Shown: piece after piece, positions 1 through 43,127 of the stretch | Position numbering within the stretch: the first letter of the stretch is position 1 | Layout: the number at the start of each line of letters is the position of its first letter | Virus record (IMG/VR): IMGVR_UViG_2529293240_000022 | Length of the DNA stretch: 43,127 nucleotides | Reading direction: 5' to 3' (one strand) | DNA from: a virus | Taxonomy: Duplodnaviria > Heunggongvirae > Uroviricota > Caudoviricetes | Notes under the pieces: generated by a model | Told to the model about the DNA's origin: nothing | Databases searched by the model: none | What the model saw: only the letters and a program-made list of their open reading frames with translations | Program-made: the position numbers and the translations under genes

Positions 1-537
1 TCATGCGCATGTGCGTAACTCCGATAACTCGTTAAAGCGTTCCATAAACATCCCGTAGGCATGGCCTGGCGACAGTGGAATAACTTTGAACATCTCTGTG
101 GCAGAGATGCCTTCCAGTACTGGCCAGAAAGAGCCATCATCAAGCCCGAGATCGCGGCGTTCGGTTGCCAGCATGATGAGATCGGCATATTTCACGGGTG
201 TACTCATAACCGGGGGTAACCCGTATTTCTCACGGATTACTGTGTCTATTTTTTCTTCCATCCGTTTATAGTCAGGAAGAAAGCGTTTCAGTGGTGCGGG
301 GATGTCCTGGCAATACGCTTCTGTTGCATCATGCATTAACGCTTCAAAAGCAAATTCCTGCGGTACCAGCTGGCTGCAAAGCACCGCATGTTGGGCGACG
401 CTGTAGAAGTGTGAAAGATGACCGGCAAAGCGACAGATATTTGAAAGGGAAACCGCGATATCGTTAATATCGATGTCGTCTTTATTTATCCTGTCATAAT
501 AAAAATGCTTCCCGGAAAAAGTTTTAATAAATGACAT
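1..537 (-). CDS. yfdR: HD-domain phosphohydrolase, YfdR-like 5'-deoxynucleotidase (prophage early-left gene)
   Basis: ORF 1..564(-) translated; start taken at MSFIK; HD motif (LMHDATEAY); resembles K-12 CPS-53 YfdR from memory; stop codon at window edge. Confidence 0.7.
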   Translation of the reverse strand: MSFIKTFSGKHFYYDRINKDDIDINDIAVSLSNICRFAGHLSHFYSVAQHAVLCSQLVPQEFAFEALMHDATEAYCQDIPAPLKRFLPDYKRMEEKIDTVIREKYGLPPVMSTPVKYADLIMLATERRDLGLDDGSFWPVLEGISATEMFKVIPLSPGHAYGMFMERFNELSELRTCA

Positions 538-720
538 TTTGTTCTCCACGTATATGCGTTGCACTGTGCTGAATTCTGGTAAAAGGAAGCCCTCACCATC
601 TGGCGATTATTGGGTAAATTATGTTTACATAAATGCCCCCGCAGGGGCATTTGCAGTAATGAAATCAGGCGGTGAAAGTGAGGTGTACTGGCAATAGCGG
701 ACACTACCATTTGTTCTTTT

Positions 721-1539
721 TTAAGCAGCCATCTGATGATATTTTTCCCTGAAGGCTGCCGGGGAGATATTCCCCAGACGAGAGTGACGACGCTGACGAT
801 TGTAGAAAATCTCAATGTATTCCCGTATTACTGAGATGGCTTCATCCCGGTTATTAAAACGATAGTGGCTCAGGCTCTCATTTTTCAGCGTTCCCCAGAA
901 GCTTTCCATCGGAGCGTTGTCGTAACAGTTACCTTTACGCGACATTGATGTTTTCAGACCAAACTGCTCCTGTATGACCCGGTAATCGTATGCGCAGTAC
1001 TGTGAACCTCGATCAGAGTGGTGGATTAGCCCGGCAGGTGGGCGCTGGCTCCTGAGCGCCATAAACAGGGCTTTACCTGTCAGCTCTTTTGTCATGCGCT
1101 CTCCCATGGCGTAGCCGACAATTTCGCACGTATAAACATCTTTGATGCCAGCGAGGTACAACCATCCCTCCTGTGTGGCAACATACGTCAGGTCCGCCAC
1201 CCAGACCTGATTTGGTGCTGTAGGAGCGAACGTCTGGTTCAGCAGATTTGGCGCAACTGGCAGATTGTGGTTCGAGTTCGTAGTCGCTCTGAACTTGCGT
1301 TTCTGCTTACAGCGTAGCCTTAGCTCCTTACGAAGACGTGCCAGTCGGTCACGACCAACGATGATGCCATTCTCTGCCAGCTCCGTCTGGAGCCGCCGGG
1401 TTCCATATGTTTCGCGAGTGCGGATATGTGCCACCTTAATCTCCAGTTTTAGCCGCTCATTACTTTGTTTTCTGTCTGAGGGTTCATGCTGTACCCAGTT
1501 GTAATAACCGCTCCTGGATACACCAAATACCTGACACAT
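721..1539 (-). CDS. IS3-family transposase OrfB (DDE integrase core); probably made as an OrfAB fusion by -1 frameshift at 1620-1626
   Basis: 272-aa ORF with conserved integrase-core motifs (HSDRGSQY, CYDNAPMESF). Confidence 0.8.
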   Translation of the reverse strand: MCQVFGVSRSGYYNWVQHEPSDRKQSNERLKLEIKVAHIRTRETYGTRRLQTELAENGIIVGRDRLARLRKELRLRCKQKRKFRATTNSNHNLPVAPNLLNQTFAPTAPNQVWVADLTYVATQEGWLYLAGIKDVYTCEIVGYAMGERMTKELTGKALFMALRSQRPPAGLIHHSDRGSQYCAYDYRVIQEQFGLKTSMSRKGNCYDNAPMESFWGTLKNESLSHYRFNNRDEAISVIREYIEIFYNRQRRHSRLGNISPAAFREKYHQMAA

Positions 1540-1574
1540 CGCGTCAATGGGAAATTGTTGTCGCCATTGTTCGA

Positions 1575-1877
1575 TTAACGCGTATTTTTCAGCGACTCCT
1601 GTGCAAAATACGCTGTTGCTTTTTTTAATATATCTCGCTCAAGGCGAGCTTCATTTAACGCCTTACGCAGTTGCAGAATTTCAGATTCCAGTTCAGCCAC
1701 CGTGCGGGAACCAGGAGTACCGAGCCCTTTTCTGGCGGCGGTAACCCATTGTCCTAAAGTGCCTTCAGGAAGAGATAATCGGGAAGCGCCTTCACTGATC
1801 GAAAGTTGATTTTCAAGAACCGTTCTGACAGCCTCGGCTTTGAACTCTTTAGAGTAACGTTGGGTTTTTCTGCTCAT
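1575..1877 (-). CDS. IS3-family transposase OrfA (HTH), 100 aa
   Basis: translation MSRKTQRYSKEFKAEAV...; ends ...ILKKATAYFAQ... over an A7 run (plus 1620-1626) typical of the -1 frameshift site. Confidence 0.8.
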   Translation of the reverse strand: MSRKTQRYSKEFKAEAVRTVLENQLSISEGASRLSLPEGTLGQWVTAARKGLGTPGSRTVAELESEILQLRKALNEARLERDILKKATAYFAQESLKNTR

Positions 1878-1933
1878 TATTAGCTCCTTCTGATGCCATT
1901 CTATTTCAGGAAGGAGTGTCCGTTAAACTCAGG

Positions 1934-2755
1934 CTACCTCAAAGTACCAATAAAGGTTTCTACTTTGCTGTCTTTGAATTTCTCAACAAGCAGATCACGA
2001 AATTCGTTAGCCATTTCTTCCTGCACCGCTTCCAGCTGAATAATGCGCAGAACCAGTACAGGACGATCGCCAGTGATAATGCTGAGGCGTAATTTAAACG
2101 GACGTTCTTTCAGACCTTCAAACGGAACGCATTTAAATTCAAATGCCACTGGCATAATGTCTTTGGTCTTCGCTTCGACAGACTCCATCAGGGAGCGTTT
2201 GCCGCTGAAGTCATTATCTTCAAAATCAGCGGTCTGGTTCGCTTCAATTGTGATTTTACGGATCGCCGCAGCCGCTTTGGTTGCCTGAATGGCGTCACCA
2301 TTAGCATCAAAGCCCACAAGGTAGTCGGCCCAGTCTTCAATCCATTCTGCCAGTGATTTCTGGGAGTTACGCTCGCCGTTAACAGACAACAGGGCAGAGA
2401 ACGGTGCTGTCTTTTTCAGTTTGAGAGTGGCGGTGTTATCTGCGTGACCTGGTTCATCAATAGTACCCAGGTTAAGCACACTGACGGCACGCATATTATC
2501 AGCATCGATAAAGCAGCGGGTGCCTTCATCTGCAAGATCTTTAGAATAACGGGTAAAGTCATCGATGCTGGCAGTGGAAAGCGCACCACGGAAACGGAAG
2601 CGATTTAAATTAAATTTTTCCAGATCATGAATGCGGAAATTCTCAGGCAATGCCACAGCATCGGCACCAATCTTACTGATAATTTCATTAACACCCTGAG
2701 CAGAAATAAGGGCATGGATTTGATTAATTGCGGTTGCGTCTAAGTTCTGAGACAT
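1934..2755 (-). CDS. yfdQ: YfdQ-like prophage protein (DUF2303-type), 273 aa
   Basis: ORF translation; resembles CPS-53 YfdQ from memory; synteny with yfdP/yfdR. Confidence 0.6.
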
Positions 2756-2820
2756 AATAAGTCCTCACTATATTAAGATATTCAGTGATGAGATAAATAA
2801 TCAGTTAATTAAGAACGATA

Positions 2821-3183
2821 TTAATGACCTGCTGCGCGGAGTTTTCCGTCAGGTTCACCGGCAAGAGTCAGTAATTGTCCCTGGTCTTCCTGCAGAATAG
2901 TCAGGCGACCACCGCGATTGACATACATCGGCGTTTCGGTGGTGTCTTCTTCGGAAATTTTCCCGCGGTTAGTCGGACGAACATATGAGAGTTTGTGTTT
3001 TATTTTCACACGGTTCTCATCAAACGGTTCGATTTCCAGATTGAGCGAGACCTTCCCTTTGGTTTTCGTGTTCATCACACCTGAAGCGACTTCACTGAGA
3101 ACAGCGCCGATTTTGGTTTCAAATACGCCGCCGTCCAGCTCCCCGATAAATGCCTGCACATCAGTACTGCGTTCGCTAGCCAT
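2821..3183 (-). CDS. yfdP: YfdP-like small prophage protein, start taken at MASERS
   Basis: internal Met of ORF 2821..3414 preceded by GAGGAG ribosome-binding site; the upstream part of the ORF overlaps a long hairpin and is unlikely to be coding. Confidence 0.55.
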   Translation of the reverse strand: MASERSTDVQAFIGELDGGVFETKIGAVLSEVASGVMNTKTKGKVSLNLEIEPFDENRVKIKHKLSYVRPTNRGKISEEDTTETPMYVNRGGRLTILQEDQGQLLTLAGEPDGKLRAAGH

Positions 3184-3230
3184 TTTGCTGCTCCTCATCA
3201 TATCGACCCTGCAAGGTCGGTTGGTTTCTC

Positions 3231-3319
3231 CACAAAACAGAGAAGAACACCTGCGGTGGCAGCCGCCCGGGTGGATTGGGTTATGAGCCCGTCGTCCGGT
3301 GATGCTCTTCTCTGTTTTG
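3231..3319 (-). promoter_or_regulatory. Long hairpin: 15-bp perfect inverted repeat (ACAAAACAGAGAAGA / TCTTCTCTGTTTTGT) around a GC-rich 59-nt core, in the untranslated early-left leader
   Basis: read directly from sequence: arms at 3231-3245 and 3305-3319. Confidence 0.5.
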
Positions 3320-3791
3320 TAAAAAGAGCGGTACCAGCCGGAAGCAAGTGTACAAACTGGTACCGCCAAAGCAGTGGCTGTTGTGGTGGGCTTGTCACTT
3401 AAGCGTATGGTCAACCTGACAACCCGGTGTCCTCAACGGGGAAGGAATAACCCCGCCATACTTACCGCCGCGCCATTTCGCGGATTACCACAACGCTGAG
3501 AGCACTTAGCCAGTTACGGCACCATACTTTGTCGCGGTTCCATAAATGCCCTCATCGTTGCACCCTGGTCTCTTCCCAGGCGTCAAACCGAATCGCCACG
3601 CTGGTTAGGCGTCTTATCAGCATCATCATTGACTTGCACATTCCGGCTACCTGGTTTGTTTGCCCGAGCAAGGAGTGGATTGTCCCCTTTAACGTCCCCA
3701 GACCGCTAACGACGCATGTGCCATACGCCGTGTTACAACCAAATTTTGTTAGTACCTTGTTTGTTGGTCTGGAAAGAAAGATAAAATGAAG

Positions 3792-3830
3792 TTGCGCATT
3801 ATGCAAGTATTTTTGTTGCGAGATATGCAA
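3792..3830 (-). promoter_or_regulatory. OL-like operator pair overlapping a putative leftward early promoter (pL)
   Basis: two 15-bp sites TTGCGCATTATGCAA (3792-3806) and TTGCGAGATATGCAA (3816-3830); on the minus strand a -35 TTGCAT / -10 TATCTT pair overlaps them. Confidence 0.5.
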
Positions 3831-3840
3831 TTTGATGGGT

Positions 3841-3865
3841 AATGAAAAGCCACCTTCGGGTGGCT
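3841..3865 (-). terminator. Rho-independent terminator downstream of the cI-like gene
   Basis: stem AGCCACC, loop CGAA, stem GGTGGCT followed by TTTCATT on the minus strand. Confidence 0.6.
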
Positions 3866-3885
3866 AATTGATGAGGAGGTAAGGG

Positions 3886-4578
3886 TTAATTGTGTCGCTT
3901 AAGGGTTTGTGACTGGCTGATTAAGACCTTTCCAAAGACCATAAACCGGTGTTCATTTTCGCTGGTAATTCCCCATTCACGATAAATCTGGTTATCAGAA
4001 ATCACCAGTAGTTTGTCAGGTATCATTTGCAGTCGTTTGACATAAATTTTATCATCAAAACCAAATACATAGATACCATCTCCATCAAACTGATTGATAC
4101 TGACATCAACGAAGATGAGATCTCCTGGCTCAATGGTTGGACACATACTGTCCCCACGAACGTTGATAACTTTAATGTGATTTGCTGGCCGTCCGCCAAA
4201 CATCGATACAGCATTATCAGTTCTGTATTCAATGGCATGAATCACATCAATGACATCACCGCCCTGGATAAGGCCATTTCCCGCACTGGCACTGACATCC
4301 AGCATTTCAATACGGAATACATCCTTCACCTGCGCAACATCCTCACTAATACTGTTTTTACATACAGTATTACTTTTGAAGTCTGAGGTAAAGAGATCAG
4401 CAATATCAACACCTAAGCTCCTGGCAATATTACTCAGGGCTTGTTCAGTGAATTGTTTCTGCTTACCTGTTTCCAGGCGTGAGATATTCGCCGCATCCAC
4501 TCCTATTGCTTCAGCGAGATCGGCGATTTTCATGTTCTTCGCCTGGCGAAGTTGTCTGACTCGGTTTCCTATGTTCAT
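3886..4578 (-). CDS. cI: CI-like prophage repressor: N-terminal HTH plus C-terminal S24 (LexA-type) autopeptidase domain
   Basis: 230-aa translation with HTH near the N-terminus, GDSM serine motif and VKRL lysine; divergent from the cro-like gene. Confidence 0.85.
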   Translation of the reverse strand: MNIGNRVRQLRQAKNMKIADLAEAIGVDAANISRLETGKQKQFTEQALSNIARSLGVDIADLFTSDFKSNTVCKNSISEDVAQVKDVFRIEMLDVSASAGNGLIQGGDVIDVIHAIEYRTDNAVSMFGGRPANHIKVINVRGDSMCPTIEPGDLIFVDVSINQFDGDGIYVFGFDDKIYVKRLQMIPDKLLVISDNQIYREWGITSENEHRFMVFGKVLISQSQTLKRHN

Positions 4579-4598
4579 GCGTTTATTACATTTCTTTA

Positions 4599-4662
4599 TT
4601 GCGCGTTAAGCAAATCAACTTGCGCAAAATATTTGCGTGAAATAATATGCCCATCACGCAAT
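4599..4662. promoter_or_regulatory. OR-like operator/promoter region between divergent cI and cro
   Basis: one full operator TTGCGCGTTAAGCAA (4599-4613) plus further TTGCG half-sites; putative pR -35 TTGCGC (4620-4625), 17-bp spacer, -10 TAATAT (4643-4648). Confidence 0.5.
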
Positions 4663-4675
4663 ATGTGGAGGTTAT

Positions 4676-4936
4676 ATGCAATCACCATTACGGAATGTGC
4701 GTAAGGCGCACGGATTTACTTTGCAGCATGTTGCTGCTGGCGTTCAGGTCAATCCAGCGACGCTGAGTCGTATTGAAAGACTGGAACAAATTCCATCTAT
4801 CGATCTTGCAGAACGTCTGGCCAATTTTTTTAAGGGTGAAATCAGCGAAATGCAGATTCTTTATCCGGCACGTTTTCAATCTAGCCAAAACCAGAATGGG
4901 TTTAAACCACAGGAACAGGAGGTAAGCCGTGGGTAA
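4676..4936 (+). CDS. cro: Cro-like HTH regulator, 86 aa
   Basis: XRE-type HTH pattern; position immediately right of the operator region; GGAGG ribosome-binding site. Confidence 0.6.
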   Translation: MQSPLRNVRKAHGFTLQHVAAGVQVNPATLSRIERLEQIPSIDLAERLANFFKGEISEMQILYPARFQSSQNQNGFKPQEQEVSRG

Positions 4937-5480
4937 TCATCACTGGAAAGTGGAAAAACAGCCTGAGTGGTACGTGAAAGCTGTCAGAAAAACTATCGCG
5001 GCGTTGCCGGGGGGTTACGCTGAAGCTGCTGAGTGGCTGGATGTAACAGAGAACGCTTTATTCAACCGCCTTCGTGCAGATGGCGATCAGATTTTCCCGC
5101 TGGGATGGGCAATGATTTTACAGCGTGCTGCTGGCACTCACTACATTGCGGATGCTGTCGCACAGTCTGCTGGTGGGGTGTTCGTATCGCTTCCTGAAAT
5201 TGAGGAAGTAGAGAACGCCGATATAAACCAGCGCCTGCTGGAAGTCATCGAACAGATCGGGAATTACTCAAAGCAGATTCGTTCGGCAATCGAAGATGGG
5301 GTCGTGGAGCCACACGAGCAGACAGCAATTAATGATGAGTTGTATCTGTCAATTTCGAAGCTCCAGGAGCATGCAGCACTGGTCTACAAAATCTTCTGCG
5401 CTCCAGAAAAGAGTGACGCCCGCGAGTGTGCAGCTCCGGGCGTCGTGGCGTTTTGTGTCTGTGGAGAAACTAACGCATGA
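4929..5480 (+). CDS. CII-like / YdaT-like regulatory protein (assignment uncertain), GTG start
   Basis: position directly after cro with 8-nt overlap; AGGAGG site 7 nt upstream of GTG; family call from memory only. Confidence 0.4.
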   Translation: MGNHHWKVEKQPEWYVKAVRKTIAALPGGYAEAAEWLDVTENALFNRLRADGDQIFPLGWAMILQRAAGTHYIADAVAQSAGGVFVSLPEIEEVENADINQRLLEVIEQIGNYSKQIRSAIEDGVVEPHEQTAINDELYLSISKLQEHAALVYKIFCAPEKSDARECAAPGVVAFCVCGETNA

Positions 5481-6628
5481 ACAGTTTAACGGCAAATAAC
5501 CGTTTGTCGCAACAGCTGGTGGTCAGTGTCGCTGAACACCTGTTGTTACGGCATGAATGCAGATTACCAGATCACCTGGCTGTAAGTAACCACAGAGAAC
5601 TTTACCTGACTGTGGGGGGCGAGTTGTGCAGGAACTTAACCGCTGGTTTCGTGACGGAAGAGGGCTTTATGTCCATGTTATTCGTTGGGAGCCAGAAACA
5701 CAGCGCGTTATCTATCTTCGCAAAGACTACCAGCATGAGTGCTTTAGTCCTTTGTGGAAATTCAGGCGTGATTTTGTTGAGTGTGAAGGACCACCAGCAC
5801 ATTGATTCTGCCATTCCGGGACGTTACACTGTTCAGGCACCTTATAAAGCGGGTGCCGGGATTGGCGTCCTGAAATTGATTACTGAGCATAACCGCGCTC
5901 ATGCGGTTTTTTCGTGTCATGAGCATTGCTACGCCCAAATTATGGTGGGGCGTACAGGGCCGACTTCGGTCGGGCCGGGTTCGGTAGTCTCCGGTAACGC
6001 CAACCCTGTACGTCTCACCACCTCTGTGATTGGCGTCCCATGTGGTGAGTTTTCTAAAAAACTGACTACCGGGGCTGTCACTATGACTACTCTCCCAACC
6101 CTCACTCAACCTGAAATTGCCATCGTTGATGGTCAGGCTGTTACTTCATCCCTGGCTGTTGCCAACTTCTTCTCCAAACGTCATGACGATGTACTGAAAA
6201 AGATCCGCACGCTTGAATGCTCCGCATCATTCACTGCCCGCAATTTTTCGGTGAGTGATTACACCGATTGCACAGGCCGCAAACTACCTTGCTATCAAAT
6301 CACCCGCGATGGCTTTGCGTTCCTTGCTATGGGCTTCACTGGTAAACGTGCTGCCCGGTTCAAAGAGGCATACATAAATGCCTTTAACCAGATGGAAAAA
6401 CTGCTTTCAAAGCCATCCACGCTGAGCGATGCCGCAGATAACGCCAGCGTGCTTTACTCCCACCTGTCGGTAATCCACAAGGTCTGGCTGCAGCAGCTTT
6501 ATCCCATGTTGGCAAAAGCCGAATCTCCGCTGGCTGTTAGCTTGTATGACTATATTAATGATGCTTCGGCGCTGGCCTGCCTCATAAATTTGTCGCTGAA
6601 TCCTTCAGAGGTAAGGGGGCGTAAATGA
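5477..6628 (+). CDS. Rha-family phage regulatory protein, copy 1, with unique 105-aa N-terminal extension
   Basis: Rha-type core (KRHDDVL...LPCYQITRDGFAFLAMGFTGKRA...FKEAYINAFNQME); ATGA overlap with upstream gene. Confidence 0.6.
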   Translation: MNSLTANNRLSQQLVVSVAEHLLLRHECRLPDHLAVSNHRELYLTVGGELCRNLTAGFVTEEGFMSMLFVGSQKHSALSIFAKTTSMSALVLCGNSGVILLSVKDHQHIDSAIPGRYTVQAPYKAGAGIGVLKLITEHNRAHAVFSCHEHCYAQIMVGRTGPTSVGPGSVVSGNANPVRLTTSVIGVPCGEFSKKLTTGAVTMTTLPTLTQPEIAIVDGQAVTSSLAVANFFSKRHDDVLKKIRTLECSASFTARNFSVSDYTDCTGRKLPCYQITRDGFAFLAMGFTGKRAARFKEAYINAFNQMEKLLSKPSTLSDAADNASVLYSHLSVIHKVWLQQLYPMLAKAESPLAVSLYDYINDASALACLINLSLNPSEVRGRK

Positions 6629-7527
6629 TCCGGAATATTTTCAAACTGTTTACCAATCGCCACCAGCACATTGATTCTGCCATTCCGGGACGTTACACTG
6701 TTCAGGCACCTTATAAAGCGGGTGCCGGGCGTGGAAACCCGAAATTCAATATAGAGCACAACCGCGCTCATGCGGTTTTTTCGTGTCATGAGCATCGTTA
6801 CGCCCAAATTATGGTGGGGCGTGCAGGGCCAACTTCGGTTGGGCCGGGTTCTATGTTGACCGGTATTTCCACCCCTGTACGTCTCACCACCTATATGGTC
6901 GTGGAAAGCCTTGGTGGTGAGTTCATTGAATTCAACATAGGGGCTGTCACCATGACTACTCTCCCAACCCAATCTCACCCTGAAATCACGATTATCAATG
7001 GTCGCGTTGTCACCACATCTCTTGCAGTAGCTAATTACTTTACTAAACGGCATGAGCGGGTTTTAGATAGAATTAGAAACCTCGAATGTTCCGCTGAATT
7101 TACTGAACACAATTTTGTGTTAAGTGAATACACCGACGCATCAGGCCGCAAACTCCCTTGTTACCAAATCACCCGCGACGGTTTTGCGTTTCTTGCCATG
7201 GGCTTCACGGGTAAACGTGCTGCCCAGTTCAAAGAGGCATACATCAATGCCTTTAACCAGATGGAGAAACAGCTTTCAAATCCCTCTGTACTGAGCGACG
7301 TTGCACATAACGCCAGCGTTCTCTATTCCTACATTTCATCAATTCATCAGGTCTGGCTGCAGCAGCTTTATCCTATGTTGGCAAAAGCCGAATCTCCGCT
7401 GGCTGTTAGCTTGTATGACTATATTAATGATGCTTCGGCACTGGCCTGCCTCATAAATTTGTCGCTGAACCCTTCAGAGGTAAGGGGGCGTAAATGATCC
7501 GGAATATTTTCAAACGGTTTACCAATC
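5792..7527 (+). repeat. Tandem direct duplication, two units of about 866 bp (5792-6657 and 6662-7527), mosaic identity
   Basis: first ~70 nt and last ~140 nt of the units are near-identical while the interior is substantially diverged, with an in-frame 3-nt indel; the 36-nt junction ATGATCCGGAATATTTTCAAAC... occurs at 6625 and 7494. Confidence 0.8.
6625..7497 (+). CDS. Rha-family phage regulatory protein, copy 2 (alternative internal start at 6952)
   Basis: paralogue of copy 1 with identical 5' and 3' ends and a diverged core; ATGA overlap. Confidence 0.65.
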   Translation: MIRNIFKLFTNRHQHIDSAIPGRYTVQAPYKAGAGRGNPKFNIEHNRAHAVFSCHEHRYAQIMVGRAGPTSVGPGSMLTGISTPVRLTTYMVVESLGGEFIEFNIGAVTMTTLPTQSHPEITIINGRVVTTSLAVANYFTKRHERVLDRIRNLECSAEFTEHNFVLSEYTDASGRKLPCYQITRDGFAFLAMGFTGKRAAQFKEAYINAFNQMEKQLSNPSVLSDVAHNASVLYSYISSIHQVWLQQLYPMLAKAESPLAVSLYDYINDASALACLINLSLNPSEVRGRK

Positions 7528-7718
7528 AGACTTTCCGTTGTCCTCGTCCGGGTCAGTGGTACACCACACCTGCAGGGCATGTTCTACGTGTTAGCCTGGT
7601 TGACCGTGAATGTCAGAAGGTGATTTGTGAACCGCTGGGCCGTAATTACCGCGTCAGTATGCCGCTTATAGCCTTTTGCTCCGGAAAAATGTTTAAGCGT
7701 CTGGGAGGTGTGGCGTGA
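7494..7718 (+). CDS. Hypothetical small protein (74 aa) starting in the repeat junction
   Basis: ORF only; first 12 codons shared with Rha copy 2; GTGA overlap with next gene. Confidence 0.35.
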   Translation: MIRNIFKRFTNQTFRCPRPGQWYTTPAGHVLRVSLVDRECQKVICEPLGRNYRVSMPLIAFCSGKMFKRLGGVA

Positions 7719-8014
7719 ACTGTTTTCAGTTTGTGTGCGGATGTGCTTTCGATAACCCGATTCAGCGCCTGATTATGTTGCGTGTTTTGATGTCGGGTTC
7801 TTCAGACGGTGAAGGCGAGAGAGTTATTGATCATCAGGTGCTTGCTGATTTCTGCTGTTGTTCTAAGCAAGCGATATTCAGGGAAACCCTGGCACTGGAA
7901 AGAGCTGGTTATCTTCATATCCGAAAAATTGCAACGCTTACTATTGATGCAAAAGCCAGACTACAACCTGCGCGTGGCTACACAATTCTCATGCTGCGGA
8001 AGGAGGTTGTATGA
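7715..8014 (+). CDS. Putative replication-associated winged-helix protein (99 aa), GTG start
   Basis: GGGAGG site; wHTH-like pattern; ATGA coupling to the next gene. Confidence 0.4.
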   Translation: MNCFQFVCGCAFDNPIQRLIMLRVLMSGSSDGEGERVIDHQVLADFCCCSKQAIFRETLALERAGYLHIRKIATLTIDAKARLQPARGYTILMLRKEVV

Positions 8015-8994
8015 GCCGTTACGCCCCCACACCGGAAGTTATGGCTATTGGTCAAATTAATATTTCCGGCAATGTTACACCTGCGACCTGGTGGAAATAT
8101 ATTCGACTACCCAGTGGGCGTCCGGATGCGACGGCTATCGCTCTGCTTTCAGAGATCGTTTACTGGTACCGCCCGACAGAGGTCAGGGATGAGCACACCG
8201 GAGCGTTGCTGGGATATCGCAAGCGTTTTCAGGGCGACAAACTGCAAAGAAGCTACCAGGCGTTTGCTGAGCAGTTTGGTTTCGGGAAAAGGGAAACCGC
8301 AGATGCGCTGAAGCGTCTGCGCGATGCAGGGTTTATTACTCTGGATTTACGCACGGTGGAAATGCTCGATGGGGTGAAATGCAGCAATATTTTGTTTGTC
8401 GGGATCAACCCACAGGCAATTGCGGCCATCACCACACCTTCTTCTGTTTCGCCAGAAAGTAACAGCAATAATGCAATCAGCGATACAGCTATTACGTTAA
8501 AACGGAACACCCCCCGACGTCATAACGGAACAGGGGATACGCCGAATGTTGATACAAATACAGAGATTACTACAGAGATTACAACGGAGACTAAAAACAC
8601 TATTGGCGCATCCGCTGACGCGTCTGCACCAGCGCGTTCTGCCAGACAGGAATATTCACCGGAATTTGAACAGGCCTGGCAGGAATATCCCAAACGTGCT
8701 GGTGGTAATTCAAAATCCGCCGCTTTTAAAGCCTGGAAAGCCCGAATCAGGGAAGGTGTGACACCCGAAACCATGCTCGACGGTGTGAAACGCTATGCCG
8801 CCTGGGTGCGTGTCTCTGGAAATACCGGTACCCAGTTCGTGAAGCAGGCGTCGACGTTCTTTGGTCCGGATCGTCATTTCGAAGAATCCTGGGAAGTTCC
8901 TGCGGTATCTGCAGCCAGACGCGAGGACCCGTACTTCAAAGCCAGTTACGACAACGTGGACTACAGCCAGATCCCGGAAGGATTCAGGGGGTGA
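8011..8994 (+). CDS. Phage replication initiation / replisome-organiser protein with conserved phage C-terminal domain
   Basis: AGGAGG site; N-terminal wHTH-like domain, low-complexity linker (TEITTEITTETK), conserved C-terminal region (EFEQAWQEYPKR...TQFVKQASTFF). Confidence 0.55.
   Translation: MSRYAPTPEVMAIGQINISGNVTPATWWKYIRLPSGRPDATAIALLSEIVYWYRPTEVRDEHTGALLGYRKRFQGDKLQRSYQAFAEQFGFGKRETADALKRLRDAGFITLDLRTVEMLDGVKCSNILFVGINPQAIAAITTPSSVSPESNSNNAISDTAITLKRNTPRRHNGTGDTPNVDTNTEITTEITTETKNTIGASADASAPARSARQEYSPEFEQAWQEYPKRAGGNSKSAAFKAWKARIREGVTPETMLDGVKRYAAWVRVSGNTGTQFVKQASTFFGPDRHFEESWEVPAVSAARREDPYFKASYDNVDYSQIPEGFRG
8561..8596 (+). repeat. Three tandem 12-bp repeats (ACAGAGATTACT / ACAGAGATTACA / ACGGAGACTAAA) in the replication-gene linker; iteron-like, possible origin
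   Basis: read directly from sequence; position analogous to ori-lambda inside gene O. Confidence 0.35.
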
Positions 8995-8996
8995 TC

Positions 8997-9089
8997 ATGA
9001 GTCTGTTAAATGACGTTCAGAAATTCATTGAAGCCCATCCGGGCTGTACTTCCGGAGACATTGCGGATGCTTTTTACGTGGGGGCTTAA
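8997..9089 (+). CDS. Small ORF (30 aa) translationally coupled to neighbours
   Basis: ATG 4 nt after upstream stop; TAATG overlap with downstream methyltransferase; below the ORF-track cutoff. Confidence 0.3.
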   Translation: MSLLNDVQKFIEAHPGCTSGDIADAFYVGA

Positions 9090-9742
9090 TGAGTAATAAA
9101 TATTGCCAGGCGCTGGTAGAACTGCGGAACAAACCAGCCCATGAACTGAAGGAAGTGGGCGATCAGTGGCGCACGCCGGACAACATTTTCTGGGGAATTA
9201 ACACCTTGTTTGGTCCGTTTGTTCTGGATCTGTTCACTGACGGTGATAACGCCAAATGTGCCGCGTATTACACGGCGGAAGACAACGCGCTGGCGCATGA
9301 CTGGTCAGAACGTCTTGCGGAGCTTAAAGGTGCTGCCTTTGGCCATCCCCCGTACAGCCGCGCCAGTCAGCATGAGGGGCAATACATCACCGGCATGCGT
9401 TACATCATGAAGCATGCCAGTGCCATGCGTGATAAAGGCGGGCGCTATGTTTTCCTGATCAAAGCTGCCACCAGCGAAGTGTGGTGGCCGGAAGATGCAG
9501 ATCATATTGCTTTTATTCGCGGGCGTATTGGTTTTGAACTGCCTGCCTGGTTTATCCCGAAAGACGAAAAGCAGGTGCCAACAGGTGCTTTCTTCGCTGG
9601 TGCTATTGCTGTTTTCGACAAGACCTGGAAGGGACCGGCAATCAGCTACATCGGGCGCGATGAACTTGAGGCATGTGGTGAGGCATTTCTGGCGCAGGTT
9701 CGCCAGCAGGCGGAAAAACTGGTCAGGGAGATGGTGGCATGA
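9089..9742 (+). CDS. Phage Dam-family DNA N6-adenine methyltransferase
   Basis: HPPY motif (AFGHPPYS) and phage-Dam-like N-terminal region. Confidence 0.7.
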   Translation: MSNKYCQALVELRNKPAHELKEVGDQWRTPDNIFWGINTLFGPFVLDLFTDGDNAKCAAYYTAEDNALAHDWSERLAELKGAAFGHPPYSRASQHEGQYITGMRYIMKHASAMRDKGGRYVFLIKAATSEVWWPEDADHIAFIRGRIGFELPAWFIPKDEKQVPTGAFFAGAIAVFDKTWKGPAISYIGRDELEACGEAFLAQVRQQAEKLVREMVA

Positions 9743-10128
9743 AGCTAATACTGCCTTTTCCGCCCAGCGTGAACACGTACTGGCGACACCCCAACAAAGG
9801 GGCATTTGCTGGTAAGAGCCTGATAAGCGAGGCGGGGCGAAAATTTCAGAGCGCGGCGTGTGCCGCCATCATTGAGCAGTTACGTCGTCTGCCGAAACCA
9901 ACGTCGGCACCTGCTTCAGTGGAGATCGTGTTGTTTCCTCCGGATAACAGGATCCGCGATCTGGACAACTATAACAAGGCGCTGTTTGACGCCCTGACCC
10001 ACGCGGGTGTGTGGGAAGACGACAGTCAGGTGAAAAGAATGCTGGTGGAGTGGGGACCGGTTATCCCGAAAGGGAAGGTCGAGATCACTATCAGTAAGTA
10101 CGAGAAAACGGCGGGTGCAGCCGCCTGA
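9739..10128 (+). CDS. rusA: RusA-family Holliday-junction resolvase
   Basis: 129-aa translation with RusA-like pattern (LPFPPSVNTYWRH...RDLDNYNKALFDALT); ATGA overlap. Confidence 0.8.
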   Translation: MKLILPFPPSVNTYWRHPNKGAFAGKSLISEAGRKFQSAACAAIIEQLRRLPKPTSAPASVEIVLFPPDNRIRDLDNYNKALFDALTHAGVWEDDSQVKRMLVEWGPVIPKGKVEITISKYEKTAGAAA

Positions 10129-10147
10129 TCAAGAGGAGAAACGAAGT

Positions 10148-10957
10148 ATGAATAATCTGATGGTCATTGATGGTATTGAAGTTCGTCGTGATGTTTATGG
10201 GCGTTACAGCCTGAACGATCTACATCGCGCAGCAGTAGCATCTGGTGCAAATGCCAGAACCAAGGAGCCAGGAAAGTTTCTTTCCAGCCAACAAACTGTT
10301 GAACTTGTTCATGAATTGACCAACACCCAGAATTTGGGTGTTGACCCGGTGAGTGTGATTCATGGGGGAAATGAACGGGGAACTTATGTCTGCAAGGAAC
10401 TGGTGTATGCCTATGCAATGTGGATCAGCCCGTCATTCCATCTGAAGGTGATCCGTACTTTCGACATGGTAACCAGCACACCGGAAAAATTATCCGGACA
10501 GGCTGCTGACAAGATGCAGGCTGGTGTGATTCTGCTGGACTTTATGCGTCGGGAATTAAACCTGTCTAACTCATCTGTGCTTGGTGCCTGTCAGAAACTC
10601 CAGGAGGCTGTTGGCTTACCGAATCTGGCACCACGCTATGCCATTGATGCTCCTGCTGATGCACACGATGGCTCAAGTCGCCCGACACTGTCACTGAGTG
10701 CACTGCTGAAACAGTATGGTATCCGCCTGACGGCTAATCAGGCATATCACCAGATGGTGAAGCTGGGGATCGTCGAGCAGCGCGAACGATACAGCCGTAC
10801 CGCGATTAACAACATCAAAAAATTCTGGTCGCTGACAGCGAAAGGCTGCATGTTCGGCAAGAACATCACCAGTCCCGCAAATCCGCGCGAGACGCAGCCG
10901 CATTTCTTCGAATCCCGATTCCCTGAGCTGTTAAAGCTGCTCGATACCGTTCATTGA
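10148..10957 (+). CDS. KilA-N domain protein (antirepressor-like)
   Basis: N-terminal KilA-N-like region (YSLNDLHRAAVASG...CKELVYAYAMWISPSFHLKVI); start at MNNLMV. Confidence 0.55.
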   Translation: MNNLMVIDGIEVRRDVYGRYSLNDLHRAAVASGANARTKEPGKFLSSQQTVELVHELTNTQNLGVDPVSVIHGGNERGTYVCKELVYAYAMWISPSFHLKVIRTFDMVTSTPEKLSGQAADKMQAGVILLDFMRRELNLSNSSVLGACQKLQEAVGLPNLAPRYAIDAPADAHDGSSRPTLSLSALLKQYGIRLTANQAYHQMVKLGIVEQRERYSRTAINNIKKFWSLTAKGCMFGKNITSPANPRETQPHFFESRFPELLKLLDTVH

Positions 10958-10958
10958 G

Positions 10959-11954
10959 GTGACCGTGAGAGCACTACTGACCCCTGAAATTGCCCCGCGT
11001 ATGGGGATCGTATTGTTCAGGCCAGGTTCAGAGCTGATGCCCCTGTTTATGCAGGGGCGTGTCCTGCTGGAGCCTGAGCCGGAACGTTATTCATCTTTCG
11101 CCAGCGGTGCCGTTCCGGCAGCATCACAACCGCTGGCGGATGATCCTGCCGTTCGGGCCGTGTTCCGCCATGAGGTGGTGATCCGTCGTGCTGGTGGCGT
11201 GGAATGCCTTGAGAGCTGGTTACTTCGTGAAAAGGGCTGTCAGTGGCCTCATTCCGACTGGCACAGCGAGAACATGACCACAATGCGGCACGCGCCAGGC
11301 GCAATCCGTCTGTGCTGGCACTGTGACAATCTTCTCCGTGACCAGTTCACGGAACGGCTGGAAGCAATGGCAACGGATAACTGTGCCCGCTGGGTGTTGT
11401 CTGTTGTGCGCCGTGATCTTGGTTTTGATGACAGTCACGTTGTGACAATGCCGGAACTGTGCTGGTGGCTGATTCGTAATGACCTGGCGGATGCCTTACC
11501 GGAAAGTGCAGCCCGTAAGGCACTGAGATTACCGAAGCCTGTTGTGCCGTCTGTCACCCGGGAAAGTGACCTTGTGCCTTCGGTTCCTGCCACCAGCATC
11601 ATCCAGGATAAGGCGAAAAAGGTGCTGGCGCTGAAAGTGGATCCGGAGTCGCCGGAGTCTTTTATGTTACGCCCAAAACGTCGCCGCTGGGTTAATGAAA
11701 AGTACACGCGCTGGGTTAAGACGCAGCCGTGTGCATGTTGTGGTAAGCCAGCCGACGATCCTCATCACCTGATTGGTCATGGTCAGGGTGGAATGGGTAC
11801 AAAAGCGCATGACCTTTTTGTGTTGCCTTTGTGCAGAAAACACCATGACGAACTGCATGCGGATACCGTGGCATTTGAAGAGAAGTATGGTTCCCAACTG
11901 GAGCTGATATTTCGTTTTATCGATCGCGCGCTGGCGATTGGTGTGCTGTCCTGA
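10959..11954 (+). CDS. DUF968-like phage protein with C-terminal Cys/His cluster (possible HNH-like), GTG start
   Basis: C-terminal CACCGK...HHLIGHGQGG...CRKHHDELH; nin-region position. Confidence 0.45.
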   Translation: MTVRALLTPEIAPRMGIVLFRPGSELMPLFMQGRVLLEPEPERYSSFASGAVPAASQPLADDPAVRAVFRHEVVIRRAGGVECLESWLLREKGCQWPHSDWHSENMTTMRHAPGAIRLCWHCDNLLRDQFTERLEAMATDNCARWVLSVVRRDLGFDDSHVVTMPELCWWLIRNDLADALPESAARKALRLPKPVVPSVTRESDLVPSVPATSIIQDKAKKVLALKVDPESPESFMLRPKRRRWVNEKYTRWVKTQPCACCGKPADDPHHLIGHGQGGMGTKAHDLFVLPLCRKHHDELHADTVAFEEKYGSQLELIFRFIDRALAIGVLS

Positions 11955-11971
11955 TTTTGTGGAGAAAGTTG

Positions 11972-12358
11972 ATGCGTGATATTCAGATGGTTCTTGAACG
12001 CTGGGGGGCATGGGCTGCAAGTGGTAACACCGGGGTGGACTATTCTCCGATCGCTGCCGGATTCAAAGGACTTTTACCATCTGCCACTAAACCACGTCCG
12101 GCCTGCTGCGATGATGACGGACTTATCATTGAAAACTGTCTTGCTCGTCTGAAGCAGAAAAAACCTGAGGAGTATTCGCTTCTCATTGCTCATTATTTGT
12201 TGCGAATATCAAAAAGACAGATAGCCAGGACGAGAAAGAAAAGCGAAAAAGCAATACGAATTGAGATGCAGATAGCCGAAGGGTTTATTGACGGATGTTT
12301 GTCTGTGCTGGGGGTAAGACTGGAGATGGACGACTGGCTGCTAAAAAGTAAAAAATGA
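11972..12358 (+). CDS. Q: Late-gene antiterminator Q (QuuD/phage-21-type)
   Basis: N-terminus MRDIQMVLERWGAWAA resembles DLP12 QuuD from memory; GGAGAAAG site; followed by a tR'-like terminator. Confidence 0.7.
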   Translation: MRDIQMVLERWGAWAASGNTGVDYSPIAAGFKGLLPSATKPRPACCDDDGLIIENCLARLKQKKPEEYSLLIAHYLLRISKRQIARTRKKSEKAIRIEMQIAEGFIDGCLSVLGVRLEMDDWLLKSKK

Positions 12359-12420
12359 TTAGTGCGGTCCGCAAAAAGTATGTCAGTATGTTAAGAGTGG
12401 TTACTTCGCCACACAGCTTA

Positions 12421-12445
12421 AACCCGCCGCGAGCGGGTTTTTTTA
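12421..12445 (+). terminator. tR'-like rho-independent terminator downstream of Q (late promoter pR' expected just upstream, not pinned)
   Basis: stem CCCGC, loop CGCGA, stem GCGGG followed by T7. Confidence 0.7.
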
Positions 12446-12566
12446 TGGCTGAAATCGGTCCAGTACAGTAAACGTGCTGGTGGCGGTGAATACCTGTCTT
12501 TCAGCTTGCTGGCTTTTTCGACAAGAGTTATTGGTGTGTCACGTTAACCGAAAAAGGGAAAAAGAC

Positions 12567-12764
12567 ATGCTGAAACAGCAGGATATGACAGAAACCGCCA
12601 GAGTGGTGTTTAATGAATTAAGCGTCACCGAACCGGCGACAGTCGGGGAGATTGCGCAGAATACTTACCTTTCACGCGAACGCTGCCAGTTAATACTGAC
12701 CCAGCTGGTTATGGCGGGTCTGGCAGACTATCAGTTCGGTTGTTACAGACGCCTTCCGCAGTGA
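12567..12764 (+). CDS. Small winged-helix protein (65 aa), FaeA/PapI-like pattern (uncertain)
   Basis: AGGGA site; motif TVGEIAQNTYLSRERCQLILTQLVMAGL. Confidence 0.45.
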   Translation: MLKQQDMTETARVVFNELSVTEPATVGEIAQNTYLSRERCQLILTQLVMAGLADYQFGCYRRLPQ

Positions 12765-12776
12765 AGGCTTTTTTAT
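12751..12776 (+). terminator. Hairpin plus T-run overlapping the stop of the small wHTH gene
   Basis: stem GCCTTC, loop CGCAGT, stem GAAGGC followed by TTTTTTAT. Confidence 0.45.
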
Positions 12777-12915
12777 TTGTGGTAAATGGGCGGCTGGTGG
12801 GTGTTAGGGGCACCCACCAGCCATCTGCTCATGCGTTGGGGTCACAAGCAAACCTCAGGCCCATCTGCTTTGCGCAAAAGCGGTATGAGCCTATCAGAGA
12901 AGTGCTTATTGATCT

Positions 12916-13965
12916 ATGGCTAATACTGTAAAAATATCCAGTTGTGAGTTAATCAACGCCGACTGCTTGGAATTTATCCGGTCGTTACCCGAAAATTCTG
13001 TTGACCTGATAGTCACGGACCCGCCGTACTTTAAAGTGAAGCCTGAGGGCTGGGATAACCAGTGGAAGGGCGACGATGATTACCTGAAGTGGCTGGACCA
13101 GTGTCTGGCGCAGTTCTGGCGGGTGCTGAAACCTGCCGGAAGTCTTTACCTGTTCTGTGGTCATCGCCTGGCATCTGATATCGAAATCATGATGCGTGAA
13201 CGCTTCAGTGTGCTGAACCATATTATCTGGGCGAAGCCGTCCGGACGCTGGAACGGATGCAACAAGGAAAGCCTGCGGGCGTATTTCCCCGCCACAGAGC
13301 GCATTCTGTTCGCGGAACATTATCAGGGGCCGTATCGTCCGAAAGATGCCGGGTATGAGGCGAAGGGCAGGGCACTGAAACAGCATGTGATGGCCCCGCT
13401 GATTGCTTACTTTCGTGATGCGCGCGCTGCCCTGGGGATAACGGCAAAACAGATTGCAGATGCCACAGGAAAGAAAAACATGGTGCCGCACTGGTTCAGT
13501 GCCAGTCAGTGGCAGCTACCGAACGAAAGCGATTATCTGAAATTACAGTCGCTGTTTGCCCGGGTGGCAGAAGAGAAACATCAGCGCGGGGAACTGGAAA
13601 AGCCACACCACCAGCTGGTCAGCACATACAGTGAGCTGAACCGGCAGTATATGGAACTGCTGAGTGAATATAAAAATTTGCGGCGGTATTTCGGTGTGAC
13701 GGTGCAGGTGCCGTACACCGATGTGTGGACGTATAAACCGGTGCAGTACTATCCAGGGAAACATCCGTGCGAAAAACCGGCAGAAATGCTGCAGCAGATA
13801 ATCAGCGCAAGTAGTCGTCCTGGTGATCTGGTTGCGGATTTTTTCATGGGGTCGGGTTCAACGGTAAAAGCGGCGATGGCACTGGGGCGTCGTGCGATTG
13901 GTGTTGAGCTGGAGACCGGACGTTTTGAGCAGACAGTCAGGGAAGTTCAGGATTTAATCGTTTGA
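12916..13965 (+). CDS. Beta-class DNA amino-methyltransferase (N6-adenine or N4-cytosine), apparently orphan
   Basis: DPPY motif near N-terminus (VTDPPYF) and FxGSG motif near C-terminus (DFFMGSGST); no adjacent endonuclease-sized ORF. Confidence 0.8.
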   Translation: MANTVKISSCELINADCLEFIRSLPENSVDLIVTDPPYFKVKPEGWDNQWKGDDDYLKWLDQCLAQFWRVLKPAGSLYLFCGHRLASDIEIMMRERFSVLNHIIWAKPSGRWNGCNKESLRAYFPATERILFAEHYQGPYRPKDAGYEAKGRALKQHVMAPLIAYFRDARAALGITAKQIADATGKKNMVPHWFSASQWQLPNESDYLKLQSLFARVAEEKHQRGELEKPHHQLVSTYSELNRQYMELLSEYKNLRRYFGVTVQVPYTDVWTYKPVQYYPGKHPCEKPAEMLQQIISASSRPGDLVADFFMGSGSTVKAAMALGRRAIGVELETGRFEQTVREVQDLIV

Positions 13966-14014
13966 AACGGATGAGATTGCAGTATTAATTCCGTAACGTT
14001 ATTATTCTGCGCGC

Positions 14015-14090
14015 GGCCCTTTAGCTCAGTGGTGAGAGCGAGCGACTCATAATCGCCAGGTCGCTGGTTCAAATCCAGCAAGGGCCACCA
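14015..14090 (+). tRNA. ileZ: tRNA with CAU anticodon, tRNA-Ile2 (lysidine)-like, ileZ-like
   Basis: cloverleaf folded by hand: 7-bp acceptor stem GGCCCTT/AAGGGCC, anticodon loop CTCATAA, T-loop TTCAAAT, 3' CCA; closely resembles E. coli ileX. Confidence 0.8.
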
Positions 14091-14099
14091 TATCACATA

Positions 14100-14176
14100 C
14101 CGCCATTAGCTCATCGGGATAGAGCGCCAGCCTTCGAAGCTGGTTGCGCGGGGTTCGAGTCCTCGATGGCGGTCCA
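14100..14176 (+). tRNA. tRNA-Arg (anticodon UCG), argN-like
   Basis: cloverleaf folded by hand: acceptor CCGCCAT/ATGGCGG, anticodon loop CTTCGAA, T-loop TTCGAGT, 3' CCA. Confidence 0.7.
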
Positions 14177-14189
14177 TTATCTGTACCCT

Positions 14190-14266
14190 GCGTTGTTAGC
14201 TCAGCCGGACAGAGCAATTGCCTTCTAAGCAATCGGTCACTGGTTCGAATCCAGTACAACGCGCCA
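14190..14266 (+). tRNA. tRNA-Arg (anticodon UCU), argO-like
   Basis: cloverleaf folded by hand: acceptor GCGTTGT/ACAACGC, anticodon loop CTTCTAA, T-loop TTCGAAT, 3' CCA. Confidence 0.75.
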
Positions 14267-14280
14267 GACTTATTTTTCCC

Positions 14281-14305
14281 GGCTCGCTTTTGCGGGCCTT
14301 TTTTT
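14281..14305 (+). terminator. Rho-independent terminator after the tRNA cluster
   Basis: stem GGCTCGC / GCGGGCC (one G-U pair), loop TTTT, then T7. Confidence 0.5.
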
Positions 14306-14501
14306 AAATGTCTCACAATTCAGACGGTTGACAGTTGTCTGTTTTGCGGGGAGTTTGTTAAAAGAAACTGGCATGGTGAATCCCCCTGTGCGGAGGGGCA
14401 ATCAGCGAGTAGGTATATGGGATAATCGCGGATTCAGGTGCTGGTACTGAATTCACCGGGAGGCACCCGGCACCATGCAATGGCACATAGCGCCACTCTC
14501 C

Positions 14502-14561
14502 AGCCCCTCTCCGGAGGGGCTTTCTTATGGACAAAAAAAGCCCGCGCTGGGAGACGCGGGC
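14502..14561. terminator. Back-to-back hairpins in the tRNA to nanS-p spacer
   Basis: plus-strand AGCCCCTC-TCCG-GAGGGGCT (14502-14521) then TTCTT; minus-strand terminator GCCCGCG...CGCGGGC (14540-14561) preceded by A7. Confidence 0.4.
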
Positions 14562-14754
14562 GGCAAGGAATAAACAACAAAACGTGAAGTAATATTTCAG
14601 CTGGCGAATAATATCCGACAGTAATCACTCTGCGCAATAGCGCGGCCTTTTTCGTATTGCGGGCTGTTGTCTCTCTTCTGCCATTGTCCTGTAACTTCCG
14701 GACTTCAGCCCGCTCCTCATTTTACTCACAATATTATCCCGGCCGGGAGGATTC

Positions 14755-16608
14755 ATGGCATTTAAACACTATGATGTTGTCAGGGCGGCGTCGCCGTCAG
14801 ACCTTGCGGAAAAGCTGACACACAAACTGAAAGAGGGCTGGCAGCCATATGGCGGACCGGTTGCCATTACGCCGTACACACTGATGCAGGCGGTGGCTAT
14901 TGAAGGAGATCCACAGGTCGGCCCTTCATCTGAGCCGGACTGGTTCTACGTGGTTGTGCTTGCCGGACAGTCCAACGGCATGGCCTACGGTGAAGGGCTT
15001 CCGTTACCGGATTCTTACGATGCTCCGGATCCGCGCATTAAACAGCTGGCGCGCCGCAGCACGGTAACTCCGGGTGGAGAGAGTTGTACGTATAACGACA
15101 TCATCCCGGCTGACCACTGTCTGCATGATGTGCAGGATATGAGTACGCTGAATCATCCGAAGGCAGACCTGAGCAAAGGGCAGTACGGCTGTGTCGGCCA
15201 GGGCTTACATATTGCCAAAAAACTGCTCCCGTATATCCCGAATAACGCGGGGATCCTGCTGGTACCATGCTGTCGTGGTGGTTCGGCATTCACCCAGGGC
15301 GCGGAGGGGACATTCAGTGCGGACGCGGGGGCCAGCCAGGATTCGGCGCGCTGGGGTGTGGGTAAACCGTTATATCAGGACCTGATTGCGCGCACTAAAG
15401 CTGCATTACAGAAGAACCCGAAAAATGTGTTGCTGGCGGTGTGCTGGATGCAGGGAGAGTTTGACATGAGCGCCGCCACCTACGCACAGCAACCTGCGCT
15501 GTTTACAGCCATGCTGAAGCAGTTTCGTGCTGACCTCACTGTGTTTAACGCGCAGTGTCATGGTGGCAGTGCTGTAAATGTGCCGTGGATTTGTGGTGAC
15601 ACGACGTATTACTGGAAAAACACCTACGGCACGCAGTACAACACCATTTACGGGGCGTACAAAAACAGGGAGAGTGAGGGCGTTTATTTTGTGCCCTTCA
15701 TGACAGACGGTAACGGCGTCAATACCGCCACTAACGCGCCGGCAGAAGATCCGGATATTCCGGCATCAGGATATTACGGTGCGGCATCGAGAACGAATGG
15801 AAACCAGGTATCATCAAACCGCCCGACACATTTCAGTTCATGGGCGCGCAGGAGCATTATTCCGGATCGTATGGCAACCGCTATTCTGAACGCAGCCGGG
15901 CGCACCTCAGCCTTCATCAGTGGTAAGGCACCGGAAATCAAACCCTCGCCCGGCGGCGACACGCCATCGGGGCCGCCTGAAGATGCATCCGTACGCACAA
16001 TCTCCCTGCTGCCGACAGCCGGAGAGGCTGCTGCGCAGGGCTGGACCATTAAGGACGGCGGAATTCAGTTGTCGGGTGGTGTATTTAAGATCGCCAAGCA
16101 GAGCAATAAAACCTGGTCCCTGATGCATCCGGTGGATGACGCAGTCTCCCTGCTGACACGGGGTGGCAGACTGAGCTGTAAGTTTCGACTGTCAGGCGCA
16201 CTGACCAACAACCAGTTCGGTCTGGGAATTTATCTGTATACCGATGTAGCGTTACCTGACGTCGTGGCGATGACCGGGACTGGTAACCCGTTCCTGATGT
16301 CGTTCTTCACCCAGACCACAGACGGCAAACTGAATCTGATGCATCACAAGAAAGCCGGAAACACAAAGTTGGGCGAGTTCGGGAATTACAGTAACGACTG
16401 GCAGACGCTGGAGCTGGTGTTCACCGCCGGCAGTGCCACGGTTACTCCGAAACTGAATGGAGTGGCTGGCCCGGCATTCCAGGTCATAAAAGACAGTCTG
16501 ACACTGGGACTGAATGCGTTGACGCTGACGGATGTTACAAAAAATGCAGCGTATGGCGTTGAGATAGAAAGTCTGGTGCTGGAGATAAATGCACCGGCAT
16601 CATCATAA
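14755..16608 (+). CDS. NanS-p-like prophage sialate O-acetylesterase (N-terminal DUF1737-like region plus SGNH hydrolase)
   Basis: 617-aa translation with GQSN motif (VVLAGQSNGMAYGEG); position between tRNAs and lysis genes as in Stx phages; GGGAGG site. Confidence 0.65.
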   Translation: MAFKHYDVVRAASPSDLAEKLTHKLKEGWQPYGGPVAITPYTLMQAVAIEGDPQVGPSSEPDWFYVVVLAGQSNGMAYGEGLPLPDSYDAPDPRIKQLARRSTVTPGGESCTYNDIIPADHCLHDVQDMSTLNHPKADLSKGQYGCVGQGLHIAKKLLPYIPNNAGILLVPCCRGGSAFTQGAEGTFSADAGASQDSARWGVGKPLYQDLIARTKAALQKNPKNVLLAVCWMQGEFDMSAATYAQQPALFTAMLKQFRADLTVFNAQCHGGSAVNVPWICGDTTYYWKNTYGTQYNTIYGAYKNRESEGVYFVPFMTDGNGVNTATNAPAEDPDIPASGYYGAASRTNGNQVSSNRPTHFSSWARRSIIPDRMATAILNAAGRTSAFISGKAPEIKPSPGGDTPSGPPEDASVRTISLLPTAGEAAAQGWTIKDGGIQLSGGVFKIAKQSNKTWSLMHPVDDAVSLLTRGGRLSCKFRLSGALTNNQFGLGIYLYTDVALPDVVAMTGTGNPFLMSFFTQTTDGKLNLMHHKKAGNTKLGEFGNYSNDWQTLELVFTAGSATVTPKLNGVAGPAFQVIKDSLTLGLNALTLTDVTKNAAYGVEIESLVLEINAPASS

Positions 16609-16719
16609 AAAGTGAGCCAGTCAAATGGAAGGTATCGTTAAACTCACCGGTAGTGTCAGTGGGTCGTCTGAGACGCCTGCATGAGTTATCAGAGCCATCA
16701 GTACTTAATGGATTTGCCC

Positions 16720-26985: not shown

Positions 26986-27012
26986 CGGGGGCGAAATGCC
27001 CCCGTGTTTTTT
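26986..27012 (+). terminator. Rho-independent terminator immediately after the major capsid gene
   Basis: stem CGGGGGC, loop GAAAT, stem GCCCCCG then TGTTTTTT. Confidence 0.6.
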
Positions 27013-27027
27013 CACAGGGAGCTGGAT

Positions 27028-27396
27028 ATGGCAACAAAAGAAGAAAATCAGAAACGTCTTCGTGAACTGGCTGGTCTGCTGGGGCGCGAGGCGGATATGT
27101 CGGGGAGTGCTGCGGATATCGCACAGCGTGTGGCAGAGTGGGAAGAGGAGGTTTGCGCCTCGGAAAATGAAATCGCAGATGTTGATGATACCGTTCATGA
27201 GCAGGCATGCAGGCACACCGGTGAGGATGACGTTGGTATTCTGGAACGTATCAGGCTTCTGAAGTGTTTTTACCTGTGCGGTGTTGACGATGAAACAGGT
27301 GAGCCTGTTGAGCATGTTGATGCTGGCAGAGTAATTCTGATGCCCCCCTCAGTGGCAAAAGACATGGTTAGGAGCGGAATGGCCGTTTATGCGTGA
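27028..27396 (+). CDS. FI: DNA packaging protein FI-like
   Basis: position between E and FII; acidic protein; start at MATKEEN. Confidence 0.6.
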   Translation: MATKEENQKRLRELAGLLGREADMSGSAADIAQRVAEWEEEVCASENEIADVDDTVHEQACRHTGEDDVGILERIRLLKCFYLCGVDDETGEPVEHVDAGRVILMPPSVAKDMVRSGMAVYA

Positions 27397-27742
27397 TTTT
27401 GAGAATTCCTTTGATGCTGCCCTTGCCGGGGTGGACAGAACGATTGTTGAAGTGATGGGGCTCTGTGCGCAGTTCACCTCGGGGGCACAGTGTGGCAGCG
27501 AAGTTCAGGGGGTTTTTGACGATCCGGAGTCGCTGGGGTTTGCCGGTAGCGGGGTCCGTATTGAAGGAAGCAGCCCGTCATTATTTGTGCGGACGGATAC
27601 GGTTCGTGCCGTGCGGCGTGGTGACACGCTGACCATTAATGGTGAGACATTCTGGGTGGATCGTGTTTCTCCGGATGACGGGGGTAGCTGTTATCTCTGG
27701 CTCAACCGTGGGCAACCACCCGCAGTTAACCGGCGACGATAA
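27389..27742 (+). CDS. FII: Head-tail joining protein gpFII
   Basis: 117 aa, lambda FII-like. Confidence 0.9.
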   Translation: MRDFENSFDAALAGVDRTIVEVMGLCAQFTSGAQCGSEVQGVFDDPESLGFAGSGVRIEGSSPSLFVRTDTVRAVRRGDTLTINGETFWVDRVSPDDGGSCYLWLNRGQPPAVNRRR

Positions 27743-27756
27743 ACGCAGGGTGAATT

Positions 27757-28332
27757 ATGGCGATAAAAGGGCTTGATCAGGCGATTGACAATCTGAGCCG
27801 GGTTCGTAAAAACGCCATTCCGGCTGCTTCTGCAATGACCATTAACCGCGTGGCCACAACGGCGATTAATCAGTCTTCGTCACAGGTTGCCCGGGAAACC
27901 AGGGTGAGACGGAAACTGGTAAAGGAACGGTCCAGACTGAAACGGGCGACGGTCAGAAATCCGAATGCCAGAATTATCGTTAACCGCGGTGATCTCCCTG
28001 TGATTAAGCTGGGGATCAGAATGCTGGGGCGTCGTCCGAACAGCATACTCAAAGCCGGTCAGCATCGTTATCAGCGGGCATTTATCCAGCGATTAAATAA
28101 TGGGCGCTGGCATGTTATGCAACGTCTTCCCCAGGCCAGATATAAGGAGGGCAATGACGACAAGGGAAGGAAAAAGCGTAATCGCCTTCCCATTCAGGTG
28201 GTGAAAATCCCGATGGCGGCCCCACTGAAACAGGCATTTGATGAGAATGTTGACCGTATCCGGCGTGAACGCCTGCCTAAAGAACTGGCATACGCGCTGA
28301 AACAACAACTGAGGATTGCGATAAAACGATGA
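27757..28332 (+). CDS. Z: Tail completion protein gpZ
   Basis: 191 aa, lambda Z-like. Confidence 0.9.
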   Translation: MAIKGLDQAIDNLSRVRKNAIPAASAMTINRVATTAINQSSSQVARETRVRRKLVKERSRLKRATVRNPNARIIVNRGDLPVIKLGIRMLGRRPNSILKAGQHRYQRAFIQRLNNGRWHVMQRLPQARYKEGNDDKGRKKRNRLPIQVVKIPMAAPLKQAFDENVDRIRRERLPKELAYALKQQLRIAIKR

Positions 28333-28724
28333 AACACACTGACATTCGTGCCGCAGTGCTGGATGCACTCGAGCAGCATGAACACGGGGCGACGCTGTTT
28401 GATGGTCGCCCCGTTGTTTTTGACGAAGAGGATTTTCCTGCGATCGCGGTTTATCTGACGGATGCAGAGTATACCGGTGAAGAGCTGGATGCAGATACCT
28501 GGCGGGCCACACTGCATATTGAGGTGTTTTTACCGGCACAGGTACCGGATTCAGAGCTCGATCAGTGGATGGAAAGCCGGATTTACCCGGCGATGACCGC
28601 GATCCCGGCACTGGCAGGACTGATTACCACGATGGTTACGCAGGGCTATGAGTATCGTCGTGATGACGATATGGCGTTATGGAGTTCTGCAGATCTGACT
28701 TATTCCATTACATACGAGATGTGA
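28329..28724 (+). CDS. U: Tail terminator protein gpU
   Basis: 131 aa, lambda U-like. Confidence 0.9.
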
Positions 28725-28731
28725 GGACGAT

Positions 28732-29487
28732 ATGGCAACACCAAATCCCCTTGAGCCGGTAAAAGGTGCCGGTACCACTCTGTGGGTTTACAACGGCAAG
28801 GGTGATGCTTATGCAAACCCGTTGTCAGACGATGACTGGCAGCGACTGGCTAAGGTGAAGGATCTGACGCCGGGCGAGATGACGGCAGAATCCTACGATG
28901 ATAACTACCTGGATGATGAAGACGCGGACTGGACCGCGACCGGGCAGGGGCAGAAATCTGCAGGTGATACCAGTTTTACGCTGGCCTGGAAACCGGGAGA
29001 GGAAGGCCAGAAAGGGCTTATAGGCTGGTTTGAAAGCGGCGATGTCCGGGCCTATAAAATCCGTTTTCCGAATGGCACGGTGGATGTGTTTCGTGGCTGG
29101 GTCAGCAGTATCGGTAAGGCCGTGACGGCGAAAAAAGAAGTGATCACCCGCACGGTGAAAGTCACTAACGTGGGTAAACCTTCTGTAGCGGAAGAACGCA
29201 GCAAAATTACGCCGGTCAGTGCGATTAAGGTGACGCCGACATCCGGTACGGTGGCAAAAGGGAAAACAACCACCCTGACGGTTTCTTTTGAGCCGGAAAG
29301 TGCAACCGACAAGACGTTCAGAGCGGTTTCCGCCGATCCGTCGAAAGCCACCATTAGTGTGAAAGATATGACAATTACGGTAAACGGCGTGGCGACAGGT
29401 AAGGTGCAGATCCCTGTGGTGAGCGGAAATGGTCAGTTCGCCGCAGTGGCTGAAGTCACCGTTACTGAAGCGGGCGCTGCAGGGTAA
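28732..29487 (+). CDS. V: Major tail protein gpV
   Basis: 251 aa, lambda V-like. Confidence 0.9.
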
Positions 29488-29500
29488 ACGGAGGTAATAC

Positions 29501-29932
29501 ATGTTTCTGAAAACAGAACAATTTGAATATAACGGTGTGTCTGTCACGCTTTCCGAATTGTCTGCGCTGCAGCGTATCGAGCATCTTTCCCTTCTGAAAC
29601 GGCGTGCAGAACAGGCAGAATCCTGCGGCAACCTGCAGGTAAGCGTGGAAGATCTCGTCAGAACCGGCGCGTTTCTGGTGGCGATGTCCCTGTGGCATAA
29701 CCATCCACAGAAAACGCAGTCACCGTCAATGAATGAGGCCGTGATGAAGATAGAGCAGGAAGTGCTCACCACCTGGCCTGCCGATGCCATTGCCCGGGCG
29801 GAAGACGTGGTGTTGTGCCTGTCCGGGATGATCGAAGCTGTTCGTCCGGATACTGATATTACTGAAGTGGCGAAAAATAACACGCTGACTGATGATGATT
29901 TTTCTGCGGGAAAGTCTTCGACGGCGAGCTGA
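29501..29932 (+). CDS. G: Tail assembly chaperone gpG
   Basis: 143 aa, lambda G-like. Confidence 0.9.
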   Translation: MFLKTEQFEYNGVSVTLSELSALQRIEHLSLLKRRAEQAESCGNLQVSVEDLVRTGAFLVAMSLWHNHPQKTQSPSMNEAVMKIEQEVLTTWPADAIARAEDVVLCLSGMIEAVRPDTDITEVAKNNTLTDDDFSAGKSSTAS

Positions 29933-30372
29933 ACTTTGCCCTCAGACTGGCGCGTGAGATGGGGAGACCCGACTGGCGCGCCATGCTTGCCGGGATGACA
30001 TCCACCGAATATGCCGACTGGCACCGTTTTTACCGCACGCATTATTTTCAGGATACCCAGCTGGATATGCATTTTTCCGGGCTGACGTACGCTGTACTCA
30101 GCCTGTTTTTTTGCGATCCGGATATGCATCCCTCTGATTTCAATCTGCTTGTCCCCCGGCATGAGGAAGAGCAGGTGGAGAGGCCGGATGAGGACAAAAT
30201 GCTGATGCAGAAAGCGGCAGGACTTGCCGGAGGCGTCCGGTTCGGTGGGGACGGAGGGCGCGATATTTTATCGTCTGCGGATGTGGCGGATGTCATGGTG
30301 GATGATGCCGCATTAATGATGGCTTCAGCGGGGATTCCGGGAGGTGTGAGATATGTCCCAGCCGGTTGGTGA
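29501..30372 (+). CDS. T: Tail assembly chaperone gpGT made by -1 programmed frameshift at G GGA AAG (29908-29914)
   Basis: slippery heptamer read in the G frame; T-frame ORF 29959..30372 lacks its own start context. Confidence 0.8.
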
Positions 30373-32926
30373 TCTTGTTATTGACCTGAGTCTGGATGCT
30401 GTCCGTTTCGATGAGCAGATGAGCCGGGTAAGGCGTCATTTTTCAGGTCTGGATACCGACGCCAGAAAAACCGCCAGTGCTGTTGAACAGGGCCTGAGCC
30501 GCCAGGCGCTGGCTGCACAAAAAGCCGGGATTTCCGTCGGGCAGTATAAAGCGGCCATGCGAACCCTGCCCGCACAGTTTACGGATATCGCCACGCAGCT
30601 TGCCGGTGGTCAGAATCCCTGGCTGATCCTGCTGCAACAGGGCGGTCAGGTGAAGGACTCCTTCGGCGGGATGATCCCCATGTTCAGGGGGCTCGCCGGT
30701 GCGATCACCCTGCCGATGGTCGGGGTCACCTCGCTGGCGGTGGCGACAGGTGCGCTGGTGTACGCCTGGTACCAGGGAGATTCCACGCTTTCAGCGTTTA
30801 ATAAAACCCTGGTTCTTTCCGGTAATCAGTCCGGACTGACTGCCGATCGTATGCTGACTCTCTCAAGAGCCGGGCAGGCAGCAGGGCTGACGTTTAACCA
30901 GGCGAGAGAGTCACTGGCAGCCCTGGTGAATGCCGGTGTGCGTGGTGGTGAACAGTTTGATGCCATCAACCAGAGTGTCGCGCGTTTTGCGTCTGCATCC
31001 GGTGTGGAGGTGGATAAAGTCGCTGAAGCCTTCGGGAAGCTGACCACTGACCCGACGTCGGGACTGATGGCGATGGCGCGCCAGTTCCGTAACGTGACGG
31101 CAGAGCAGATTGCGTATGTTGCACAGCTGCAGCGTTCCGGAGACGAGGCCGGGGCATTGCAGGCGGCGAACGATATCGCCACGAAAGGCTTTGATGAGCA
31201 GACCCGTCGCCTGAAAGAAAACATGGGAACACTGGAGACCTGGGCGGATAAAACAGGGAGGGCATTCAAATCGATGTGGGATGCCATTCTGGATATCGGT
31301 CGTCCTGAATCCTCAGCGGATATGCTCGCCAGTGCGCAGAAGGCATTTGATGAGGCGGATAAAAAATGGCAGTGGTACCAGAGCCGGAGCCAGCGCCGGG
31401 GAAAAACCGCCTCTTTTCGTGCGAACCTTCAGGGGGCATGGGATGACCGGGAAAATGCCCGTCTGGGTCTGGCAGCGGCCACGCTGCAGTCGGATATGGA
31501 AAAAGCCGGTGAACTGGCGGCAAGGGACCGGGCTGAGCGTGAGGCGTCACAGCTGAAGTATACCGGAGAGGCGCAGAAGGCGTATGAGCGCCTGCAGACG
31601 CCGCTGGATAAATATACCGCCCGTCAGAAAGAGCTGAATAAGGCCCTGAAAGACGGAAAAATCCTGCAGGCGGATTACAACACGCTGATGGCGTCGGCAA
31701 AAAAGGATTATGAATCGACGCTGAAAAAGCCGTCAGGTGTGAAGGTGTCTGCCGGTGAGCGCCAGGAAGACCGGGCGCATGCAGCCATGCTGGCGCTTGA
31801 AACCGAGCTCAGGACGCTGGAAAAACACAGCGGTGTGAATGAGAAAATCAGCCAGCAGCGCCGGGATTTATGGGAAGCGGAAAATCAGTATGTGGTCCTG
31901 AAAGAGGCCGCCACGAAACGGCAGTTATCTGAGCAGGAAAAATCCCTGCTGGCCCATGAGAAAGAAACGCTGGAGTACAAACGCCAGCTGGCTGAGCTGG
32001 GCGACAAGATTGAACACCAGAAACGGCTGAATGAGCTGGCACAGCAGGCGGCGCGGTTTGAACAGCAGCAGAGCGCGAAGCAGGCGGCAATCAGCGCAAA
32101 AGCCCGCGGACTCACCGACCGTCAGGCGCAGCGGGAGTCGGAAGAGCAGCGCCTTCGTGAGGTGTACGGTGATAATCCGGCTGCGCTGGCGAAGGCCACA
32201 TCTGCACTGAAGAACACCTGGTCTGCGGAGGAGCAGCTTCGTGGAAGCTGGATGGCCGGGATGAAGTCCGGCTGGGGCGAGTGGGCGGAAAGTGCGACGG
32301 ACAGTTTTTCGCAGGTTAAAAACGCGGCCACGCAGACCTTTGACGGTATTGCACAGAATATGGCAGCGATGCTGACCGGCAGCGAACAGAACTGGCGTGG
32401 TTTCACCCGTTCTGTGCTGTCCATGCTGACAGAGATTTTTCTGAAGCAGGCGATGGTGGGGATAGTCGGGAGTATCGGCAGCGCCATTGGCGGGGCTGTT
32501 GGTGGCGGCGCATCCGCGTCAGGCGGTACAGCCATTCAGGCTGCGGCGGCGAACTTCCATTTCGCGACCGGGGGATTTACGGGGACGGGGGGTAAATATG
32601 AACCTGCGGGGATTGTTCATCGCGGGGAGTTTGTCTTCACGAAGGAGGCGACCAGCCGGATTGGTGTCGGCAATCTGTACCGCCTGATGCGGGGCTATGC
32701 GGAAGGTGGTTATGTCGGCGGTGCCGGAAGTCCGGCGCAGATGCGGCGGGCGGAAGGCATTAATTTTAATCAGAACAATCACGTGGTGATTCAGAACGAC
32801 GGCCCCAACGGGCGGGCAGGGCCGCAGCTGATGAAAGCGGTGTATGAGATGGCCCGCAAGGGGGCACAGGATGAACTCCGGCTGCAGTTGCGTGATGGCG
32901 GTATGTTATCAGGGAGCGGTGGATGA
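30353..32926 (+). CDS. H: Tail tape-measure protein gpH
   Basis: 857 aa, lambda H-like. Confidence 0.95.
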   Translation: MSQPVGDLVIDLSLDAVRFDEQMSRVRRHFSGLDTDARKTASAVEQGLSRQALAAQKAGISVGQYKAAMRTLPAQFTDIATQLAGGQNPWLILLQQGGQVKDSFGGMIPMFRGLAGAITLPMVGVTSLAVATGALVYAWYQGDSTLSAFNKTLVLSGNQSGLTADRMLTLSRAGQAAGLTFNQARESLAALVNAGVRGGEQFDAINQSVARFASASGVEVDKVAEAFGKLTTDPTSGLMAMARQFRNVTAEQIAYVAQLQRSGDEAGALQAANDIATKGFDEQTRRLKENMGTLETWADKTGRAFKSMWDAILDIGRPESSADMLASAQKAFDEADKKWQWYQSRSQRRGKTASFRANLQGAWDDRENARLGLAAATLQSDMEKAGELAARDRAEREASQLKYTGEAQKAYERLQTPLDKYTARQKELNKALKDGKILQADYNTLMASAKKDYESTLKKPSGVKVSAGERQEDRAHAAMLALETELRTLEKHSGVNEKISQQRRDLWEAENQYVVLKEAATKRQLSEQEKSLLAHEKETLEYKRQLAELGDKIEHQKRLNELAQQAARFEQQQSAKQAAISAKARGLTDRQAQRESEEQRLREVYGDNPAALAKATSALKNTWSAEEQLRGSWMAGMKSGWGEWAESATDSFSQVKNAATQTFDGIAQNMAAMLTGSEQNWRGFTRSVLSMLTEIFLKQAMVGIVGSIGSAIGGAVGGGASASGGTAIQAAAANFHFATGGFTGTGGKYEPAGIVHRGEFVFTKEATSRIGVGNLYRLMRGYAEGGYVGGAGSPAQMRRAEGINFNQNNHVVIQNDGPNGRAGPQLMKAVYEMARKGAQDELRLQLRDGGMLSGSGG

Positions 32927-33252
32927 AAACCTTTCGCTGGAAAGTGAAGCCGGATATGGAGGTGAACTCGCAGCCATCGGTGCGTGAAGTGCGTTTTGGT
33001 GACGGGTACTCACAGCGTATGGCGGCAGGGCTGAATGCTGACCTGAAAACATACAGGGTGACGCTTTCCGTGACCCGGGAGGAGGCCCGGCATCTGGAAG
33101 CGTTCCTGGCAGAGCACGGTGGCTGGAAGGCATTTTTGTGGAAGCCACCCTATGCATACCGGCAGATAAAGGTGACCTGTGCCGGGTGGTCTGCGCGGGT
33201 CGGGATGTTGCGCGTTGAGTTCAGCGCGGAGTTTAAGCAGGTGGTGAACTGA
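32923..33252 (+). CDS. M: Minor tail protein gpM
   Basis: 109 aa, lambda M-like. Confidence 0.9.
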   Translation: MKTFRWKVKPDMEVNSQPSVREVRFGDGYSQRMAAGLNADLKTYRVTLSVTREEARHLEAFLAEHGGWKAFLWKPPYAYRQIKVTCAGWSARVGMLRVEFSAEFKQVVN

Positions 33253-33950
33253 TGCAGGATATTCACGAAGAAAGTCTGAGCGAGTCGGTTAAATCAGAGC
33301 AGTCACCGCGGGTGGTACTCTGGGAAATCGACCTGACGGTACAGGGCGGTGAGCGGTATTTTTTCTGTAATGAGCTGAATGAAAAAGGGGAGCCGGTCAC
33401 CTGGCAGGGGCGGCAATATCAGGCATACCCGATTGACGGCAGCGGTTTTGAGATGAGCGGGAAGGGCAGCAGTGCCAGACCGTCGCTGACGGTGTCCAAT
33501 CTGTTCGGTCTGGTCACCGGGATGGCGGAAGACCTGCAGAGTCTGGTGGGGGCCACGGTGGTCCGCCGCCGGGTGTATGCCCGTTTTCTGGATGCGGTGA
33601 ATTTCGGTGCGGGCAATCCGGCGGCGGACCCGGAGCAGGAGCTGAGTGACCGCTGGGTGGTGGAGCAGATGTCGCAGCTGACAGCCATGACGGCCTCGTT
33701 TGTGCTGGCCACACCGACCGAGACGGACGGGGCGCTGTTTCCCGGTCGTATCATGCTGGCGAACACCTGTATGTGGACCTACCGCTCTGATGAGTGTGGT
33801 TACACGGGCGGGGCTGTGGCGGATGAGTTCGATAAACCCACCACCGATATCCGTAAGGACAGATGCAGCAAGTGCATGCGCGGGTGTGAGATGCGCGGCA
33901 TGGTGGCTAATTTTGGCGGTTTCCTTTCCATTAATAAACTTTCGCAGTAA
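33252..33950 (+). CDS. L: Minor tail protein gpL
   Basis: 232 aa, lambda L-like. Confidence 0.9.
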   Translation: MQDIHEESLSESVKSEQSPRVVLWEIDLTVQGGERYFFCNELNEKGEPVTWQGRQYQAYPIDGSGFEMSGKGSSARPSLTVSNLFGLVTGMAEDLQSLVGATVVRRRVYARFLDAVNFGAGNPAADPEQELSDRWVVEQMSQLTAMTASFVLATPTETDGALFPGRIMLANTCMWTYRSDECGYTGGAVADEFDKPTTDIRKDRCSKCMRGCEMRGMVANFGGFLSINKLSQ

Positions 33951-33960
33951 ATCCCGGTTT

Positions 33961-34704
33961 ATGACACAGACAGAATCAGCGATTCTGGCACACACCCGGC
34001 GGTGTGTGCCTGCGGAGTCGTGCGGCTTCGTGGTGAGAACGCCGGAGGGGGAGCGGTATATCCCTTGTGTGAATATCTCTGCAGAGCCGGAGGCGTATTT
34101 TCGTATTGCACCGGAAGACTGGCTGTGGGCAGAGATGCAGGGGGAGATTGTGGCACTGGTCCACAGTCATCCCGGTGGTCTGCCCTGGCTGAGCGAGGCC
34201 GACCGGCGGCTGCAGATAAAAAGTGCACTGTCCTGGTGGCTGGTCTGCCGGGGGGAAATTCATAAATTCCGCTGTGTGCCACATCTGACAGGACGGCGCT
34301 TTGAGCACGGGGTGACGGACTGTTACACGCTGTTCCGGGATGCCTACCATCTGGCGGGAATTGATATGCCGGATTTTGAGCGTGAGGATGACTGGTGGCG
34401 CAACGGTCAGAACCTTTACCTGGACAATATGGCGGTCACCGGCTTTTACCGGGTGCCCCTGTCCTCTGCACAGGCGGGCGATATCCTGCTGTGCTGCTTT
34501 GGCGCATCGGTGGCCAATCATGCCGCCATTTACTGCGGCAACGGTGAACTGCTTCACCATCTGCCTGAACAACTGAGTAAACGGGAGAGGTATTCCGAAA
34601 AATGGCAACGACGAACGCATTCTGTCTGGCGTCACCGCCACTGGCACGCATCTGCCTTCACGGGGATTTACAACGATTTGGCCGCCGCCTCAGCCTGTAC
34701 GTGA
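33961..34704 (+). CDS. K: Tail tip assembly protein gpK; start uncertain
   Basis: lambda K-like with HSHP motif; start taken at first ATG after L (MTQTES); overlaps I by ~100 nt as in lambda. Confidence 0.7.
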   Translation: MTQTESAILAHTRRCVPAESCGFVVRTPEGERYIPCVNISAEPEAYFRIAPEDWLWAEMQGEIVALVHSHPGGLPWLSEADRRLQIKSALSWWLVCRGEIHKFRCVPHLTGRRFEHGVTDCYTLFRDAYHLAGIDMPDFEREDDWWRNGQNLYLDNMAVTGFYRVPLSSAQAGDILLCCFGASVANHAAIYCGNGELLHHLPEQLSKRERYSEKWQRRTHSVWRHRHWHASAFTGIYNDLAAASACT

Positions 34705-35282
34705 ACACGGCAGCGGAAGCCATCCGGGCGCTGTCGTTACAGGTGCCGGGATTCCGCCGTCAGATGAACGAAGGCTGGTACCAGATACGTATTCGCGGTG
34801 AGGACACGGCACCGGAGGCGGTGTACGCCCGTCTTCACGAACCTCTGGGTGAGGGGGCGGTCATCCACATTGTGCCGCGACTGGCCGGAGCCGGAAAGGG
34901 CGGACTGCAGATTGTGCTGGGGGCGGCAGCCATCGTGGGCTCTTTCTTCACTGCCGGAGGCTCGATGGCGTTATGGGGTACAGCCCTGAGTGCCGGTGGT
35001 TTTTCTGCCACCACGATGCTGTTTTCACTGGGTGCCAGTATGATTCTGGGCGGTGTGGCCCAGATGCTGGCACCGAAGGCAAAAACACCGGATTACCGCG
35101 CAACGGATAACGGTAAACAGAACACGTATTTTTCGTCACTGGACAATATGATTGCCCAGGGTAACCCGATGCCGGTGCCTTACGGGGAAATGCTGGTTGG
35201 TTCACGACGGATATCCCAGGACATCAGCACCCGTGATGAAGGCGGGGGCGGAAAGGTCGTGGTTATCGGGCGGCAGGGGTAA
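34602..35282 (+). CDS. I: Tail tip assembly protein gpI
   Basis: 226 aa, lambda I-like. Confidence 0.9.
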   Translation: MATTNAFCLASPPLARICLHGDLQRFGRRLSLYVNTAAEAIRALSLQVPGFRRQMNEGWYQIRIRGEDTAPEAVYARLHEPLGEGAVIHIVPRLAGAGKGGLQIVLGAAAIVGSFFTAGGSMALWGTALSAGGFSATTMLFSLGASMILGGVAQMLAPKAKTPDYRATDNGKQNTYFSSLDNMIAQGNPMPVPYGEMLVGSRRISQDISTRDEGGGGKVVVIGRQG

Positions 35283-35295
35283 AAAGAATAAAAAA

Positions 35296-35321
35296 ATCCC
35301 GCAGAGTTGCGGAACTGCGGG
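35296..35321 (-). terminator. Minus-strand terminator-like hairpin in the I-J spacer
   Basis: stem TCCCGCAG / CTGCGGGA preceded on plus strand by A7 (T-run on minus strand). Confidence 0.4.
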
Positions 35322-35453
35322 AGCGTTACGAAGATTAAGTGTAAGGAATTATTCTTATGTCACGACAAAAAACATTAACGCAGAGAAATTATTAGCACCA
35401 CAGTCAGTTTGTGAAAATGTGAAGATATTCAGAAGTTTTATTCAGTGATGATA

Positions 35454-35485
35454 CAGGCATCCTCAGGGATGCCTGTTGTTTTTGT
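35454..35485 (+). terminator. Plus-strand terminator-like hairpin ~30 nt upstream of J
   Basis: 9-bp stem CAGGCATCC / GGATGCCTG followed by TTGTTTTTGTG. Confidence 0.45.
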
Positions 35486-35517
35486 GCGTAACAGTTATCA
35501 CAGTAAAGGGTGAGACA

Positions 35518-38500
35518 ATGGGCAAAGGTGGCGGCAAGGCGCACACACCGCGCGAGGCGAAGGACAATCTCAAATCCACGCAGATGATGAGTGTGATTGA
35601 TGCGATTGGTGAGGGACCGATAGAAGGCCCGGTGAAGGGACTGCAGAGTATCCTGGTGAACAAAACCCCGCTGACGGACACGGACGGTAATCCCGTGATA
35701 CACGGTGTGACCGCGGTCTGGCGTGCCGGGGAGCAGGAGCAGACACCACCGGAAGGCTTTGAGTCCTCCGGAGCTGAAACCGGACTGGGCGTGGAAGTGA
35801 CGAAGGCAAAGCCGGTAACGCGCACCATTACATCCGCGAACATTGACCGCCTGCGGGTCACCTTCGGGGTGCAGTCACTGTTGGAGACCACCTCAAAGGG
35901 CGACCGTAATCCCTCTTCTGTCCGGCTGCTGATTCAGTTGCAGCGTAACGGTAACTGGGTGACGGAAAAGGATGTCACCATTAACGGCAAGACCACCTCA
36001 CAGTACCTGGCGTCGGTGATTCTGGATAATCTGCCTCCCCGTCCTTTTAACATCCGGATGGTCCGGGAGACGGCGGACAGCACCACGGACCAGCTGCAGA
36101 ACAGAACGCTGTGGTCGTCATACACCGAAATCATCGATGTGAAACAGTGCTACCCGAACACGGCGATTGTGGGGCTGCAGGTGGATGCGGAGCAGTTTGG
36201 CGGTCAGCAGATGACGGTGAACTACCATATCCGAGGTCGCATCATTCAGGTACCGTCAAACTATGACCCGGAAAAACGCACTTACAGCGGTATCTGGGAC
36301 GGCAGCCTGAAGCCGGCATACAGCAACAACCCGGCCTGGTGCCTGTGGGACATGCTGACTCACCCGCGCTACGGCATGGGAAAACGTCTGGGGGCGGCGG
36401 ATGTTGACAAGTGGGCGCTGTATGCCATCGGGCAGTACTGCGACCAGACGGTCCCGGATGGTTTCGGGGGCACAGAGCCGCGGATGACCTTTAATGCGTA
36501 CCTGTCACAACAGCGTAAGGCGTGGGACGTTCTCAGTGATTTCTGCTCTGCGATGCGCTGTATGCCGGTATGGAACGGTCAGACGCTGACGTTTGTTCAG
36601 GACCGCCCGTCGGATGTGGTGTGGCCGTACACCAGCAGCGATGTGGTGGTGGATGATAACGGCGTGGGGTTCCGCTACAGCTTCAGTGCCCTGAAGGACC
36701 GGCACACGGCGGTGGAGGTGAATTACACCGACCCGCAGAACGGCTGGCAGACCTCCACGGAACTGGTGGAAGACCCGGAAGCCATACTGCGCTACGGGCG
36801 CAACCTGCTGAAGATGGATGCGTTCGGCTGCACCAGTCGCGGTCAGGCCCACCGTGCCGGGCTGTGGGTGATAAAGACCGGACTGCTGGAAACGCAGACG
36901 GTGGATTTCACGCTCGGGTCACAGGGGCTGCGTCACACACCCGGTGACATTATTGAAATCTGTGATAATGACTATGCCGGGACCATGACCGGCGGACGTG
37001 TCCTGTACATCGATGCCGCCAGCCGCACCCTGACACTGGACCGTGAGGTGACCCTGCCGGAGACAGGTGCCGCCACGGTGAACCTGATTAACGGCAGCGG
37101 TAAGCCGGTGAGTGTGGACATCACTGCACACCCCGCGCCGGACCGGATACAGGTCAGCACCCTGCCTGATGGTGTGGAGACATACGGTGTATGGGGACTC
37201 TCCCTGCCGTCACTGCGTCGTCGCCTGTTCCGCTGTGTCTCCATCCGGGAAAACACGGACGGCACCTTTGCCATCACGGCGGTGCAGCACGTACCGGAAA
37301 AAGAAGCCATCGTGGATAACGGGGCCAGCTTTGAGCCGCAGTCAGGCACCCTGAACAGCGTTATTCCACCGGCAGTGCAGCACCTGACGGTGGAGGTGAG
37401 CGCGGCTGACGGTCAGTATCTGGCACAGGCGAAATGGGACACGCCGAGGGTGGTGAAGGGCGTGCGCTTCAGTCTGCGCCTGACCAGTGGAAGCGGTGAG
37501 AACAGCCGCCTGCTGACCACCGCCATCACTGCCGATACGGAGCACCGTTTCAGTGGCCTGCCTCTCGGGGAATACACCCTGACGGTCAGGGCGATTAACA
37601 GCTATGGCCAGCAGGGCGAACCCGCCACCACCACGTTCCGGATTAACGCACCGGCAGCGCCTGCCGGTGTTGAACTGACGCCGGGGTATTTTCAGATAAC
37701 GGCAGTCCCGAAACTGACCATTTATGACCCGACGGTGCAGTTTGAGTTCTGGTTTTCGGAGGCAAAAATTGCAGACGCCGCACAGGTGGAAACCTCTGCC
37801 CGTTATCTGGGGACCGGCAGTCAGTGGAGTGTATCCGGCCCGCACATTAAGCCCGGGAAGGATTTCTGGTTTTACGTGCGCAGCGTCAACCTGGTGGGGA
37901 AATCTGCGTTTGTGGAAGTCAGCGGGCAGCCCAGCAATGATGGTGAAGGGTATCTGGAATTTTTCCGGGAAAAAATAGGAAAACTGCATCTGGCTCAGGG
38001 GCTGTGGGAGCTGATAGACAACAGCCAGCTTGCGGATGAGATGGCGGAGATGAAGACCACCATCACCGAAACCCGCAATGAAATCACACAGACGGTCAGT
38101 AAAACGCTGGAGGACCAGAGCGCCACCATACAGCAGATACAGCGCGTGCAGAAGGACACAAATGATGACCTGACTGCGCTGTACATGCTGAAGGTTCAAA
38201 AAACGAAAGACGGCATTCCCTATGTGGCCGGGATTGGTGCAGGGATTGAGGATACTGATGGCCAGCCACTGAGCAACATACTGCTGCTGGCTGACCGTAT
38301 CGCGATGATAAATCCGGAGAGCGGCAACAGCACTCCGTTATTTGTGGCGCAGGGGAATCAGCTGTTCATGAACGACGTGTTCCTGAAGCGTCTGTTTGCG
38401 GCGAGTATCACGTCATCCGGCAACCCCCCGACGTTTTCCCTGACGCCGGAAGGGAAGCTGACAGCCAGGAACGCGGATATCAGCGGAGCAATTACCGCGA

Positions 38501-38994
38501 ATACCGGCACGCTCAATAATGTCACCATTAACGAGAACTGTGTCATCAGAGGGAAACTGTCTGCAAACCAGATTGAAGGCGACCTGGTGAAGACGGTGGG
38601 GAAAGCCTTTCCCCGGAATAACAGTTATGCCAGCGGTACGGTAACCGTCACAGTTTACGATGACCAGGGCTTCGACCGGCAGATTATCATTCCCCCGGTG
38701 CTGTTTCGCGGGACGAAACACCAGAATTTCAACAGCCCGAATCAGCAGTCGTACTGGTATTCCACCTGTAAGCTGCAGGTGCTGAAGAACGGGGTTGAGA
38801 TTTTCCATGAACCGGCAACGGATGTCAGCCGGGTGTTCTCATCGGTGATAGATATGCCGGCAGGGCGGGGTCATGTCACCCTGACGTTTAATGTGTCGTC
38901 GGCCGGTGCGAACAACTGGACGCCGACAACGTACATCAGTGATTTACTGGTTGTGGTCATGAAAAAATCCACAGCAGGGATCAGTATCAGCTGA
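35518..38994 (+). CDS. J: Central tail fibre / host-specificity protein gpJ
   Basis: strong lambda J similarity from [22 protein letters not shown]. Confidence 0.95.
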
Positions 38995-39012
38995 CGGTTT
39001 ATTAACCCGGAC

Positions 39013-39038
39013 GGGCACCTCAGGAGGTGCCTTTTTTA
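39013..39038 (+). terminator. Rho-independent terminator after J
   Basis: stem GGCACC, loop TCAGGA, stem GGTGCC then TTTTTTATT. Confidence 0.65.
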
Positions 39039-39062
39039 TTGACTGAAAACAAAGAGGTAATC

Positions 39063-39686
39063 ATGCGGCATTTATACGCAACGATATTATTGTTTACTAC
39101 CCTGCTGGCAGGAATTGCCTTTCCTGCACAGGCTGAAAGCGGACACGGTGCATTTTCCGTGGGATATGCTCAGGTTCACCCGGGCGGCGTACCGGCATTG
39201 TCCGGTACCGGTGCGCGTGCAGGTGATTTAAAAGGGATTAATGTGAAATACCGTTATGAGTTCACGGATCACCTGGGCGGCATTGTCGCGCTGAGTTATG
39301 CATCGGTGAAGAAAAGTGACACGATGAAGACGGGTGAAAATACCTTCCATTATGAAAGCCTGCGCGGTCGTTATGTCAGTCTGATGGCCGGCCCTGTCTG
39401 GCAGCTCAGTGAGCGGGTCAGTCTCTATGGCATGGCCGGGATGGCGTACACCCGCTGGTCTGACAGTGTTCAGGATTACCGGCGTGATGAAGTGAAACCG
39501 GGGTATGTGAAGGAGACCACCACCGCCAGTGATGGTCATACTGCGCGTCATCTGTCGCCGGCCTGGAATGCCGGGATTCAGTTCAGTCCCGTAGAGACGG
39601 TGGTTATTGACCTTGCTTATGAAGGTTCCGGCAGTGGCGACTGGCGCACTGACGGTTTCATCGTGGGTGTCGGCTATAAATTCTGA
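39063..39686 (+). CDS. lom: Lom-like outer-membrane beta-barrel protein (Ail/Lom/PagC family)
   Basis: signal peptide, lambda Lom-like sequence ending ...GFIVGVGYKF; TTGACT -35-like box upstream. Confidence 0.85.
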   Translation: MRHLYATILLFTTLLAGIAFPAQAESGHGAFSVGYAQVHPGGVPALSGTGARAGDLKGINVKYRYEFTDHLGGIVALSYASVKKSDTMKTGENTFHYESLRGRYVSLMAGPVWQLSERVSLYGMAGMAYTRWSDSVQDYRRDEVKPGYVKETTTASDGHTARHLSPAWNAGIQFSPVETVVIDLAYEGSGSGDWRTDGFIVGVGYKF

Positions 39687-39713
39687 TTAGCCAGGTAACA
39701 CAGTGTTATGACA

Positions 39714-39740
39714 GCCCGCCGGCTCAGGCGGGCTTTTTTG
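39714..39740 (+). terminator. Rho-independent terminator after lom
   Basis: stem GCCCGCC, loop GGCTCAG, stem GCGGGC then TTTTTTG. Confidence 0.65.
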
Positions 39741-39750
39741 TGGGGTGAAT

Positions 39751-42543
39751 ATGGCAGTAAAGATTTCAGGTGTGCTGAAAGACGGCACAGGAAAACCGGT
39801 AGAGAACTGCACCATTCAACTGAAAGCCAGACGGACCAGCAGCACGGTGGTGGTGAACACGGTGGCCTCTGAAAATCCGGATGAAGCCGGACGTTACAGC
39901 ATGGATGTTGAGCATGGTCAGTACAGCGTCACCCTGCTGGTTGAAGGTTTTCCGCCTTCACATGCCGGGACCATCACCGTGTATGAAGATTCCCGACCCG
40001 GTACGCTGAATGATTTTCTCGGTGCCATGACGGAGGATGATGCCCGTCCTGAGGCACTGCGCCGTTTTGAACTGATGGTGGAAGAGGTGGCGCGTAACGC
40101 GTCCGCGGTGGCACAGAACACGGCAGCCGCGAAGAAGTCAGCCAGCGATGCCAGCATATCTGCCAGTGAGGCGGCAACCCATGCGACTGATGCTGCAGGC
40201 TCAGCACGTGCAGCCAGCACATCAGCCGGGCAGGCCGCGACGTCGGCTCAGTCAGCGTCTTCCAGCGCAGGAACGGCATCAACAAAGGCTACTGAAGCAT
40301 CAAAAAGTGCTGCCGCTGCAGAGTCCTCAAAAAGCGCGGCGGCTACCAGTGCCGGTGCGGCGAAAACGTCAGAAACGAATGCGGCAGCGTCACAACAATC
40401 AGCAGCCACTTCTGCATCCACCGCGACCACGAAAGCGTCAGAAGCAGCCACTTCAGCACGGGATGCGGCGGCCTCAAAAGAGGCAGCGAAGACATCCGAA
40501 ACGAACGCGAAAGCCTCGGAAACCAGCGCAGAATCCTCAAAAACGGCTGCCGCATCGTCCGCCAGTTCGGCGGCGTCATCGGCATCATCTGCGTCTGCTT
40601 CAAAAGATGAGGCGACCAGACAGGCGTCAGCAGCAAAGGGCAGCGCCACGACGGCATCCACGAAGGCGACAGAGGCAGCTGGCAGTGCGACGGCGGCAGC
40701 TCAGAGCAAAAGTACGGCGGAATCCGCGGCAACGCGCGCCGAGACAGCGGCAAAACGGGCAGAGGATATTGCATCCGCCGTGGCGCTTGAGGATGCGAGC
40801 ACGACGAAAAAGGGGATAGTACAGCTCAGCAGTGCAACCAACAGCACATCTGAAACGCTTGCCGCGACACCGAAGGCAGTTAAAGCAGCGAATGACAATG
40901 CGAATGGCAGGGTACCATCTAACCGAAAAGTTAACGGGAAAGCACTGACTGCGGATATAACATTAACACCGAAAGATATTGGCACTTTAAATTCAGTAAC
41001 GATCTCTTTCTCTGGCGGGGCAGGGTGGTTCAAACTGGCAACGGTTACCATGCCACAAGCGAGTTCCATCGTTTACATCGCATTGATTGGTGGCGCTGGA
41101 TTTAACGTGGGGGCACCTCAACAGGCAGGTATATCTGAACTGGTTCTACGAGCAGGCAATGGAAACCCCAAAGGGATTACCGGAGCTTTGTGGAAGCGTA
41201 CAGCCGTCGGATTAACGAATTTCGCCTGGATCAACACATCCGGCGATATATATGATATTTACGTTGAGATTGGCAATTATGCGACGAGTGTAAATATCCA
41301 TTGGGATTGTACTACAAATGCGTCAGTTTCTATTTATACCTCGCTAACATATTCAGCGAGTAAGCCTTCCAGCGTTACCGATGGTGTTGTTTATACGATG
41401 TATAGCTCACATCAGAAACCTACACCATCAGATATTGGAGCGCTGCCAACAACTGGAGGGACTATTTCAGGTCCGTTGTCTGTTACTGATGGGATCACCG
41501 GGGCACTGAAGGGGAACGCCGATACCGCGACGAAACTTGCGGCAGACCCAAAAATTAACGGTGTTAAGTTTGATGGCTCGGCGGATATTAACCTCACGCC
41601 GGAAAATATTGGTGCATTTGCCCGACGTTCGACGGGGGCTTATGCGGATTCGGATGGAGCCGTTCCCTGGAATGCCGAATCAGGCGCTTACAATGTCACC
41701 CGCTCTGGCGACAGCTATATTCTGGTTAACTTCTATACCGGAGTCGGAAGTTGCCGGACCTTGCAGATGAAGGCGCATTACAGAAATGGTGGTCTGTTCT
41801 ACCGTTCTTCAAGAGACGGTTATGGTTTTGAGGAAGACTGGGCAGAAGTTTATACCTCGAAAAATCTTCCACCAGAAAGCTACCCAGTCGGCGCACCAAT
41901 CCCGTGGCCATCAGATACCGTTCCGTCTGGTTATGCCCTGATGCAGGGGCAGACTTTTGACAAATCTGCTTACCCGAAACTTGCAGCTGCTTATCCGTCA
42001 GGCGTGATCCCTGATATGCGTGGCTGGACGATTAAGGGCAAACCTGCCAGTGGTCGAGCCGTATTATCTCAGGAACAGGACGGCATTAAATCGCACACCC
42101 ACAGCGCCAGTGCATCCAGTACGGATTTGGGGACGAAAACCACGTCGTCGTTTGATTATGGTACTAAGTCTTCAAATGCCACTGGTGACCATAACCACAG
42201 CCGAGGCACTATGGAAATTACTGGTACTCTCGGTTACTTCAGAAGTGATAGCGGTAATTTCTATACAGCAAGTGGAGCATTTACACTGGGTGGCTCTGCG
42301 CCAGCCCATGGATTTACGGGCTCTCAATTTACTTATGGTGTTCCTGTAAACTTTAACGCTTCCAGAACCTGGTCTGGTGCCACAAGCACTACAGGTAACC
42401 ATGCGCACTCTGTTCCAATTGGTGCTCATGCGCACTCCGTTGCGATTGGTTCACATGGACACACCATCACCGTTAACGCTGCTGGTAACGCGGAAAACAC
42501 CGTCAAAAACATCGCATTTAACTATATTGTGAGGCTTGCATAA
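39751..42543 (+). CDS. stf: Side tail fibre protein (Stf-like), long Ala/Ser/Thr-rich low-complexity shaft and His-rich C-terminal tip
   Basis: 931 aa; C-terminus [27 protein letters not shown]; followed by tfa. Confidence 0.8.
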
Positions 42544-43127
42544 TGGCATTCAGAATGAGTGAACAACCACGGACCATAAAAATTTATAATCTGCTGGCCG
42601 GAACTAATGAATTTATTGGTGAAGGTGACGCATATATTCCGCCTCATACAGGTCTGCCTGCAAACAGTACCGATATTGCACCGTTAGATATTCCGGCAGG
42701 CTTCGTGGCTGTTTTCAACAGTGATGAGTCATCGTGGCATCTCTTTGAAGACCATCGGGGTAAAACGGTTTATGACGTGGCTTCCGGCGACGCGTTATTT
42801 ATTTCTGAACTCGGTCCGTTACCGGAAAATGTTACCTGGTTATCGCCGGAAGGGGAGTTTCAGAAGTGGAACGGCACAGCCTGGGTGAAGGATACGGAAG
42901 CAGAAAAACTGTTCCGGATCCGGGAGGCGGAAGAAACAAAAAACAACCTGATGCAGGTAGCCAGTGAGCATATTGCGCCGCTTCAGGATGCTGCAGATCT
43001 GGAAATTGCAACGGAGGAAGAAACCTCATTGCTGGAAGCCTGGAAAAAGTATCGGGTGTTGCTGAACCGTGTTGATACATCAACTGCACCTGATATTGAG
43101 TGGCCTACGAACCCTGTCAGGGAGTAA
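42543..43127 (+). CDS. tfa: Tail fibre assembly protein (Tfa)
   Basis: 194-aa translation typical of lambdoid Tfa; TAATG overlap with stf. Confidence 0.8.

What the first reader, a model, noticed from the sequence alone, without database searches (positions are those of the whole stretch)
3184..3885. ORF-free ~600-nt early-left leader with a 15-bp perfect inverted repeat where lambda has N and nutL
Between the OL-like operators (3792-3830) and the first leftward gene (yfdP-like, start 3183) I translated the minus strand and found no credible ORF; the longest ATG-initiated frames are 8-29 aa without ribosome-binding sites. The region holds a 15-bp perfect inverted repeat (3231-3245 / 3305-3319) around a GC-rich core and a further GC-rich block (3420-3560). 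In lambda this position carries nutL and N. The absence of an N-like protein suggests RNA-based (put-like) antitermination, an RNase III-processed leader, or a prophage sRNA.
Basis: partly seen in the sequence, partly recalled or inferred. Interest (0 to 1): 0.6.

Follow-up and report, generated by a model that had tools for sequence, protein, structure and literature searches.

The report
Modular structured-RNA leader, dicF-locus relative
The gene-free stretch after this prophage's early-left promoter is a chain of four conserved folded RNA modules, one shared with the known dicF small-RNA locus of E. coli, so it most likely yields a processed small RNA and doses transcription into the next genes.

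Summary
Window 3184-3885 has no credible gene, and the inverted repeat is real: 15 perfect bp at 3232-3246/3306-3320, one base off the stated coordinates, inside a 20-23 bp stem.

The leader is a mosaic of four conserved structured-RNA modules, read on the minus strand:
- **Module U (3545-3745):** a promoter-proximal RNA of about 200 nt, absent from Rfam. It also occurs in phage P1 upstream of ban and in phiV10-like phages.
- **Element A (3380-3494):** a 115-nt cloverleaf-like fold. It is 97% identical to the 5' body of the known RNase III-made 190-nt "long DicF" RNA of K-12 Qin, and P1 annotates it as a "dicF-like region". In related phages a true tRNA-Arg or an STnc100-like RNA sits in the same slot.
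- **T1 (3321-3367):** a strong hairpin plus U-run at the DicF position. It is not DicF by covariance model and shows no ftsZ complementarity.
- **The inverted-repeat hairpin (3232-3320):** supported by compensatory changes.

Best reading: a DicF/STnc100-type prophage small-RNA locus embedded in the PL leader, with T1 attenuating transcription into yfdPQR and the inverted repeat acting as an RNase III-type 5'-UTR hairpin. Put-like antitermination is neither supported nor excluded. This is a new variant of a known kind, of moderate interest.

The parts
3841..3865 (-). Intrinsic terminator of the cI-like repressor gene (AGCCACC-CGAA-GGUGGCU then UUUCAUU), 20 nt after its stop codon. It separates the repressor transcript from PL.
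   Evidence: Terminator scan. Fold -11.8 kcal/mol, z = -4.4. The same feature is annotated as a terminator in phage SfII.
3792..3830 (.). Two OL-type operator sites (TTGCGCATTATGCAA at 3792-3806, TTGCGAGATATGCAA at 3816-3830) overlapping the presumed early-left promoter PL. The transcription start is inferred near 3785-3790 and is not mapped.
   Evidence: Direct repeat D1. Exact pattern matches here plus a third at 4599-4613 between the repressor and cro genes. Other immunity types place a consensus TTGACA-17-CATAAT promoter at the same distance upstream of module U.
3545..3745 (-). Module U: a conserved promoter-proximal structured RNA of about 200 nt. Core motifs are CGGCGUAUGGCACAUGCGUCG, GGUAGCCGGAAUGUGCAAG and CCUGG-GAAGAGA-CCAGG. 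It is non-coding and has no Rfam family.
   Evidence: Single copy by nhmmer, 3545-3735, E = 2.7e-42. 82% identical in phiV10/TL-2011b. Present in P1 between tRNA-Ile and ban. More than 120 IMG/VR contigs and 41 variants below 93% identity. 8 compensatory pairs by RNAalifold. No frame consistently open. No Rfam hit.
3495..3544 (-). Junction, or 5' flank of the 'slot' (…CAACGAUGAGGGCAUU…GGCUAAGUGCUCUCAGC). It is conserved whatever element follows. By analogy with K-12, the RNase III cut should fall at its 3' end, about 5-6 nt before element A.
   Evidence: Alignment with the phiV10-type phages runs through …GCTAAGTGCTCTCAGCGTTGTGG. The same junction sits in front of other slot occupants. The cut position is inferred from 190 - 53 nt in K-12.
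3380..3494 (-). Element A: a 115-nt cloverleaf-like RNA.
- Closing stem P1: 3487-3494 with 3380-3387.
- H1: 3468-3483.
- P2: 3464-3467 with 3425-3428, enclosing H2 at 3437-3455.
- H3: 3390-3424.
- Possible pseudoknot: 3456-3461 with 3405-3410.

It is homologous to the 5' body of the 190-nt long DicF RNA and to the P1 'dicF-like region'.
   Evidence: 97% identity to K-12 Qin. Also in P1, P7, F1055 and pPE4. Found in Citrobacter, Erwinia, Izhakiella, Trabulsiella and Serratia genomes. On 26 distinct sequences 92% of cells pair, 13 pairs change on both sides, 0 of 500 shuffles reach this, and slid controls give 30-54%. Covariance model R1 scores 159 bits, single copy. Not called as a tRNA.
3321..3367 (-). 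T1: a 13-bp hairpin (GGCGGUACCAGUU…GGCUGGUACCGCU) with a 15-nt pyrimidine-rich loop, then C-UUUUU. It is an intrinsic terminator at the DicF position and the presumed 3' end and body of a small RNA.
   Evidence: Perfect 10-bp inverted repeat I3. Fold -22 kcal/mol, z = -3.7. It aligns with the DicF terminator, sharing UUUGGCGGUA.CAGUUU and CCGC.CUUUUUA. A hairpin plus T-run follows element A in 82 of 85 distinct contexts by script, and the other 3 are canonical DicF. At least 8 alternative cassettes exist. No DicF covariance-model hit. No ftsZ pairing.
3232..3320 (-). It is a probable RNase III-type double-stranded RNA element in the yfdP 5' UTR.
   Evidence: Repeat I1. Folds. On 9 distinct homologues 95% of cells pair and 3 pairs show compensatory change. 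The interior varies in length and sequence while the arms are kept.
3184..3231 (-). Proximal 5' UTR of yfdP: a small hairpin CGACCUUGCAGGGUCG (3204-3219), a Shine-Dalgarno GAGGAG (3192-3197), then the ATG at 3183.
   Evidence: Sequence. Fold -9.6 kcal/mol, not better than shuffles. Relatives have a different small hairpin at the same place.

Best explanation
The leader is a non-coding, modular RNA locus of the DicF/STnc100 type, built into the 5' end of the early-left (PL) transcript.

**Proposed sequence of events**
1. When the repressor leaves the operators at 3792-3830, RNA polymerase transcribes leftward.
2. The RNA folds into module U (3545-3745) and then element A (3380-3494).
3. Part of the transcription stops at the intrinsic terminator T1 (3321-3367).
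4. By analogy with the Qin dicF locus, RNase III cuts at the foot of element A's closing stem. This releases a stable RNA of about 175 nt (element A plus T1). RNase E may trim it further to a hairpin RNA of about 50 nt.
5. That product would act as a small RNA whose specificity lies in the swappable 3' cassette. In this window the cassette is not DicF and is not aimed at ftsZ.
6. Polymerases that read through T1 transcribe the 20-bp hairpin (3232-3320). It is a likely second RNase III site that sets the 5' end, stability or translation of the yfdPQR message.

**Shown here:** homology, architecture, RNA structures with covariation, absence of conserved ORFs.

**Shown by others, for the K-12 homologue only:** the 190-nt and 53-nt species and their dependence on RNase III and RNase E.

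**Inferred:** that the same processing happens here, that T1 terminates only partly, that the product acts in trans, and what the hairpin does.
For: **Homology to the dicF locus**
- 97% identity of 3388-3494 to the segment directly upstream of dicF in K-12 Qin.
- That segment spans 26-132 nt upstream of mature DicF. It is therefore the body of the 190-nt species whose 5' end needs RNase III (PMC10448788).
- P1 carries the same element, annotated as a 'dicF-like region', about 45 nt after the C1-controlled Pban promoter.

**Terminator at the DicF position**
- Element A is followed by a hairpin plus T-run in effectively all 85 distinct contexts.
- At least 8 different 3' cassettes exist.
- T1 folds at -22 kcal/mol.

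**Link to STnc100**
- In E. coli QA-1986 83, the same T1, inverted-repeat hairpin and yfdP are preceded by an STnc100-like body.
- That body plus T1 matches the whole Rfam STnc100 model at 45 bits against a cut-off of 47.
- So 'body plus T1' has the architecture of a recognised small-RNA family.

**RNA structure**
- Element A: 13 covarying pairs, 0 of 500 shuffles.
- Module U: 8 compensatory pairs.
- Inverted-repeat stem: 3 compensatory pairs, 95% paired.

**No coding signal**.

**Spread**
- About 1000 of 5426 complete E. coli genomes hold at least 80% of the leader.
- It is also present in phages mEp460, cdtI, Ayreon, 2H10 and Stx2c phages.
Against: - No expression or end-mapping data exist for this locus. 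All processing steps are transferred from the K-12 homologue.
- The exact RNase III site in K-12 is placed only by length arithmetic (190 - 53 nt).
- T1 is not a DicF family member. There is no covariance-model hit at E <= 10, while K-12 DicF scores 76.7 bits.
- T1's loop varies between relatives. A trans-acting seed is therefore not demonstrated, and T1 may be only a terminator.
- The extreme conservation of element A's loops, and of module U, is more than a processing signal would seem to need. That hints at an extra, unknown function.
- The model does not explain how enough transcription passes a -22 kcal/mol terminator to express yfdPQR.
Confidence: 0.6

Rival explanations
1. **Processive antitermination by the leader RNA.** Module U and/or element A would modify RNA polymerase in cis, working like HK022 put. 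Alternatively, the boxA-like CGCUCUUUUUACAA at the 3' edge of T1 would recruit host NusB/NusE as in rrn operons. Either way, PL transcription could pass T1 and later terminators without an N protein.
For: - There is no N-like ORF between PL and yfdP.
- A paper on the related phage LLS, whose repressor is closest to that of mEp460_4F5, reports no N homologue and guesses at a put-type mechanism (PMC12315714).
- Module U starts within about 5-45 nt of the transcription start in several unrelated promoter and immunity types. putL is likewise just downstream of PL (PMC9378689).
- A strong terminator always follows element A, ahead of the downstream early genes, including in the P1 ban operon.
- Nearly invariant loop sequences suggest binding to a conserved host machine.
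- Three module-U variants (L171, L183, L216) carry a hairpin plus a consensus rrn-type boxA GCUCUUUAAYAA directly after module U.
Against: - Profiles of module U and element A find nothing in the HK022 immunity region that holds putL and putR.
- put is two stem-loops of about 70 nt. These modules are 200 nt and 115 nt with other topologies.
- Only one copy of each module is in the window, with none in the PR operon.
- In 25 of 106 contexts a genuine tRNA-Arg fills element A's slot between the same flanks and before the same kind of terminator.
- In phiV10-like phages the cassette sits between terminase and portal genes, not at an early promoter.
- In Qin, element A lies after ydfABC, far from the promoter.
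- The boxA-like string is not conserved. Relatives read CCGCCCUUUUUA.
Confidence: 0.17
2. **tRNA mimicry.** Element A and the other slot occupants would be tRNA-like RNAs handled by the tRNA maturation enzymes (RNase P, RNase E). The small RNA behind them, DicF or T1, would be a tRNA-trailer-type product like the 3'ETS-leuZ RNA. The mimic itself might act as a decoy or have some other tRNA-related role.
For: - In phiV10, TL-2011b and typing phage 10, homology to the window runs through …GCTAAGTGCTCTCAGCGTTGTGG. A true tRNA-Arg(UCU) then starts at GTGGCAT, exactly where element A's closing stem GUUGUGG starts. A T1-family terminator follows it.
- Slot occupants after module U in 106 distinct contexts: tRNA-Arg 25, element A 20, STnc100-like 21.
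- Element A has a four-way junction like a cloverleaf.
- In P1, element A and module U sit in the tRNA-rich ban operon.
- The window's own STnc100 follows three tRNAs.
- From my own knowledge: the P1/P7 C4 and P4 CI phage regulatory RNAs are matured by RNase P.
Against: - ARAGORN and the Rfam tRNA model do not recognise element A.
- It has no T-loop or D-loop consensus, and no conserved CCA or discriminator after the closing stem.
- Several variants (L020, L068, L138, pPE4) lack the 5' strand of the closing stem.
- In K-12 the 5' end of the long species depends on RNase III, not RNase P.
- The shared flanks could simply be recombination joints of phage mosaicism.
Confidence: 0.12
3. **Protein-coding or decayed coding DNA.** The conserved sequence would reflect a small protein, or the remains of one. 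The candidates are the minus-strand frame across 3198-3398 or the plus-strand frame 3256-3402, both of which annotators have called in other phages.
For: - PHROGs families exist for both frames: phrog_33599 on the minus strand and phrog_3651 on the plus strand.
- PGAP annotates a 'hypothetical protein, frameshifted' upstream of yfdP in some E. coli genomes.
- Erwinia, Izhakiella, Trabulsiella, Serratia and F1055 have AGGAG-N-ATG/GTG inside a longer T1 hairpin.
Against: - There is no consistent start codon. The only starts in E. coli versions are GTG or TTG inside element A or T1.
- The frame shifts or stops early in L044, L145, L147 and L148.
- Interior length differences are not multiples of three.
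- Both strands and two frames look 'conserved', which is what nucleotide-level constraint produces.
- The plus-strand frame hits an in-frame TAA or TAG in the H3 loop in the window, K-12 and P1 types.
- Compensatory changes keep the stems.
- Pfam gives no hits.
Confidence: 0.04
4. **The inverted repeat acts at the DNA level,** as a protein-binding palindrome or a recombination or inversion site rather than an RNA hairpin.
For: In Serratia symbiotica the roughly 70-bp interior between the conserved arms is inverted relative to all other homologues. The arms are 20 bp and nearly perfect.
Against: - It is a single inversion in a decaying endosymbiont prophage in which yfdP is also truncated.
- G-U pairs are tolerated in the stem (UG:6, GU:2 and similar). 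That fits RNA and not DNA symmetry.
- No recombinase gene is next to it in the window.
Confidence: 0.03

Closest known systems
dicF locus of the Qin prophage (E. coli K-12): 190-nt long DicF and 53-nt DicF (Rfam RF00039)
   Same: The 107 nt upstream of dicF are 97% identical to window 3388-3494. Both are followed within about 25 nt by a hairpin plus U-run sharing UUUGGCGGUA.CAGUUU and CCGC.CUUUUUA. Both lie in the repressor-controlled leftward operon of a lambdoid prophage, ahead of further genes that need read-through.
   Different: The 3' cassette is a different sequence. There is no DicF covariance-model hit. The UUUCUGGUGAC 5' arm is missing, and no ftsZ complementarity is found. In the window the locus lies in an ORF-free leader right after PL and behind module U. 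In Qin it follows three small genes, ydfABC.
P1/P7 'dicF-like region' in the ban operon (annotated in NC_005856)
   Same: It is the same element A, 77-82% identical, with compensatory changes in H2, H3, P2 and the pseudoknot. It sits about 45 nt after a repressor-controlled promoter (Pban/Op72) and is followed by an intrinsic terminator. P1 also has module U, just upstream of ban.
   Different: In P1 the two modules are about 2 kb apart and in the opposite order. tRNA genes and tciABC lie between them. The terminator is a plain UUCG hairpin with no sRNA-like body.
STnc100 (Rfam RF02076) and its relative PasD
   Same: The architecture is the same: a structured body closed by a long-range stem (…UGGUG…CACCA…) followed by a terminator hairpin, about 200 nt in all. 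An STnc100-like body replaces element A in front of the very same T1, inverted-repeat hairpin and yfdP in other E. coli. PasD is reported as a structural relative of STnc100 (bioRxiv 10.64898/2026.05.13.724894).
   Different: Element A has no sequence or covariance-model similarity to STnc100. The described STnc100 and Pas loci lie in the late region near Q and the lysis genes, not in the PL leader.
HK022 put RNAs (putL, putR)
   Same: Both are cis-encoded, promoter-proximal structured RNAs in the early operon of a lambdoid phage that lacks N, placed upstream of terminators.
   Different: There is no sequence similarity. Size and fold differ: put is two stem-loops of about 70 nt. The window has one copy rather than two. 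No activity data exist.
3'ETS-leuZ type small RNAs (tRNA trailer released by RNase E). This comparison rests on my own knowledge.
   Same: A small RNA lies between a (t)RNA-like structured element and the operon's intrinsic terminator. In K-12 its 5' end is made by RNase E. In sister phages the upstream element is a real tRNA.
   Different: Here the upstream element is not a tRNA, and a sponge function is not indicated.
Lambda nutL / N leader
   Same: The position between PL and the first leftward gene is the same. From my own knowledge, the lambda N leader also holds an RNase III site. A boxA-like CGCUCUU string occurs at 3326-3332.
   Different: There is no N-like ORF and no boxB-type hairpin. 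The boxA-like string is not conserved in relatives.

Membership tests
DicF RNA (Rfam RF00039) | Match to the family covariance model at or above 48 bits | tested here: not met
   No DicF hit in window 2700-4700 even at E <= 10. The K-12 control scores 76.7 bits.
DicF RNA (Rfam RF00039) | Complementarity of the 3' part to the ftsZ translation-initiation region | tested here: not met
   RNAduplex against ftsZ -70..+30: DicF z = -1.76 (8 of 200 shuffles as good). Window T1 z = +0.6 to +1.1. The measure is crude because it ignores intramolecular structure.
DicF RNA (Rfam RF00039) | 3' end formed by an intrinsic terminator directly downstream of the conserved upstream block | tested here: met
   T1 hairpin -22 kcal/mol plus U5, 12 nt after element A.
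dicF-locus upstream element ('element A', body of the 190-nt long DicF; P1 'dicF-like region') | Sequence homology to the segment between the RNase III site and mature DicF in Qin | tested here: met
   97% identity over 107 nt. 159 bits to covariance model R1.
dicF-locus upstream element ('element A', body of the 190-nt long DicF; P1 'dicF-like region') | Conserved secondary structure supported by covariation | tested here: met
   36 pairs, 92% of cells paired, 13 pairs changed on both sides, 0 of 500 shuffles, slid controls 30-54%.
dicF-locus upstream element ('element A', body of the 190-nt long DicF; P1 'dicF-like region') | RNase III-dependent 5' end and RNase E-dependent release of the 3' small RNA | not testable with these tools
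   Shown only for K-12 Qin (PMC10448788).
HK022 put antiterminator RNA | Sequence or profile similarity to putL/putR | tested here: not met
   nhmmer with the module U and element A profiles finds nothing in the HK022 immunity region (best E > 2, outside the put sites).
HK022 put antiterminator RNA | Two copies, one after PL and one after PR | tested here: not met
   One copy of each module in 43 kb.
HK022 put antiterminator RNA | Promoter-proximal position upstream of terminators in an N-less lambdoid phage | tested here: met
   Module U begins about 45 nt after the presumed PL start. T1 follows.
HK022 put antiterminator RNA | Suppression of termination in cis, dependent on the RNA polymerase beta-prime zinc-binding domain | not testable with these tools
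   Needs reporter or in vitro transcription assays.
Lambda-type N/nut antitermination | N-like arginine-rich protein encoded just downstream of PL | tested here: not met
   No credible ORF. No Pfam hit, and no PHROG of known function.
Lambda-type N/nut antitermination | boxA followed by a boxB hairpin | tested here: inconclusive
   CGCUCUUUUUACAA at the T1 tail resembles boxA, but relatives read CCGCCCUUUUUA. A true rrn-type boxA occurs after module U only in L171, L183 and L216.
STnc100 (Rfam RF02076) | Match to the family covariance model | tested here: not met
   No hit in the leader. The window's STnc100 is at 14342-14532. The sister locus L149, with the same T1, scores 45.1 bits over the full model.
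tRNA | Recognition by ARAGORN or the Rfam tRNA model | tested here: not met
   No gene in 2800-4200. No tRNA hit at E <= 10.
tRNA | Genomic slot shared with a bona fide tRNA | tested here: met
   tRNA-Arg(UCU) sits between the same flanks in the phiV10-type phages and in 25 of 106 module-U contexts.

The most novel reading that the evidence does not exclude
Module U, alone or together with element A, is a new class of cis-acting RNA that makes RNA polymerase resistant to termination. It would be a functional analogue of HK022 put, unrelated to it in sequence and fold. It would be used by the large group of N-less lambdoid phages (mEp460, cdtI, Stx2c, SfII types) and by the P1 ban operon to read through the terminator that always follows. 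The terminated fraction would at the same time yield a DicF/STnc100-type small RNA.
Probability: 0.15. Interest if true: 0.85.

Novelty: new variant of a known kind. Interest (0 to 1): 0.55.

Why it matters
- **DicF biogenesis.** DicF is a textbook prophage small RNA, but the roughly 110 nt in front of it have been treated as mere precursor. Here that segment proves to be a strongly conserved, covarying fold. It occurs from E. coli to Erwinia and in phage P1. It always sits in front of a terminator whose body is swapped like a cassette, and it is interchangeable with a tRNA or an STnc100-like RNA.
- **A broader frame.** This puts DicF, STnc100 and PasD in one modular 'body plus terminator' family. 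It also gives a concrete hypothesis for how such small RNAs gain new specificities.
- **An uncatalogued RNA.** Module U is widespread, about 200 nt long, and sits at the 5' end of early transcripts in many temperate enterobacterial phages, including Stx2c and cdt converting phages.
- **Early gene expression without N.** The locus is the obvious place to look for how N-less lambdoid phages pass early terminators.

Tried and rejected
- **Rfam.** Scans of the window (gathering, and E <= 10 on 2700-4700) and of 11 diverse module-U loci found nothing for module U, element A, T1 or the hairpin.
- **tRNA.** ARAGORN found no gene in the leader.
- **HK022 put.** I fetched putL and putR and compared them by eye and by profile. 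Only short shared strings appear (ACGGCG…CAUGCGUCG) and no profile hit, so I dropped it as a homology claim.
- **A second copy in the PR operon.** None by covariance model with filters off, and none by nhmmer.
- **A conserved small protein across T1 and the hairpin.** Rejected on the frame analysis.
- **The antisense ORFs called in mEp460, cdtI and F1055.** Rejected because of in-frame stops in most variants and the covariation.
- **ftsZ as target of the T1 RNA.** Not supported.
- **boxA at the T1 tail.** Not conserved.
- **Pas small RNAs.** The 2026 preprint's loci lie in the late region and are not this locus.
- **The P1 genome paper (PMC523184).** Not held in the library.
- **The K-12 RNase III site '813/814'.** Its numbering could not be tied to my coordinates. 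The position is therefore inferred from RNA lengths only.
Full report
**1. What is in the sequence**

The window is a lambdoid E. coli prophage. On the minus strand, yfdR (1-564), an IS3, yfdQ and yfdP (2821-3183) are read leftward. A repressor with an S24 peptidase domain lies at 3886-4578 (minus strand), and a cro-like gene at 4676-4936 (plus strand). The closest complete genome, E. coli AZ 187, is 99.1% identical over the finding and has nothing annotated there.

Between the repressor's stop codon and the yfdP start lie 702 bases with no credible gene:
- Every minus-strand ORF starts with GTG or TTG inside a structured element, or is 29 aa or shorter from an ATG.
- Pfam finds nothing.
- PHROGs families of unknown function hit both strands of the same DNA, the signature of over-annotated conserved non-coding sequence.

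The repressor gene has its own terminator at 3841-3865. Two 15-bp operator-like sites, TTGCGN5WGCAA, lie at 3792-3806 and 3816-3830, with a third between the repressor and cro genes. The transcription start itself is not mapped.

**2. The inverted repeat**

They extend to 25 nt at 84% complementarity. As RNA the 89-97 nt fold into a 20-23 bp stem with a branched interior: -47.3 kcal/mol, z = -6.2, 0 of 200 shuffles as stable.

The stem is kept in relatives from Citrobacter, Salmonella phage F1055, Erwinia, Izhakiella and Serratia:
- The interior changes in length and sequence while the arms stay.
- On nine distinct arm pairs, 95% of cells pair and three positions show compensatory change (A-U to C-G, A-U to U-A, G-C to A-U).
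- G-U pairs are tolerated.

This is modest but consistent support for an RNA hairpin. The stem is long enough to be an RNase III substrate. That step is inference.

**3. The key lead: homology with the dicF locus**

A megablast against 5426 complete E. coli genomes found part of the leader in 4786 of them. About 1000 hold at least 80% of it.

In K-12 the only match is 107 nt (window 3388-3494) at 97% identity. It lies in the Qin prophage between ydfC and dicB, directly upstream of dicF.

The published work on that operon shows two DicF species. A 190-nt form has a 5' end that needs RNase III. A 53-nt form needs RNase E. Both come from the transcript that starts at the repressed promoter (PMC10448788). 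Subtracting 53 from 190 puts the long form's 5' end about 6 nt upstream of the conserved block. The block is therefore the body of long DicF. This placement rests on lengths only, because the paper's '813/814' numbering could not be mapped.

In the window the DicF position holds a different hairpin, here called T1 (3321-3367):
- A 13-bp stem, a 15-nt pyrimidine-rich loop, then C-UUUUU.
- Fold -22 kcal/mol, z = -3.7.
- It shares only UUUGGCGGUA.CAGUUU and CCGC.CUUUUUA with DicF.
- It gives no DicF covariance-model hit even at E <= 10.
- It shows no better-than-random pairing with the ftsZ initiation region, whereas DicF does.

**4. Element A is a conserved fold in its own right**

The same block occurs in several other places:
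- Phages P1 and P7, where the P1 record calls it a 'dicF-like region'. There it lies about 45 nt after the C1-controlled Pban promoter and before a plain terminator and the tRNA genes of the ban operon.
- Salmonella phage F1055, a phage deposited as an Actinobacillus phage, and many IMG/VR contigs.
- Genomes of E. albertii, E. ruysiae, Shigella, Citrobacter, Trabulsiella, Erwinia tracheiphila, Izhakiella and Serratia symbiotica.

I aligned 26 distinct copies and proposed this structure: closing stem P1, hairpin H1, helix P2 enclosing hairpin H2, hairpin H3, and a possible pseudoknot between GUAUGG and the CCAUAC of the H3 loop. The counts are:
- 92% of cells paired.
- 13 pairs changed on both sides.
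- 0 of 500 shuffles as good.
- 30-54% paired when partners are slid.

One caution: the search patterns fixed part of the H3 loop and of the J1/2 strand. The invariance there, and the single covarying pseudoknot pair, are therefore weak evidence.

A covariance model finds exactly one copy in the window (159 bits; the next best is 8.9 bits).

In 82 of 85 distinct contexts a script finds a hairpin abutting a T-run 63-145 nt downstream. The three misses are canonical DicF. The hairpin's body comes in at least eight versions. So the unit is a conserved body plus a swappable terminator cassette.

**5. The slot**

In phiV10, TL-2011b and O157 typing phage 10, the sequence upstream of element A is 82% identical to the window, up to …GCTAAGTGCTCTCAGCGTTGTGG. 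At that point a genuine tRNA-Arg(UCU) begins at GTGGCAT, and a T1-family terminator follows it.

In E. coli QA-1986 83, an STnc100-like body with the same closing stem fills the same place. The identical T1, hairpin and yfdP follow. Body plus T1 match the full Rfam STnc100 model at 45 bits, against a cut-off of 47.

Across 106 distinct contexts downstream of module U, rough regex counts give:

| Slot occupant | Contexts |
|---|---|
| tRNA-Arg | 25 |
| Element A | 20 |
| 'GUGAAUGCG' (STnc100-like) type | 21 |
| Fourth type (GUGAAUAAGGC) | 3 |
| Other or none | 37 |

Element A has a four-way junction like a cloverleaf, but neither ARAGORN nor the tRNA model calls it.

**6. Module U**

The 200 nt between PL and the slot (3545-3745) are also a conserved RNA:
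- The 19-mer GGTAGCCGGAATGTGCAAG alone hits more than 120 IMG/VR contigs, and the scan stopped at its limit.
- There are 41 variants below 93% identity.
- RNAalifold on 20 of them gives 29 pairs, 8 with compensatory change.
- No reading frame on either strand is consistently open.
- Rfam has nothing for it.

In several unrelated immunity types a good sigma-70 promoter sits 5-45 nt upstream of it. In P1 it lies directly after tRNA-Ile and in front of ban. In some contigs an ORF follows it at once. The window has one copy.

**7. How it most likely works**

The best-supported reading is a DicF/STnc100-type small-RNA locus built into the PL leader.
- **Transcription and termination.** Transcription from PL is partly stopped at T1.
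- **Processing of the terminated RNA.** RNase III cuts at the foot of element A, as in Qin. RNase E may trim further. The result would be an RNA of about 175 nt and perhaps one of about 50 nt, whose specificity sits in the cassette.
- **Read-through transcripts.** These carry the 20-bp hairpin, a likely second RNase III site, in the yfdP 5' UTR.

Shown here are the homology, the architecture, the structures and the lack of coding signal. The processing is shown only for the K-12 relative. Partial termination, trans action and the hairpin's role are inferred. I put this at about 0.6.

**8. Rivals**

*Antitermination (about 0.17).* It fits the promoter-proximal position, the invariable terminator, the missing N, and a literature guess for a related phage. 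It also fits three module-U variants that carry a hairpin plus a consensus rrn boxA. Against it:
- No similarity to put.
- A single copy.
- Replacement of element A by a true tRNA.
- The non-early position of the cassette in phiV10-type phages.
- A boxA-like string at T1 that relatives do not keep.

*tRNA mimicry (about 0.12).* It rests on the shared slot and the topology. It lacks any tRNA signature, and the K-12 end is RNase III-dependent.

*A small protein (about 0.04).* Contradicted by the frame analysis.

*A DNA-level role for the repeat (about 0.03).* It rests only on one inversion in Serratia symbiotica.

**9. Verdict**

The dicF-like element has been noticed before, in the P1 annotation and in the long DicF species. 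The following appear not to be catalogued in Rfam or in the papers I could read:
- Its fold and its spread.
- The cassette and slot organisation.
- Module U.
- This particular T1 variant.

This is a new variant of a known kind. Interest is moderate, at 0.55.

Noticed in passing
window 5837-6025 and 6706-6894 (+), within ORFs 5477-6628 and 6625-7497: There are two tandem copies of an isrK plus C4-antisense RNA pair, each in front of a Rha/antirepressor-like reading frame. This is a duplicated P1 immI-type antirepressor control cassette. The long ORFs called over them are probably too long at their N-termini.
   Followed up: no
window 14015-14266 and 14342-14532 (+): Three tRNA genes (Met-CAT, Arg-TCG, Arg-TCT) are followed after 76 nt by a full STnc100 (139 bits). 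This is again a structured small RNA right behind tRNAs. The tRNA-Arg(UCU) has the same identity as the tRNA that fills the leader's slot in phiV10-type phages.
   Followed up: partly
L136 (Serratia symbiotica JAMDYG010000001.1), minus strand, about 1430-1540 of the reverse complement: The roughly 70-nt interior of the inverted-repeat hairpin is inverted relative to every other homologue, while the 20-bp arms are kept. yfdP downstream is truncated. It could be a one-off recombination between the arms in a decaying prophage.
   Followed up: partly
L171, L183, L216 (IMG/VR contigs), about 120-130 nt after the module-U 19-mer: Directly after module U these three variants carry a small hairpin followed by GCUCUUUAAYAA, a consensus rrn-type boxA. 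This suggests Nus-factor antitermination signals in some members of this leader family.
   Followed up: partly
window 3319-3332 (minus strand): The 3' arm and U-run of T1 read CGCUCUUUUUACAA, which resembles boxA (lambda CGCUCUUA, rrn UGCUCUUUAACAA). Relatives read CCGCCCUUUUUA, so this is probably chance.
   Followed up: yes
L004 (phage P1 NC_005856) 4782-4968, and about 5000-5055: P1 has an unannotated copy of module U between tRNA-Ile and ban. It is followed by AUUUUCUGGUGAUGA, which resembles the 5' arm of DicF (UUUUCUGGUGACG), just ahead of the ban ribosome-binding site.
   Followed up: partly
L001 (K-12 Qin) 3717-3926, minus strand: The stretch between DicF and dicB is a weak full-length STnc100 match (34 bits, E = 1.5e-5). 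In Qin, therefore, two 'body plus terminator' units may stand in tandem.
   Followed up: no
window 721-1877 (-): An IS3-family element (orfA 1575-1877, orfB 721-1539) is inserted between yfdR and yfdQ, inside the leftward operon fed by this leader.
   Followed up: no
window 42886-43084 (+): There is a full-length IS009 RNA match (225 bits) near the right end of the window.
   Followed up: no
L005 (PP818812.1, 'Actinobacillus phage vB_Apl-pPE4'): A phage deposited as infecting Actinobacillus carries element A at 84.5% identity, together with dicA, ydaT, kil and exodeoxyribonuclease VIII genes typical of E. coli Rac/Qin-like prophages. It also has the 3' cassette duplicated in tandem. The host assignment may deserve a check.
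   Followed up: no

Follow-up and report, generated by a model that had tools for sequence, protein, structure and literature searches.

At the locus analysed here, within a prophage stretch of 43,127 nt (hereafter the window), a repressor gene of the S24 family and a cro gene are transcribed divergently, and short palindromes stand on both sides of cI: two (OL1 and OL2) just past the cI terminator and the others in the cI-cro spacer (Table 1). This arrangement presents the features expected of a lambdoid immunity region, namely a divergent S24 repressor and helix-turn-helix Cro, palindromes in the spacer between them located over putative divergent promoters, and a second operator cluster beyond cI at the leftward promoter (3792-3830). 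Pfam assigns HTH_3 and Peptidase_S24 domains to CI and HTH_3 to Cro, in agreement with the setting described in the first-pass annotation of this DNA. A hairpin equivalent to the cI terminator is found in all the relatives described below, and in Shigella phage SfII it is an annotated terminator.

Table 1. Coordinates in the window of the genes, sites and putative promoter elements of the immunity region.
Feature	Position	Strand	Basis
Swappable immunity cassette (pL/OL, terminator, cI, OR, cro)	3751..4900	.	cdtI flank matches
Putative pL -10, TATCTT	3778..3783	-	Sequence reading and conserved position; low column variability
OL1 operator (predicted), TTGCGCATTATGCAA	3792..3806	.	Exact motif; top PWM score, 21.8; 14 variants among relatives
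OL2 operator (predicted), TTGCGAGATATGCAA	3816..3830	.	Exact motif; PWM 19.7; centre 24 bp from OL1 centre
Intrinsic terminator of cI transcript, before OL	3848..3865	-	7-pair stem followed by T-run
cI repressor, 230 aa	3886..4578	-	Pfam Peptidase_S24 6.5e-19, HTH_3 1e-10
Putative pRM -10, TGTAAT	4585..4590	-	6 nt before cI ATG; ATTACA invariant in relatives
OR-a operator (predicted), TTGCGCGTTAAGCAA	4599..4613	.	One mismatch (A for T, motif position 11); PWM 19.1
Invariant palindromic octamer TTGCGCAA, two opposed half-sites	4620..4627	.	8/8 columns invariant in 70 relatives
Extra TTGCG half-site	4633..4637	+	Left arm of 8-bp inverted repeat with 4654-4661
Putative pR -10, TAATAT	4643..4648	+	17 bp after TTGCGC
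OR-c operator (predicted), ATGCCCATCACGCAA	4647..4661	.	WTGC-N7-GCAA match; PWM 13.8, fourth in window
cro, 86 aa, HTH_3	4676..4936	+	Pfam HTH_3 5.8e-10; GGAGG Shine-Dalgarno upstream
CP76/YmfL-type CII	4929-5480		After cro

The N-terminal HTH_3 domain of CI is joined to a C-terminal S24 domain that contains Ser144 (in a GDSM sequence) and Lys181, both invariant in an alignment of CI with four relatives, the e14 repressor YmfK included. Ala99-Gly100, read from the CI translation, is the candidate cleavage site. Of the experimentally studied homologues identified, the CI of HK022 is the closest (43% identity); the similarity lies mainly in the C-terminal domain, which serves oligomerisation and cleavage. 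The N-terminal domain belongs to the 434/Xre HTH_3 type of DNA-binding domains; its top hit among PDB structures is a domain derived from 434 (E = 2e-4), and no close solved homologue of it was found there.

The motif TTGCG-N5-TGCAA (TTGCGNNNNNTGCAA) was searched for on both strands of the window and occurs exactly three times, at 3792-3806 (+), 3816-3830 (+) and 6268-6282 (-), compared with a mean of 0.23 exact occurrences in shuffled sequences, of which 0/100 reach three. The first-pass annotation had counted three full copies in the immunity region, two to the left of cI and one between cI and cro; the first two are exact, but the third, at 4599-4613, carries one mismatch. The exact copy at 6268 was discarded as an operator: it lies inside the Rha/Ash open reading frame, has a GC-rich centre and is consistent with chance. 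The additional TTGCG half-sites that had been reported are real and are located at 4620 (+), 4623 (-), 4633 (+) and 4657 (-), so that a 63-bp stretch has five TTGCG, compared with 75 for both strands of the entire window (Poisson P = 1.2e-7). The one at 4657, counted at first only as a half-site, completes on the right a fourth full site (OR-c) that the first-pass annotation had missed.

The window contains seven matches to a relaxed core, WTGC-N7-GCAA. Four (3792, 3816, 4599 and 4647) fall inside the 870 bp of the immunity region, 3792-4661 (binomial P = 5.5e-6), and the three outside (6268, 14218 and 25794) are consistent with the number that chance predicts and were taken to be chance matches. 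A similar motif density elsewhere in the prophage, which the first-pass annotation had named as an observation that would speak against its proposal, is not what was found, because more than half of the core matches and the TTGCG cluster are confined to this short region. A symmetric position weight matrix (PWM) was built from 38 unique 15-mers, giving the consensus TTGCG-TAATA-CGCAA. With it the immunity sites take ranks 1-4 in the window, the fifth-best match scoring 13.2 and the mean shuffle maximum being 12.6, a ranking that is partly circular as the matrix was trained on the same sites. Scanning the rest of the prophage with the matrix for more operators yielded nothing above shuffle level. 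From the aligned sites, the repeated palindrome is better described by a symmetric consensus, (T/A)TGC-r-N5-y-GCAA, than by the TTGCG-N5-TGCAA form originally given to it.

Related immunity regions were gathered to follow the sites across phages: 89 regions from 80 viral contigs, phage records, four genome loci and the window itself, which reduced to 70 unique sequences that were aligned. The viral contigs, scanned with CI, returned only copies 99-100% identical, and hence inform on microdiversity rather than on depth; scanning genome contigs for the region returned only five loci. Depth is provided by eight lineages, represented by the window, SfII, ST64B, three Citrobacter genomes, the Klebsiella phage ST147-VIM1phi7.2 and the E. 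coli phage Flotzy. In the 70 unique sequences, 27/32 of the TTGC/GCAA core columns (the eight outer bases of the four sites) are invariant, compared with 60/211 for the rest of the intergenic columns (Fisher P = 1.8e-9). Every one of the 20 central columns shows variation, and positions 5 and 11 of the sites are intermediate. Between 7 and 14 versions of each site occur, nearly all of the differences being in the centre. At OL1, for instance, the centres CATTA, CATCA, TATTA, CGTTG and TAACG are found among relatives between invariant TTGC and GCAA, and at OR-a the cores are likewise invariant and the centre variable. At OR-c, ATGC and CGCAA are invariant and the six bases between them vary, the left half being degenerate at position 5.

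The positions of the sites are also fixed. Taking as offset 0 the first base of the cI start codon, in the plus-strand reading, full sites occur in the cI-cro spacer at offsets 23 (OR-a) and 71 (OR-c) in all eight lineages, and in all eight the two OL sites are placed just past the cI terminator with a start-to-start distance of 22-24 bp. Conserved cores with variable centres at fixed positions support an operator role for the palindromes, with the reservation that one set of related sequences supplied the sites for both the PWM and the conservation test, which are therefore not fully independent.

Putative promoters were located by positional conservation. For pR, the elements are TTGCGC (4620-4625) and, after 17 bp, TAATAT; all eight lineages retain TTGCGC and TAAYAT at this spacing, and within the -10 element only the third and fourth bases vary, in 1 and 9 of the 70 sequences, respectively. 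OR-c would cover the end of the pR -10 element and the predicted start near 4655. For pL, on the minus strand, the -35 element would be TTGCAT, the six bases at the distal edge of OL1 (3806-3801), again 17 bp from the -10 hexamer and with a predicted start at ~3771; a T-A-x-x-x-T hexamer (TATCTT, TATCAT or TAATTT) is found exactly 8 nt from the OL1 edge in the eight lineages. For pRM, also on the minus strand, TTGCTT at the distal edge of OR-a (4613-4608) would be followed at 17 bp by TGTAAT, whose complement ATTACA is invariant in the 70 unique relatives and in 8/8 lineages while the neighbouring bases vary. As this -10 element is only 6 nt from the cI ATG and no Shine-Dalgarno sequence was found upstream of that codon, a leaderless cI mRNA starting at 4578 is predicted. 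OL1 on pL and OR-a on pRM would have the same geometry, with the operator spanning the -35 element and the first nine bases of the spacer. The first-pass annotation had placed the sites over pL and pR. This agrees with the position of OL1 over the predicted pL -35 element and with that of the site at 4647-4661 over pR, but the cI-proximal OR site appears to cover the -35 element of pRM instead.

The predicted hexamers match the promoter consensus weakly, the -35 elements matching TTG only, and none of pL, pR and pRM was called when 3300-5000 was scanned for consensus promoters. The single intergenic promoter that the scan returned (minus strand, 4669-4642) is treated as a chance hit because relatives do not conserve it. 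Within the immunity region itself Rfam had no match, either for the whole window or at a relaxed threshold on 3100-5000; a structured RNA was not supported by folding of the 358 nt downstream of pL (z = -1.0) or of a conserved element downstream of pL in ST64B (z = +1.6).

The presumed -35 hexamers TTGCAT, TTGCTT and TTGCGC coincide with the outer ends of OL1 and OR-a and with bases 1-6 of the octamer, respectively, and what is conserved in a -35 element is TTG. The repeats could hence be thought a by-product of -35-like TTGC elements and an AT-rich intergenic composition, with no dedicated repressor binding. We regard this as very improbable: the partner GCAA is conserved exactly 7 bp away at the four sites, including OL2 and OR-c, where there is no -35 element; the e14-type cassette discussed below needs equivalent promoters and yet is devoid of the motif; and the enrichment statistics also argue against it. 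Recognition of the palindromes by a dedicated regulator is the reading followed from here on.

The middle of OR is less regular than its ends. The octamer TTGCGCAA would provide the pR -35 element and, at the same time, is the nucleus of a weak middle site (4613-4627 or 4620-4634). At the corresponding offsets, 37 and 44, the 15-mers of Citrobacter amalonaticus (L089) and of the Klebsiella and Flotzy lineages (L091 and L092) have 6-7 of the 8 core bases. When both positions were scored across lineages, the window was found to have fewer than six of the eight at either, and neither is convincing. In the window, therefore, OL has only two recognisable sites and OR two clear sites, 48 bp apart, with a weak middle candidate, and a tripartite OR like that of lambda is not demonstrated. 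OR-a is closer to the consensus than OR-c, so that the pRM-side site exceeds the pR-side one, opposite to the order of CI affinity at the OR of lambda, with the caution that consensus match alone gives no affinity order for the sites.

The pR side of the spacer contains in addition a perfect 8-bp inverted repeat, TTGCGTGA-N13-TCACGCAA, spanning 29 bp (4633-4661). Together with the degeneracy of the left half of OR-c at position 5, this repeat brings up an operator unit other than the 15-bp palindrome, at least at pR: either the 29-bp inverted repeat or arrays of TTGCG half-sites bound by a higher-order oligomer. In Citrobacter braakii (L088) both arms of the repeat are changed (TTGCGTCA...TGACGCAA), as such a unit would lead one to expect. 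On the other hand, the TTGCG at 4633 is conserved only in the group formed by E. coli, Shigella and the Citrobacter lineages L087/L088, and the long repeat is broken in SfII, L087, ST64B, L089, L091 and L092, all six of which keep ATGC-N7-GCAA at the same offset. Moreover, OL has no such long inverted repeat. The 4633/4654 repeat was accordingly rejected as an alternative operator because it is not conserved across lineages, and a unit other than the 15-bp palindrome appears to us highly unlikely.

The nature of the ligand can be approached through a natural exchange. Phage cdtI is 98.6% identical to the window over 3403-3750 and 97.5% identical over 4901-5500, and carries between those flanks an e14-type cI/cro pair, cI and cro having been replaced together. 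No WTGC-N7-GCAA was found in this cassette, which has TGTAY-N9-RTACA palindromes at the equivalent places. Since cdtI has the same flanks and lacks the motif, the motif is inherited along with cI and cro rather than with the DNA around them, and the swap sets the cassette boundaries at ~3751 and ~4900. Operators and repressor have been exchanged as one unit between otherwise homologous phages. This co-inheritance with cI/cro is directly observed, as are the sites, their enrichment and their conservation pattern.

The exchange of cI and cro as a pair also means that comparative data cannot separate CI from Cro. The palindromes might hence be genuine protein-binding sites whose main ligand is not CI but Cro in the first place, or another factor such as a host regulator or the CP76/YmfL-type CII, while CI would act on a different sequence of the region. 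Neither the invariant octamer nor the direct repeat TTGCG-N8-TTGCG (4620 and 4633) conforms to the 15-bp palindrome, and TTGC direct repeats are what the CII of lambda recognises. We consider a non-CI ligand improbable on several grounds. Two of the sites stand beyond cI at pL, where the maintenance repressor must act. The motif follows the recognition helix of CI across lineages: the helix-turn-helix core GVDAANISRLETGKQKQ is exact in 7/8 lineages, with four residues differing in Flotzy, and the DNA-binding domain retains 68-73% identity in the Klebsiella phage and Flotzy. Cro diverges more, being in ST64B 72% identical to the protein of the window compared with 83-84% for CI. No second repeated motif common to the OL and OR regions was found. 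As regards CII, cdtI lacks the motif but has kept the cII gene, part of which extends beyond the swapped cassette.

Considering core conservation, fixed positions and the cassette swap, the original proposal that the palindromes are CI operators is supported at the level of sequence: the 15-bp pseudo-palindromes are very probably the operators of a lambda-type immunity switch, recognised by the HTH and S24 repressor CI and most likely by Cro too. From these observations we infer binding, promoter positions, cooperativity, autoregulation and cleavage as follows. A CI dimer would recognise two TTGC half-sites 7 bp apart, and Cro would most likely use the same sites. Bound at OL1, over the -35 element and spacer of pL, and at OL2, CI would block pL, OL2 being placed 24 bp upstream of OL1 as a presumed cooperative partner. 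HK022 CI is a highly cooperative binder, and cooperative pairing at the 24-bp OL spacing is plausible because the C-terminal domain of the CI studied here is related to it. At OR-c, with the central half-sites, CI would block pR and with it cro, cII, Rha and the replication genes; as this site lies over the predicted pR -10 element and start, its occupancy would shut off lytic transcription. The octamer may serve both as the pR -35 element and as a weak middle site. OR-a lies over the -35 element and spacer of the promoter that would start at the cI AUG, so its occupancy should limit the synthesis of cI. DNA damage would lift repression through RecA-stimulated self-cleavage of CI at Ala99-Gly100. 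The immunity region of Phi-stx2dact (1720a-02), a phage whose induction by mitomycin C is 234-fold and RecA-dependent (10.1101/348706), is 96.7% identical to that of the window.

A more specific joint reading of these features can be offered as a speculation, which we hold to be rather unlikely as a whole. The switch would be non-tripartite, with two full OR sites 48 bp apart bridged by the invariant half-site pair of TTGCGCAA. The site closest to consensus would sit on the repressor's own promoter in the geometry that OL1 has on pL, which would favour strong negative autoregulation, perhaps with an OL-OR loop of 0.8 kb, over activation of the OR2 type. The tandemly duplicated Ash/Rha module controlled by C4/isrK RNA, directly downstream, would constitute a second immunity layer.

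This immunity type is widespread. The segment 3400-5500 is ~97% identical in mEp460, the PhiR40_1 group, phiSTEC1575-Stx2k, Stx2a_1447, Stx2a_WGPS2 and 1720a-02 (Phi-stx2dact), 90% identical in SfII and ~73% identical in the Salmonella phages ST64B and F1055. Of 5426 complete E. coli genomes, 1040 (about one in five) have a region with at least 90% identity. The type includes phages with genes for the Stx2a, Stx2k and Stx2d-activatable toxins and the Shigella serotype-converting phage SfII, and a diverged form of it occurs in Salmonella ST64B and Klebsiella prophages. No published description of these operators was found in the open-access literature, although an older one is possible. A comparative paper on SfIV mentions the SfII cI/cro pair in passing only (PMC3851460). 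A remark elsewhere on unknown repressor specificity (PMC12315714) was not relied on: it is made about phage LLS, the closest relative of which is mEp460_4F5, and that phage's repressor could not be assigned to the type described here. Knowledge of the operator sequence would permit homo- and heteroimmunity among co-resident prophages to be predicted, reporters and non-inducible mutants to be designed for toxin-phage studies, and pL, pR and pRM to be annotated in thousands of genomes.

Among known systems, the e14/cdtI cassette (YmfK/CohE and YmfT/CroE) shares the genome backbone, its flanks in cdtI being those of the window, and the order OL, terminator, cI, OR, cro and ymfL-type cII. Its repressor is only 21% identical to CI, its operators are TGTAY-N9-RTACA and the WTGC-N7-GCAA core is missing. 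By sequence comparison it is the heteroimmune counterpart of the cassette described here. The 434 repressor and P22 c2 have the same HTH_3-type, five-helix DNA-binding domain. Operators of 434 have conserved outer half-sites and a variable AT-rich centre, a pattern similar to the present one, but with ACAA...TTGT in place of TTGC...GCAA; the 434 and P22 sites measure 14 and 18 bp, compared with 15 bp here, and differ in number and spacing. To our knowledge, the TTGC...GCAA half-site sequence does not correspond to that of any characterised repressor. In HK022 the cI-cro spacer has a 15-bp palindrome of the form 5-N5-5, TGAACCATAAGTTCA, in two identical copies at a distance of 57 bp, which from the sequence are its putative operators; their sequence, and the N-terminal DNA-binding domain of HK022 CI, are unrelated to those of the window.

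With lambda the locus shares the divergent cI and cro genes, the palindromes in the spacer and beyond cI, here over putative pR, pRM and pL, and a repressor of the self-cleaving S24 class, cleavage being predicted in this case from Ala99-Gly100, Ser144 and Lys181. The pRM of lambda yields a leaderless cI mRNA with no Shine-Dalgarno sequence, and the -10-like hexamer is placed likewise here. It differs from lambda in that the sites are of 15 bp (halves of 4-5 bp and a centre of 5-7 bp) instead of 17 bp and unrelated in sequence, in having two OL and two clear OR sites, the latter 48 bp apart, rather than three evenly spaced ones, in the distance of only ~0.8 kb between OL and OR, and in a DNA-binding domain of the 434/Xre HTH_3 type and not of the lambda CI fold. 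The operator sequence seems undescribed, and architecture and logic, as read from the DNA, seem to match those of the lambda, 434, P22 and HK022 switches: the locus would add one more specificity to a well-understood class and leave the view of how such switches work unchanged.

Positions 5477-7497 are occupied by a tandem duplication that repeats every 869 bp and whose copies have diverged to 75-88% identity (Table). Each copy carries one isrK RNA and one C4 antisense RNA, both located within an Ash plus Rha (antirepressor-like) ORF. In appearance the doubled isrK/C4/Ash/Rha unit is an RNA-based immunity layer of the P1/P4 type, placed directly downstream of the CI/Cro/CII switch.

In some complete E. 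coli genomes the immunity region, searched for with window positions 3770-4690, is found in 2 or 3 copies (at most three places per genome), and this multiplicity implies that homoimmune prophages reside together in those hosts.

The predicted −10 element of the early promoter pR is bracketed by a perfect 8-bp inverted repeat, TTGCGTGA at 4633-4640 and TCACGCAA at 4654-4661. Both arms are changed in the Citrobacter braakii relative (TTGCGTCA and TGACGCAA), and the repeat is broken in other lineages.

On the opposite side of the switch, the minus strand at 3200-3770, downstream of the inferred early promoter pL, offers no convincing ORF over the roughly 350-570 nt that separate the inferred pL start from the nearest plausible gene read leftward; the same segment gave no Rfam match, and its folding energy is not unusual. 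In e14, ST64B, F1055, SfII and Flotzy the DNA immediately following pL includes a conserved stretch of about 60 nt (…gaatcatcc…ggcggctacttcgtgggcgtcctgcctgtt…), and this element is found regardless of the immunity type of its carriers. The element is absent from the window, and minimum-free-energy folding does not support a stable structure for it. Also in the early-left region, an IS3-family insertion sequence (721-1877, minus strand) adjoins a DUF2303 gene. The remaining tRNA and small-RNA features are listed in the Table.

Table. Coordinates of features in the window and of the pL-downstream element in related sequences (L-numbers)
Feature	Sequence	Coordinates	Strand	Remark
Tandem duplication, repeat units	window	5791-6511; 6660-7380		
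isrK RNA	window	5837-5913; 6706-6782		one per repeat copy
C4 antisense RNA	window	5938-6025; 6807-6894		one per repeat copy
IS3-family OrfA	window	1575-1877	-	HTH_Tnp_1
IS3-family OrfB	window	721-1539	-	rve
DUF2303 gene	window	1934-2755		
Three tRNA genes	window	14015-14263		followed by STnc100
STnc100 sRNA match	window	14342-14532		after tRNA genes
IS009 RNA match	window	42886-43084		close to right end
~60-nt element	L084	3120-3170		
~60-nt element	L002	1820-1880		
~60-nt element	L003	2360-2420		
~60-nt element	L001	1410-1470		
~60-nt element	L092 (Flotzy)			

With regard to known systems, mEp460 has a single copy of the Ash/Rha RNA unit, whereas the window has two. In the cI-cro spacer of phage HK022 the 15-bp palindrome TGAACCATAAGTTCA occurs twice without any difference, at a distance of 57 bp (5123-5137 and 5180-5194 of L094, the HK022 sequence); the 5-N5-5 geometry and the layout of two outer sites are the same as in the window; the HK022 CI, moreover, has its C-terminal domain in common with the CI of the window.

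What the first reader, a model, noticed from the sequence alone, without database searches (positions are those of the whole stretch)
5477..7718. Tandem, mosaic duplication of Rha-family regulator genes
Two ~866-bp units are near-identical at both ends but substantially diverged inside, including an in-frame 3-nt indel, which fits recombination or gene conversion between distinct alleles rather than a recent simple duplication. The unit junction (ATGATCCGGAATATTTTCAAAC...) recurs at the start of a third gene (7494). Copy 1 carries a unique 105-aa N-terminal extension.
Basis: seen in the sequence. Interest (0 to 1): 0.5.

Follow-up and report, generated by a model that had tools for sequence, protein, structure and literature searches.

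The report
Two orthogonal RNA-locked antirepressor cassettes
The repeat is real, but it is not simply two long Rha genes: it is two complete copies of a known phage "RNA lock" cassette (promoter, IsrK-like RNA, C4-like antisense RNA, antirepressor-type Rha gene) whose RNA recognition sequences differ, so each lock should fit only its own gene.

Summary
The tandem repeat is confirmed. There are two 869-bp units (5791-6659 and 6660-7528). They are 100% identical over the first 60 nt, 76% over the middle 630 nt and 97% over the last 179 nt.

The gene model in the finding is wrong. Each unit is a complete IsrK/C4-type cassette of the P1/P7 immI, P4 seqA-CI-seqC and Gifsy-1 isrK-anrP kind. It holds a conserved promoter-like site, an IsrK-like sRNA with terminator, a C4-like antisense RNA and a 181-aa Rha gene (ATG 6083 and 6952).

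The diverged "core" includes the two recognition elements of C4 (a', b') and both target pairs (a1/b1 in IsrK, a2/b2 at the Rha ribosome-binding site). Cognate pairing is 16/16 positions and cross pairing 8-9/16. Across 11 distinct alleles the three sites covary (94-97% paired; 12 of 16 upstream and 7 of 9 downstream pairs show compensatory changes).

The "105-aa extension" is upstream of the repeat. It overlaps a real DUF4222 gene in another frame and occurs in single-copy relatives too.

Unit 2's core is 99.7% identical to single-copy cassettes elsewhere, so the array was built by recombination between alleles. Such arrays recur (at least 23 of 5,426 complete E. coli genomes; none of 50,697 phage records carry this window's junction type) and combine different alleles, except for one triple array that repeats a C4 type.

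The single cassette is known. The heterospecific array seems undescribed.

The parts
5626..5805 (+). DUF4222 small gene (59 aa), left neighbour of the array. Its stop codon TGA lies inside the -35 hexamer of cassette 1. It is overlapped in another frame by the annotated 383-aa ORF.
   Evidence: Pfam PF13973 E = 1.1e-13; phrog_1343 E = 4e-36. Variable sites among 55 distinct relatives fall 13/3/3 on the third positions of this frame. It is annotated as a separate gene in E. coli S88.
5791..6659 (+). Repeat unit 1: complete cassette of specificity type 'E'.
   Evidence: Direct repeat with 869-nt offset.
6660..7528 (+). Repeat unit 2: complete cassette of specificity type 'B'.
   Evidence: Its core is 99.7% identical to single-copy cassettes L085 and L086.
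5803..5831 (+). Promoter-like site of cassette 1 (TTGATT, 17 nt, TACACT), 6 nt upstream of the IsrK-like 5' end.
   Evidence: Read from the sequence. It is identical in unit 2, and the 68-nt 5' segment that contains it is 91-100% identical in 134 modules. It matches only 8 of 12 consensus positions, below the threshold of the scan, so the promoter is inferred.
6672..6700 (+). Promoter-like site of cassette 2 (identical sequence).
5837..5913 (+). IsrK-like sRNA 1. It carries target sites b1 (5862-5868 TTGGCGT) and a1 (5878-5886 GATTACTGA) and ends in a Rho-independent terminator (stem 5891-5908 plus U-tract).
   Evidence: Rfam RF01394, 59.3 bits against a gathering score of 50. Terminator scan. 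Complementarity and covariation.
6706..6782 (+). IsrK-like sRNA 2. It carries b1 (6731-6737 GTGGAAA) and a1 (6747-6755 CAATATAGA); terminator stem 6760-6777.
   Evidence: Rfam RF01394, 61.6 bits.
5937..6025 (+). C4-like antisense RNA 1 (type E). Recognition elements: a' 5981-5989 (TCGGTAGTC, hairpin loop) and b' 5997-6003 (ACGCCAA, single-stranded).
   Evidence: Rfam RF01695, 82.3 bits against 45. Own model R1, 107.7 bits. The fold is 100% paired in 11 distinct alleles, with 8 compensatory pairs.
6806..6894 (+). C4-like antisense RNA 2 (type B). Recognition elements: a' 6850-6858 (TCTATGTTG) and b' 6866-6872 (TTTCCAC).
   Evidence: Rfam RF01695, 82.4 bits; R1, 109.4 bits.
6030..6074 (+). Downstream target of C4-1: b2 6030-6036 (TTGGCGT) and a2 6064-6072 (GACTACCGG). 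a2 overlaps the GGGG Shine-Dalgarno sequence (6071-6074) of rha1.
   Evidence: 16/16 complementary positions with C4-1, 8-9/16 in the two cross-combinations with cassette 2. a'-a2 covariation is 97% paired, with 7 of 9 pairs compensatory. The bipartite motif occurs nowhere else in the window.
6901..6943 (+). Downstream target of C4-2: b2 6901-6907 (GTGGAAA) and a2 6933-6941 (CAACATAGG). a2 overlaps the GGGG Shine-Dalgarno sequence of rha2.
6083..6628 (+). rha1: 181-aa Rha-family (antirepressor-type) protein.
   Evidence: Pfam Phage_pRha E = 2.5e-30; phrog_821 plus anti-repressor PHROGs. Differences from rha2 fall 21/17/62 by codon position; dN/dS 0.19. In distant relatives the frame is closed upstream of this ATG.
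6952..7497 (+). rha2: 181-aa Rha-family protein, 81% identical to Rha1.
6625..6659 (+). Array junction. The first 35 nt of the downstream 74-aa gene are duplicated at the end of unit 1 and joined to CCACCAGCA..., the last 15 nt of the DUF4222 gene.
   Evidence: The identical junction is found in arrays with other allele pairs (L005, L029, L115, E. coli S88 and SCU-172).
7494..7718 (+). 74-aa gene (phrog_1153, unknown function), the normal right neighbour of the cassette. Its first 35 nt belong to unit 2.
   Evidence: phrog_1153 E = 2e-44. It has the same position in single-copy relatives.

Best explanation
The region is an array of two complete, mutually orthogonal IsrK/C4-type antisense-RNA cassettes. 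Each one controls its own Rha-family antirepressor-type gene. The array sits in the early right operon of a lambdoid prophage, in the order cI, cro, cII/YmfL, DUF4222, cassette E, cassette B, 74-aa gene, replication genes.

Shown from sequence and comparison:
- Each unit contains a conserved promoter-like site.
- Each contains an IsrK-like sRNA that ends in an intrinsic terminator and carries sites b1 and a1.
- Each contains a C4-like RNA that presents a' in a hairpin loop and b' in a single-stranded stretch.
- Each contains a second pair of sites, b2 and a2. Site a2 overlaps the Shine-Dalgarno sequence of a 181-aa rha ORF.
- In each unit a'/b' are perfectly complementary to that unit's own a1/b1 and a2/b2, and poorly complementary to the other unit's sites.

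Inferred by homology with P1/P7 immI, P4 immunity and the Gifsy-1 isrK locus:
- Most transcripts stop at the IsrK terminator.
- Read-through RNA is processed to C4, which pairs with b2/a2, blocks rha translation and probably favours termination or decay.
- The IsrK RNA, which carries a copy of the target, competes for C4 and so can switch rha on.
- Rha then counteracts repression and promotes induction.

Origin: the array was assembled by recombination that joined cassettes of different specificity. Alleles have since been exchanged through the conserved ends of the cassette.

Inferred and least certain: carrying two specificities lets the prophage silence the antirepressors of two classes of incoming relatives. 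It also gives the phage one antirepressor that a resident of either single class cannot silence.
For: - Rfam hits above the gathering scores for isrK and C4 in both units, in the same order and spacing.
- The C4 fold is 100% paired in 11 distinct alleles, with 8 compensatory pairs.
- Intermolecular and long-range pairing: b1/a1 with b'/a' is 93.8% paired, against 31-51% when partners are slid, and 12 of 16 pairs show two-sided changes. a' with a2 is 97% paired and 7 of 9 pairs are compensatory. b2 is 7/7 in every allele.
- Cognate pairing is 16/16 against 8-9/16 between the window's two units. Cognate duplex energies are -29 to -33 kcal/mol; non-cognate are -17 to -24.
- The bipartite target motifs occur only in the cognate cassette in the whole 43-kb window.
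- Intrinsic terminators lie at the IsrK 3' ends.
- The Rha ORFs are intact and under purifying selection (dN/dS 0.19; differences 21/17/62 by codon position). The leader shows no codon periodicity (15/18/23).
- Recombinant origin: unit 2's core is 99.7% identical to single-copy cassettes. dS is discontinuous. The ends are conserved across the allele pool.
- Recurrence: arrays E-B, E-B-(B/A), F-D, D-G and F-G share or differ in junctions. Junction type 1 is in 13 and a second junction type in 10 of 5,426 complete E. coli genomes.
- Mechanistic precedent: IsrK expressed in trans activates anrP translation and Gifsy-1 induction, and a processed RNA, STnc1160, lies downstream of IsrK (PMC4825925). 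IsrK is described as a structural homologue of P4 seqA and C4 of P4 CI RNA, with similar systems in P1, P7 and N15 (PMC3632133).
Against: - No expression data were examined. The promoter matches only 8 of 12 consensus positions and fell below the scan threshold.
- Antirepressor activity of this Rha clade is inferred from family names and from AnrP. It has not been tested, and its target repressor is unknown.
- The Rha frame stays open through the whole leader in all 9 E. coli-phage alleles and in 13 of the 14 closest genome relatives (12 of 13 Enterobacterales plus one contig labelled Martelella alba), with only 3-nt indels. Translation of the leader, for example from AUG 5942, may therefore be part of the mechanism in a way not captured here.
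- In Gifsy-1 the experimentally supported model stresses IsrK-driven refolding of the leader, not repression by the C4-like RNA.
- An adaptive value of the array is not shown. Arrays are rare (about 0.4% of complete E. coli genomes).
- Some arrays contain apparently mismatched hybrid cassettes (third module of L057; L005).
Confidence: 0.75

Rival explanations
1. The array has no function of its own. It is a neutral, transient by-product of recombination between related, co-resident or co-infecting lambdoid phages that carry different cassette alleles. This concerns the meaning of the array, not its anatomy.
For: - Arrays are rare: 13 plus 10 of 5,426 complete E. coli genomes, and none of the 50,697 phage records carries the junction type tested.
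- Lambdoid early regions are notoriously mosaic.
- Some arrays carry truncated or mismatched cassettes (L032 first Rha is 77 aa; L057 third module has C4 type B with an a2 site of type A).
- Purifying selection seen between Rha1 and Rha2 largely predates their joining.
Against: - The same junction is shared by arrays with five different allele combinations. At least three different junction types exist, so arrays persist long enough to exchange alleles and arise repeatedly.
- Both cassettes in the window are fully intact, with 16/16 cognate pairing.
- Seven of the eight arrays examined combine different C4 specificities; the exception, the L057/L058 triple, has C4 type B in both its second and third modules.
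Confidence: 0.4
2. The long ORFs (383 aa, 5477-6628; 290 aa, 6625-7497) are the real proteins: Rha regulators with an N-terminal 'Ash' domain. The duplication is then a duplication of protein-coding genes.
For: - The Rha frame has no stop through the leader in all alleles, and indels are multiples of 3.
- Pfam Phage_ASH (PF10554) matches aa 117-213 above its cut-off.
- PGAP and phage annotators call the 383-aa ORF.
- The start codons overlap the preceding stop codons (ATGA).
Against: - Over 5626-5802 the variation is third-position biased in the DUF4222 frame, not the long-ORF frame.
- Leader differences between the units show no codon periodicity.
- The 'protein' sequence of the leader is not conserved between alleles, whereas RNA pairing is.
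- The long ORF is broken in E. coli S88 and N53 and in Salmonella phage 118970_sal3.
- Relatives in Erwinia, Aeromonas, Vibrio, Endozoicomonas and Marinomonas have stops between C4 and the Rha ATG, plus a strong Shine-Dalgarno sequence at that ATG.
- The Ash match coincides exactly with two Rfam RNA families.
Confidence: 0.1
3. An in-situ tandem duplication was followed by divergence of the interior, with gene conversion keeping the ends alike.
For: The arrangement is perfectly head-to-tail, the unit lengths are equal and the ends are near-identical.
Against: - Unit 2's core is 99.7% identical to single-copy cassettes in other contigs and 76% identical to unit 1.
- dS of about 1 in the core would require very long divergence in place.
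- The conserved ends are conserved in the whole allele pool.
- The same junction occurs with other allele pairs.
Confidence: 0.04
4. Assembly expansion artefact.
For: Tandem repeats with near-identical ends can in principle be mis-assembled.
Against: - The two cores differ by 24%, so they are unique sequence.
- The same E-B pair is in an independent contig at 99.7-99.8% identity, and in L057/L058.
- The same junction is in 13 complete genomes.
Confidence: 0.01

Closest known systems
Gifsy-1 isrK-orf45-anrP-isrJ locus of Salmonella (Hershko-Shalev et al. 2016, PMC4825925)
   Same: - An IsrK sRNA (Rfam RF01394) with its own terminator is followed by a structured leader or processed RNA (STnc1160, at the position of the C4-like RNA) and then an antirepressor-like gene.
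- It lies in a lambdoid prophage.
- An in-frame AUG at 5942 corresponds to the first AUG of orf45 (+107).
   Different: - Here the orf45-equivalent frame has no stop and runs in frame into rha.
- No isrJ was found.
- The cassette sits between cII and the replication genes, not next to a Q-like antiterminator.
- The cassette is present twice, with different specificities.
immI region of phages P1 and P7 (c4-icd-ant; Citron & Schuster 1990, cited in PMC7313666; details from my own knowledge)
   Same: - A C4 antisense RNA (Rfam RF01695) has two recognition elements, a' and b'.
- These are complementary to one target pair upstream and one downstream of c4 on the same transcript.
- The downstream pair occludes a ribosome-binding site and thereby controls an antirepressor.
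- Specificity alleles differ by compensatory changes, the basis of P1/P7 heteroimmunity.
   Different: - The controlled gene is a Rha-family protein, not P1 Ant.
- There is no separate icd ORF.
- The upstream targets are packaged in a terminated IsrK-like sRNA.
- The host element is a lambdoid prophage with a LexA-like cI.
- Two heterospecific cassettes sit in one genome; in P1 and P7 there is one per genome.
Phage P4 immunity (seqA - CI RNA - seqC; Sabbattini et al. 1995, Forti et al. 2002, cited in PMC3632133)
   Same: - Same architecture of target, antisense RNA, target on one transcript.
- IsrK is a structural homologue of seqA and C4 of CI (PMC3632133).
- Pfam 'Ash', which I recall (unverified) takes its name from the P4 ash locus in this region, matches the translated leader here.
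   Different: - In P4 the RNA is the primary immunity factor and acts through transcription termination upstream of the replication genes.
- Here a protein cI repressor is present, and the RNA controls an accessory antirepressor-type gene.
APSE phages of Hamiltonella (c4 + isrK next to a BRO-N gene; PMC7313666)
   Same: The c4 and isrK Rfam families co-occur immediately upstream of an antirepressor-type (BRO-N/Rha-like) gene.
   Different: APSE is reported with a single copy. One predicted target there is a distant DNA polymerase gene.

Membership tests
C4 antisense RNA (Rfam RF01695; P1/P7 immI type) | Covariance-model score at or above the family's gathering score | tested here: met
   82.3 and 82.4 bits against a gathering score of 45, full-length 1-87/87, both units.
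C4 antisense RNA (Rfam RF01695; P1/P7 immI type) | Long closing stem with two internal hairpins, supported by covariation | tested here: met
   27 pairs, 100% of cells paired in 11 distinct alleles, 8 pairs with two-sided changes; slid controls 33-48% paired.
C4 antisense RNA (Rfam RF01695; P1/P7 immI type) | Two recognition elements (a', b') complementary to a target pair upstream (a1, b1) and downstream (a2, b2) on the same transcript | tested here: met
   16/16 cognate positions in both units. Covariation across alleles.
C4 antisense RNA (Rfam RF01695; P1/P7 immI type) | Downstream target overlaps the ribosome-binding site of the controlled ORF | tested here: met
   a2 (6064-6072; 6933-6941) overlaps the GGGG/GAGG sequence 8-12 nt upstream of the rha ATG.
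C4 antisense RNA (Rfam RF01695; P1/P7 immI type) | Controlled operon is icd-ant: a small coupled ORF plus a P1-type Ant | tested here: not met
   There is no separate small ORF between C4 and the gene. The gene product matches Pfam Phage_pRha only; no ANT or AntA domain appears among the hits.
C4 antisense RNA (Rfam RF01695; P1/P7 immI type) | Maturation of the RNA from a longer transcript (RNase P) | not testable with these tools
   This requires RNA end mapping.
IsrK Hfq-binding RNA (Rfam RF01394; Gifsy-1 isrK locus) | Covariance-model score at or above the gathering score | tested here: met
   59.3 and 61.6 bits against 50, full-length 1-77/77.
IsrK Hfq-binding RNA (Rfam RF01394; Gifsy-1 isrK locus) | Rho-independent terminator at the 3' end that allows partial read-through into the antirepressor gene | tested here: inconclusive
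   A terminator-like hairpin plus U-tract is present at 5891-5913 and 6760-6782. Read-through cannot be tested here.
IsrK Hfq-binding RNA (Rfam RF01394; Gifsy-1 isrK locus) | Own promoter directly upstream | tested here: inconclusive
   TTGATT-17-TACACT is conserved in nearly all alleles and correctly placed. It matches only 8 of 12 consensus positions and was not reported by the scan.
IsrK Hfq-binding RNA (Rfam RF01394; Gifsy-1 isrK locus) | Separate upstream ORF (orf45), ending before anrP and translationally coupled to it | tested here: not met
   The frame from AUG 5942 runs without a stop into rha in all E. coli-phage alleles.
IsrK Hfq-binding RNA (Rfam RF01394; Gifsy-1 isrK locus) | isrJ sRNA downstream of the antirepressor gene | tested here: not met
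   No isrJ match at the gathering threshold in the window.
Rha family (Pfam PF09669 Phage_pRha) | Score above the Pfam gathering cut-off over the whole domain | tested here: met
   105.3 and 110.2 bits against 29.9, profile positions 1-91/91.
Rha family (Pfam PF09669 Phage_pRha) | Antirepressor activity against a phage repressor | not testable with these tools
   Only family names are available (PHROG 'anti-repressor' and 'transcriptional regulator'), plus the AnrP precedent (PMC4825925).
Ash protein family (Pfam PF10554) | Score above the cut-off | tested here: met
   44.9 and 37.7 bits against 26. The matched residues are the translation of the IsrK and C4 RNAs. They show no codon periodicity or amino-acid conservation between alleles, so I do not treat this as a protein domain.

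The most novel reading that the evidence does not exclude
Lambdoid prophages stack heterospecific IsrK/C4 'RNA lock' cassettes as a combinatorial immunity and anti-immunity device. Each added cassette would silence the antirepressor of one more class of incoming relatives. It would also add an antirepressor that residents of other classes cannot silence. The conserved cassette ends would act as recombination linkers that let specificities be shuffled, in an arms race among co-infecting phages. A second, independent novelty would be that the leader must stay translatable in the Rha frame, so that the RNA genes double as an obligatory open reading frame.
Probability: 0.3. Interest if true: 0.65.

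Novelty: new variant of a known kind. Interest (0 to 1): 0.5.

Why it matters
- It gives a natural set of at least nine orthogonal RNA-RNA specificities on one conserved scaffold (a' 9 nt, b' 7 nt). Three-way compensatory changes among C4, the IsrK-borne site and the site at the ribosome-binding site make this a ready-made test bed for how kissing-loop specificity evolves. It is also a source of parts for orthogonal translational control.
- Arrays of two or three cassettes in one prophage suggest that secondary immunity (control of antirepressors) can be multiplexed. That bears on prophage cross-induction among the many lambdoid and Stx prophages of pathogenic E. coli.
- It exposes a systematic annotation error. 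The widely propagated 383-aa 'Rha family phage regulatory protein', the 'ash family protein' calls and probably Pfam PF10554 include translated non-coding RNA and hide a DUF4222 gene.

Tried and rejected
- An exact-motif regex search for C4 missed 25 of 120 loci. I replaced it with a covariance model, R1.
- The MAFFT register of the b2 site differs between B-type and other alleles. b2 could therefore not be scored with the count of structure pairs; I scored it by best 7-mer in Python, which biases towards pairing. The a1/b1 and a2 counts do not have this problem.
- I tested whether the 59-aa DUF4222 protein and the 74-aa downstream protein are paralogues whose recombination could create arrays. 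BLASTP gave only E = 0.038 and 24% identity, and Pfam gave no hit for the 74-aa protein. Not supported.
- I looked for extra trans targets of either C4 in the window. None were found apart from isolated 8-mers at 17133 and 7373 on the minus strand.
- Literature searches for tandem or multiple C4/IsrK cassettes found nothing relevant. This is weak negative evidence, because the key P1 and P4 papers are not in the searchable library.
- Two related-loci runs failed on a 1-nt frame error, and three paper look-ups failed on terms that were too short.
- I did not use protein homology searches, structure prediction or fold search. The question was settled at the RNA and DNA level.

Full report
**1. 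Observation**

The repeat finder and a pairwise alignment confirm a head-to-tail direct repeat with a constant offset of 869 nt. The units are 5791-6659 and 6660-7528.

Identity is sharply non-uniform:
- 100% over the first 60 nt;
- 75.7% over the next 630 nt;
- 97.2% over the last 179 nt.

There is no net length difference. MAFFT places two offsetting 3-nt indels between the C4 RNA and the Rha start.

**2. What the unit is**

An Rfam scan of the window gives two families above their gathering scores in each unit, in the same order:
- isrK (RF01394) at 5837-5913 and 6706-6782;
- C4 antisense RNA (RF01695) at 5938-6025 and 6807-6894.

The isrK matches end in terminator-like hairpins with U-tracts.

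A promoter-like TTGATT-17-TACACT lies 6 nt upstream of each isrK match. It is inside the repeat and sits in a 5' segment that is 91-100% identical in 134 modules. It is weak by consensus (8 of 12 positions) and was not called by the scan.

The Pfam Rha domain starts about 20 residues after an ATG at 6083 and 6952, which is preceded by GGGG. From these starts both ORFs are 181 aa.

Each 869-bp unit is therefore a whole cassette: promoter, IsrK-like sRNA with terminator, C4-like RNA, leader and rha.

**3. The diverged interior carries the specificity determinants**

The C4 loop (a') and the single-stranded stretch after the second hairpin (b') differ between the units:
- unit 1: TCGGTAGTC and ACGCCAA;
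- unit 2: TCTATGTTG and TTTCCAC.

In each unit the exact complements occur twice:
- inside the IsrK-like RNA (b1, a1);
- just upstream of rha (b2, a2), where a2 overlaps the Shine-Dalgarno sequence.

Cognate pairing is 16/16 positions in both units. Cross pairing is 8-9/16. Duplex energies differ by 9-13 kcal/mol. The bipartite motifs occur nowhere else in the 43-kb window.

**4. Comparative support**

I collected 120 IMG/VR loci with the two Rha proteins, plus annotated phage and E. coli loci. I located C4 with a covariance model built here.

At least nine specificity alleles exist on one conserved scaffold. On an alignment of 11 distinct leaders:
- the C4 fold is 100% paired, with 8 compensatory pairs;
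- b1/a1 with b'/a' is 93.8% paired, with 12 of 16 pairs changed on both sides, against 31-51% paired when partners are slid;
- a' with a2 is 97% paired, with 7 of 9 compensatory pairs;
- b2 matches b' 7/7 in every allele (the register was chosen by best match).

This three-way covariation is what the P1/P7 immI model predicts. It is strong evidence that the RNA contacts are functional.

**5. The long ORFs**

The upstream part is very unlikely to be protein in that frame, for these reasons:
- 5626-5805 encodes a DUF4222 protein in another frame (Pfam E = 1e-13; phrog_1343). Among 55 distinct relatives the variable sites fall 13/3/3 on its third positions.
- Differences between the two leaders show no codon periodicity (15/18/23). 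Those in the Rha ORFs do (21/17/62).
- The leader 'protein' differs radically between alleles while RNA pairing is preserved.
- The long ORF is broken in E. coli S88 and N53 and in Salmonella phage 118970_sal3.
- In Erwinia, Aeromonas, Vibrio, Endozoicomonas and Marinomonas relatives, stops lie between C4 and the Rha ATG.

The Pfam 'Ash' hit (aa 117-213) coincides with the two RNA genes.

One thing remains unexplained. The Rha frame is nevertheless open through the leader, with only 3-nt indels, in:
- all nine E. coli-phage alleles;
- 13 of the 14 closest genome relatives (12 of 13 Enterobacterales, plus one contig labelled Martelella alba).

An in-frame AUG at 5942 sits where Gifsy-1 orf45 starts (PMC4825925). 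Some translation of the leader may therefore matter.

**6. Origin**

- Unit 2's core is 99.7% identical to single-copy cassettes (L085, L086).
- Unit 1's core was found only in arrays: 99.7% in an independent contig, and about 90% over 561 nt, with an identical type-E C4, in L057/L058.
- dS is 0.98 in Rha codons 1-135 and 0.09 in the last 46 codons; dN/dS is 0.19 overall.
- The conserved ends are conserved across the allele pool. The 5' end is 91-100% identical in 134 modules, and the 3' end is at least 96% identical in about two thirds.

The pattern is therefore mosaic recombination between alleles, not in-situ divergence. No gene conversion within the array is required.

**7. Arrays recur**

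Arrays seen:
- E-B: the window, and contig 2526164649_000023;
- E-B-(B/A hybrid): L057 and L058, three cassettes;
- F-D: E. coli S88 and N53;
- D-G: SCU-172, L115-L118 and L120;
- F-G: L029;
- F(truncated)-A: L032;
- an unidentified first cassette followed by A: L005

.

Junctions:
- The window's junction (…ACCAATCG|CCACCAGCA…) is shared by arrays with different allele pairs.
- L057 and L032 have other junctions.
- So arrays arose at least three times and have exchanged alleles.

Frequency and spread:
- Junction type 1 is in 13, and the L057 type in 10, of 5,426 complete E. coli genomes.
- Junction type 1 is in none of 50,697 phage records.
- C4 directly upstream of an Rha gene extends to many Gammaproteobacteria. 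Symbiopectobacterium has two C4 copies 953 nt apart.

**8. Mechanism**

The mechanism is inferred from three sources:
- P1/P7 immI (Citron & Schuster 1990, as cited in PMC7313666, and my own knowledge);
- P4 immunity (cited in PMC3632133);
- the Gifsy-1 isrK locus (PMC4825925).

The proposed steps:
- C4, processed from read-through transcripts, pairs with b2/a2 and masks the rha ribosome-binding site.
- IsrK, which carries the same sites, competes for C4 or refolds the leader, and so turns rha on.
- Rha then promotes derepression.

With two orthogonal cassettes the two rha genes are controlled independently. A lysogen would silence incoming antirepressors of both classes, and the phage would always carry one antirepressor that a single-class resident cannot silence.

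The anatomy and the pairing are shown here. Everything else is inferred: the regulatory outcome, the Rha activity and any advantage of the array.

**9. Comparison with known systems, and novelty**

The single cassette is a known kind, the IsrK-C4 immunity-type system. It is recognised in P1, P7, N15, P4, lambdoid Salmonella prophages and APSE (PMC3632133, PMC4825925, PMC7313666).

It differs from P1 immI in its cargo (Rha, not Ant; no icd). It differs from Gifsy-1 in lacking a stop for the orf45 equivalent and in lacking isrJ.

I found no description of heterospecific tandem arrays. The classic literature is not fully searchable here, so this negative is weak. I rate the finding a new variant of a known kind, of moderate interest.

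Noticed in passing
window 5825-6115 and 6694-6984 (aa 117-213 of ORF 5477-6628): Pfam PF10554 'Ash protein family' matches above its cut-off exactly where Rfam places the isrK and C4 RNAs. PGAP annotates separate 'ash family protein' genes at such leaders in some E. coli genomes. The family looks like a translated non-coding RNA leader, not a protein domain.
   Followed up: partly
window 5477-6082 and homologous leaders in L001-L139: The Rha reading frame stays open through promoter, IsrK and C4 in all nine E. coli-phage alleles and in 13 of the 14 closest genome relatives (12 of 13 Enterobacterales plus a contig labelled Martelella alba), with only 3-nt indels. This holds although there is no codon periodicity or amino-acid conservation. 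It is closed in more distant relatives. An in-frame AUG at 5942 corresponds to the start of Gifsy-1 orf45.
   Followed up: partly
window 5626-5805: A DUF4222 gene is hidden under the annotated 383-aa 'Rha family phage regulatory protein' in most public records. RefSeq calls it separately only where the long ORF is broken (E. coli S88).
   Followed up: yes
L057 and L058, 1147-3546: Three cassettes in tandem (C4 types E, B, B). The third is a hybrid: its C4 and IsrK sites are type B, but its a2 site and Rha are type A. Only the shared b element can pair, so its rha may be poorly repressed. L005 is the converse hybrid (IsrK sites type B; C4 and a2 type A).
   Followed up: partly
L032, 2233-3546: This array has a truncated first Rha (77 aa). 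Its second cassette is joined inside the 74-aa phrog_1153 gene, which gives a third, independent junction type.
   Followed up: partly
L186 (Erwinia tracheiphila) 2503-2947; L171 (Aeromonas piscicola) 160-248 and 2867-2954; L136 (Symbiopectobacterium purcellii) 1905-2946: Multiple C4-like RNAs lie close together outside E. coli. In Erwinia two are 357 nt apart, too close for an Rha gene between them. In Symbiopectobacterium two are 953 nt apart.
   Followed up: no
window 14015-14532: Three tRNA genes (Met-CAT, Arg-TCG, Arg-TCT) are followed by the sRNA STnc100 (Rfam, 139 bits). From memory, this cluster is typical of the late-regulatory region of Stx-type lambdoid prophages.
   Followed up: no
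window 42886-43084: Full-length Rfam IS009 match (225 bits) near the right end of the window.
   Followed up: no
window 5481-5625: The 145 nt between the cII/YmfL stop and the DUF4222 start show no codon periodicity in any frame (variable sites 8/5/10). Their function is unknown.
   Followed up: partly

Follow-up and report, generated by a model that had tools for sequence, protein, structure and literature searches.

The DNA analysed here, a stretch of 43,127 nucleotides from a Caudoviricetes virus record (IMGVR_UViG_2529293240_000022; hereafter the window), comes from a lambda-like E. coli prophage of an ordinary kind, whose late-gene control region is laid out as in Shiga-toxin (Stx) phages and has no stx genes, raising the question of whether the toxin genes were lost, were displaced by other cargo, or are absent from a site that is simply unoccupied. 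By the comparisons below, the late region next to Q very probably belongs to a mosaic lambdoid prophage that is stx-negative and whose moron slot, bounded by the terminator of the tRNA module on one side and the STnc100/nanS-p module on the other, stands unoccupied. Such an stx-less arrangement has already been described and is not new.

Organisation of the region downstream of Q

The initial annotation had proposed an order of Q, tR'-like terminator, small winged-helix (wHTH) protein, beta-class methyltransferase, three tRNAs (CAU, UCG, UCU) and NanS-p-like esterase, and all of these elements were found in place. The tRNA with anticodon CAU is assigned to Met by ARAGORN and to Ile by RefSeq and the Nil3 record. 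From Q to the end of the tRNA module the features are:

11972..12358, plus strand: late antiterminator Q (128 aa; PF06530, Phage_antitermQ, E 1.7e-52; PHROG 79)
12420..12447, plus strand: tR'-like intrinsic terminator (8-bp G+C-rich stem with 5 G-C pairs and a T7 run; terminator scan)
12567..12764, plus strand: 65-aa winged-helix protein, function unassigned (AF2 fold; PHROG 331, unknown function)
12751..12776, plus strand: terminator-like hairpin overlapping the small-ORF stop codon (terminator scan)
12916..13965, plus strand: predicted beta-class N6-adenine/N4-cytosine DNA methyltransferase (349 aa; PF01555, N6_N4_Mtase, E 1.9e-44)
14015..14090, plus strand: tRNA, anticodon CAU, ileZ type
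14100..14176, plus strand: tRNA-Arg (UCG), argN type
14190..14266, plus strand: tRNA-Arg (UCU), argO type
14281..14306, plus strand: intrinsic terminator closing the tRNA module, left edge of the moron slot (terminator scan)

The Q reading frame spans 11957-12358, with the ATG at 11972 as its probable start, and encodes a Q21-family protein of the 126-aa ‘QO111’ type (described in PMC10462455) that has an insertion of two residues close to its C-terminus. The protein matches the Q21 structures 6JNX/6P18 (E 8e-8) and is 98% identical to the Q proteins of the ZH063 prophage and of the Stx2d phage LC567830. The hairpin, with its T7 run placed by the scan at 12420-12440, starts 62 bp past the Q stop, a position that suggests a tR' role, while pR' was not placed confidently, as the best sigma-70-like matches of the promoter scan near the end of Q were weak.

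The region matches 395 phage records, the majority Stx-converting, and on alignment this synteny with Stx-phage late regions is far beyond chance, bearing out the proposal of an stx-negative relative of Stx phages. The backbone is a mosaic, with an early region ~95% identical to Stx2 phages and also to non-Stx phages (mEp460, PhiR40_1) and a lambda/21-like structural region. In the collection of complete E. coli genomes compared, 1125 contain the 4.35-kb region in full, and none matches >78% of a 12-kb stretch of the window.

The empty slot and the question of stx loss

The boundaries of the missing cassette can be placed to the base. Window positions 11901-14304 align to positions 2541-4945 of the compared LC567830 locus (L002; 94.6% identity), ending 53 bp before stx2A, and homology restarts 41 bp past stx2B, with window positions 14309-14862 aligning to 6281-6857 of that locus. 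The Stx2a phage LC645409 holds an insert of identical length (1335 bp) between the same two points, and in every Stx2a and Stx2c phage homology is interrupted at query base 115 (window 14304) and, with the right probe, at base 5 (window 14309). The terminator at 14281..14306 is conserved in Stx2d and Stx2a phages, where it lies directly 5' of the stx2 cassette. Neither Stx2A nor Stx2B was found in the window by tblastn (best E 0.47), nor any remnant of the stx cassette by blastn (best E 0.17). By these alignments the toxin slot is empty and not filled by other cargo, the junction being no more than the point where the tRNA-terminator module meets the STnc100/nanS-p module. The right-module start ‘TAAAT..CTCACAATTCAG’ reads as a recurrent module edge, being found in JLK-2012 behind tciB and in phi296 behind a 35-bp filler. 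The slot and the features of the interval that follows it are:

14305..14308, no strand: empty moron slot, ~4 bp where Stx2d/Stx2a phages hold the 1335-bp stx2AB cassette
14342..14532, plus strand: STnc100-family sRNA gene, PasD-related (Rfam RF02076; own terminator 14502-14521)
14533..14601, minus strand: candidate convergent short RNA, ~69 nt (terminator scan, promoter scan, fold)
14630..14653, plus strand: terminator-like hairpin 5' of nanS-p, overlapping the -35 of the minus-strand promoter

The initial annotation had offered an stx-loss derivative as one reading, and had suggested comparing the spacer with stx-flanking sequences for remaining deletion scars. A recent loss, in which an Stx2 phage shed exactly the 1335-bp stx2AB by illegitimate recombination at short end repeats, would fit flank homology that extends right to the cassette edges, and such a deletion could be mediated by the 5-bp repeat ATCTG, which in Stx2d and Stx2a phages stands at each end of the cassette. 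Against this, the single repeat copy at the empty junction is ATGTC rather than ATCTG, no deletion scar was found when the junction was compared with Stx2 phages and relatives, and other cargo, too, is followed by this right-module edge. Both flanks have their nearest relatives in stx-negative prophages (98–100%), compared to Stx-phage identities of 94.6% on the left and 80–86% on the right. The empty junction itself recurs at 100% identity in E. coli ZH063, at 99% in phage PhiR49_2 and at 97% in Nil3. Of 5426 complete E. coli genomes, 1043 (about a fifth) contain at least 80% of a 241-bp junction probe, with strains labelled UPEC among those carrying the identical junction. Documented cases of stx loss, moreover, usually involve the whole prophage. 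Recent loss is thus an improbable origin for this junction, though the direction, insertion into an empty site versus precise loss, is beyond proof from sequence alone.

The winged-helix protein and the methyltransferase

The 65-aa protein was modelled with AlphaFold from 24 homologues (pLDDT 90.6) with the topology H1-S1-H2-H3-beta-hairpin, and Foldseek placed the model closest to regulators of the IclR and MarR type, at their winged-helix domains (TMq up to 0.81); ‘wHTH’ is therefore valid as the predicted fold of this protein. Its Pfam TrmB match falls below the cut-off (E 0.0026). Sources name the protein ‘TrmB family’. The beta class assigned to the methyltransferase was confirmed by the motif order: DPPY (residue 35) precedes FMGSGS (residue 310), with a large insert separating the two. 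Its PDB relatives include M.RsrI and CcrM. Both proteins are 100% identical to the ZH063 copies and 94% identical to those of LC567830.

That these two genes are alternative morons displacing stx as Q-dependent cargo, as the initial annotation supposed in describing the slot as occupied, is very unlikely. Both do lie between Q/tR' and nanS-p, each bracketed by terminator-like hairpins, but LC567830 carries the pair upstream of the tRNAs along with stx2AB, and a 352-aa methylase is reported in the group of Stx2a phages having the 126-aa Q (PMC10462455). Since they co-occur with stx2 and lie upstream of the tRNAs, the two genes are not in the stx slot.

The interval between the tRNAs and nanS-p

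Between tRNA-UCU and nanS-p lie 488 bp (14267-14754) where, as had been noted, there is no reading frame of toxin size, the longest overlapping ORFs being short and attributable to chance. The interval holds a full-length match to the STnc100 model (139.2 bits, gathering score 47, E 9e-31). The same element occurs in LC567835 (L001), LC567830 (L002) and a further compared locus (L003); in Stx2 phages it sits 75 nt 3' of stx2B (also PMC12370729), and its distance to the slot is equal in the window and in Stx2 phages. On the opposite strand there is probably a convergent short RNA, with a promoter-like TTGCGC-18-TATTAT and a terminator (14561->14540) followed by U7. This candidate occupies the position of AgvB in LC567835, with an unrelated sequence, and matched no Rfam family at E<=1. 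Its terminator/promoter segment is conserved in Stx2d, Stx2a, phi296 and Nil3. Convergent sRNA pairs at the pR' moron site have been described (Tree et al. 2014).

With STnc100 placed as it is in Stx2 phages, the gap counts as functional DNA: it is the module usually found between stx2B and nanS-p, not a scar. A mere spacer was rejected on the strong STnc100 match inside. Decaying spacer or pseudogene debris, for which the lack of any ORF of meaningful size and a RefSeq annotation in ZH063 of only a partial ‘hypothetical protein’ pseudogene might speak, is highly implausible given the full-length STnc100, a convergent segment kept across those four phages despite only ~80% identity over the gap as a whole, and the experimental detection of STnc100 RNA in STEC (PMC12370729).

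NanS-p, IS2 and the downstream limit

14755..16608, plus strand: predicted NanS-p-type sialate O-acetylesterase, 617 aa (Pfam DUF1737 + SASA + DUF6645)
16709..18039, minus strand: IS2, 1331 bp (NCBIfam IS2 TnpB 728 bits, TnpA 276 bits, both above cut-offs)
18095..18310, plus strand: P21-type holin S (PF04971 E 9e-33), first gene of the lysis cassette and downstream limit of the Q-proximal region

The 617-aa protein proved to be of the NanS-p type as proposed, with DUF1737, SASA catalytic and C-terminal carbohydrate-binding-type domains. E. coli NanS (3PT5, E 5e-120) is matched over residues 60-379, and the C-terminal domain of NanS-p (6YP6, E 2e-29) over residues 422-613; the motifs GQSN and RPTH stand at residues 71 and 356. 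The protein is 92–93% identical to the copies in PPyecE_EH1910 and JLK-2012, but shares 54% identity with the NanS-p of the Stx2d phage, which has 648 aa. The enzyme would strip the 9-O-acetyl group from Neu5,9Ac2, making mucin sialic acid usable. Non-Stx prophages with NanS-p are already documented (PMC10462455). IS2 is flanked by a 5-bp target duplication (CTTAA, 16704-16708 and 18040-18044) and interrupts the loop of a terminator hairpin that separates nanS-p from the holin gene; its excision in silico restored identity with LC567835 over 156/156 nt, and the insertion site is common to no complete E. coli genome in the collection compared.

Predicted late transcription

If this region behaves as lambdoid phages are known to, Q, as a Q21-family protein, would on induction modify RNA polymerase at a pR' just upstream of the 12420 hairpin. 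The modified polymerase would pass tR' and the further hairpins at 12751, 14281, 14502 and 14630, and read-through would express the wHTH ORF, methyltransferase and nanS-p along with the genes for lysis and morphogenesis. Separate promoters would be expected to drive the three rare-codon tRNAs, the STnc100 sRNA and the probable convergent short RNA in the lysogen.

Comparison with known systems

The STnc100 gene and its candidate partner resemble the sRNA pairs at the pR' moron site of EHEC lambdoid prophages, in which the AsxR/AgvB anti-sRNAs are accompanied by an opposite-strand partner (Tree et al. 2014; for STnc100/PasD, Zhu et al. 2026): STnc100 on the plus strand and the candidate on the minus strand have convergent terminators and lie between the moron position and a conserved downstream ORF. 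Unlike those pairs, the minus-strand unit has no match to AgvB or AsxR (Rfam E>1), and its 3' hairpin differs from the conserved ~42-nt 3' region of the EHEC group.

The predicted esterase has the three-domain NanS-p architecture in common with NanS-p of EHEC prophages and chromosomal NanS (YjhS), and likewise conserves the SGNH-type blocks (GQSN, R-x-x-H). Its block IV variant ‘RPTH’ is the one reported for Stx2 phage 86, while its C-terminal domain and the crystallised one of phi24B have grown apart in sequence (E only 2e-29).

Among stx-negative kin, the empty junction is shared with the ZH063 prophage, PhiR49_2 (ECOR13) and Nil3 (O157:H7), and the nanS-p allele with PPyecE_EH1910 and JLK-2012. 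Unlike the window, ZH063 and PhiR49_2 lack nanS-p, STnc100 being followed directly by the holin gene, Nil3 has a 144-aa Q933-type Q and no methylase, and PPyecE_EH1910 and JLK-2012 carry tciAB cargo replacing, or after, the tRNAs, with a toxin-antitoxin-like pair in addition in PPyecE_EH1910.

The nearest Stx2 group combines the 126-aa QO111-type Q with a ~352-aa methylase, as in the Stx2d phage Stx2_112808 (LC567830), and includes the Stx2a phage of O111 strain 11128 (PMC10462455). Compared to Stx2_112808, the window is without the 1335-bp stx2AB cassette, is only ~80% identical in the right flank, and has IS2 upstream of the holin gene. The order common to both runs from Q through the tR'-like terminator, 65-aa ORF, methylase and ileZ-argN-argO with their terminator to STnc100, the convergent short-RNA segment, nanS-p and the P21-type holin.

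Gene content of the late region

The window carries the lambdoid late order of Q, tR', rare-codon tRNAs, nanS-p and lysis cassette, supported by alignment to the Stx2d phage Stx2_112808 (LC567830), and the gene order read in the initial annotation was upheld by the ORF list, ARAGORN and Rfam.

Features of the late region
11957-12358, Q ORF (probable start ATG 11972, from alignment to annotated homologues)
12420-12440, intrinsic-terminator-like hairpin with a T7 run
12567-12764, 65-aa ORF with a predicted winged-helix fold
12916-13965, predicted DNA methyltransferase (PF01555, E 1.9e-44)
14015-14266, tRNAs CAU, UCG and UCU
14755-16608, 617-aa protein (DUF1737, SASA and DUF6645, Pfam)
16709-18039, minus strand, IS2 (1331 bp; CTTAA duplication at 16704-16708 and 18040-18044)

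The Q product matched Phage_antitermQ (PF06530; E 1.7e-52, 176.8 bits against a Pfam cut-off of 26) and was related to the solved Q21 structures (6JNX/6P18; E 8e-8, residues 8-86), homology that predicts a late antiterminator of the Q21 family. Its C-terminus (12340-12358) has a 2-aa insertion, reading …LLKSKK compared to …LLKK in the QO111-type Q of the E. coli ZH063 prophage, PPyecE_EH1910 and Stx2_112808. In the promoter scans, no candidate for pR' in the interval from the Q stop to the 12420 hairpin was convincing; the sigma-70-like matches near 12327-12356 were weak. No NCBIfam family matched Q, the 65-aa ORF or NanS-p.

For the 65-aa ORF, the Pfam match to TrmB was sub-threshold (E 0.0026). 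A single-sequence AlphaFold model was unusable (pLDDT 53) and an alignment-based model was used instead; this AF2 model, built on 24 homologues (pLDDT 90.6), had a canonical winged-helix topology (helices 4-16, 26-33 and 37-49; strands 24-25, 53-56 and 59-62), and Foldseek aligned it, at TMq 0.77-0.81, with the winged helix-turn-helix (wHTH) domains of IclR and MarR regulators. The modeled fold corresponds to the H1-S1-H2-H3-S2-W1-S3 arrangement of the wHTH. Within the PF01555 domain of the methyltransferase, DPPY (residue 35) comes before FMGSGS (residue 310); with motif IV (DPPY) N-terminal to motif I (FxGxG), the order is that of the beta class, and motif order and domain together predict an N6A/N4C DNA methyltransferase, with M.RsrI and CcrM amongst its PDB relatives. 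The ZH063 copies of both the small ORF and the methylase have 100% protein identity to those in the window.

The tRNA-CAU is annotated as Ile, of the ileZ type, in RefSeq and in the record of phage Nil3. The 617-aa protein is related to NanS (3PT5, E 5e-120) and to the NanS-p C-terminal domain (6YP6, E 2e-29), and it keeps both SGNH-type blocks, GQSN (the nucleophile) at residue 71 and RPTH (R-x-x-H) at residue 356, each of which aligns with NanS. Stx2 phage 86 has been reported to carry this RPTH variant (PMC10462455). Domains and blocks identify a putative NanS-p-type sialate O-acetylesterase, for which deacetylation of Neu5,9Ac2 is predicted. The gene has been documented before in prophages without stx (PMC10462455). 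In PhiR49_2 (L004 5001-5734) and ZH063 (L008 6001-6733), nanS-p is missing and the holin comes next after the STnc100 small RNA (sRNA) module, so nanS-p is itself an optional module of the region.

Absence of stx and the moron slot

The pair stxA and stxB that defines an Stx-converting phage is absent from the window. Across its full length, neither Stx2A nor Stx2B was detected (best tblastn E 0.47), nor was the 1335-bp stx2AB cassette of Stx2d and Stx2a phages (best blastn E 0.17), and the ORF list held no ORF of toxin size in the gap between the tRNAs and nanS-p (14267-14754). The region had been proposed to belong to an stx-negative relative of Stx phages or to an stx-loss derivative, and the first of these is correct. 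The window has no trace of stx at the protein or DNA level. A total of 395 phage records match the 4.35-kb region, mostly Stx-converting phages, and the alignment to LC567830 falls into two blocks:

Alignment of the window to the LC567830 locus
window 11901-14304, LC567830 locus 2541-4945, 94.6% identity
window 14309-14862, LC567830 locus 6281-6857, about 80% identity

Between these blocks, LC567830 (locus 4946-6280) has 1335 bp made up of a 53-bp leader, stx2A, stx2B and a 41-bp trailer, for which the window counterpart is about 4 bp (14305-14308). The Stx2a phage LC645409 has a 1335-bp insert with insertion points identical to those of LC567830, and within the phage collection the Stx2a and Stx2c phages stop matching at 14304 and restart at 14309. 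Empty sites (window, ZH063, PhiR49_2 and Nil3) read GGGCCTTTTTTT on the left and AAATGTCTCACAATTCAG on the right of the junction. Filled sites read GGGCCTTTTTT up to the cassette, which opens with ATATCTGCG, continues through stx2AB and closes with GTGTAATCTGTG, followed by TCACAATTCAG.

The start of the right module, TAAAT..CTCACAATTCAG, also occurs 3' of tciB in JLK-2012 and, preceded by a 35-bp filler, in phi296, an stx-negative phage of the species Traversvirus tv86. One right edge therefore stands behind stx2AB (LC567830 and LC645409), tciAB (JLK-2012), the 35-bp filler (phi296) or nothing (window, Nil3, PhiR49_2 and ZH063), and a shared edge behind varied cargo indicates a recurrent module boundary rather than a deletion scar. 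Differing cargo at one junction between conserved flanking modules makes 14305-14308 a moron slot. In Stx2 phages the cassette has a 5-bp ATCTG at each of its ends, with which loss of stx through deletion would be compatible; these repeats are weak evidence and fit either direction of change. A scar is rejected on the grounds that the flanks are unbroken up to the cassette edges and that the junction is common to many stx-negative genomes; with a recurrent boundary and nearest relatives that lack stx, the stx-loss derivative is not supported. Nor is there support for other Q-dependent genes having filled the cargo slot, as the wHTH ORF and methylase precede the tRNAs and are rejected as replacement cargo by their coexistence with stx2 in LC567830, methylase and stx2 having been reported together in phages with the QO111-type Q, the type also found in the window (PMC10462455).

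Predicted RNA genes in the gap

The reading of the gap as an empty spacer is not supported, given a full-length STnc100 match inside it (RF02076, 14342-14532; 139.2 bits compared to a gathering threshold of 47, model positions 1-206 of 206). The full-length Rfam score places this segment in the STnc100 family, and its expression here is predicted. For STnc100 the promoter scans gave nothing better than TTGTCT-18-TAAAAG with an upstream TG, which falls short of a textbook promoter. In LC567830, STnc100 lies 75 nt past stx2B, a distance that agrees with the location published for Stx2 phages (PMC12370729), and LC567835 and Nil3 carry it as well. STnc100 has been found by RT-qPCR in vesicles of STEC (PMC12370729), and PasD of EPEC is related to it (Zhu et al. 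2026).

Directly downstream of STnc100 is a second element:

about 14601 to 14533 (14533-14601), minus strand, candidate short RNA of ~69 nt with a promoter-like element and a terminator

The promoter-like TTGCGC-18-TATTAT precedes this unit and its terminator (14561 to 14540) is followed by U7. Both elements are conserved, and the G/U-rich 5' part (GUUUUGUUGUUU) differs among phages, with substitutions clustered there. In LC567835 this position holds AgvB (96.5 bits) with an identical TTGCGC -35; the window, the Stx2d and Stx2a phages, phi296 and Nil3 have a different conserved sequence there. No Rfam match to AgvB or AsxR (RF02702/RF02703) was obtained at E ≤ 1 in 12300-18400, and neither the minus-strand unit nor the spacer between nanS-p and the holin matched an Rfam family of any kind at that threshold. 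A convergent sRNA pair has been described at the moron site (Tree et al. 2014), and the minus-strand unit fits this layout, its expression here being predicted. A tentative and rather doubtful proposal is that the unit is transcribed into a short RNA belonging to a third family, as yet unnamed, in the AgvB/AsxR anti-sRNA position. The unit is common to stx-negative prophages and to Stx2a and Stx2d phages. If the proposal is true, host RNAs could be targets of this RNA, with no involvement of the toxin.

IS2 upstream of the holin

The scores of TnpA and TnpB exceed the NCBIfam cut-offs and agree with the length, ends and 5-bp duplication in identifying a complete IS2. The insertion point is the loop of a 12-bp terminator hairpin that separates nanS-p from the P21-type holin, a short way 5' of the latter, and excision of the IS2 in silico restored 156/156 nt identity with LC567835. 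None of the complete E. coli genomes in the collection had IS2 at this site (16704-18044). The insertion disrupts whatever RNA terminates at the hairpin, a position at which PasA/PasC-type sRNAs are reported in EPEC, and may also have polar effects on the lysis and late genes.

Distribution and backbone

The whole 4.35-kb region was at least 80% covered in 1125 of the 5426 complete E. coli genomes, and a 241-bp junction probe was at least 80% covered in 1043 of the 5426, with 100% identity in ZH063. The best full-length matches (98.3–98.6%) had no stx annotated under the match; the nearest relatives are therefore stx-negative, and no sequenced Stx phage is near enough to be a recent parent. 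Window 9000-21000 reached at least 80% coverage in none of the complete genomes. The prophage backbone is mosaic: its early region shows about 95% identity both to Stx2 phages (1720a-02, Stx2k and Stx2a_1447) and to non-Stx phages (mEp460, PhiR40_1 and the cdtI phage), and the structural genes are lambda/21-like.

The immunity region holds two tandem pairs of isrK and C4 antisense RNA (5837-6025 and 6706-6894; Rfam, 59–82 bits) inside tandem ORFs (5477-6628 and 6625-7497), each with Phage_ASH and Phage_pRha domains (Pfam). The Ash match overlies the isrK-C4 RNA genes, suggesting a duplicated antirepressor control module of the P1/P7 type, and the 5' ends of these ORFs are possibly over-called. 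The left end of the window (1-1539), adjoining the prophage early region, carries a further IS3-family transposase ORF (721-1539, minus strand; rve and HTH_21), and at the far end a full-length Rfam match to IS009 (42886-43084, 225 bits) adjoins the tail-fibre region.

Discussion

By analogy with established lambdoid-phage biology, Q would allow read-through of several terminators, and the tRNAs and sRNAs would be expressed independently. The direct significance of the locus is small. It confirms that E. coli lambdoid prophages commonly share the Q-tRNA-sRNA-nanS-p late region as a chassis, widespread in its toxin-free form (about 19% of complete genomes), with stx2AB added to it as a discrete 1335-bp unit of fixed boundaries. 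Recombination across such long homologous flanks could be a route by which the stx cassette moves. For annotation, it would be wrong to flag loci of this kind as degraded Stx phages, and STnc100 should be marked in the 'empty' gap; for diagnostics, PCR assays targeting Q or the stx flanks will pick up stx-negative prophages. The slot corresponds to the 'moron' site described downstream of pR' (Tree et al. 2014; Juhala 2000), and the configuration as a whole is an ordinary one that has already been described.

Follow-up and report, generated by a model that had tools for sequence, protein, structure and literature searches.

A candidate structured leader RNA conserved upstream of the M.EcoGII-type adenine methyltransferase gene in Enterobacterales prophages

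The 12-bp hairpin that lies between a small open reading frame (ORF) and a methyltransferase gene in this prophage belongs to a conserved leader RNA, missed by the first-pass annotation and apparently undescribed, which is the most interesting feature of the locus. Sequence comparison indicates that Enterobacterales prophages share the secondary structure of this leader (~140 nt), some of its pairs showing compensatory changes. We analyzed a 43-kb window (the whole stretch of phage DNA, 43,127 nucleotides), in which all the features described earlier were found at their coordinates. On balance, we favor the view that the small ORF, the leader and the methyltransferase gene form a late-operon 'M.EcoGII cassette' of lambdoid (Stx-type) prophages, which would be gated by the leader and in which the small protein would, by analogy, be a possible modulator. 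The features of the locus are as follows:

9089..9742, + strand: second methyltransferase gene, phage Dam family, in the early/nin region
10959-11954: gene of a DUF968/HNHc_6 protein, 331 aa, just 5' of Q
11957/11975-12358, + strand: Q antiterminator gene, probable ATG start at 11975 (Pfam Phage_antitermQ, 176.8 bits; PHROG 79)
12420..12447, + strand: intrinsic terminator (tR'-like), 8-bp GC-rich stem and T7 run (terminator scan)
12505..12542, + strand: conserved DNA block CTTGCTG-N-AGAGTTAYNTGTRTGTCAC, 5' of the small ORF
12567..12764, + strand: small ORF, 65 aa plus stop, PHROG 331; ATG start with AAGGGA 9-13 nt upstream
12751..12774, + strand: hairpin P0, which spans the stop codon of the small ORF and is followed by a T6 run (terminator scan)
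12777..12918, + strand: predicted structured leader RNA of the methyltransferase, ~140 nt (RNAalifold and MFE folds agree)
12916..13965, + strand: beta-class N6-adenine DNA (and RNA) methyltransferase gene, M.EcoGII orthologue, 349 aa (BLASTP, Pfam)
14015..14266, + strand: tRNA cluster, ileZ-like CAT, argN-like TCG and argO-like TCT (ARAGORN, Rfam, annotations of relatives)

The cassette was assigned to the late operon because the Q gene, annotated in RefSeq relatives as 'antiterminator Q family protein', lies upstream; Q-dependent transcription is predicted from synteny with known Stx phages. A terminator occupies the tR'-like position in nearly all related loci, including L005 and L023 and the upstream alignment, and the tRNA cluster follows 3' of the cassette, the same as in Stx phages. 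The methyltransferase, described earlier as a beta-class orphan in a Q-dependent late region, lies downstream of both Q and this terminator, as that description would have it. The three-part cassette directly follows Q/tR' from E. coli to Plesiomonas, and its linkage is tight and at fixed distance across very different phage backbones, with no room for another gene between the parts in the sampled loci. Both genes are present in 147 of the 152 loci, the exceptions representing locus ends or decay; leader and methyltransferase are kept without the small ORF in four loci (L167, L181, L196 and L202), suggesting that the small ORF is not indispensable in cis. The DNA block at 12505-12542 is kept from E. 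coli to Proteus and Plesiomonas and is missing in L181 and L196, both loci without the small ORF. The promoter scan called no consensus promoter in this block, and neither dyad symmetry nor a C-box-like dyad was seen in it; candidate functions are a poor promoter of the sigma-70 type, an operator or a 5' UTR. Hairpin P0, present in Enterobacteriaceae and absent from Proteus-type loci, looks like a terminator.

The 349-aa methyltransferase is, by its sequence, an orthologue of the characterized non-specific adenine methylase M.EcoGII, and is in this respect already known. BLASTP gave 343 identities over 350 positions against the published sequence, taken from a machine-read Supplementary Table S1 (PMC11551740) that contains obvious recognition errors; text recognition seems to account for about five of the seven differences, and at least two (A2L, Q244K) are real substitutions. 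The DPPY ... FxGSG motifs reported by the first-pass annotation were located at residues 35-38 (DPPY) and 310-314 (FMGSG), in the order of the beta class (DPPY, central TRD, FxGxG), and Pfam N6_N4_Mtase spans residues 29-340 with 152.7 bits (cutoff 26.7). The length of 349 aa, the motif order and the location on a prophage are shared with M.EcoGII/M.EcoGI (REBASE; Murray et al. 2018, PMC5778455), and phage 1720a-02, named as an M.EcoGII carrier in the same paper, is the top phage DNA match (94.6% identity). M.EcoGII methylates adenine in any sequence context, in DNA and RNA, is harmful under constitutive expression, and is silent in lysogens (PMC5778455); in STEC methylomes, no methylation motif could be detected for homologues of M.EcoGI/GII (PMC6602927). 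The published work on M.EcoGII used the ORF alone in expression vectors, and the native leader and the upstream small gene go unmentioned there (PMC5778455). The 2-kb module is covered to at least 80% in 1746 of 5426 complete genomes, including many Stx-converting phages, and M.EcoGII is one of the commonest silent methyltransferase genes in E. coli. An anti-restriction role, one of those considered earlier for the module, is the published interpretation for M.EcoGII. The first-pass annotation had named a match to a characterized enzyme with known partners as an objection to its own reading; this objection applies in part, the enzyme matching the characterized M.EcoGII (PMC5778455), for which no partner is known. 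The prophage carries, as had been stated, two adenine methyltransferases, since the product of 9089-9742 matches Pfam Dam PF05869 (E=1.8e-44) and NCBIfam TIGR01712 phage_N6A_met (251.6 bits; cutoff 97).

A small helix-turn-helix-type gene 5' of a type II-like methyltransferase, here one that is matched by PADLOC MTase_II models, is also the arrangement found in type II restriction-modification systems with a controller (C) protein, and the locus had earlier been considered a possible controller-plus-methylase remnant of such a system. We find this scarcely credible. The cassette differs in that it contains no endonuclease and no C-box, its small protein has another fold class (winged helix, in contrast to C proteins of the Xre type; the Pfam scan gave no HTH_3 match), and its methylase is predicted, as an M.EcoGII orthologue, to be non-specific, so that a cognate restriction enzyme could not exist (PMC5778455). 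The part of the window that runs from Q to the tRNAs contains no nuclease ORF, the two annotated relatives phiP27 and ZH063 have none there either, and the PADLOC scan of the neighboring window proteins gave no nuclease partner; the constant position of the cassette behind Q/tR' also argues against a remnant. The earlier statement that no endonuclease-sized partner is nearby needs a qualification, for the 331-aa DUF968/HNHc_6 protein (10959-11954) is encoded in the Q-proximal region, with Q and the terminator between it and the cassette; no PADLOC defence model matched this protein.

The leader is predicted to consist of five helices and one alternative helix:

12786-12791 / 12827-12832: P1
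12792-12803 / 12811-12822: P2, the hairpin noted earlier (7-nt loop)
12840-12844 + 12846-12850 / 12903-12907 + 12910-12914: P3
12857-12864 / 12885-12892: P4
12865-12871 / 12877-12883: P5
12824-12832 / 12844-12852: alternative helix Palt

The perfect stem of P2 was recovered as first described (12/12 complementary); the window contains just one further perfect inverted repeat of 12 nt. P1 and P2 together make a helix of roughly 18 bp, about the size of an RNase III substrate. In P3, GGUCA.AAGC is paired with GCUU..UGAUC, which directly precedes the AUG at 12916; the helix covers positions -13 to -2 of this AUG and would, according to covariation and folding, sequester the UGAUC/AUG start region of the methylase. 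Palt and the default helices are mutually exclusive. When the E. coli and the Proteus leader were each folded independently by MFE, as single sequences, the same architecture resulted (z = -4.8 and -3.9, respectively). When P1 was blocked in silico, the start site opened in L011 and L028 and remained closed in the window, Kluyvera and Proteus leaders; Palt is thus favored only in some members, e.g., L011 and L028, and E. coli and Proteus keep P3 with P1 blocked.

Comparative evidence for this architecture comes from several alignments. In alignment A3 (24 sequences), 94.6% of the pairs are formed and 11 pairs show double changes, a value reached by none of 500 shuffles. In alignment A6, which comprises 74 distinct Enterobacterales prophage sequences and was, like A5, fitted to the leader model, 89.7% of the proposed pairs form, compared with at most 44.6% when the partners are slid. 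Compensatory double changes in A6 affect 15 pairs and 180 cells, which largely separate a few clades, so that independent events are fewer than cells. Three P3 pairs alternate between AU, GC and GU in 23/20/20, 22/28/12 and 36/37/0 sequences, respectively. P1 has no compensatory double changes, and its 5' strand is invariant. Palt is paired to 80% and contains four pairs with double changes (0/500 shuffles), and this covariation in addition to that of P3 suggests a translational switch. The leader was looked for beside methyltransferase homologues of at least about 57% identity, and covariance model R1 found a single copy in each locus, always on the + strand, with 54-164 bits on the plus strand vs at most 18 bits on the minus strand; together with the frequent G-U pairs, the low minus-strand scores indicate a sense-strand RNA. 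Between loci in which the synonymous sites of the methyltransferase are only 9-39% identical, the leader is 60-77% identical. A methyltransferase-based scan of viral contigs returned only relatives of at least 94% identity. Three divergent members were searched against Rfam 15, and no sense-strand match was obtained, either with the window leader (E<=1) or with L023 and L011 (E<=5). The minus strand gave only weak, hairpin-driven P26 matches, of 22.9 bits for the window leader and 17.7 bits for L011, and nothing for L023.

A perfect, palindrome-like 12-bp element beside a winged-helix gene, in a region where terminator-like hairpins are common, might instead act as DNA, either as an operator for a dimeric winged-helix protein or as a Rho-independent terminator. 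We regard this as very improbable and have rejected both functions. The repeat is not followed by a T-run, the next bases being ATCTGCTC, and the scan that called terminators at 12420-12440 and 12751-12768 called none at 12792-12822, where the stem is followed by AUCUGCUC. The arms differ between clades (GGTGGGTG vs GTAAAAGTG) while the putative recognition helix is invariant, and in many sequences G-U pairs or a bulge (UG 9, GU 19, GU 12) break the symmetry of the DNA but preserve the pairing of the RNA. The repeat also sits inside P1, and a DNA operator would leave the accompanying long-range helices unexplained.

Other candidate elements of the leader were discarded or gave no information. 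An invariant AUG inside P1 opens ORFs that vary in length and frame, from 7 codons (Kluyvera-type) to 45 (window), unlike the leader peptide of attenuators, and was rejected as the start of a conserved uORF. An extension of P3 by two pairs (A6 columns 79-139 and 80-138) was rejected, being mostly unpaired, and column 80, on the 5' side of the outermost pair, pairs better within Palt. A pseudoknot between the P2 loop and CUAUCA 3' of P4 is pairable in 88%, with no compensatory change, the same as in shuffles, and a long-range UGGGC:GCCCA helix with its 5' flank has two invariant strands and is hence uninformative on pairing. Seven pattern matches to Y-R variants of the second P2 pair in viral contigs were all due to chance, none having a match to the covariance model.

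The substitution pattern marks the small ORF as a real gene under purifying selection: pN is much lower than pS, and of the 96 distinct alleles 94 are intact. Its product matches PHROG 331 (E=1.4e-37), which has no function assigned. Structure prediction, as suggested by the first-pass annotation, bears out its view of a winged helix: the AF2 model (pLDDT 92.9) contains three helices followed by a wing (H9-16, H26-33, H37-49, E53-56, E59-62), i.e., the H-H-H-beta-hairpin topology of the fold. The more specific FaeA/PapI-like pattern was not borne out, because Pfam FaeA (PF04703) gave no match at E<=0.01, and the sole Pfam match at this threshold was TrmB (E=0.0026), whose 18 bits fall below the gathering cutoff of 25.6 and do not establish membership in that family; no NCBIfam model matched. 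Proteins of the PapI/FaeA and TrmB types are likewise small winged helices, and NCBI names some alleles 'TrmB family transcriptional regulator', but PapI/FaeA belong to the context of fimbrial phase variation, unlike the phage cassette. Foldseek gave generic winged-helix matches, with TM up to 0.80 to domains of OhrR, IclR and MarR, the top matches being winged-helix dimerization domains of SAM-dependent methyltransferases. The motif CQLILTQL, in helix 3, is invariant, and so is C40, one of the two Cys of the window protein. With a median net charge of -1 and a pI of 5.1, the small protein is acidic to neutral, which is atypical of proteins that bind RNA or DNA.

The folds closest to the model, together with the weak TrmB match and the invariant helix 3, would suit an ordinary DNA-binding transcription factor that autoregulates via its own upstream block, which is present only where the ORF is, or acts on other promoters; the leader would then be an unlinked cis element, serving constitutive damping of translation or, given the size of P1+P2, as an RNase III site, as the retention of leader and methyltransferase in the four ORF-less loci might also suggest. 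We consider this a less probable explanation, though one to be taken seriously: a net acidic protein of 65 aa without a dimerization module and an upstream block without dyad symmetry do not fit it well, and the fixed-distance linkage of the gene to leader and methyltransferase across phage backbones would be left unexplained. The small protein might also be a partner of the methylase at the protein level, either an inhibitor or antitoxin-like safeguard or a specificity/loading subunit, that limits damage by leaky M.EcoGII. This fits the deleterious effect of M.EcoGII on expression, the strict adjacency of the genes, the Foldseek matches to methyltransferase dimerization domains and the opposite charges of the two proteins (the methyltransferase is basic, pI 8.4). 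We nevertheless think it rather unlikely, as recombinant M.EcoGII is fully active and non-specific alone (PMC5778455) and the small ORF is absent from four loci.

In the leader-gated cassette that we prefer, transcription would reach the cassette only after induction, when Q antitermination is active. The default fold of the leader (P1+P2, P3) would then hide a weak ribosome-binding region, in which UGAUC is complementary to GAUCA in the 3' tail of 16S rRNA, and a shift to the Palt conformation would be needed for translation; this switch model is suggested by comparative and thermodynamic data. The enzyme might hypermethylate the replicated phage DNA before packaging and so protect it from adenine-sensitive restriction. 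The co-transcribed winged-helix protein could set the state of the leader or otherwise tune the enzyme, by analogy with Com and mom of phage Mu; its role in methylase control is the least secure step, which we infer from context only. A bolder proposal is that the leader is an undescribed cis-regulatory RNA switch which, with the 65-aa protein, constitutes an independently evolved Com/mom-like translational gate in lambdoid phages, releasing the toxic methyltransferase at the right lytic moment; we put this forward tentatively, as a possibility.

The Mu com-mom operon, which combines a small regulator, an inhibitory stem-loop and a toxic adenine-modifying late gene (PMC6483171), is the closest functional analogue of the cassette, and Mu-like prophages also have com-like genes upstream of non-specific adenine methyltransferases of the alpha class (PMC3299994). 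Both systems have a small gene immediately 5' of a late gene that modifies adenine, counters restriction and is toxic to the host, the start region of this late gene lies in an mRNA stem (in the cassette P3, as judged by covariation), and the enzyme is silent in lysogens. However, Mu Com is a C4 zinc-finger RNA binder, whereas the cassette protein has a winged-helix fold, contains two Cys and gave no match to the Com family in the Pfam scan, and RNA binding, a property of Com, is putative for the cassette protein. The cassette leader is larger than that of Mu, with its five helices and an alternative, and unrelated to it in sequence; the phage is lambdoid and its transcription Q-dependent, unlike in Mu, and some cassette loci lack the small gene. 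The attenuation leaders of ermC and cat and riboswitch platforms that sequester the Shine-Dalgarno sequence resemble the cassette in that helices exclude each other and one of them covers the ribosome-binding region (here, as predicted, that of the methyltransferase gene), and in the pairing logic of segments 1:2/3:4 versus 2:3, but the cassette leader differs in having no conserved leader peptide, no known ligand and no Rfam family. Neither the small ORF nor the leader is mentioned in the papers on the pR' region (PMC6266700), StxS (PMC7547250), the EHEC RNA-binding proteome (PMC7618764) or STEC methylomes, and in the literature searched we found no account of how the phage silences, and then activates, M.EcoGII.

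M.EcoGII is in wide use as a reagent to footprint chromatin and RNA, and a conserved leader that is predicted to hide the start and has an alternative fold provides a concrete and testable answer to the question of its control. If borne out, the leader would be a new structured RNA family. In Stx phages the cassette shares the late transcript with stx, so that the leader, the terminator-like hairpins and the small protein may affect late transcription and translation toward the toxin genes. The parallel with com-mom of Mu suggests a recurrent solution for phage-encoded hypermodification enzymes.

Every feature named in the first-pass annotation was recovered by ORF, motif, profile and repeat scans, and the locus is arranged as follows:

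9089-9742 (+), phage Dam-family methyltransferase (PF05869; TIGR01712, 251.6 bits)
11957-12358 (+), antiterminator Q (profile match)
12420-12447 (+), intrinsic terminator between Q and the small ORF (terminator scan)
12505-12542 (+), conserved DNA block CTTGCTG ... AGAGTTAYNTGTRTGTCAC upstream of the small ORF (alignment)
12567-12764 (+), small ORF of 65 aa with ATG start and AAGGGA upstream
12751-12774 (+), terminator-like hairpin with a T6 run across the small-ORF stop codon (terminator scan)
12792-12803 / 12811-12822 (+), hairpin with a perfect 12-bp stem and 7-nt loop (inverted-repeat scan); the window has one other perfect inverted repeat of 12 nt
12916-13965 (+), methyltransferase ORF of 349 aa (DPPY, residues 35-38; FMGSG, 310-314)
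14015-14266 (+), three tRNA genes 3' of the methylase (ARAGORN)

The methylase matched Pfam N6_N4_Mtase (152.7 bits) and is identical at 343/350 positions to M.EcoGII as printed in the supplement of PMC11551740, a copy machine-read from the PDF in which several of the mismatches are evident recognition errors. M.EcoGII is a 349-aa beta-class enzyme of O104:H4 prophage origin that targets adenine in DNA without context preference, and RNA too; it is silent in the lysogen, its constitutive expression destabilises cells, and a close relative occurs in phage 1720a-02 (PMC5778455). In STEC methylomes, under the conditions examined, no extra methylated motif could be traced to homologues of M.EcoGI/GII (PMC6602927), and the published view of M.EcoGII is that of a late anti-restriction function. 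The enzyme initially described as an orphan methyltransferase is thus confirmed as such an enzyme but, given this identity and the published properties, it is a characterised one; methyltransferase and prophage location were both previously known. The proposal that the cassette is a remnant of a restriction-modification system is essentially excluded: the enzyme is non-specific, the small protein has the wrong fold for a controller, and no nuclease partner was found in the window, in two annotated relatives or by a PADLOC scan of the neighbouring proteins. The lack of an endonuclease-sized partner nearby had been noted at the outset, but without mention of a DUF968 protein of 331 aa, encoded directly 5' of Q (10959-11954, +), whose match to the HNHc_6 nuclease domain is borderline; 12 of the 26 genome loci have a homologue of this protein upstream of the cassette.

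Of 5426 complete E. coli genomes, 1746 cover at least 80% of a 2-kb module made up of the end of Q, the small ORF, the methylase and the tRNAs, and the module is also found in phiP27, phage 1720a-02 and many Stx2-converting phages; the exact small protein was found in at least 1000 contigs and the exact methylase in 666. The stx genes, which lie directly 3' of these tRNAs in Stx phages such as phiP27 (L001), are missing at this place here. The tRNA at 14015-14090 (+) is tRNA-Met (anticodon CAT) according to ARAGORN and tRNA-Ile (ileZ) according to RefSeq and phage records, the latter implying a lysidine-modified CAT anticodon. Between the tRNA cluster and a nanS-p-like esterase gene (14755-16608), the stretch 14342-14532 (+) scores high against the sRNA family STnc100 in Rfam (139 bits vs a gathering score of 47), and just past the esterase gene lie two overlapping ORFs of 301 and 136 aa (16720-17993, -), which we take to resemble an IS2-type insertion sequence (InsD/InsC). 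Between the end of Q and the first terminator (12371-12443, +), Rfam gives weak hits resembling isrK and a Trp leader; the same position in Stx phages is the constitutive pR'-tR' transcript, source of the sRNA StxS (PMC7547250). In phiP27, a 409-aa GIY-YIG nuclease-family gene (2734-3963), which could be a free-standing homing endonuclease, lies between Q and the terminator/small-ORF cassette.

Searches with the small protein led to 26 loci, in a range reaching from Escherichia to Proteus, Providencia and Plesiomonas. In 24 of them an M.EcoGII homologue (58-100% identity) follows at a constant spacing of about 150 nt; of the remaining two, one is truncated and one has a deletion. The spacer is 60-77% identical between loci, compared with just 9-39% at synonymous sites of the adjacent methylase, and it is noncoding, as indels of single bases and in-frame stops occur in its alignment. 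The E. coli and Proteus leaders, each folded independently as a single sequence, gave the same predicted helices as RNAalifold:

P1, AUGGGC/GCUCAU, surrounding P2
P2, the hairpin 12792-12803/12811-12822, inside P1
P3, GGUCA.AAGC with GCUU..UGAUC, ending one base 5' of the methylase AUG
P4 and P5, an irregular hairpin inside P3

In a MAFFT alignment of 24 sequences (A3), 94.6% of the pairs are formed and 11 changed on both sides (0/500 shuffles reach the observed value). In a model-fitted alignment of 74 distinct sequences (A6), built after viral contigs had been searched by pattern and with a covariance model (CM R1), 89.7% are formed (slid partners at most 44.6%) and 15 pairs (180 cells) changed on both sides. 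Compensatory changes in A6 fall in P2, P3, P4 and P5; P1 shows only wobble-compatible single changes, because its 5' strand is invariant. CM R1 scored 54-164 bits on the plus strand and at most 18 bits on the minus strand, and this failure on the opposite strand, together with frequent G-U pairs, indicates a sense-strand RNA, found in exactly one copy per locus and always directly 5' of the methylase start or of a methylase remnant. Comparative support for the RNA is solid, and the 12-bp hairpin is part of a conserved structured leader; a role of this hairpin as a DNA operator or terminator is contradicted by the lack of a U-run, by G-U pairs, by the long-range helices around it and by the variability of its arms beside an invariant helix 3 in the small protein. 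Searches with three divergent members matched no family in Rfam 15, and we found neither the structured leader nor its alternative helix described there or in the literature searched. A 45-aa ORF (12786-12923, +) runs from an invariant AUG inside P1 to a UAA just past the methylase AUG; since its length and frame vary between loci, a conserved leader peptide is ruled out. Of the three frames, two stop at or beside the methylase AUG in most leaders (CUGAUCUAUGA).

The alternative helix, Palt, pairs a segment that includes the P1 3' strand (12824-12832) with the 5' strand of P3 (12844-12852) and is incompatible with P1 and most of P3. Pairing in Palt amounts to 80% over the 74 sequences, 0/500 shuffles reach its score, and four of its pairs show compensatory changes (one position is CG in 23, UA in 19, AU in 4 and UG in 4). 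Two covarying, mutually exclusive helices are a signature of alternative conformations. The conserved fold takes in the start region of the methylase: UGAUC, complementary to the 16S rRNA 3' tail (...GGAUCACCUCCUUA), is invariant at -6..-2 of the AUG, and no canonical GGAGG precedes this AUG, so P3 may hide a weak ribosome-binding region through the anti-SD-like pairing GGUCA/GAUCA. Thermodynamic modelling of the switch gave mixed results: P3 is predicted to dominate in the leaders of E. coli, Kluyvera and Proteus, P1 blocked or not, and the minimum-energy fold of two leaders (L011, L028) is the Palt state with the start site free. The UGAUC at 12910-12914 (+) also holds a Dam GATC site, and the prophage encodes its own Dam-family enzyme (9089-9742).

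The gene upstream of this leader was annotated previously and is uncharacterised. Its product belongs to PHROG 331 (E=1.4e-37), a group of unknown function; it has only a sub-threshold TrmB match in Pfam and no match in NCBIfam or PADLOC, and its family counts 61 representatives among 1.84 billion cluster representatives. In named genomes the loci belong to Enterobacterales, save two doubtfully labelled records (L003, a Bacillus MAG; L013, Chryseobacterium). The possibility that the ORF is untranslated is opposed by its alleles, of which 94 of 96 (149 loci) are intact, ATG-started and 63-67 aa long, and by a pN far below pS (for instance 0.09 and 0.86 between E. coli and Kluyvera), which mark it as a real gene under selection. 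The winged helix proposed from the sequence is borne out by an AlphaFold2 model (pLDDT 92.9; three helices and a beta-hairpin wing), for which Foldseek returned generic winged-helix matches only (E ~1e-3: OhrR/MarR, IclR, O-methyltransferase N-terminal dimerisation domains and SelB), and the CQLILTQL motif of helix 3 is invariant. Fold and helix 3 would both suit a DNA-binding autoregulator, the leader being independent of it, and we consider this a serious rival to an action on the leader. With a median net charge of -1 and a pI of 5.1, the protein is acidic to neutral; its acidic charge and the toxicity of the methylase would also fit a protein-level inhibitor or partner of the enzyme, a less probable reading.

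Both genes are present in 147 of the 152 loci having either, the other five being locus ends or a deletion, and most of 46 further loci found by the leader alone have all three parts. Four viral contigs (L167, L181, L196, L202) hold the leader and an intact methylase without the small ORF, which also speaks for the autoregulator; three loci (L020, L164, L172) keep small ORF and leader with the methylase lost or disrupted, the leader of L164 being degenerate. Since the leader persists with the methylase in the absence of the small ORF, it is the methylase's own element, and the small gene is a frequent, non-obligatory companion. The terminator and the block at 12505-12542 are common to all ORF-bearing clades, upstream of the small ORF, and the block is missing in the ORF-less L181 and L196; its conservation again favours autoregulation, and in it no consensus sigma-70 promoter was called and no dyad symmetry was found. 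The stop-codon hairpin, located in L005 at 6182-6199, has a T6 run after it in E. coli types and a degenerate T-run in Kluyvera, and Proteus types lack the hairpin itself; ribosomes ending the small ORF would melt the hairpin at 12751-12774, and translation could thereby affect read-through into the leader.

The com-mom operon of phage Mu seems the best functional analogue of an action on the leader. There, an upstream-encoded small protein binds the mRNA and opens a stem in which the start of a late gene, toxic and adenine-modifying, is hidden (PMC6483171), and in Mu-like prophages a com-type gene lies 5' of non-specific alpha-class adenine methyltransferases that are likewise silent in the lysogen (PMC3299994). 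Unlike Com, the small protein described here is a winged helix without a zinc finger and is not a Com homologue, so any similarity would be convergent. The methylase, an M.EcoGII orthologue, is placed after Q and a terminator, and transcription of the cassette would depend on Q antitermination, as suggested by its synteny with Stx phages, in which these tRNAs precede stx. The leader would additionally gate translation of the methylase, the small protein might, more speculatively, work on this gate, and the enzyme would methylate phage DNA ahead of packaging, as in the published interpretation. By sequence comparison and analogy, we classify the locus as a putative SD-sequestering, two-state mRNA leader that would control a toxic phage modification enzyme in a com-mom-like manner.

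What the first reader, a model, noticed from the sequence alone, without database searches (positions are those of the whole stretch)
14015..14266. Prophage tRNA cluster: Ile2-like (CAU), Arg (UCG), Arg (UCU)
Three tRNAs fold into cloverleaves and decode codons that are rare in E. coli (AUA, CGA, AGA). Such clusters may support late-gene translation or counter host tRNA-targeting defences (anticodon nucleases).
Basis: partly seen in the sequence, partly recalled or inferred. Interest (0 to 1): 0.45.

Follow-up and report, generated by a model that had tools for sequence, protein, structure and literature searches.

The report
Known prophage rare-codon tRNA trio (ileZ-argN-argO)
The three tRNA genes are real and intact, but they are the long-known ileZ-argN-argO cassette that lambdoid and Shiga-toxin prophages of E. 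coli carry just upstream of the toxin slot, and they most likely top up the supply of tRNAs for rare arginine and isoleucine codons that phage genes over-use.

Summary
Confirmed and ordinary. ARAGORN and Rfam find three + strand tRNA genes exactly at 14015-14266: CAU, Arg-UCG and Arg-UCU (72.5, 56.1 and 70.1 bits; genuine K-12 tRNAs score 48.5-72.1). The CAU tRNA is an Ile2 (lysidine) type: 92% identical to host ileY, 67% to elongator Met. A deposited Stx2a phage names the same genes ileZ, argN and argO. The window's ileZ and argO are 100% identical to them, and argN differs at 4 bases. The window is the stx-empty form of that locus. The trio occurs in about half of 5,426 complete E. coli genomes. 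Across 117 copies in six unrelated upstream contexts the cassette keeps its own TTGNNN-17-TATTAT promoter, and it ends in a conserved terminator. Codon test: of 61 sense codons the three most enriched over host genes are AGG (5.5x), AGA (4.1x) and CGG (2.5x), all readable by the two Arg tRNAs. AUA is 1.5x. CGA is not enriched. The bias is not late-specific, and tRNA-less lambda shows it too. The anticodon loops equal the host's, so nothing supports the anticodon-nuclease idea. Already known; low interest.

The parts
13977..14014 (+). Candidate sigma-70 promoter of the cassette: -35 TTGCAG (13977-13982), 17-nt spacer, -10 TATTAT (14000-14005), and a GC-rich discriminator TCTGCGCGC (14006-14014) that ends at the first base of tRNA 1
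   Evidence: It matches only 8 of 12 consensus positions and the generic scan did not call it. However, TTGNNN-17-TATTAT ending 9-10 nt before the tRNA is present in all 117 copies with an intact tRNA 1, across six unrelated upstream contexts. Host ileX has the same layout. Function is inferred, not shown.
14015..14090 (+). tRNA-Ile2 (anticodon CAU, to be converted to lysidine-AU), equal to ileZ; reads AUA
   Evidence: 72.5 bits. 92.1% identical to K-12 ileY, with the same acceptor stem and the same anticodon loop. 100% identical to the gene annotated ileZ in Stx2a phage AP012536. Diversity 0.003 per site over 106 copies.
14100..14176 (+). tRNA-Arg (anticodon UCG), equal to argN; reads CGA by Watson-Crick pairing and probably CGG by wobble. 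K-12 has no tRNA with this anticodon
   Evidence: 56.1 bits. A20, C35 and G36 are present. C1-G72 and U73 are unusual. Four mismatches to the annotated argN. It is the most variable of the three, and some copies elsewhere carry stem mismatches.
14190..14266 (+). tRNA-Arg (anticodon UCU), equal to argO; reads AGA and AGG
   Evidence: 70.1 bits. 72.7% identical to host argU with an identical anticodon loop CUUCUAA. 100% identical to the annotated argO. One compensatory C-G to G-C change in the T stem among copies.
14281..14305 (+). Intrinsic terminator of the cassette: stem GGCTCGC / GCGGGCC, loop TTTT, then seven T
   Evidence: Folding energy -14 kcal/mol, z = -3.9. Conserved in all the common downstream contexts listed, with loop variants TTTT and TTCG. 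Sequences diverge only after the T-run.
14305..14309 (.). Empty stx slot: the point where Stx2 phages carry the roughly 1.33-kb stx2AB cassette
   Evidence: The window is collinear with Stx2a phage L251 up to 14304 and again from 14309. L251 holds stx2A and stx2B in between.
11972..12358 (+). Context: late-gene antiterminator Q, 1.66 kb upstream. It places the cassette inside the late transcription unit
   Evidence: PHROG 79, E = 2e-48. Annotated as antiterminator Q family in related prophages. Terminator-like hairpins follow at 12420-12440 and 12751-12768.
12916..13965 (+). Context: DNA methyltransferase gene immediately upstream; its stop codon lies 11 nt before the -35 hexamer
   Evidence: Pfam N6_N4_Mtase, E = 2e-44. 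The same neighbour is seen in Stx2 phages.
14342..14532 (+). Context: STnc100-family prophage small RNA immediately downstream, followed by the nanS-p esterase gene (14755-16608)
   Evidence: Rfam RF02076, 139 bits. Pfam SASA, DUF1737 and DUF6645 for the esterase. Described as a prophage sRNA family in bioRxiv 10.64898/2026.05.13.724894.

Best explanation
This is the ileZ-argN-argO tRNA cassette of lambdoid and Stx prophages: a 330-bp self-contained unit made of a promoter, three tRNA genes and a terminator. It sits in the late region after Q and a DNA methylase, directly before the slot that holds stx2AB in toxin phages and is empty here.

Most likely mechanism:
1. The three genes are transcribed together from their own sigma-70 promoter. 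During lytic growth they are also transcribed by Q-modified polymerase reading through from pR'. The precursor is cut by the host's RNase P and 3'-end processing enzymes.
2. The CAU tRNA is converted by host TilS to lysidine-34, charged by IleRS, and reads AUA.
3. The UCU tRNA is charged with Arg and reads AGA and AGG.
4. The UCG tRNA is charged with Arg and reads CGA by Watson-Crick pairing and probably CGG by U.G wobble. This adds an anticodon that E. coli K-12 lacks.

Together they raise the supply of the scarcest decoders for codons that phage and other horizontally acquired genes use 2.5 to 5.5 times more often than host genes. It is a natural counterpart of the rare-tRNA helper plasmids used for protein expression. 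The benefit is quantitative, not essential.

Shown here: the genes, their identity elements, conservation of the genes and flanks, the module boundaries, and the codon bias. Inferred: promoter activity, processing, base modifications, aminoacylation, CGG reading, and any fitness effect.
For: - The tRNAs are genuine.
- Ile2 identity. The sequence is 92.1% identical to ileY. C4-G69, C5-G68, U12-A23, C29-G41, A37, A38 and A73 are all present. From my own knowledge of Ikeuchi et al. 2005 and Nureki et al. 1994, these are the TilS and IleRS determinants. Elongator Met has U4 and A5 at the corresponding positions.
- Arg identity. A20, C35 and U36 or G36 are present in both Arg tRNAs.
- Known-cassette identity. 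The same order, spacing and neighbours are seen in a Stx2a phage where the genes are annotated ileZ, argN and argO. Sequence identity is 100%, 95% and 100%.
- Purifying selection. Diversity per site is 0.003, 0.064 and 0.018 for the three tRNAs, against 0.196 in the 13-nt spacer, over 106 copies. One compensatory stem change is seen.
- Autonomous unit. The promoter hexamers and the terminator are conserved in six unrelated upstream contexts and several unrelated downstream contexts, and the terminator is strong.
- Demand. AGG, AGA and CGG are the three most enriched of 61 codons (p from 2e-13 to 4e-14). AUA is 1.5x (p = 0.009). Host-rare CTA is depleted, so this is not a blanket rare-codon effect.
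- Loaded genes. Individual late genes and Q carry many of these codons: tail completion gene 111 per 1000, Q 79 per 1000, against 14.6 in the host sample.
- General slot. Other lambdoid phages hold other tRNAs at the same post-Q position, and ACA, the codon for one of those, ranks fourth here.
Against: - CGA, the Watson-Crick codon of argN, is not enriched (3.6 against 3.2 per 1000).
- argN is the least conserved of the three, and it carries stem mismatches in a sub-lineage.
- The bias is as strong in early genes as in late genes.
- Lambda has the same bias without any tRNA gene.
- A published t-test found no codon-adaptation difference between lambdoid phages with and without the trio. Codon usage has therefore not visibly co-evolved with the cassette, and any benefit may be small.
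- The promoter matches only 8 of 12 consensus positions and was not called by the generic scan.
- No expression, charging or phenotype data were available to me.
- The host baseline is a 100-kb K-12 sample and not the window's own host.
Confidence: 0.8

Rival explanations
1. Counter-defence. The tRNAs replace, or act as decoys for, host tRNAs destroyed by anticodon nucleases (for example colicin D-type enzymes that cut tRNA-Arg), so that phage translation continues.
For: Two of the three are Arg tRNAs, and colicin D is a known E. coli nuclease that targets tRNA-Arg (named in PMC10264068). argN carries an anticodon the host lacks, and an unusual C1-G72 pair and U73. Virally encoded tRNAs that neutralise tRNA-cutting defences are documented for other phages (abstract of PMC12409363).
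Against: The anticodon loops of ileZ and argO are identical to those of ileX/ileY and argU, whereas the proposed hallmark of evasion is loop mutation. Codon frequencies do differ between phage and host for the cognate codons, and the absence of such a difference was that paper's argument against codon compensation. From my own knowledge, no nuclease targeting tRNA-Ile2 is known. The set of anticodons matches the classic E. coli rare-codon set better than it matches any nuclease's target set. No tRNA nuclease or tRNA repair gene was found among the 30 window ORFs scanned.
Confidence: 0.06
2. Lysogen-benefit moron. The cassette is expressed constitutively from its own promoter in the prophage state. 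Its main selected effect is on the host cell, through better translation of rare-codon-rich acquired genes such as virulence genes and other prophages, and not on the phage's own late genes. This is a variant of the best explanation (same molecular mechanism, different beneficiary), so its confidence overlaps with that one.
For: The cassette has its own conserved promoter and terminator, independent of pR' and Q. It is intact here although two IS3-family elements sit in the prophage, one of them inside the late operon. The trio is present in 2578 of 5426 complete E. coli genomes, with up to 13 places per genome. Codon enrichment is prophage-wide, not late-specific.
Against: There are no expression data. 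This reading overlaps with the best explanation and does not exclude it. The IS insertions may be recent. argN decay in some copies shows that selection is not uniform.
Confidence: 0.3
3. Neutral passenger or recombination anchor. The tRNAs were picked up from a former host and persist by hitch-hiking. Their main consequence is to provide a conserved 330-bp block at which lambdoid phages exchange the neighbouring cargo, such as stx.
For: ileZ is 92% identical to host ileY, which suggests capture from a host. Flanking contexts switch exactly at the cassette's edges. Lambda does well without tRNAs. Some argN copies decay, and 6 of 121 copies have a truncated argO.
Against: Diversity in the tRNAs is 3 to 60 times lower than in the adjacent 13-nt spacer. 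Identity elements and CCA ends are retained. The promoter hexamers are conserved while the neighbouring bases vary. The anticodons match the three most over-used codons. Neutrality would not predict that match.
Confidence: 0.08

Closest known systems
ileZ-argN-argO of Stx-converting phages (933W, VT2-Sakai/Sp5, Stx2a_1447 and others)
   Same: Same three anticodons, order and spacing. Same upstream methylase and same downstream terminator. ileZ and argO are 100% identical and argN is 95% identical to the genes so named in AP012536. An 'ileX tRNA gene' next to stx2 was reported in 1997 (Schmidt et al., cited in PMC3636060).
   Different: This prophage has no stx genes. The terminator is followed directly by the STnc100-family sRNA and nanS-p.
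Host rare-codon tRNA genes ileX and ileY (Ile2, CAU) and argU (Arg, UCU)
   Same: Same anticodons and identical anticodon loops. ileZ is 92% identical to ileY, with the same acceptor stem. The promoter layout resembles that of ileX.
   Different: argO is only 73% identical to argU. ileZ has A27.C43 where the host genes have G27.U43. argN (UCG) has no K-12 counterpart, since K-12 reads CGN codons with ACG (inosine) and CCG anticodons.
tRNA genes in the post-Q slot of other lambdoid phages (tRNA-Asn GUU and tRNA-Thr UGU in SfI, Sf6, ST64T and phage 21)
   Same: Same genomic position downstream of Q, and the same codon-supply rationale. ACA is over-used in those phages and ranks fourth here.
   Different: Different anticodons and unrelated sequences.
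tRNA clusters of virulent phages (T4, T5), and laboratory rare-tRNA plasmids (argU/ileY/leuW and pRARE types)
   Same: They supply AGA/AGG and AUA decoders to boost translation of genes that are poorly adapted to E. coli (my own knowledge).
   Different: This is a temperate-phage cassette of only three genes. For T5, counter-defence roles of its tRNAs have been demonstrated, and nothing of that kind is indicated here.

Membership tests
tRNA (Rfam RF00005) | Covariance-model score above the gathering threshold, with a full-length cloverleaf | tested here: met
   72.5, 56.1 and 70.1 bits against a gathering score of 29, covering model positions 1-71 of 71. K-12 tRNAs score 48.5-72.1 bits under the same model.
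tRNA (Rfam RF00005) | Conserved tertiary and loop nucleotides: U8, A14, G18G19, U33, the T-loop TTCRA, and a 7-nt anticodon loop | tested here: met
   All are present in the three sequences. tRNA 2 has U15 with G48 in place of the usual purine-15/pyrimidine-48 pair.
tRNA-Ile2 (lysidine type, as ileX and ileY) | CAU anticodon plus the acceptor-stem pairs C4-G69 and C5-G68 that TilS uses to tell it from tRNA-Met | tested here: met
   The acceptor stem GGCCCTT/AAGGGCC is identical to that of ileY. Elongator Met has T4 and A5. The role of these pairs as determinants is from my own knowledge.
tRNA-Ile2 (lysidine type, as ileX and ileY) | IleRS identity set: A73, U12-A23, C29-G41, A37, A38 | tested here: met
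   Read directly from the sequence and the alignment.
tRNA-Ile2 (lysidine type, as ileX and ileY) | C34 actually modified to lysidine, and the tRNA charged with Ile | not testable with these tools
   Requires tRNA mass spectrometry or aminoacylation assays.
tRNA-Arg (E. coli ArgRS substrates) | A20 in the D loop, C35, and U36 or G36 | tested here: met
   Both Arg tRNAs have GGA at positions 18-20 and the anticodons TCG or TCT.
tRNA-Arg (E. coli ArgRS substrates) | Purine discriminator base (A73 or G73), a minor determinant | tested here: inconclusive
   argO has G73. argN has U73, which differs from all K-12 Arg tRNAs. The effect on charging is unknown.
ileZ-argN-argO cassette of Stx and lambdoid prophages | Three genes in this order between the post-Q methylase and the stx slot, with near-identical sequence | tested here: met
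   Collinear at 92.4% identity from 12367 to 14304.
Nuclease-evading phage tRNAs (in the sense of PMC10264068) | Anticodon-loop substitutions relative to the host tRNA with the same anticodon | tested here: not met
   The loops of ileZ against ileX/ileY, and of argO against argU, are identical at 7 of 7 positions. argN has no host counterpart to compare with.
Nuclease-evading phage tRNAs (in the sense of PMC10264068) | No phage-versus-host codon-frequency difference for the encoded tRNAs | tested here: not met
   AGG is 5.5x, AGA 4.1x, CGG 2.5x and AUA 1.5x enriched.

The most novel reading that the evidence does not exclude
The two Arg tRNAs, especially argN with its non-host UCG anticodon, C1-G72 pair and U73 discriminator, could be resistant substitutes that keep arginine decoding going when a host or competitor nuclease that cuts tRNA-Arg (colicin D-like, or one not yet described) is active. 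That would make this very common prophage cassette a counter-defence module and not a codon-supply module.
Probability: 0.06. Interest if true: 0.55.

Novelty: already known. Interest (0 to 1): 0.1.

Why it matters
It matters little as a discovery. The cassette has been annotated in Stx phages since the late 1990s and is present in about half of complete E. coli genomes.

Three points are still useful:
- The window is the stx-empty form of the Shiga-toxin locus, and the toxin slot begins exactly at the end of the tRNA terminator.
- The comparative data define the cassette as a self-contained promoter-to-terminator unit. This predicts expression in uninduced lysogens and in defective prophages.
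- The codons that match demand are AGG, AGA and CGG, with a weaker match for AUA and none for CGA. That corrects the usual 'AUA, CGA, AGA' statement.

Recent sRNA surveys have read tRNA hits near STnc100 and Pas sRNAs as integration sites. Here they are this internal cassette.

Tried and rejected
- The genome-collection scan used a loose pattern of anticodon loops only. ARAGORN confirmed a real trio in only three of those loci.
- Literature searches on the gene names failed. Prefix matching swamped the first one. Whole-word searches found nothing relevant. The 933W genome paper is not held. The naming therefore rests on a deposited annotation and on my memory of Plunkett et al. 1999.
- The generic promoter scan did not call the cassette promoter. 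I rely on cross-context conservation instead.
- Single-sequence MFE folding gave non-cloverleaf optima for tRNAs 1 and 3. I judged this uninformative.
- My first greedy ORF set contained spurious antisense ORFs (28825-30162, 19186-19473, 24698-24949 and 33419-33754 on the minus strand) and one short plus-strand ORF (35236-35448). None has a PHROG hit. I removed them, and also the IS at 16720-17948, before the final codon counts. The IS transposase at 721-1877 was left in the curated set, which is a small contamination of about 370 codons.
- I tested whether the cassette promoter is homologous to the host ileY or ileX upstream regions. It is not. Only the layout is similar.
- I checked whether the copies with a truncated argO mark an integration site. 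They are simple deletions that run into the STnc100/nanS region.

Full report
**Observation.** ARAGORN finds exactly three tRNA genes in the window, all on the + strand and exactly at the reported coordinates: 14015-14090 (anticodon CAT), 14100-14176 (Arg, TCG) and 14190-14266 (Arg, TCT). Rfam's tRNA model scores them 72.5, 56.1 and 70.1 bits against a gathering score of 29. Genuine K-12 tRNAs run through the same model score 48.5-72.1 bits, with argU at 72.1, argX at 64.1 and argW at 63.4. The alignments show full cloverleaves. tRNA 1 has one non-standard pair (A27.C43), and tRNAs 2 and 3 have none. All three encode CCA. RefSeq genomes with a 100% identical 252-bp copy annotate tRNA-Ile, tRNA-Arg and tRNA-Arg, with no pseudogene flag.

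**Which CAU tRNA.** Against K-12 genes, tRNA 1 is 92.1% identical to ileY and 89.5% to ileX. It is only 67.5% identical to elongator Met and 59.7% to initiator Met. Its acceptor stem (GGCCCTT/AAGGGCC, including C4-G69 and C5-G68) and its anticodon loop are identical to ileY's. U12-A23, C29-G41, A37, A38 and A73 are also present. From my own knowledge these are the TilS and IleRS determinants, and tRNA-Met has U4 and A5 instead. All prophage copies have A27.C43 where the host genes have G27.U43. I cannot say whether that matters.

**The Arg tRNAs.** Both have A20, C35 and U36 or G36. tRNA 3 (UCU) is 72.7% identical to argU and has the same anticodon loop. tRNA 2 (UCG) has no K-12 counterpart, because K-12 carries ACG (four copies), CCG, UCU and CCU. 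Its closest K-12 match is 67.5%, and it has an unusual C1-G72 pair and a U73 discriminator.

**What it is.** The window is a lambdoid prophage with these features in order:
- cI, cro, cII, two Rha/Ash genes, Dam, RusA, KilA-N and DUF968;
- Q (11972-12358), a small ORF, and an N6/N4 DNA methylase (12916-13965);
- the tRNAs;
- an STnc100-family sRNA (14342-14532) and nanS-p (14755-16608);
- the lysis genes and lambda-like head and tail genes.

In Stx2a phage Stx2a_1447 (AP012536) the same three genes follow the same methylase, are annotated ileZ, argN and argO, and are followed directly by stx2A and stx2B. The window's ileZ and argO are 100% identical to these, and argN differs at four positions. 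The two sequences are collinear at 92% identity from 12367 to 14304. The Stx2 phage then has about 1.33 kb holding stx2AB, and homology resumes at window 14309. The window is therefore the stx-empty form of the classic Stx locus. A tRNA gene of this kind next to stx2 was reported in 1997 (Schmidt et al., cited in PMC3636060). Stx-phage papers routinely list two tRNA-Arg genes and one 'tRNA-Met' gene. At least 80% of the 252-bp trio is present in 2578 of 5426 complete E. coli genomes, with up to 13 places per genome. It matches 387 phage records, mostly Stx-converting phages.

**Anatomy of the unit.** I collected 121 copies from viral contigs, comprising 61 distinct sequences.
- *Upstream.* All 117 copies with an intact tRNA 1 have TTGNNN, a 17-nt spacer and TATTAT ending 9-10 nt before the mature 5' end, followed by a mostly GC-rich discriminator. 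Further upstream the sequences fall into six unrelated contexts, and two of those have a terminator hairpin immediately before the -35 hexamer. Host ileX has the same layout, TTGCGA-17-TATAAT ending 10 nt upstream.
- *Downstream.* A hairpin and T-run (14281-14305; -14 kcal/mol, z = -3.9) is conserved, with loop variants TTTT and TTCG. Sequences diverge only after it, into STnc100, stx2A or other contexts.

The cassette is thus a self-contained promoter-to-terminator module of about 330 bp. It also lies 1.66 kb downstream of Q, inside the late transcription unit. Promoter activity is inferred: the match is 8 of 12, and the generic scan did not call it.

**Conservation.** Over 106 copies, diversity per site is 0.003 for ileZ, 0.018 for argO and 0.064 for argN, against 0.196 in the 13-nt spacer. 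argO shows one compensatory C-G to G-C change. argN toggles between G.U and G-C in its T stem. A sub-lineage of argN has A.A and A.C mismatches and sometimes TCA in place of CCA, and the window's copy does not. Six copies have argO deleted from just after the anticodon. Selection is clear for ileZ and argO and weaker for argN.

**Codon test.** I compared 46 curated window ORFs (11,917 codons) with 67 long ORFs from 100 kb of K-12 (24,430 codons). The three most enriched of the 61 sense codons are AGG (4.9 against 0.9 per 1000, 5.5x), AGA (5.6 against 1.4, 4.1x) and CGG (12.3 against 4.8, 2.5x), each with p below 1e-11. AUA is 1.5x (p = 0.009, rank 12). CGA is unchanged (3.6 against 3.2 per 1000). 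Host-rare CTA is depleted.

A UCU anticodon reads AGA and AGG. A UCG anticodon reads CGA and, by U.G wobble, plausibly CGG. The match between supply and demand is therefore good for AGR and CGG, modest for AUA and absent for CGA. It is not late-specific: early genes have AGA 7.1 and AGG 5.7 per 1000, and only CGG is concentrated in head and tail genes, at 18.9. The genes most loaded with these codons are a tail-completion gene (111 per 1000), a minor tail gene, the portal gene and Q (79 per 1000), against 14.6 in the host sample.

Control: lambda has no tRNA genes and shows the same bias, with AGA 9.2, AGG 4.8, CGG 10.4 and AUA 8.9 per 1000. A published comparison found no codon-adaptation difference between lambdoid phages with and without these tRNAs (PMC4631060). 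The tRNAs answer a demand common to lambdoid phages and are dispensable.

**Counter-defence idea.** The published criteria for nuclease-evading phage tRNAs are anticodon-loop changes relative to the host tRNA and no phage-versus-host codon difference (PMC10264068). Neither is met here. The ileZ and argO loops equal those of the host genes, and the codon frequencies differ. No tRNA nuclease or tRNA repair gene was found among the 30 window ORFs scanned against Pfam or PHROGs. I cannot exclude the idea for argN, but I rate it at about 6%.

**Verdict.** These are real, intact tRNAs. The best explanation is codon supply from a known, very common prophage cassette, with a confidence of about 0.8 when the lysogen-benefit variant is included. 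Novelty: already known. Interest: low.

Noticed in passing
window 16720-17948 (- strand): An IS3-family insertion sequence (orfA 17583-17948, orfB 16720-17511) sits between nanS-p and the holin gene. It interrupts the late operon, so the prophage may be defective while its tRNA cassette stays intact.
   Followed up: partly
window 721-1877 (- strand): A second IS3-family element (rve integrase core plus HTH_Tnp_1 transposase ORFs) lies near the left end of the window. No phage integrase gene was found in the window.
   Followed up: no
window 5837-6025 and 6706-6894: Two tandem copies of an isrK sRNA plus C4 antisense RNA module (Rfam, 59-82 bits). Each lies ahead of a Rha/Ash antirepressor-type ORF, so this looks like a duplicated antirepressor control module.
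   Followed up: no
window 14305-14532: An STnc100-family prophage sRNA (139 bits) starts 37 nt after the tRNA terminator. In a Stx2a phage, stx2AB is inserted exactly between that terminator and this element. A 2026 preprint on Pas and STnc100 sRNAs interprets nearby tRNA hits as integration sites. Here they are the phage's own internal cassette.
   Followed up: partly
window 42886-43084: A strong Rfam hit to the IS009 RNA family (225 bits) in the tail-fibre region at the right end of the window.
   Followed up: no
L043, L044, L053, L090, L096, L104 (for example L044 around 3876): Six of 121 viral-contig copies have argO cut immediately after the anticodon (...CCTTCTAAGCA|GCTGTGG...), by a deletion that joins it to the region upstream of STnc100 and nanS.
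   Followed up: yes
viral-contig copies of argN; not the window copy: A sub-lineage of argN has an A.A mismatch in the acceptor stem and an A.C mismatch in the T stem, and sometimes TCA in place of CCA. These copies appear to be decaying. argN is also the least conserved of the three (diversity 0.064 per site).
   Followed up: partly
window 14041 and 14057 (tRNA 1 positions 27 and 43): Every prophage copy of ileZ has A27.C43 at the top of the anticodon stem, where host ileX and ileY have G27.U43. It is a fixed double difference that keeps a wobble-like geometry. Its significance is unknown.
   Followed up: partly
window 11972-12358 (Q) and 27757-28332: The antiterminator gene Q carries 10 AUA, CGA, AGA or AGG codons in 127 (79 per 1000, against 14.6 in the host sample; Bonferroni p = 9e-4). 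A tail-completion gene carries 111 per 1000. Translation of Q itself could be sensitive to supply of these tRNAs.
   Followed up: no
window, all ORFs: ACA (Thr) is the fourth most enriched codon (2.3x). Other lambdoid phages carry a tRNA-Thr(UGU) in the same post-Q slot (PMC3636060).
   Followed up: no

Follow-up and report, generated by a model that had tools for sequence, protein, structure and literature searches.

Convergent Hfq-binding sRNA genes very probably occupy the spacer at the empty stx site of a lambdoid prophage

The spacer that separates the tRNA genes from the first late gene in the prophage studied here is very probably a dyad of convergent, independently transcribed Hfq-binding sRNA genes, placed at the moron site of a lambdoid prophage that is free of stx. 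The window (the whole stretch of DNA analysed, 43,127 nucleotides of IMG/VR record IMGVR_UViG_2529293240_000022) holds this spacer at 14306-14754, in the gap between the end of a tRNA-Arg(TCT) gene at 14266 and a 617-aa ORF at 14755-16608. A preliminary description had noticed convergent hairpins in the spacer and suggested, among other readings, a small-RNA locus. This suggestion was borne out: the plus-strand hairpin ends an sRNA of the STnc100 family, and the minus-strand terminator ends a second, convergent sRNA of the EcOnc08/21 type. Between the two terminator hairpins there are 18 nt, and the 3′ ends of the mature RNAs meet without overlap. Transcription, Hfq binding and RIL-seq partners are taken from the literature on near-identical copies, whereas we infer the 5′ ends, the choice of -35 element, the short minus-strand form and a role in insulation.

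The pair as such, STnc100/EcOnc05 together with EcOnc08/21, is already known and is ordinary for prophages of this kind. Specifically, Tree et al. 2014 reported that the moron site 3′ of pR′ ‘carried convergent sRNA genes’, with such pairs in eight prophages of the Sakai strain (Sp3, 4, 5, 9, 10, 11, 15 and 17), among them EcOnc27 and EcOnc02/AsxR of Sp5, located 3′ of stx2B (PMC4104026); the term ‘dyads of Hfq-binding sRNAs’ comes from a later review (PMC7873438). The coordinates in Table S2 of the former study refer to an older version of the Sakai genome (AsxR lies about 135 nt higher in NC_002695.2 for Sp5, while the offset at Sp3 is 0), and the assignments made here were therefore anchored on exact matches of the northern probes. 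What is new is small and inferential, namely the exact junction of the empty site, the conservation data for a TTGACA box, a promoter scaffold common to AsxR and AgvB, a short form of the minus-strand RNA, and a third plus-strand hairpin that resembles PasD terminators.

The setting of the spacer is given by the following features.

14015-14266, plus strand: tRNA cluster of three phage genes (ileZ-type CAT, argN TCG, argO TCT), from ARAGORN and Rfam tRNA matches
14281-14305, plus strand: intrinsic terminator of the tRNA cluster, hairpin 14281-14298 followed by T7 (dG -14, z -3.65)
14305-14308, no strand: empty stx (moron) insertion point, 4 nt, from blastn breakpoints against the Stx2a phage LC645409
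14755-16608, plus strand: NanS-p-like sialate O-acetylesterase, 617 aa (Pfam DUF1737, SASA, DUF6645)

The three tRNA genes were placed by ARAGORN at 14015-14090 (CAT), 14100-14176 (Arg-TCG) and 14190-14266 (Arg-TCT), and the names ileZ, argN and argO are those given to the same tRNAs in the annotation of 933W and of Sakai Sp4. Further 5′, Pfam matches identify a DUF968 protein, the antiterminator Q (11957-12358) and an N6/N4 DNA methylase (12916-13965). The esterase, labelled ‘SASA family carbohydrate esterase’ by PGAP, is the first late gene 3′ of the spacer, and is followed by an IS3-family element, a P21-type holin (18002-18310) and a lysozyme (18710-19243); no PasA homologue was found 3′ of the esterase, where the IS3-family element occupies its place. 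With Q, the methylase and the tRNAs upstream and the holin and lysozyme downstream, the spacer must lie within the Q-dependent late operon of a lambdoid prophage, and this position (3′ of Q, 5′ of the lysis genes) is the one expected of STnc100. The gene layout is shared with 933W, VT1-Sakai and Sp4. The spacer is 99.1% identical to that of Sakai Sp4 (E. coli O157:H7), with four mismatches and no gaps, and 99.6% identical to that of a prophage of O104:H4 strain 2011C-3493. More broadly, the region 13966-14754 is matched in part in 3338 of 5426 complete E. coli genomes, and over at least 80% of its length in 953 of them.

A consensus scan of 13900-14900 returned five terminator-like sites, compared with 1.1 +/- 1.2 in shuffled sequences. 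Two plus-strand sites among them had not been listed in the preliminary description: the hairpin 14281-14298 with its T7 tract, whose terminator is homologous to the one annotated in 933W as ‘terminator upstream of the stx genes’, and a weaker hairpin at 14630-14645 followed by CCTTTTT.

The plus-strand gene and its parts are as follows.

14328-14364, plus strand: probable STnc100 promoter region, a putative role based on motif conservation
within that region, plus strand: candidate promoter elements TTGACA, TTGTCT, GAGTTT and TGTTAAAAG
14342-14532, plus strand: STnc100-family sRNA gene (= EcOnc05 of Sakai Sp4), Rfam RF02076
14371-14478, plus strand: STnc100 structured core, from the Rfam structure line and RNAalifold
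14502-14530, plus strand: STnc100 terminator, hairpin 14502-14521 with the weak U-tract UUCUUAUGG, from Rfam, the terminator scan and folding

The match to RF02076 covers the model from end to end (1-206 of 206) and scores 139.2 bits against a gathering score of 47 (E = 8.6e-31). The family has been described under several names, EcOnc05, EcOnc06 and EcOnc27 in E. coli O157 Sakai and sRNA103 in EDL933, and PasD is a relative. In the core, a closing helix is formed by GCAUGGUG (14371-14378) and CACCAUGC (14471-14478) and encloses hairpins at 14382-14398, 14430-14454 and 14456-14470; the helix set of the family (closing helix, hairpins and terminator stem-loop) is complete in the window save for the variable third hairpin. 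The GC hairpin at 14502-14521 noted earlier was found as described, with 8 bp followed by TTCTTATGG, and it folds with dG -18 kcal/mol (z = -3.4, with 0 of 200 shuffles as good). Since it coincides with the terminator stem of the RF02076 model, this hairpin is the 3′ end of STnc100. The window copy thus shares with other members the full-length covariance match, the closing helix, the hairpins, the terminator and the location 3′ of Q, tRNAs and stx and 5′ of the esterase and lysis genes, and differs in being a short, 108-nt core variant that lacks most of model positions 64-89, in its weak U-tract, and in adjoining an empty stx site instead of stx2B.

A further 120 STnc100 loci were drawn from IMG/VR with a 25-nt word of the core. 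These loci comprise 34 distinct cores, the commonest of which is the 108-nt core of the window. RNAalifold on 20 variants gave 28 pairs; the five that show compensatory changes belong without exception to the 14430-14454 hairpin, and the remaining core helices do not vary, in part because the search word itself fixed them. Expression of near-identical copies has been documented: the EcOnc05 northern probe of Tree et al. 2014 is perfectly complementary to 14400-14434, EcOnc05 of Sp4 is a plus-strand, Hfq CRAC-positive RNA of about 222 nt on the northern blot (PMC4104026, Table S2), and EcOnc06, which has the core type seen in the window, measures about 177 nt (PMC4104026).

The start of the plus-strand RNA is less easily placed. 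The preliminary description had pointed to a perfect TTGACA box at 14328-14333 that lacks a good -10 element, which is accurate: GAGTTT (14351-14356), 17 nt downstream, is a weak -10 with two of six matches (A2 and T6). A lone TTGACA is statistically uninformative (10 in the window, 26.9 expected), and the box matters because its position is fixed in relatives, not because of one occurrence. Specifically, 13 of the 38 promoter variants, which account for 70 of 121 loci, have TTGAC(A/T) at a distance of exactly 43 nt 5′ of GCATGGTG. A second hexamer, TTG(T/C)(C/T)(T/G), occurs 7 nt 3′ of the TTGAC(A/T) position in at least 21 of the 38, in the forms TTGTCT, TTGCCT and TTGCCG, and is present in some variants without TTGACA; in the window it is the -35-like TTGTCT at 14335-14340. 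Nearly all promoter variants carry TTTGTTAAAA, and TTTGTTAAAAG (14354-14364), a possible TG-extended -10, is near-universal as well. The box is plausibly the -35 element of STnc100 and probably not part of a toxin promoter. Two overlapping geometries are possible, between which sequence does not discriminate. In the first, TTGACA-N17-GAGTTT, transcription would begin near 14363; the second joins TTGTCT-N18 to a TG-extended TAAAAG and would place the start near 14371, which matches where PasD2 begins. The RNA would measure about 160-170 nt in both cases, which agrees with the ~177 nt of EcOnc06 but disagrees with the ~222 nt of EcOnc05.

On the opposite strand the following features were recognized.

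14533-14714, minus strand: long form (EcOnc08 + EcOnc21), from EPEC coordinates and sequence and the probe match
14533-14602, minus strand: predicted short form of about 70 nt, EcOnc08-type, from a 14-variant alignment, with the 5′ end placed by AsxR promoter homology
14608-14637, minus strand: proximal promoter, -35 TTGCGC at 14637-14632, 18-nt spacer, -10 TATTAT at 14613-14608, from conservation and AsxR/AgvB homology
14733-14761, minus strand: candidate distal promoter, ATGCCA-N17-GATAAT, putative start near 14726, from promoter scans
14630-14653, plus strand: weak terminator-like hairpin CUGCGC-AAUA-GCGCGG with CCUUUUU, from the terminator scan (folding z -1.7)

The minus-strand terminator that had been proposed at 14561-14540 is indeed present, as a stem of 8 bp, seven of them G-C, with a U7 tract behind it (read on the plus strand as A7, 14533-14539), and folds with dG -16.9 (z = -4.4, 0 of 200 shuffles as good). 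The minus strand of 13900-14900 matches no Rfam family even at E <= 10, and the identification comes from published homologues. The northern probe for EcOnc08/21/42 is identical to the plus strand at 14607-14641, and a probe of plus-strand sequence detects minus-strand RNA; EcOnc08 and EcOnc21 of Sp4 are recorded on the minus strand, with about 271 nt on the northern blot (PMC4104026, Table S2). In EPEC E2348/69, the 182-nt RNA E2348C_1409.E2348C_1408.IGR is listed as a homologue of EcOnc08/21/42 (Pearl Mizrahi et al. 2021, PMC8550237) and corresponds to 14533-14714 of the window. The window is 99.5% identical to the EPEC PP6 locus over 14386-14754, and the 54 nt at the 3′ end of the RNA agree with Fig. 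S5 of PMC8550237. The likeness to EcOnc08/21/42 comprises 99% sequence identity, a shared terminator and CCUUGCC seed, and the same convergent placement beside STnc100, and no substantive difference was seen. Given the ~271 nt of the Sakai northern, the 5′ end of the long form may lie further upstream than 14714.

Besides this long form, which alone has been seen in relatives, we infer from promoter conservation a short form of about 70 nt that would start from TTGCGC-N18-TATTAT. In an alignment of 14 variants the -35 TTGC(GC), the 18-nt spacer, the -10 TATTAT, a CTGAA at the predicted start, CUUCACGU and UUCCUUGCC are invariant, and the promoter elements remain so in those variants that carry unrelated DNA 5′ of the -35. 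Genes of the AsxR, AgvB and EcOnc03 types are driven by the same block, and the starts of AsxR and AgvB have been mapped experimentally (PMC4104026), hence the prediction of 14602-14533 for the short form. It would consist of the conserved CUUCACGU (14589-14582), a GU-rich tract (14581-14572), the seed CCUUGCC (14568-14562), the terminator hairpin (14561-14540) and the U7 tail (14539-14533), and it coincides with the separate Hfq peak EcOnc08; the site of the published EcOnc08/21/42 probe lies upstream of its predicted start. The distal candidate promoter overlaps the ribosome-binding site and start codon of the esterase, and would give about 194 nt, near the 182 nt of EPEC. The lengths expected from promoter motifs (about 170 nt for the plus strand and about 70 or 194 nt for the minus strand) are all shorter than the Sakai northern sizes (~222 and ~271 nt).

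Conservation of the minus-strand terminator as a paired structure was examined across variants, where 90% of cells are paired, compared with 26-58% when the alignment is slid. Double changes are seen at two pairs, and in one variant, L046, the stem is entirely different yet complementary; this support by covariation is modest, with 15-29 of 500 shuffles reaching the observed values.

Information on targets of the minus-strand RNA comes from RIL-seq of the EPEC homologue, whose partners include the 5′UTRs of cfa (767 chimeras) and dppA (197) as well as tir, emrA, pcm, espC, gadX and perA, and whose targets have the motif GGCAAGG in common (PMC8550237). Its complement, CCUUGCC, is found on the minus strand of the window, where it immediately precedes the terminator (14568-14562). 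Within the leaders, CCUUGCCG can pair with CGGCAAGG of cfa, and the window variant's UUUGUUGUUU can pair with AAACAACAAA, 22 nt 5′ of the dppA start codon. Taken singly, the longest Watson-Crick runs with cfa and dppA (8 nt and 10 nt) do not reach significance, being equalled in 77 of 500 and 33 of 500 shuffles, respectively, and RNAduplex energies of the minus-strand RNA with the two leaders are the same as those of shuffles. As the RIL-seq partners are mainly mRNAs and not sRNAs, the EPEC homologue looks more like a conventional mRNA-targeting sRNA than a sponge, and the RNA of the window is most likely a conventional seed-pairing sRNA that uses the CCUUGCC just 5′ of its terminator.

In 933W the slot of this RNA is taken by another one, in that STnc100 is followed there by a convergent AsxR; the alignment shows conserved flanks and a replaced body. 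AsxR (RF02703) and AgvB (RF02702) resemble the minus-strand gene of the window in slot and orientation (convergent to STnc100), in the upstream block GAAAAAGGCCGCGC..TTGCGCAG with -35 TTGCGC, 18-nt spacer and -10 element, and in the A-run and the GCCCG start of the terminator. The transcribed body of the window gene is unrelated to theirs, and their conserved 42-nt 3′ region is absent. Membership in either family was rejected, as covariance-model searches gave no hit at E <= 10 in 13900-14900, while in 933W AsxR is recovered by this search with 88.1 bits. The primary transcripts of AsxR and AgvB, which sponge core sRNA, are 51-60 nt long, and the short form of the window is predicted at about 70 nt.

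PasD1 and PasD2 of EPEC (the EcOnc04/EcOnc13 type) share with the window the GCAUGGUG...GCCAUGC-closed core and the place 5′ of the esterase, and differ in having a U-rich tail with a seed complementary to CUCACA and no convergent partner. The window RNA was not assigned to PasD: it has an STnc100-type tail and terminator, and PasD2 aligns over 58 nt only, at 76% (blastn). A common ancestry of PasD and STnc100 has been proposed by Zhu, Shabalina and Storz (2026). The PasD-type tail is present in other loci; PasD2 and PasD-type loci end in GGCTGCGCA..GCGCGGCCTTTTTTTT, and the weak hairpin at 14630-14645, which overlaps the minus-strand -35 element, is homologous to PasD-type terminators. What comes after the STnc100 core varies among loci: a partner of the EcOnc08 type or of the AsxR/AgvB type, a PasD-type tail, or other sequence. 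The region is a mosaic of exchangeable modules.

A more specific proposal, which is tentative and less probable than not, is that the minus-strand gene represents a third body type in a swappable sRNA cassette and yields a GcvB-like short form. The scaffold may consist of the GAAAAAGGCCGCGC..TTGCGC-N18-(-10) block together with an A-run/GC terminator that abuts STnc100, and bodies of about 50-70 nt (AsxR, AgvB/EcOnc03 and the EcOnc08 type) may have been recombined into it. The ~70-nt form may then combine CCUUGCC with a variable GU tract, UUUGUUGUUU, whose complement is the C/A-rich site used by GcvB in dppA. If this were true, a GcvB-like regulator would take the position occupied in other prophages by AgvB, an antagonist of GcvB. 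As for the other module, PasD2 is the top chimera partner bound by CsrA (2026 preprint), and the invariant core of STnc100 might serve as a platform for CsrA binding.

Taken as a dyad, the locus would work as follows. On the plus strand, a promoter within 14328-14364 would drive an RNA with a multi-helix core (14371-14478), a single-stranded tail and a terminator (14502-14530); on the minus strand, an RNA of the EcOnc08/21 type would stop at 14561-14540 and its U7, with a long form of about 180-270 nt as in relatives. In the lysogen both RNAs would be made from their own sigma-70 promoters and would act in trans, together with Hfq, on mRNAs of the host and on virulence mRNAs. The plus strand has three terminators in succession, which would at the same time shut transcription of the tRNA and sRNA genes out of the esterase and lysis genes, and upon induction Q-modified polymerase from pR′ would pass all three. 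Both of these expectations derive from established lambda biology.

The last two steps raise the question of whether the hairpins are merely cis-acting bidirectional terminators or insulators of the late operon, without any RNA product acting in trans. This is compatible with the presence, within 380 nt 5′ of the esterase and holin genes, of three terminator-like sites on the plus strand, and with the location of the locus 3′ of Q, where passage would need antitermination. However, a 190-nt element, with a structure supported by covariation and a curated family in Rfam, ends in the plus-strand hairpin, near-identical copies yield discrete Hfq-bound RNAs from both strands with RIL-seq partners, and there is no minus-strand protein gene that the minus terminator could serve, whereas promoter and seed are conserved as a unit. 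Insulation as the sole function is thus quite unlikely, and it is probably a side function of the sRNA pair.

The preliminary description had also considered the spacer as a possible remnant of toxin-locus regulation; in explicit form this would be a decayed stx locus from which the toxin genes were lost while promoter and terminator stayed behind. The description was right that this is the expected stx position, as window 13864-14304 and 14309-14852 flank stx2AB in LC645409: by blastn they correspond to positions 1575-2014 and 3350-3903 of that locus (L002), in which a 1335-bp stx2AB cassette stands in place of the four nucleotides 14305-14308. The suggested alignment to stx-flanking DNA likewise revealed homology, at 86-90% identity, to the DNA on the 3′ side of stx in Stx1 and Stx2 phages, and the DNA from 14309 or 14371 onwards is homologous to that downstream of stxB. 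STnc100 comes after stxB in 933W, VT1-Sakai and LC645409, some 75 nt 3′ of stx2B in the Stx2 phage. This homology exists because the sRNA pair belongs to the conserved phage backbone beside the stx insertion point; what is shared are sRNA genes with their own promoters and no stx regulatory elements. Comparison of stx1 and stx2 cassettes with the window by blastn gave chance matches only (E at least 0.58), and the cassette boundary is clean (4 nt versus 1335 bp), so that what had been taken for a possible remnant is a simple junction of cassette presence and absence, with no decayed stx DNA. Moreover, the sRNA pair is found in many stx-free prophages, as the 953 E. coli genomes counted above indicate. 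A decayed toxin locus is therefore very unlikely; the lambdoid prophage in the window lacks stx, has its moron site intact and carries the sRNA pair that lies beside stx in Stx phages.

It is more improbable still that the plus-strand element regulates the esterase in cis, as a leader of the riboswitch or attenuator kind. Such a leader would be expected on the same strand, upstream, highly structured and with a terminator-like end, all of which holds for STnc100, and a second weak terminator follows. Nevertheless, no cis-regulatory Rfam family was matched, about 220 nt and a convergent sRNA gene lie between the element and the start codon, and family members exist without the esterase: downstream of the PasD-type RNA of Sakai Sp3 come EcOnc32 and then a holin gene, and further downstream contexts were found among family members.

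Finally, that the spacer encodes a small protein can be practically discounted, since its sole notable ORF (14475-14573, 32 aa, with GGAGG 11 nt upstream) has an ATG buried in the conserved closing helix and homologous-ATG translations of 2-68 aa and unrelated sequence across 42 variants, in keeping with the earlier view of the spacer as non-coding, even though one RIBOseq study recorded ribosome footprints on some STnc100 copies in EDL933.

These genes largely escape automated annotation. In the closest genomes PGAP annotates neither sRNA and places a spurious pseudo-CDS over STnc100, and the minus-strand sRNA gene with its promoter, present in 992 of the 5426 complete E. coli genomes, is annotated in none of them and has neither a name of its own nor an Rfam family. 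The pair merits attention when such genomes are annotated. The plus-strand family, on the other hand, has been linked to disease: variation of the STnc100 region 3′ of stx2 is statistically associated with HUS risk (PMC12711010), which makes the function of the family medically relevant, although the window gives no new handle on it. Overexpression of sRNA103 raises fimZ and espA transcripts, and STnc100 has been detected by RT-qPCR in the outer membrane vesicles of two STEC strains.

In the prophage of the O104:H4 strain 2011C-3493 (L005), PGAP annotates neither sRNA of the spacer's convergent pair. Over the STnc100 core (L005 4397-4522, corresponding to window about 14362-14487) it places a minus-strand pseudogene, partial and labelled 'hypothetical protein'; this call is probably an annotation artefact. 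The EcOnc coordinates in Table S2 of Tree et al. 2014 (PMC4104026) fall about 135 nt below those of NC_002695.2 at the Sakai prophage Sp5, and show no shift at Sp3. Before this table is applied to the current Sakai record, its positions should be re-anchored by sequence.

An insertion of ISEc13 divides the STnc100 copy in EPEC E2348/69 prophage PP6, and the convergent minus-strand sRNA there is intact and expressed:

L009 (PP6) 1-2215: STnc100 copy interrupted by ISEc13 at the equivalent of window 14386-14393

The two flanks of the insertion overlap by the 8 bp of that site, which looks like a target duplication. A single IMG/VR contig (L059) carries two STnc100 cores of different types, at 1486-1510 and 1761-1785 (spacing 275 nt), and here the sRNA gene is duplicated in tandem.

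The minus-strand sRNA of the window contains a GcvB-like tract, UUUGUUGUUU (14572-14581), which other EcOnc08-type variants have in altered form or lack through deletion. In prophages where AgvB fills this slot (e.g. L039), AgvB has CACAACAA, a mimic of GcvB targets that is roughly complementary to UUUGUUGUUU.

Upstream, ARAGORN calls the tRNA gene at window 14015-14090 as Met (CAT), whereas the identical gene in 933W and Sakai is annotated ileZ (tRNA-Ile reading AUA), and the anticodon is therefore presumably lysidine-modified. Between the esterase and holin genes, relatives have a second sRNA gene (PasA/PasC; EcOnc51/52) where the window has an insertion element, and no PasA homologue remains in the window:

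16720-17993, minus strand: IS3-family element with HTH_Tnp_1 orfA and rve orfB

Further RNA elements lie elsewhere in the window, beginning with a paired arrangement:

5477-7497: two Ash/Rha-family regulator genes in tandem

Each carries an isrK and C4-antisense RNA pair (5837-6025 and 6706-6894; Rfam), and the tandem units resemble an immunity or antirepressor module of the P1/Gifsy kind that has been duplicated. A full-length Rfam IS009 RNA (225 bits) is found at 42886-43084, in the tail-fibre region close to the window end. Finally, TTGACA is rarer than expected in the whole window: both strands together have 10 copies, and dinucleotide-shuffled sequence has 26.9 +/- 5.0.

Follow-up and report, generated by a model that had tools for sequence, protein, structure and literature searches.

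A diverged allele of the PasB/EcOnc22-24 small RNA family is predicted in the spacer between tail genes I and J of a lambdoid prophage

The spacer between tail genes I and J of the prophage studied here very probably contains a small RNA (sRNA) gene of the family to which PasB of EPEC and EcOnc22-24 of EHEC belong; we put the probability of this reading at about 85%. The spacer element itself is real and already present in the literature under two names, and the copy described here is a diverged allele of it. Our analysis covered a 43,127-nucleotide viral sequence (IMG/VR record IMGVR_UViG_2529293240_000022), referred to below as the window. Gene I ends with a stop codon at 35280-35282 and the J ATG lies at 35518-35520 (ORF coordinates), which agrees with the 235-bp spacer (35283-35517) described in a first-pass annotation of this DNA. 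The lambda spacer, quoted there as about 60 bp, is exactly 60 bp (NC_001416, I ending at 15444 and J starting at 15505). The features of the region are as follows.

34602-35282, plus strand: tail assembly gene I, the left flank (Pfam PF06805 Lambda_tail_I, E = 3.9e-15), about 66% identical to lambda I
35290-35381, minus strand: PasB/EcOnc22-24-family sRNA gene, predicted primary transcript of about 92 nt (covariance model, homology and fold)
35290-35321, minus strand: predicted intrinsic terminator of the sRNA, with a 7-bp stem (CCCGCAG/CUGCGGG), a 10-nt loop and a U7 tail
35323-35346, minus strand: conserved unpaired stretch UUAAUCUUCG directly 5' of the terminator, with AAUUCCUUACAC upstream, the likely seed region
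35388-35415, minus strand: predicted sigma-70-type sRNA promoter, with -35 TTCACA (35415-35410), a 16-bp spacer and -10 AATAAT (35393-35388)
35418-35433, no strand assigned: putative CRP-like palindrome TGTGA-AGATAT-TCAGA upstream of the -35, A/T-rich up to 35441
35453-35486, plus strand: terminator-like hairpin before J, with a 10-bp stem, the loop TCAG and the tail UGUUUUUGUG
35504-35520, plus strand: J ribosome-binding site AAAGGGTGAG and ATG (J by Pfam PF24801 FNIII-A_GpJ, E = 6e-38)

Two terminator-like hairpins had been noticed in the spacer, and both are there. On the minus strand, the stem at 35298-35321 is formed by CCCGCAG (35298-35304) and CTGCGGG (35315-35321) and is followed by a run of seven U from 35296 to 35290 (seven A on the plus strand at 35290-35296). 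On the plus strand, the stem at 35453-35476 is followed by a T-run. Their earlier description as convergent has to be reversed, since the minus-strand hairpin lies on the left and the plus-strand hairpin on the right; they stand back to back, and both would therefore end transcripts running outward. The 1.6 kb scanned around the spacer contains four terminator-like sites against 1.5 expected, and the two spacer hairpins are the best two. Both folded better than shuffled sequences, the 93-nt minus-strand RNA with a z of -3.9 and the plus-strand segment with one of -3.2. Rfam, searched over the whole window at gathering thresholds and over 35200-35600 at E <= 10, returned nothing relevant within the spacer, and RefSeq carries no annotation of the I-J spacer in a genome where that spacer is 100% identical.

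The possibility that the spacer encodes a small RNA had been raised as an alternative in the first-pass annotation, and homologues of the PasB/EcOnc22-24 type now favor it: they occupy the same junction, run at about 83 to 85 nt on northern blots and are destabilized without Hfq in both EPEC and EHEC. Aligned end to end, the window spacer is 89% identical to the I-J spacer of EPEC E2348/69 that holds PasB. The least conserved portion of the spacer is the sRNA body, whose identity to PasB is about 70%; in a blastn search with the 83-nt PasB, only the 33-nt terminator aligned (40% of the query). Membership was therefore tested with a covariance model (R1) made from 12 other alleles of the family (E2348/69-type, Sakai-type and three other types), from which the window's own body type was excluded. 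The model matched the window over its full length at 35290-35381 on the minus strand (78.3 bits, E = 4.9e-13).

Comparison of 39 distinct alleles separates fixed from variable parts of the predicted RNA. All keep a 5' GCGUUA(A/G)U followed by a U-run, AAYUCC, an AAUCUU before the terminator, the 7-bp terminator stem and the U-tail, whereas about 30 nt in the middle of the body differ by type and the terminator loop ranges from 4 to 16 nt. The terminator stem is invariant in 16 of 17 aligned alleles, with loops of varying length, and AAUCUU is retained in every body type. The window RNA and the family consensus are both predicted to fold into a long unpaired 5' body followed by the terminator, an arrangement shared with many Hfq-dependent sRNAs. 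A likely seed directly upstream of the terminator has been proposed for PasB (Zhu et al., bioRxiv 10.64898/2026.05.13.724894).

PasB is an 83-nt RNA encoded on the minus strand of prophage PP6 (NC_011601.1, 1466343-1466261) between E2348C_1436 and E2348C_1437 (Pearl Mizrahi et al. 2021, PMC8550237), which RefSeq gives as a homologue of tail assembly protein I and as gpJ, with 240 bp between them. It was confirmed by northern blot, falls in an hfq mutant (log2 change of -6.8 and -2.4 under two conditions) and takes part in 37 RIL-seq interactions (PMC8550237); transcripts of the core genome, the T3SS and bfp are among the partners reported for it in EPEC. The published northern probe, AATCCCGCAGTGATCGCGGAGCT (PMC8550237), spans the terminator element in EPEC. 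PasB and the predicted window RNA share the I-J junction, the strand antisense to the late operon, a homologous promoter core and terminator, a 7-U tail and the AAUCUU before the terminator. They differ in the 5' and middle part (GUCGUGACAUAAGAAUAAUUCCUUACAC versus GCCCGAGUAACAAAAACAACUCCUUCACA) and in the terminator loop, which is shorter in one of them. With a blastn coverage of 40%, the window allele falls below the 75% coverage filter of the 2026 survey (bioRxiv 10.64898/2026.05.13.724894). Because the body is only about 70% identical and blastn finds the terminator alone, the targets of the window RNA may differ from those of PasB.

The second name comes from EHEC. EcOnc22, EcOnc23 and EcOnc24 were recorded as Hfq-CRAC peaks in prophages Sp15, Sp14 and Sp11 of O157:H7 Sakai (Tree et al. 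2014, PMC4104026), and EcOnc22 was seen at about 85 nt on a northern blot and was destabilized without Hfq (PMC4104026). We find that all three peaks fall within the I-J spacers of these prophages and are antisense to the late operon. The coordinates in the published table lie about 137 nt below those of NC_002695.2, as calibrated on AsxR (135 to 139 nt), AgvB1 (137 to 146 nt) and STnc100, whose 3' end coincides with the 3' edge of EcOnc27 at exactly +137. After this shift, the EcOnc22 peak falls inside the PasB-like RNA. Taken at face value, the table would place EcOnc22 opposite the hairpin before J, a position ruled out by the genome-version shift together with the probe sequence. The common northern probe (GGGAGAGAACGATGAAGATTAAC...) lies in the Sakai spacers on the phage sense strand, adjoining the terminator, and therefore detects a minus-strand RNA. 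The Sakai allele occupies the same slot and strand as that of the window, and the probe matches the homologous segment; it differs in having another body and a diverged -35 region, while TGTGA-N6-TCAGA and its 24-nt distance to the -10 are kept. As judged by sequence, PasB and EcOnc22-24 belong to a single family whose members vary in the body. This link is stated neither in the PasB note of the EPEC paper nor in the 2026 survey, where the term 'EcOnc' is absent.

Like the PasB family, AgvB and AsxR (Rfam RF02702 and RF02703) are short, Hfq-binding prophage RNAs encoded at a moron site, and their 3' part is conserved while their 5' part varies. They occupy a different site from the window RNA, downstream of PR' and convergent with STnc100. 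An AgvB or AsxR identity for the spacer RNA was rejected, as neither model matched 35200-35600 at E <= 10 and these RNAs sit at the PR' site; as a control, both models do detect AgvB and AsxR in Sakai.

The predicted sRNA promoter scores 10 of 12 and is the joint best in 17000-36999, tied with one site at 20385; its -10 is AATAAT in the window and TATAAT in E2348/69. From this -10, transcription would start at about 35381 and yield an RNA of about 92 nt, whereas the published PasB 5' end, an estimate from read coverage (PMC8550237), corresponds to about 35366, 15 nt downstream. The 5' end may thus lie at either position, or the RNA may be processed at its 5' end. The upstream start is favored because all alleles conserve the GCGUUA-U-tract that separates the two candidate starts and because homology with spacers that carry sodC (see below) breaks off exactly at the sRNA -10.

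Upstream of the -35 lies a palindrome that in context reads AAATGTGA-AGATAT-TCAGAAG. It matches TGTGA-N6-TCACA at nine of 10 positions; the window holds four such matches against 1.5 expected, a count at which the motif by itself is not significant. Its half-sites are invariant in all 180 non-sodC spacers, with AGATAT, AGAGTT or AGAAAT as the center, and the distance from the site to the -10 is 24 nt in every one of the 180, across three divergent promoter types that include the diverged -35 regions of the Sakai type and one further type (L216). The site is centered at about -44.5 if AATAAT is the -10 and at -41.5 if the overlapping GCTAAT serves instead. CRP-activated promoters have their site at -41.5 (class II) or at -61.5 and further upstream (class I). 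The TGTGA-N6-TCAGA element looks like a CRP-type dimer site, which we treat as a lead only. The level of PasB is higher in LB than in glucose-rich DMEM (PMC8550237), which fits CRP control loosely.

The plus-strand hairpin in front of J is composed of ACAGGCATCC (35453-35462), the loop TCAG and GGATGCCTGT (35467-35476), followed by TGTTTTTGTG. With 10 pairs (six of them G-C), a loop of four and a U-rich tail directly 3', it has the makeup of a Rho-independent terminator, and segments of 51 to 62 nt that contain it fold at about -19 kcal/mol. Among 10 distinct alleles, one stem pair varies between T-A, C-G and T-G, and there is one C/A mismatch; covariation is weak: both partners have changed in only one pair, a result equalled by 44 of 500 shuffles. 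The 60-bp spacer of lambda (...GTGAAACCGCCTGCGGGCGGTTTTGTCATTT...; NC_001416, 15445-15504) contains the hairpin ACCGCC-TGCG-GGCGGT followed by TTTTGTC. Like that of the window, it is a GC hairpin with a T-run on the sense strand, 24 to 41 nt before the J ATG (24 nt in lambda); its stem sequence is unrelated, and the record annotates no function there. A literature search for a described lambda I-J terminator gave nothing useful. The lambda hairpin is common to HK629 and to many prophages of E. coli, Shigella and E. ruysiae, and it is kept in a Citrobacter prophage behind a 714-bp sodC insert. For more distant junctions, a few phage records were inspected by hand: unrelated hairpins precede J in Serratia phage Niamh (AAAGCCCC...GGGGCUUUUUUU) and in the T1-like Vibrio phage Vc1 (GCCCCG...CGGGGCUUUUUUUU), and Yersinia phage P400 has no I-J spacer at all. 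E. coli spacers of the sodC type show no clear terminator before J.

Because lambda and other J-bearing phages have such a hairpin at the same place, the one in the window most likely belongs to the I/J boundary and not to the insert, and is older than the sRNA gene. It agrees with that of lambda in position and type; homology between the two is not demonstrable from their sequences. The 235 bp had been presented as an insert. Comparison with lambda confirms that there is extra DNA, and reduces it to some 160 to 175 bp, namely the sRNA gene and its promoter; the plus-strand hairpin is nothing special to the insert, since analogues precede J in lambda and in distant siphoviruses. Strong plus-strand hairpins are rare in the late region, with only four in 17000-36999; the other three lie at 19334-19366, 25899-25920 and 26985-27005.

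Assignment of any specific role to this hairpin is doubtful. The first-pass annotation suggested that a terminator here would limit read-through into J, lom and stf. We consider it unlikely that the hairpin is a functional attenuator by which, during lytic growth, these three genes are transcribed less than the tail genes upstream. Its presence as a terminator-type structure before J in lambda, HK629, Citrobacter, Niamh and Vc1 and the scarcity of comparable hairpins in the late region are what one would expect of such a device, but late transcription in lambdoid phages is carried out by a Q-modified, terminator-resistant polymerase, and the U-tract is interrupted (UGUUUUUGUG). A back-to-back pair of sRNAs is less probable still. 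Here, a plus-strand RNA of about 60 nt would start near 35425 from an extended -10 (TGTGAAAAT) and end at the terminator at 35453-35486. The plus-strand segment is indeed laid out like an Hfq-type sRNA, in which an unpaired 5' part and a U-rich stretch precede a GC hairpin with its U-tail, and both right-hand modules that follow the shared core (that of the window and the one common in IMG/VR, GCCATTACCGG...) carry plus-strand terminator-like hairpins within 50 to 140 nt. The promoter scan, however, finds none on the plus strand, and lambda has a hairpin before J without any such core. The conserved core reaches about 60 nt upstream of where PasB is predicted to start, an extent for which a promoter and an activator or UP region suffice, and Table S5 of the EPEC RIL-seq data has no entry named from E2348C_1436/1437 other than PasB.

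Two further readings have a very low probability. The 12-codon ORF noted in the first-pass annotation exists at 35357-35395 (product MSRQKTLTQRNY*), with AAGGAA 7 nt upstream of its ATG, and a second ORF of 21 or 22 codons spans 35445-35513. That either encodes a small protein is highly improbable: the ATG at 35357 is absent from the E2348/69 homologue, while the ORF starting at 35445 or 35448 shifts in frame and length among alleles (21, 19 and 28 codons), has no Shine-Dalgarno sequence before 35448, and varies at compensating stem positions that alter its amino acids (S/P, M/V). Both the 12- and the 22-codon ORF were rejected as genes on conservation. The region is mosaic with many indels, as a recombination scar or decaying DNA with chance hairpins would be; yet the homologues are expressed and bound by Hfq, and published northern blots contradict this idea. 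The promoter, the terminator, the 5' GCGUUA-U-tract and AAUCUU are conserved across divergent alleles, and the fold z of -3.2 to -3.9 also speaks against chance, so we regard it as the least probable explanation of all. The preferred reading remains a PasB-family sRNA gene on the minus strand, and from its homologues we infer that the window allele is expressed and works as they do.

By the definition of Juhala et al. 2000, as cited in PMC4104026, a moron is additional DNA between genes that adjoin each other in related phages; it has its own promoter and terminator and is expressed from the prophage. Such DNA is present at the I-J junction of the window, where the spacer has 235 bp against 59 to 60 bp in lambda, HK629 and other prophages. 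Signals for a promoter and a terminator are there as well, and prophage expression is known for the homologues. The same slot carries other cargo elsewhere. In 12 E. coli loci (L157, L226, L234 and nine others), I-J spacers of 848 to 851 bp contain sodC on the minus strand (PF00080, E = 4e-32), located upstream of the PasB segment, with the PasB promoter, including its -10, replaced; the 3' region of sodC or another promoter could give rise to PasB in these loci. A 714-bp Citrobacter spacer (L143) also has sodC on the minus strand. These sodC morons share with the window sRNA the I-J slot and the antisense orientation and differ in that their cargo is a protein gene, for a Cu/Zn superoxide dismutase. 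Of two further loci, one has an IS3-family element within the right-hand module (L018), and in the other unrelated DNA, by eye a putative IS, replaces everything left of the PasB promoter core (L032). The I-J junction is thus a recurrent cargo site whose cargo is antisense to the operon.

The family is common among close relatives. The PasB terminator is found in 76 of 77 IMG/VR loci chosen solely by a J N-terminus at least 96% identical, a selection restricted to near relatives that says little on distant junctions. Matches to the window spacer are found in 1,378 of 5,426 complete E. coli genomes (median, two places per genome); in E. coli O39:NM F8704-2 the spacer is 100% identical. It also matches 149 phage records, for the most part Stx1a-, Stx2a- and Stx2c-converting phages. 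The commonest PasB spacer (L016, L007 and about 100 IMG/VR loci) is 336 to 344 bp long and has another right-hand module, GCCATTACCGGTTTTAACC..., after ...TTCAGAATTTTTAT. This alternative module, that of most IMG/VR PasB loci, has plus-strand hairpins too, with a nested hairpin (CCCCGGTATC/GATACCGGGG) inside GCATGAAA/TTTCATGC; one locus (L063) has the module without its inner 47 nt. Lambda's exact I-J spacer also appears in the genome_contigs set (L125-L152), in contigs assigned to Neobacillus, Pseudomonas, Shewanella, Bradyrhizobium and others; these contigs are about 48.4 to 48.5 kb (L127, L132, L135) or shorter with very low coverage, and are most likely phage lambda control DNA that contaminates the assemblies.

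Other RNA elements were observed elsewhere in the window. Tandem copies, about 870 bp apart, of isrK (RF01394) followed by a C4 antisense RNA (RF01695) occupy 5837-6025 and 6706-6894 on the plus strand, a duplicated module of a kind known from P1/P7 and Gifsy-type immunity regions. Three plus-strand tRNA genes (14015-14263) are followed 79 nt later by STnc100 (14342-14532, plus strand). In Sakai Sp5, stx2AB lies between the tRNAs and STnc100, and this toxin slot therefore appears empty in the window prophage. Abutting STnc100 and converging on it, in the position of AgvB/AsxR in Sakai, is a terminator-ended minus-strand segment at 14533-14621 (CCCGCG...CGCGGGCUUUUUUU). The PasB model matches it weakly, as its second hit (E = 0.053), Rfam has no match to it, and comparison with PasA and PasC gave no clear alignment; it may be an undescribed convergent sRNA. 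In the tail-fiber region, 42886-43084 on the plus strand is a full-length match to IS009 (RF02111, 225 bits), which is a typical neighbor of PasB (Zhu et al., bioRxiv 10.64898/2026.05.13.724894).

Taken as a mechanism, the spacer would hold an sRNA moron, a self-contained unit that has a sigma-70 promoter and an intrinsic terminator of its own and runs antisense to the tail operon, placed between the I stop codon and the older hairpin before J. The prophage would transcribe an RNA of about 92 nt from 35381 to 35290, possibly trimmed to about 80 nt, which Hfq would bind and stabilize and which would pair with mRNAs through the region around UUAAUCUUCG, including the invariant AAUCUU, and through its allele-specific body. 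In lytic growth an additional action in cis is conceivable, since the whole sRNA is complementary to the I-J segment of the late mRNA. The hairpin before J might stop unmodified polymerase ahead of J-lom-stf in the prophage state, or stray sense transcription across the sRNA gene; Q-modified polymerase would read through it in lytic growth, and it may protect the 3' end of a processed upstream mRNA. A more far-reaching proposal is that the I/J boundary is a conserved, terminator-marked border reused as a cargo slot, with a fast-diversifying sRNA cassette as cargo (fixed 5' GCGUUA-U-tract, AAUCUU and terminator around a swappable body) whose promoter is switched by CRP or a CRP-like factor through TGTGA-N6-TCAGA and, speculatively, with a second RNA of about 60 nt, transcribed divergently on the plus strand up to the terminator before J. 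Taken as one package, we think this unlikely to hold.

An sRNA locus that has been validated experimentally in its homologues was here picked out from the letters alone, and it is absent from Rfam and from RefSeq annotation. Roughly one in four complete E. coli genomes contains matches to this spacer, frequently more than one. The conserved CRP-like site offers a directly testable idea on control of the sRNA. Hairpins ahead of J recur from lambda to T1-like phages, a minor and as yet unexplained regularity in the tail operons of siphoviruses. The PasB family appears to be broader than the set defined by BLAST, with at least four or five body types that share one promoter architecture, a seed-proximal motif and a terminator. 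With bodies that differ from allele to allele, each prophage could have its own set of targets in EHEC, EPEC and other pathotypes.
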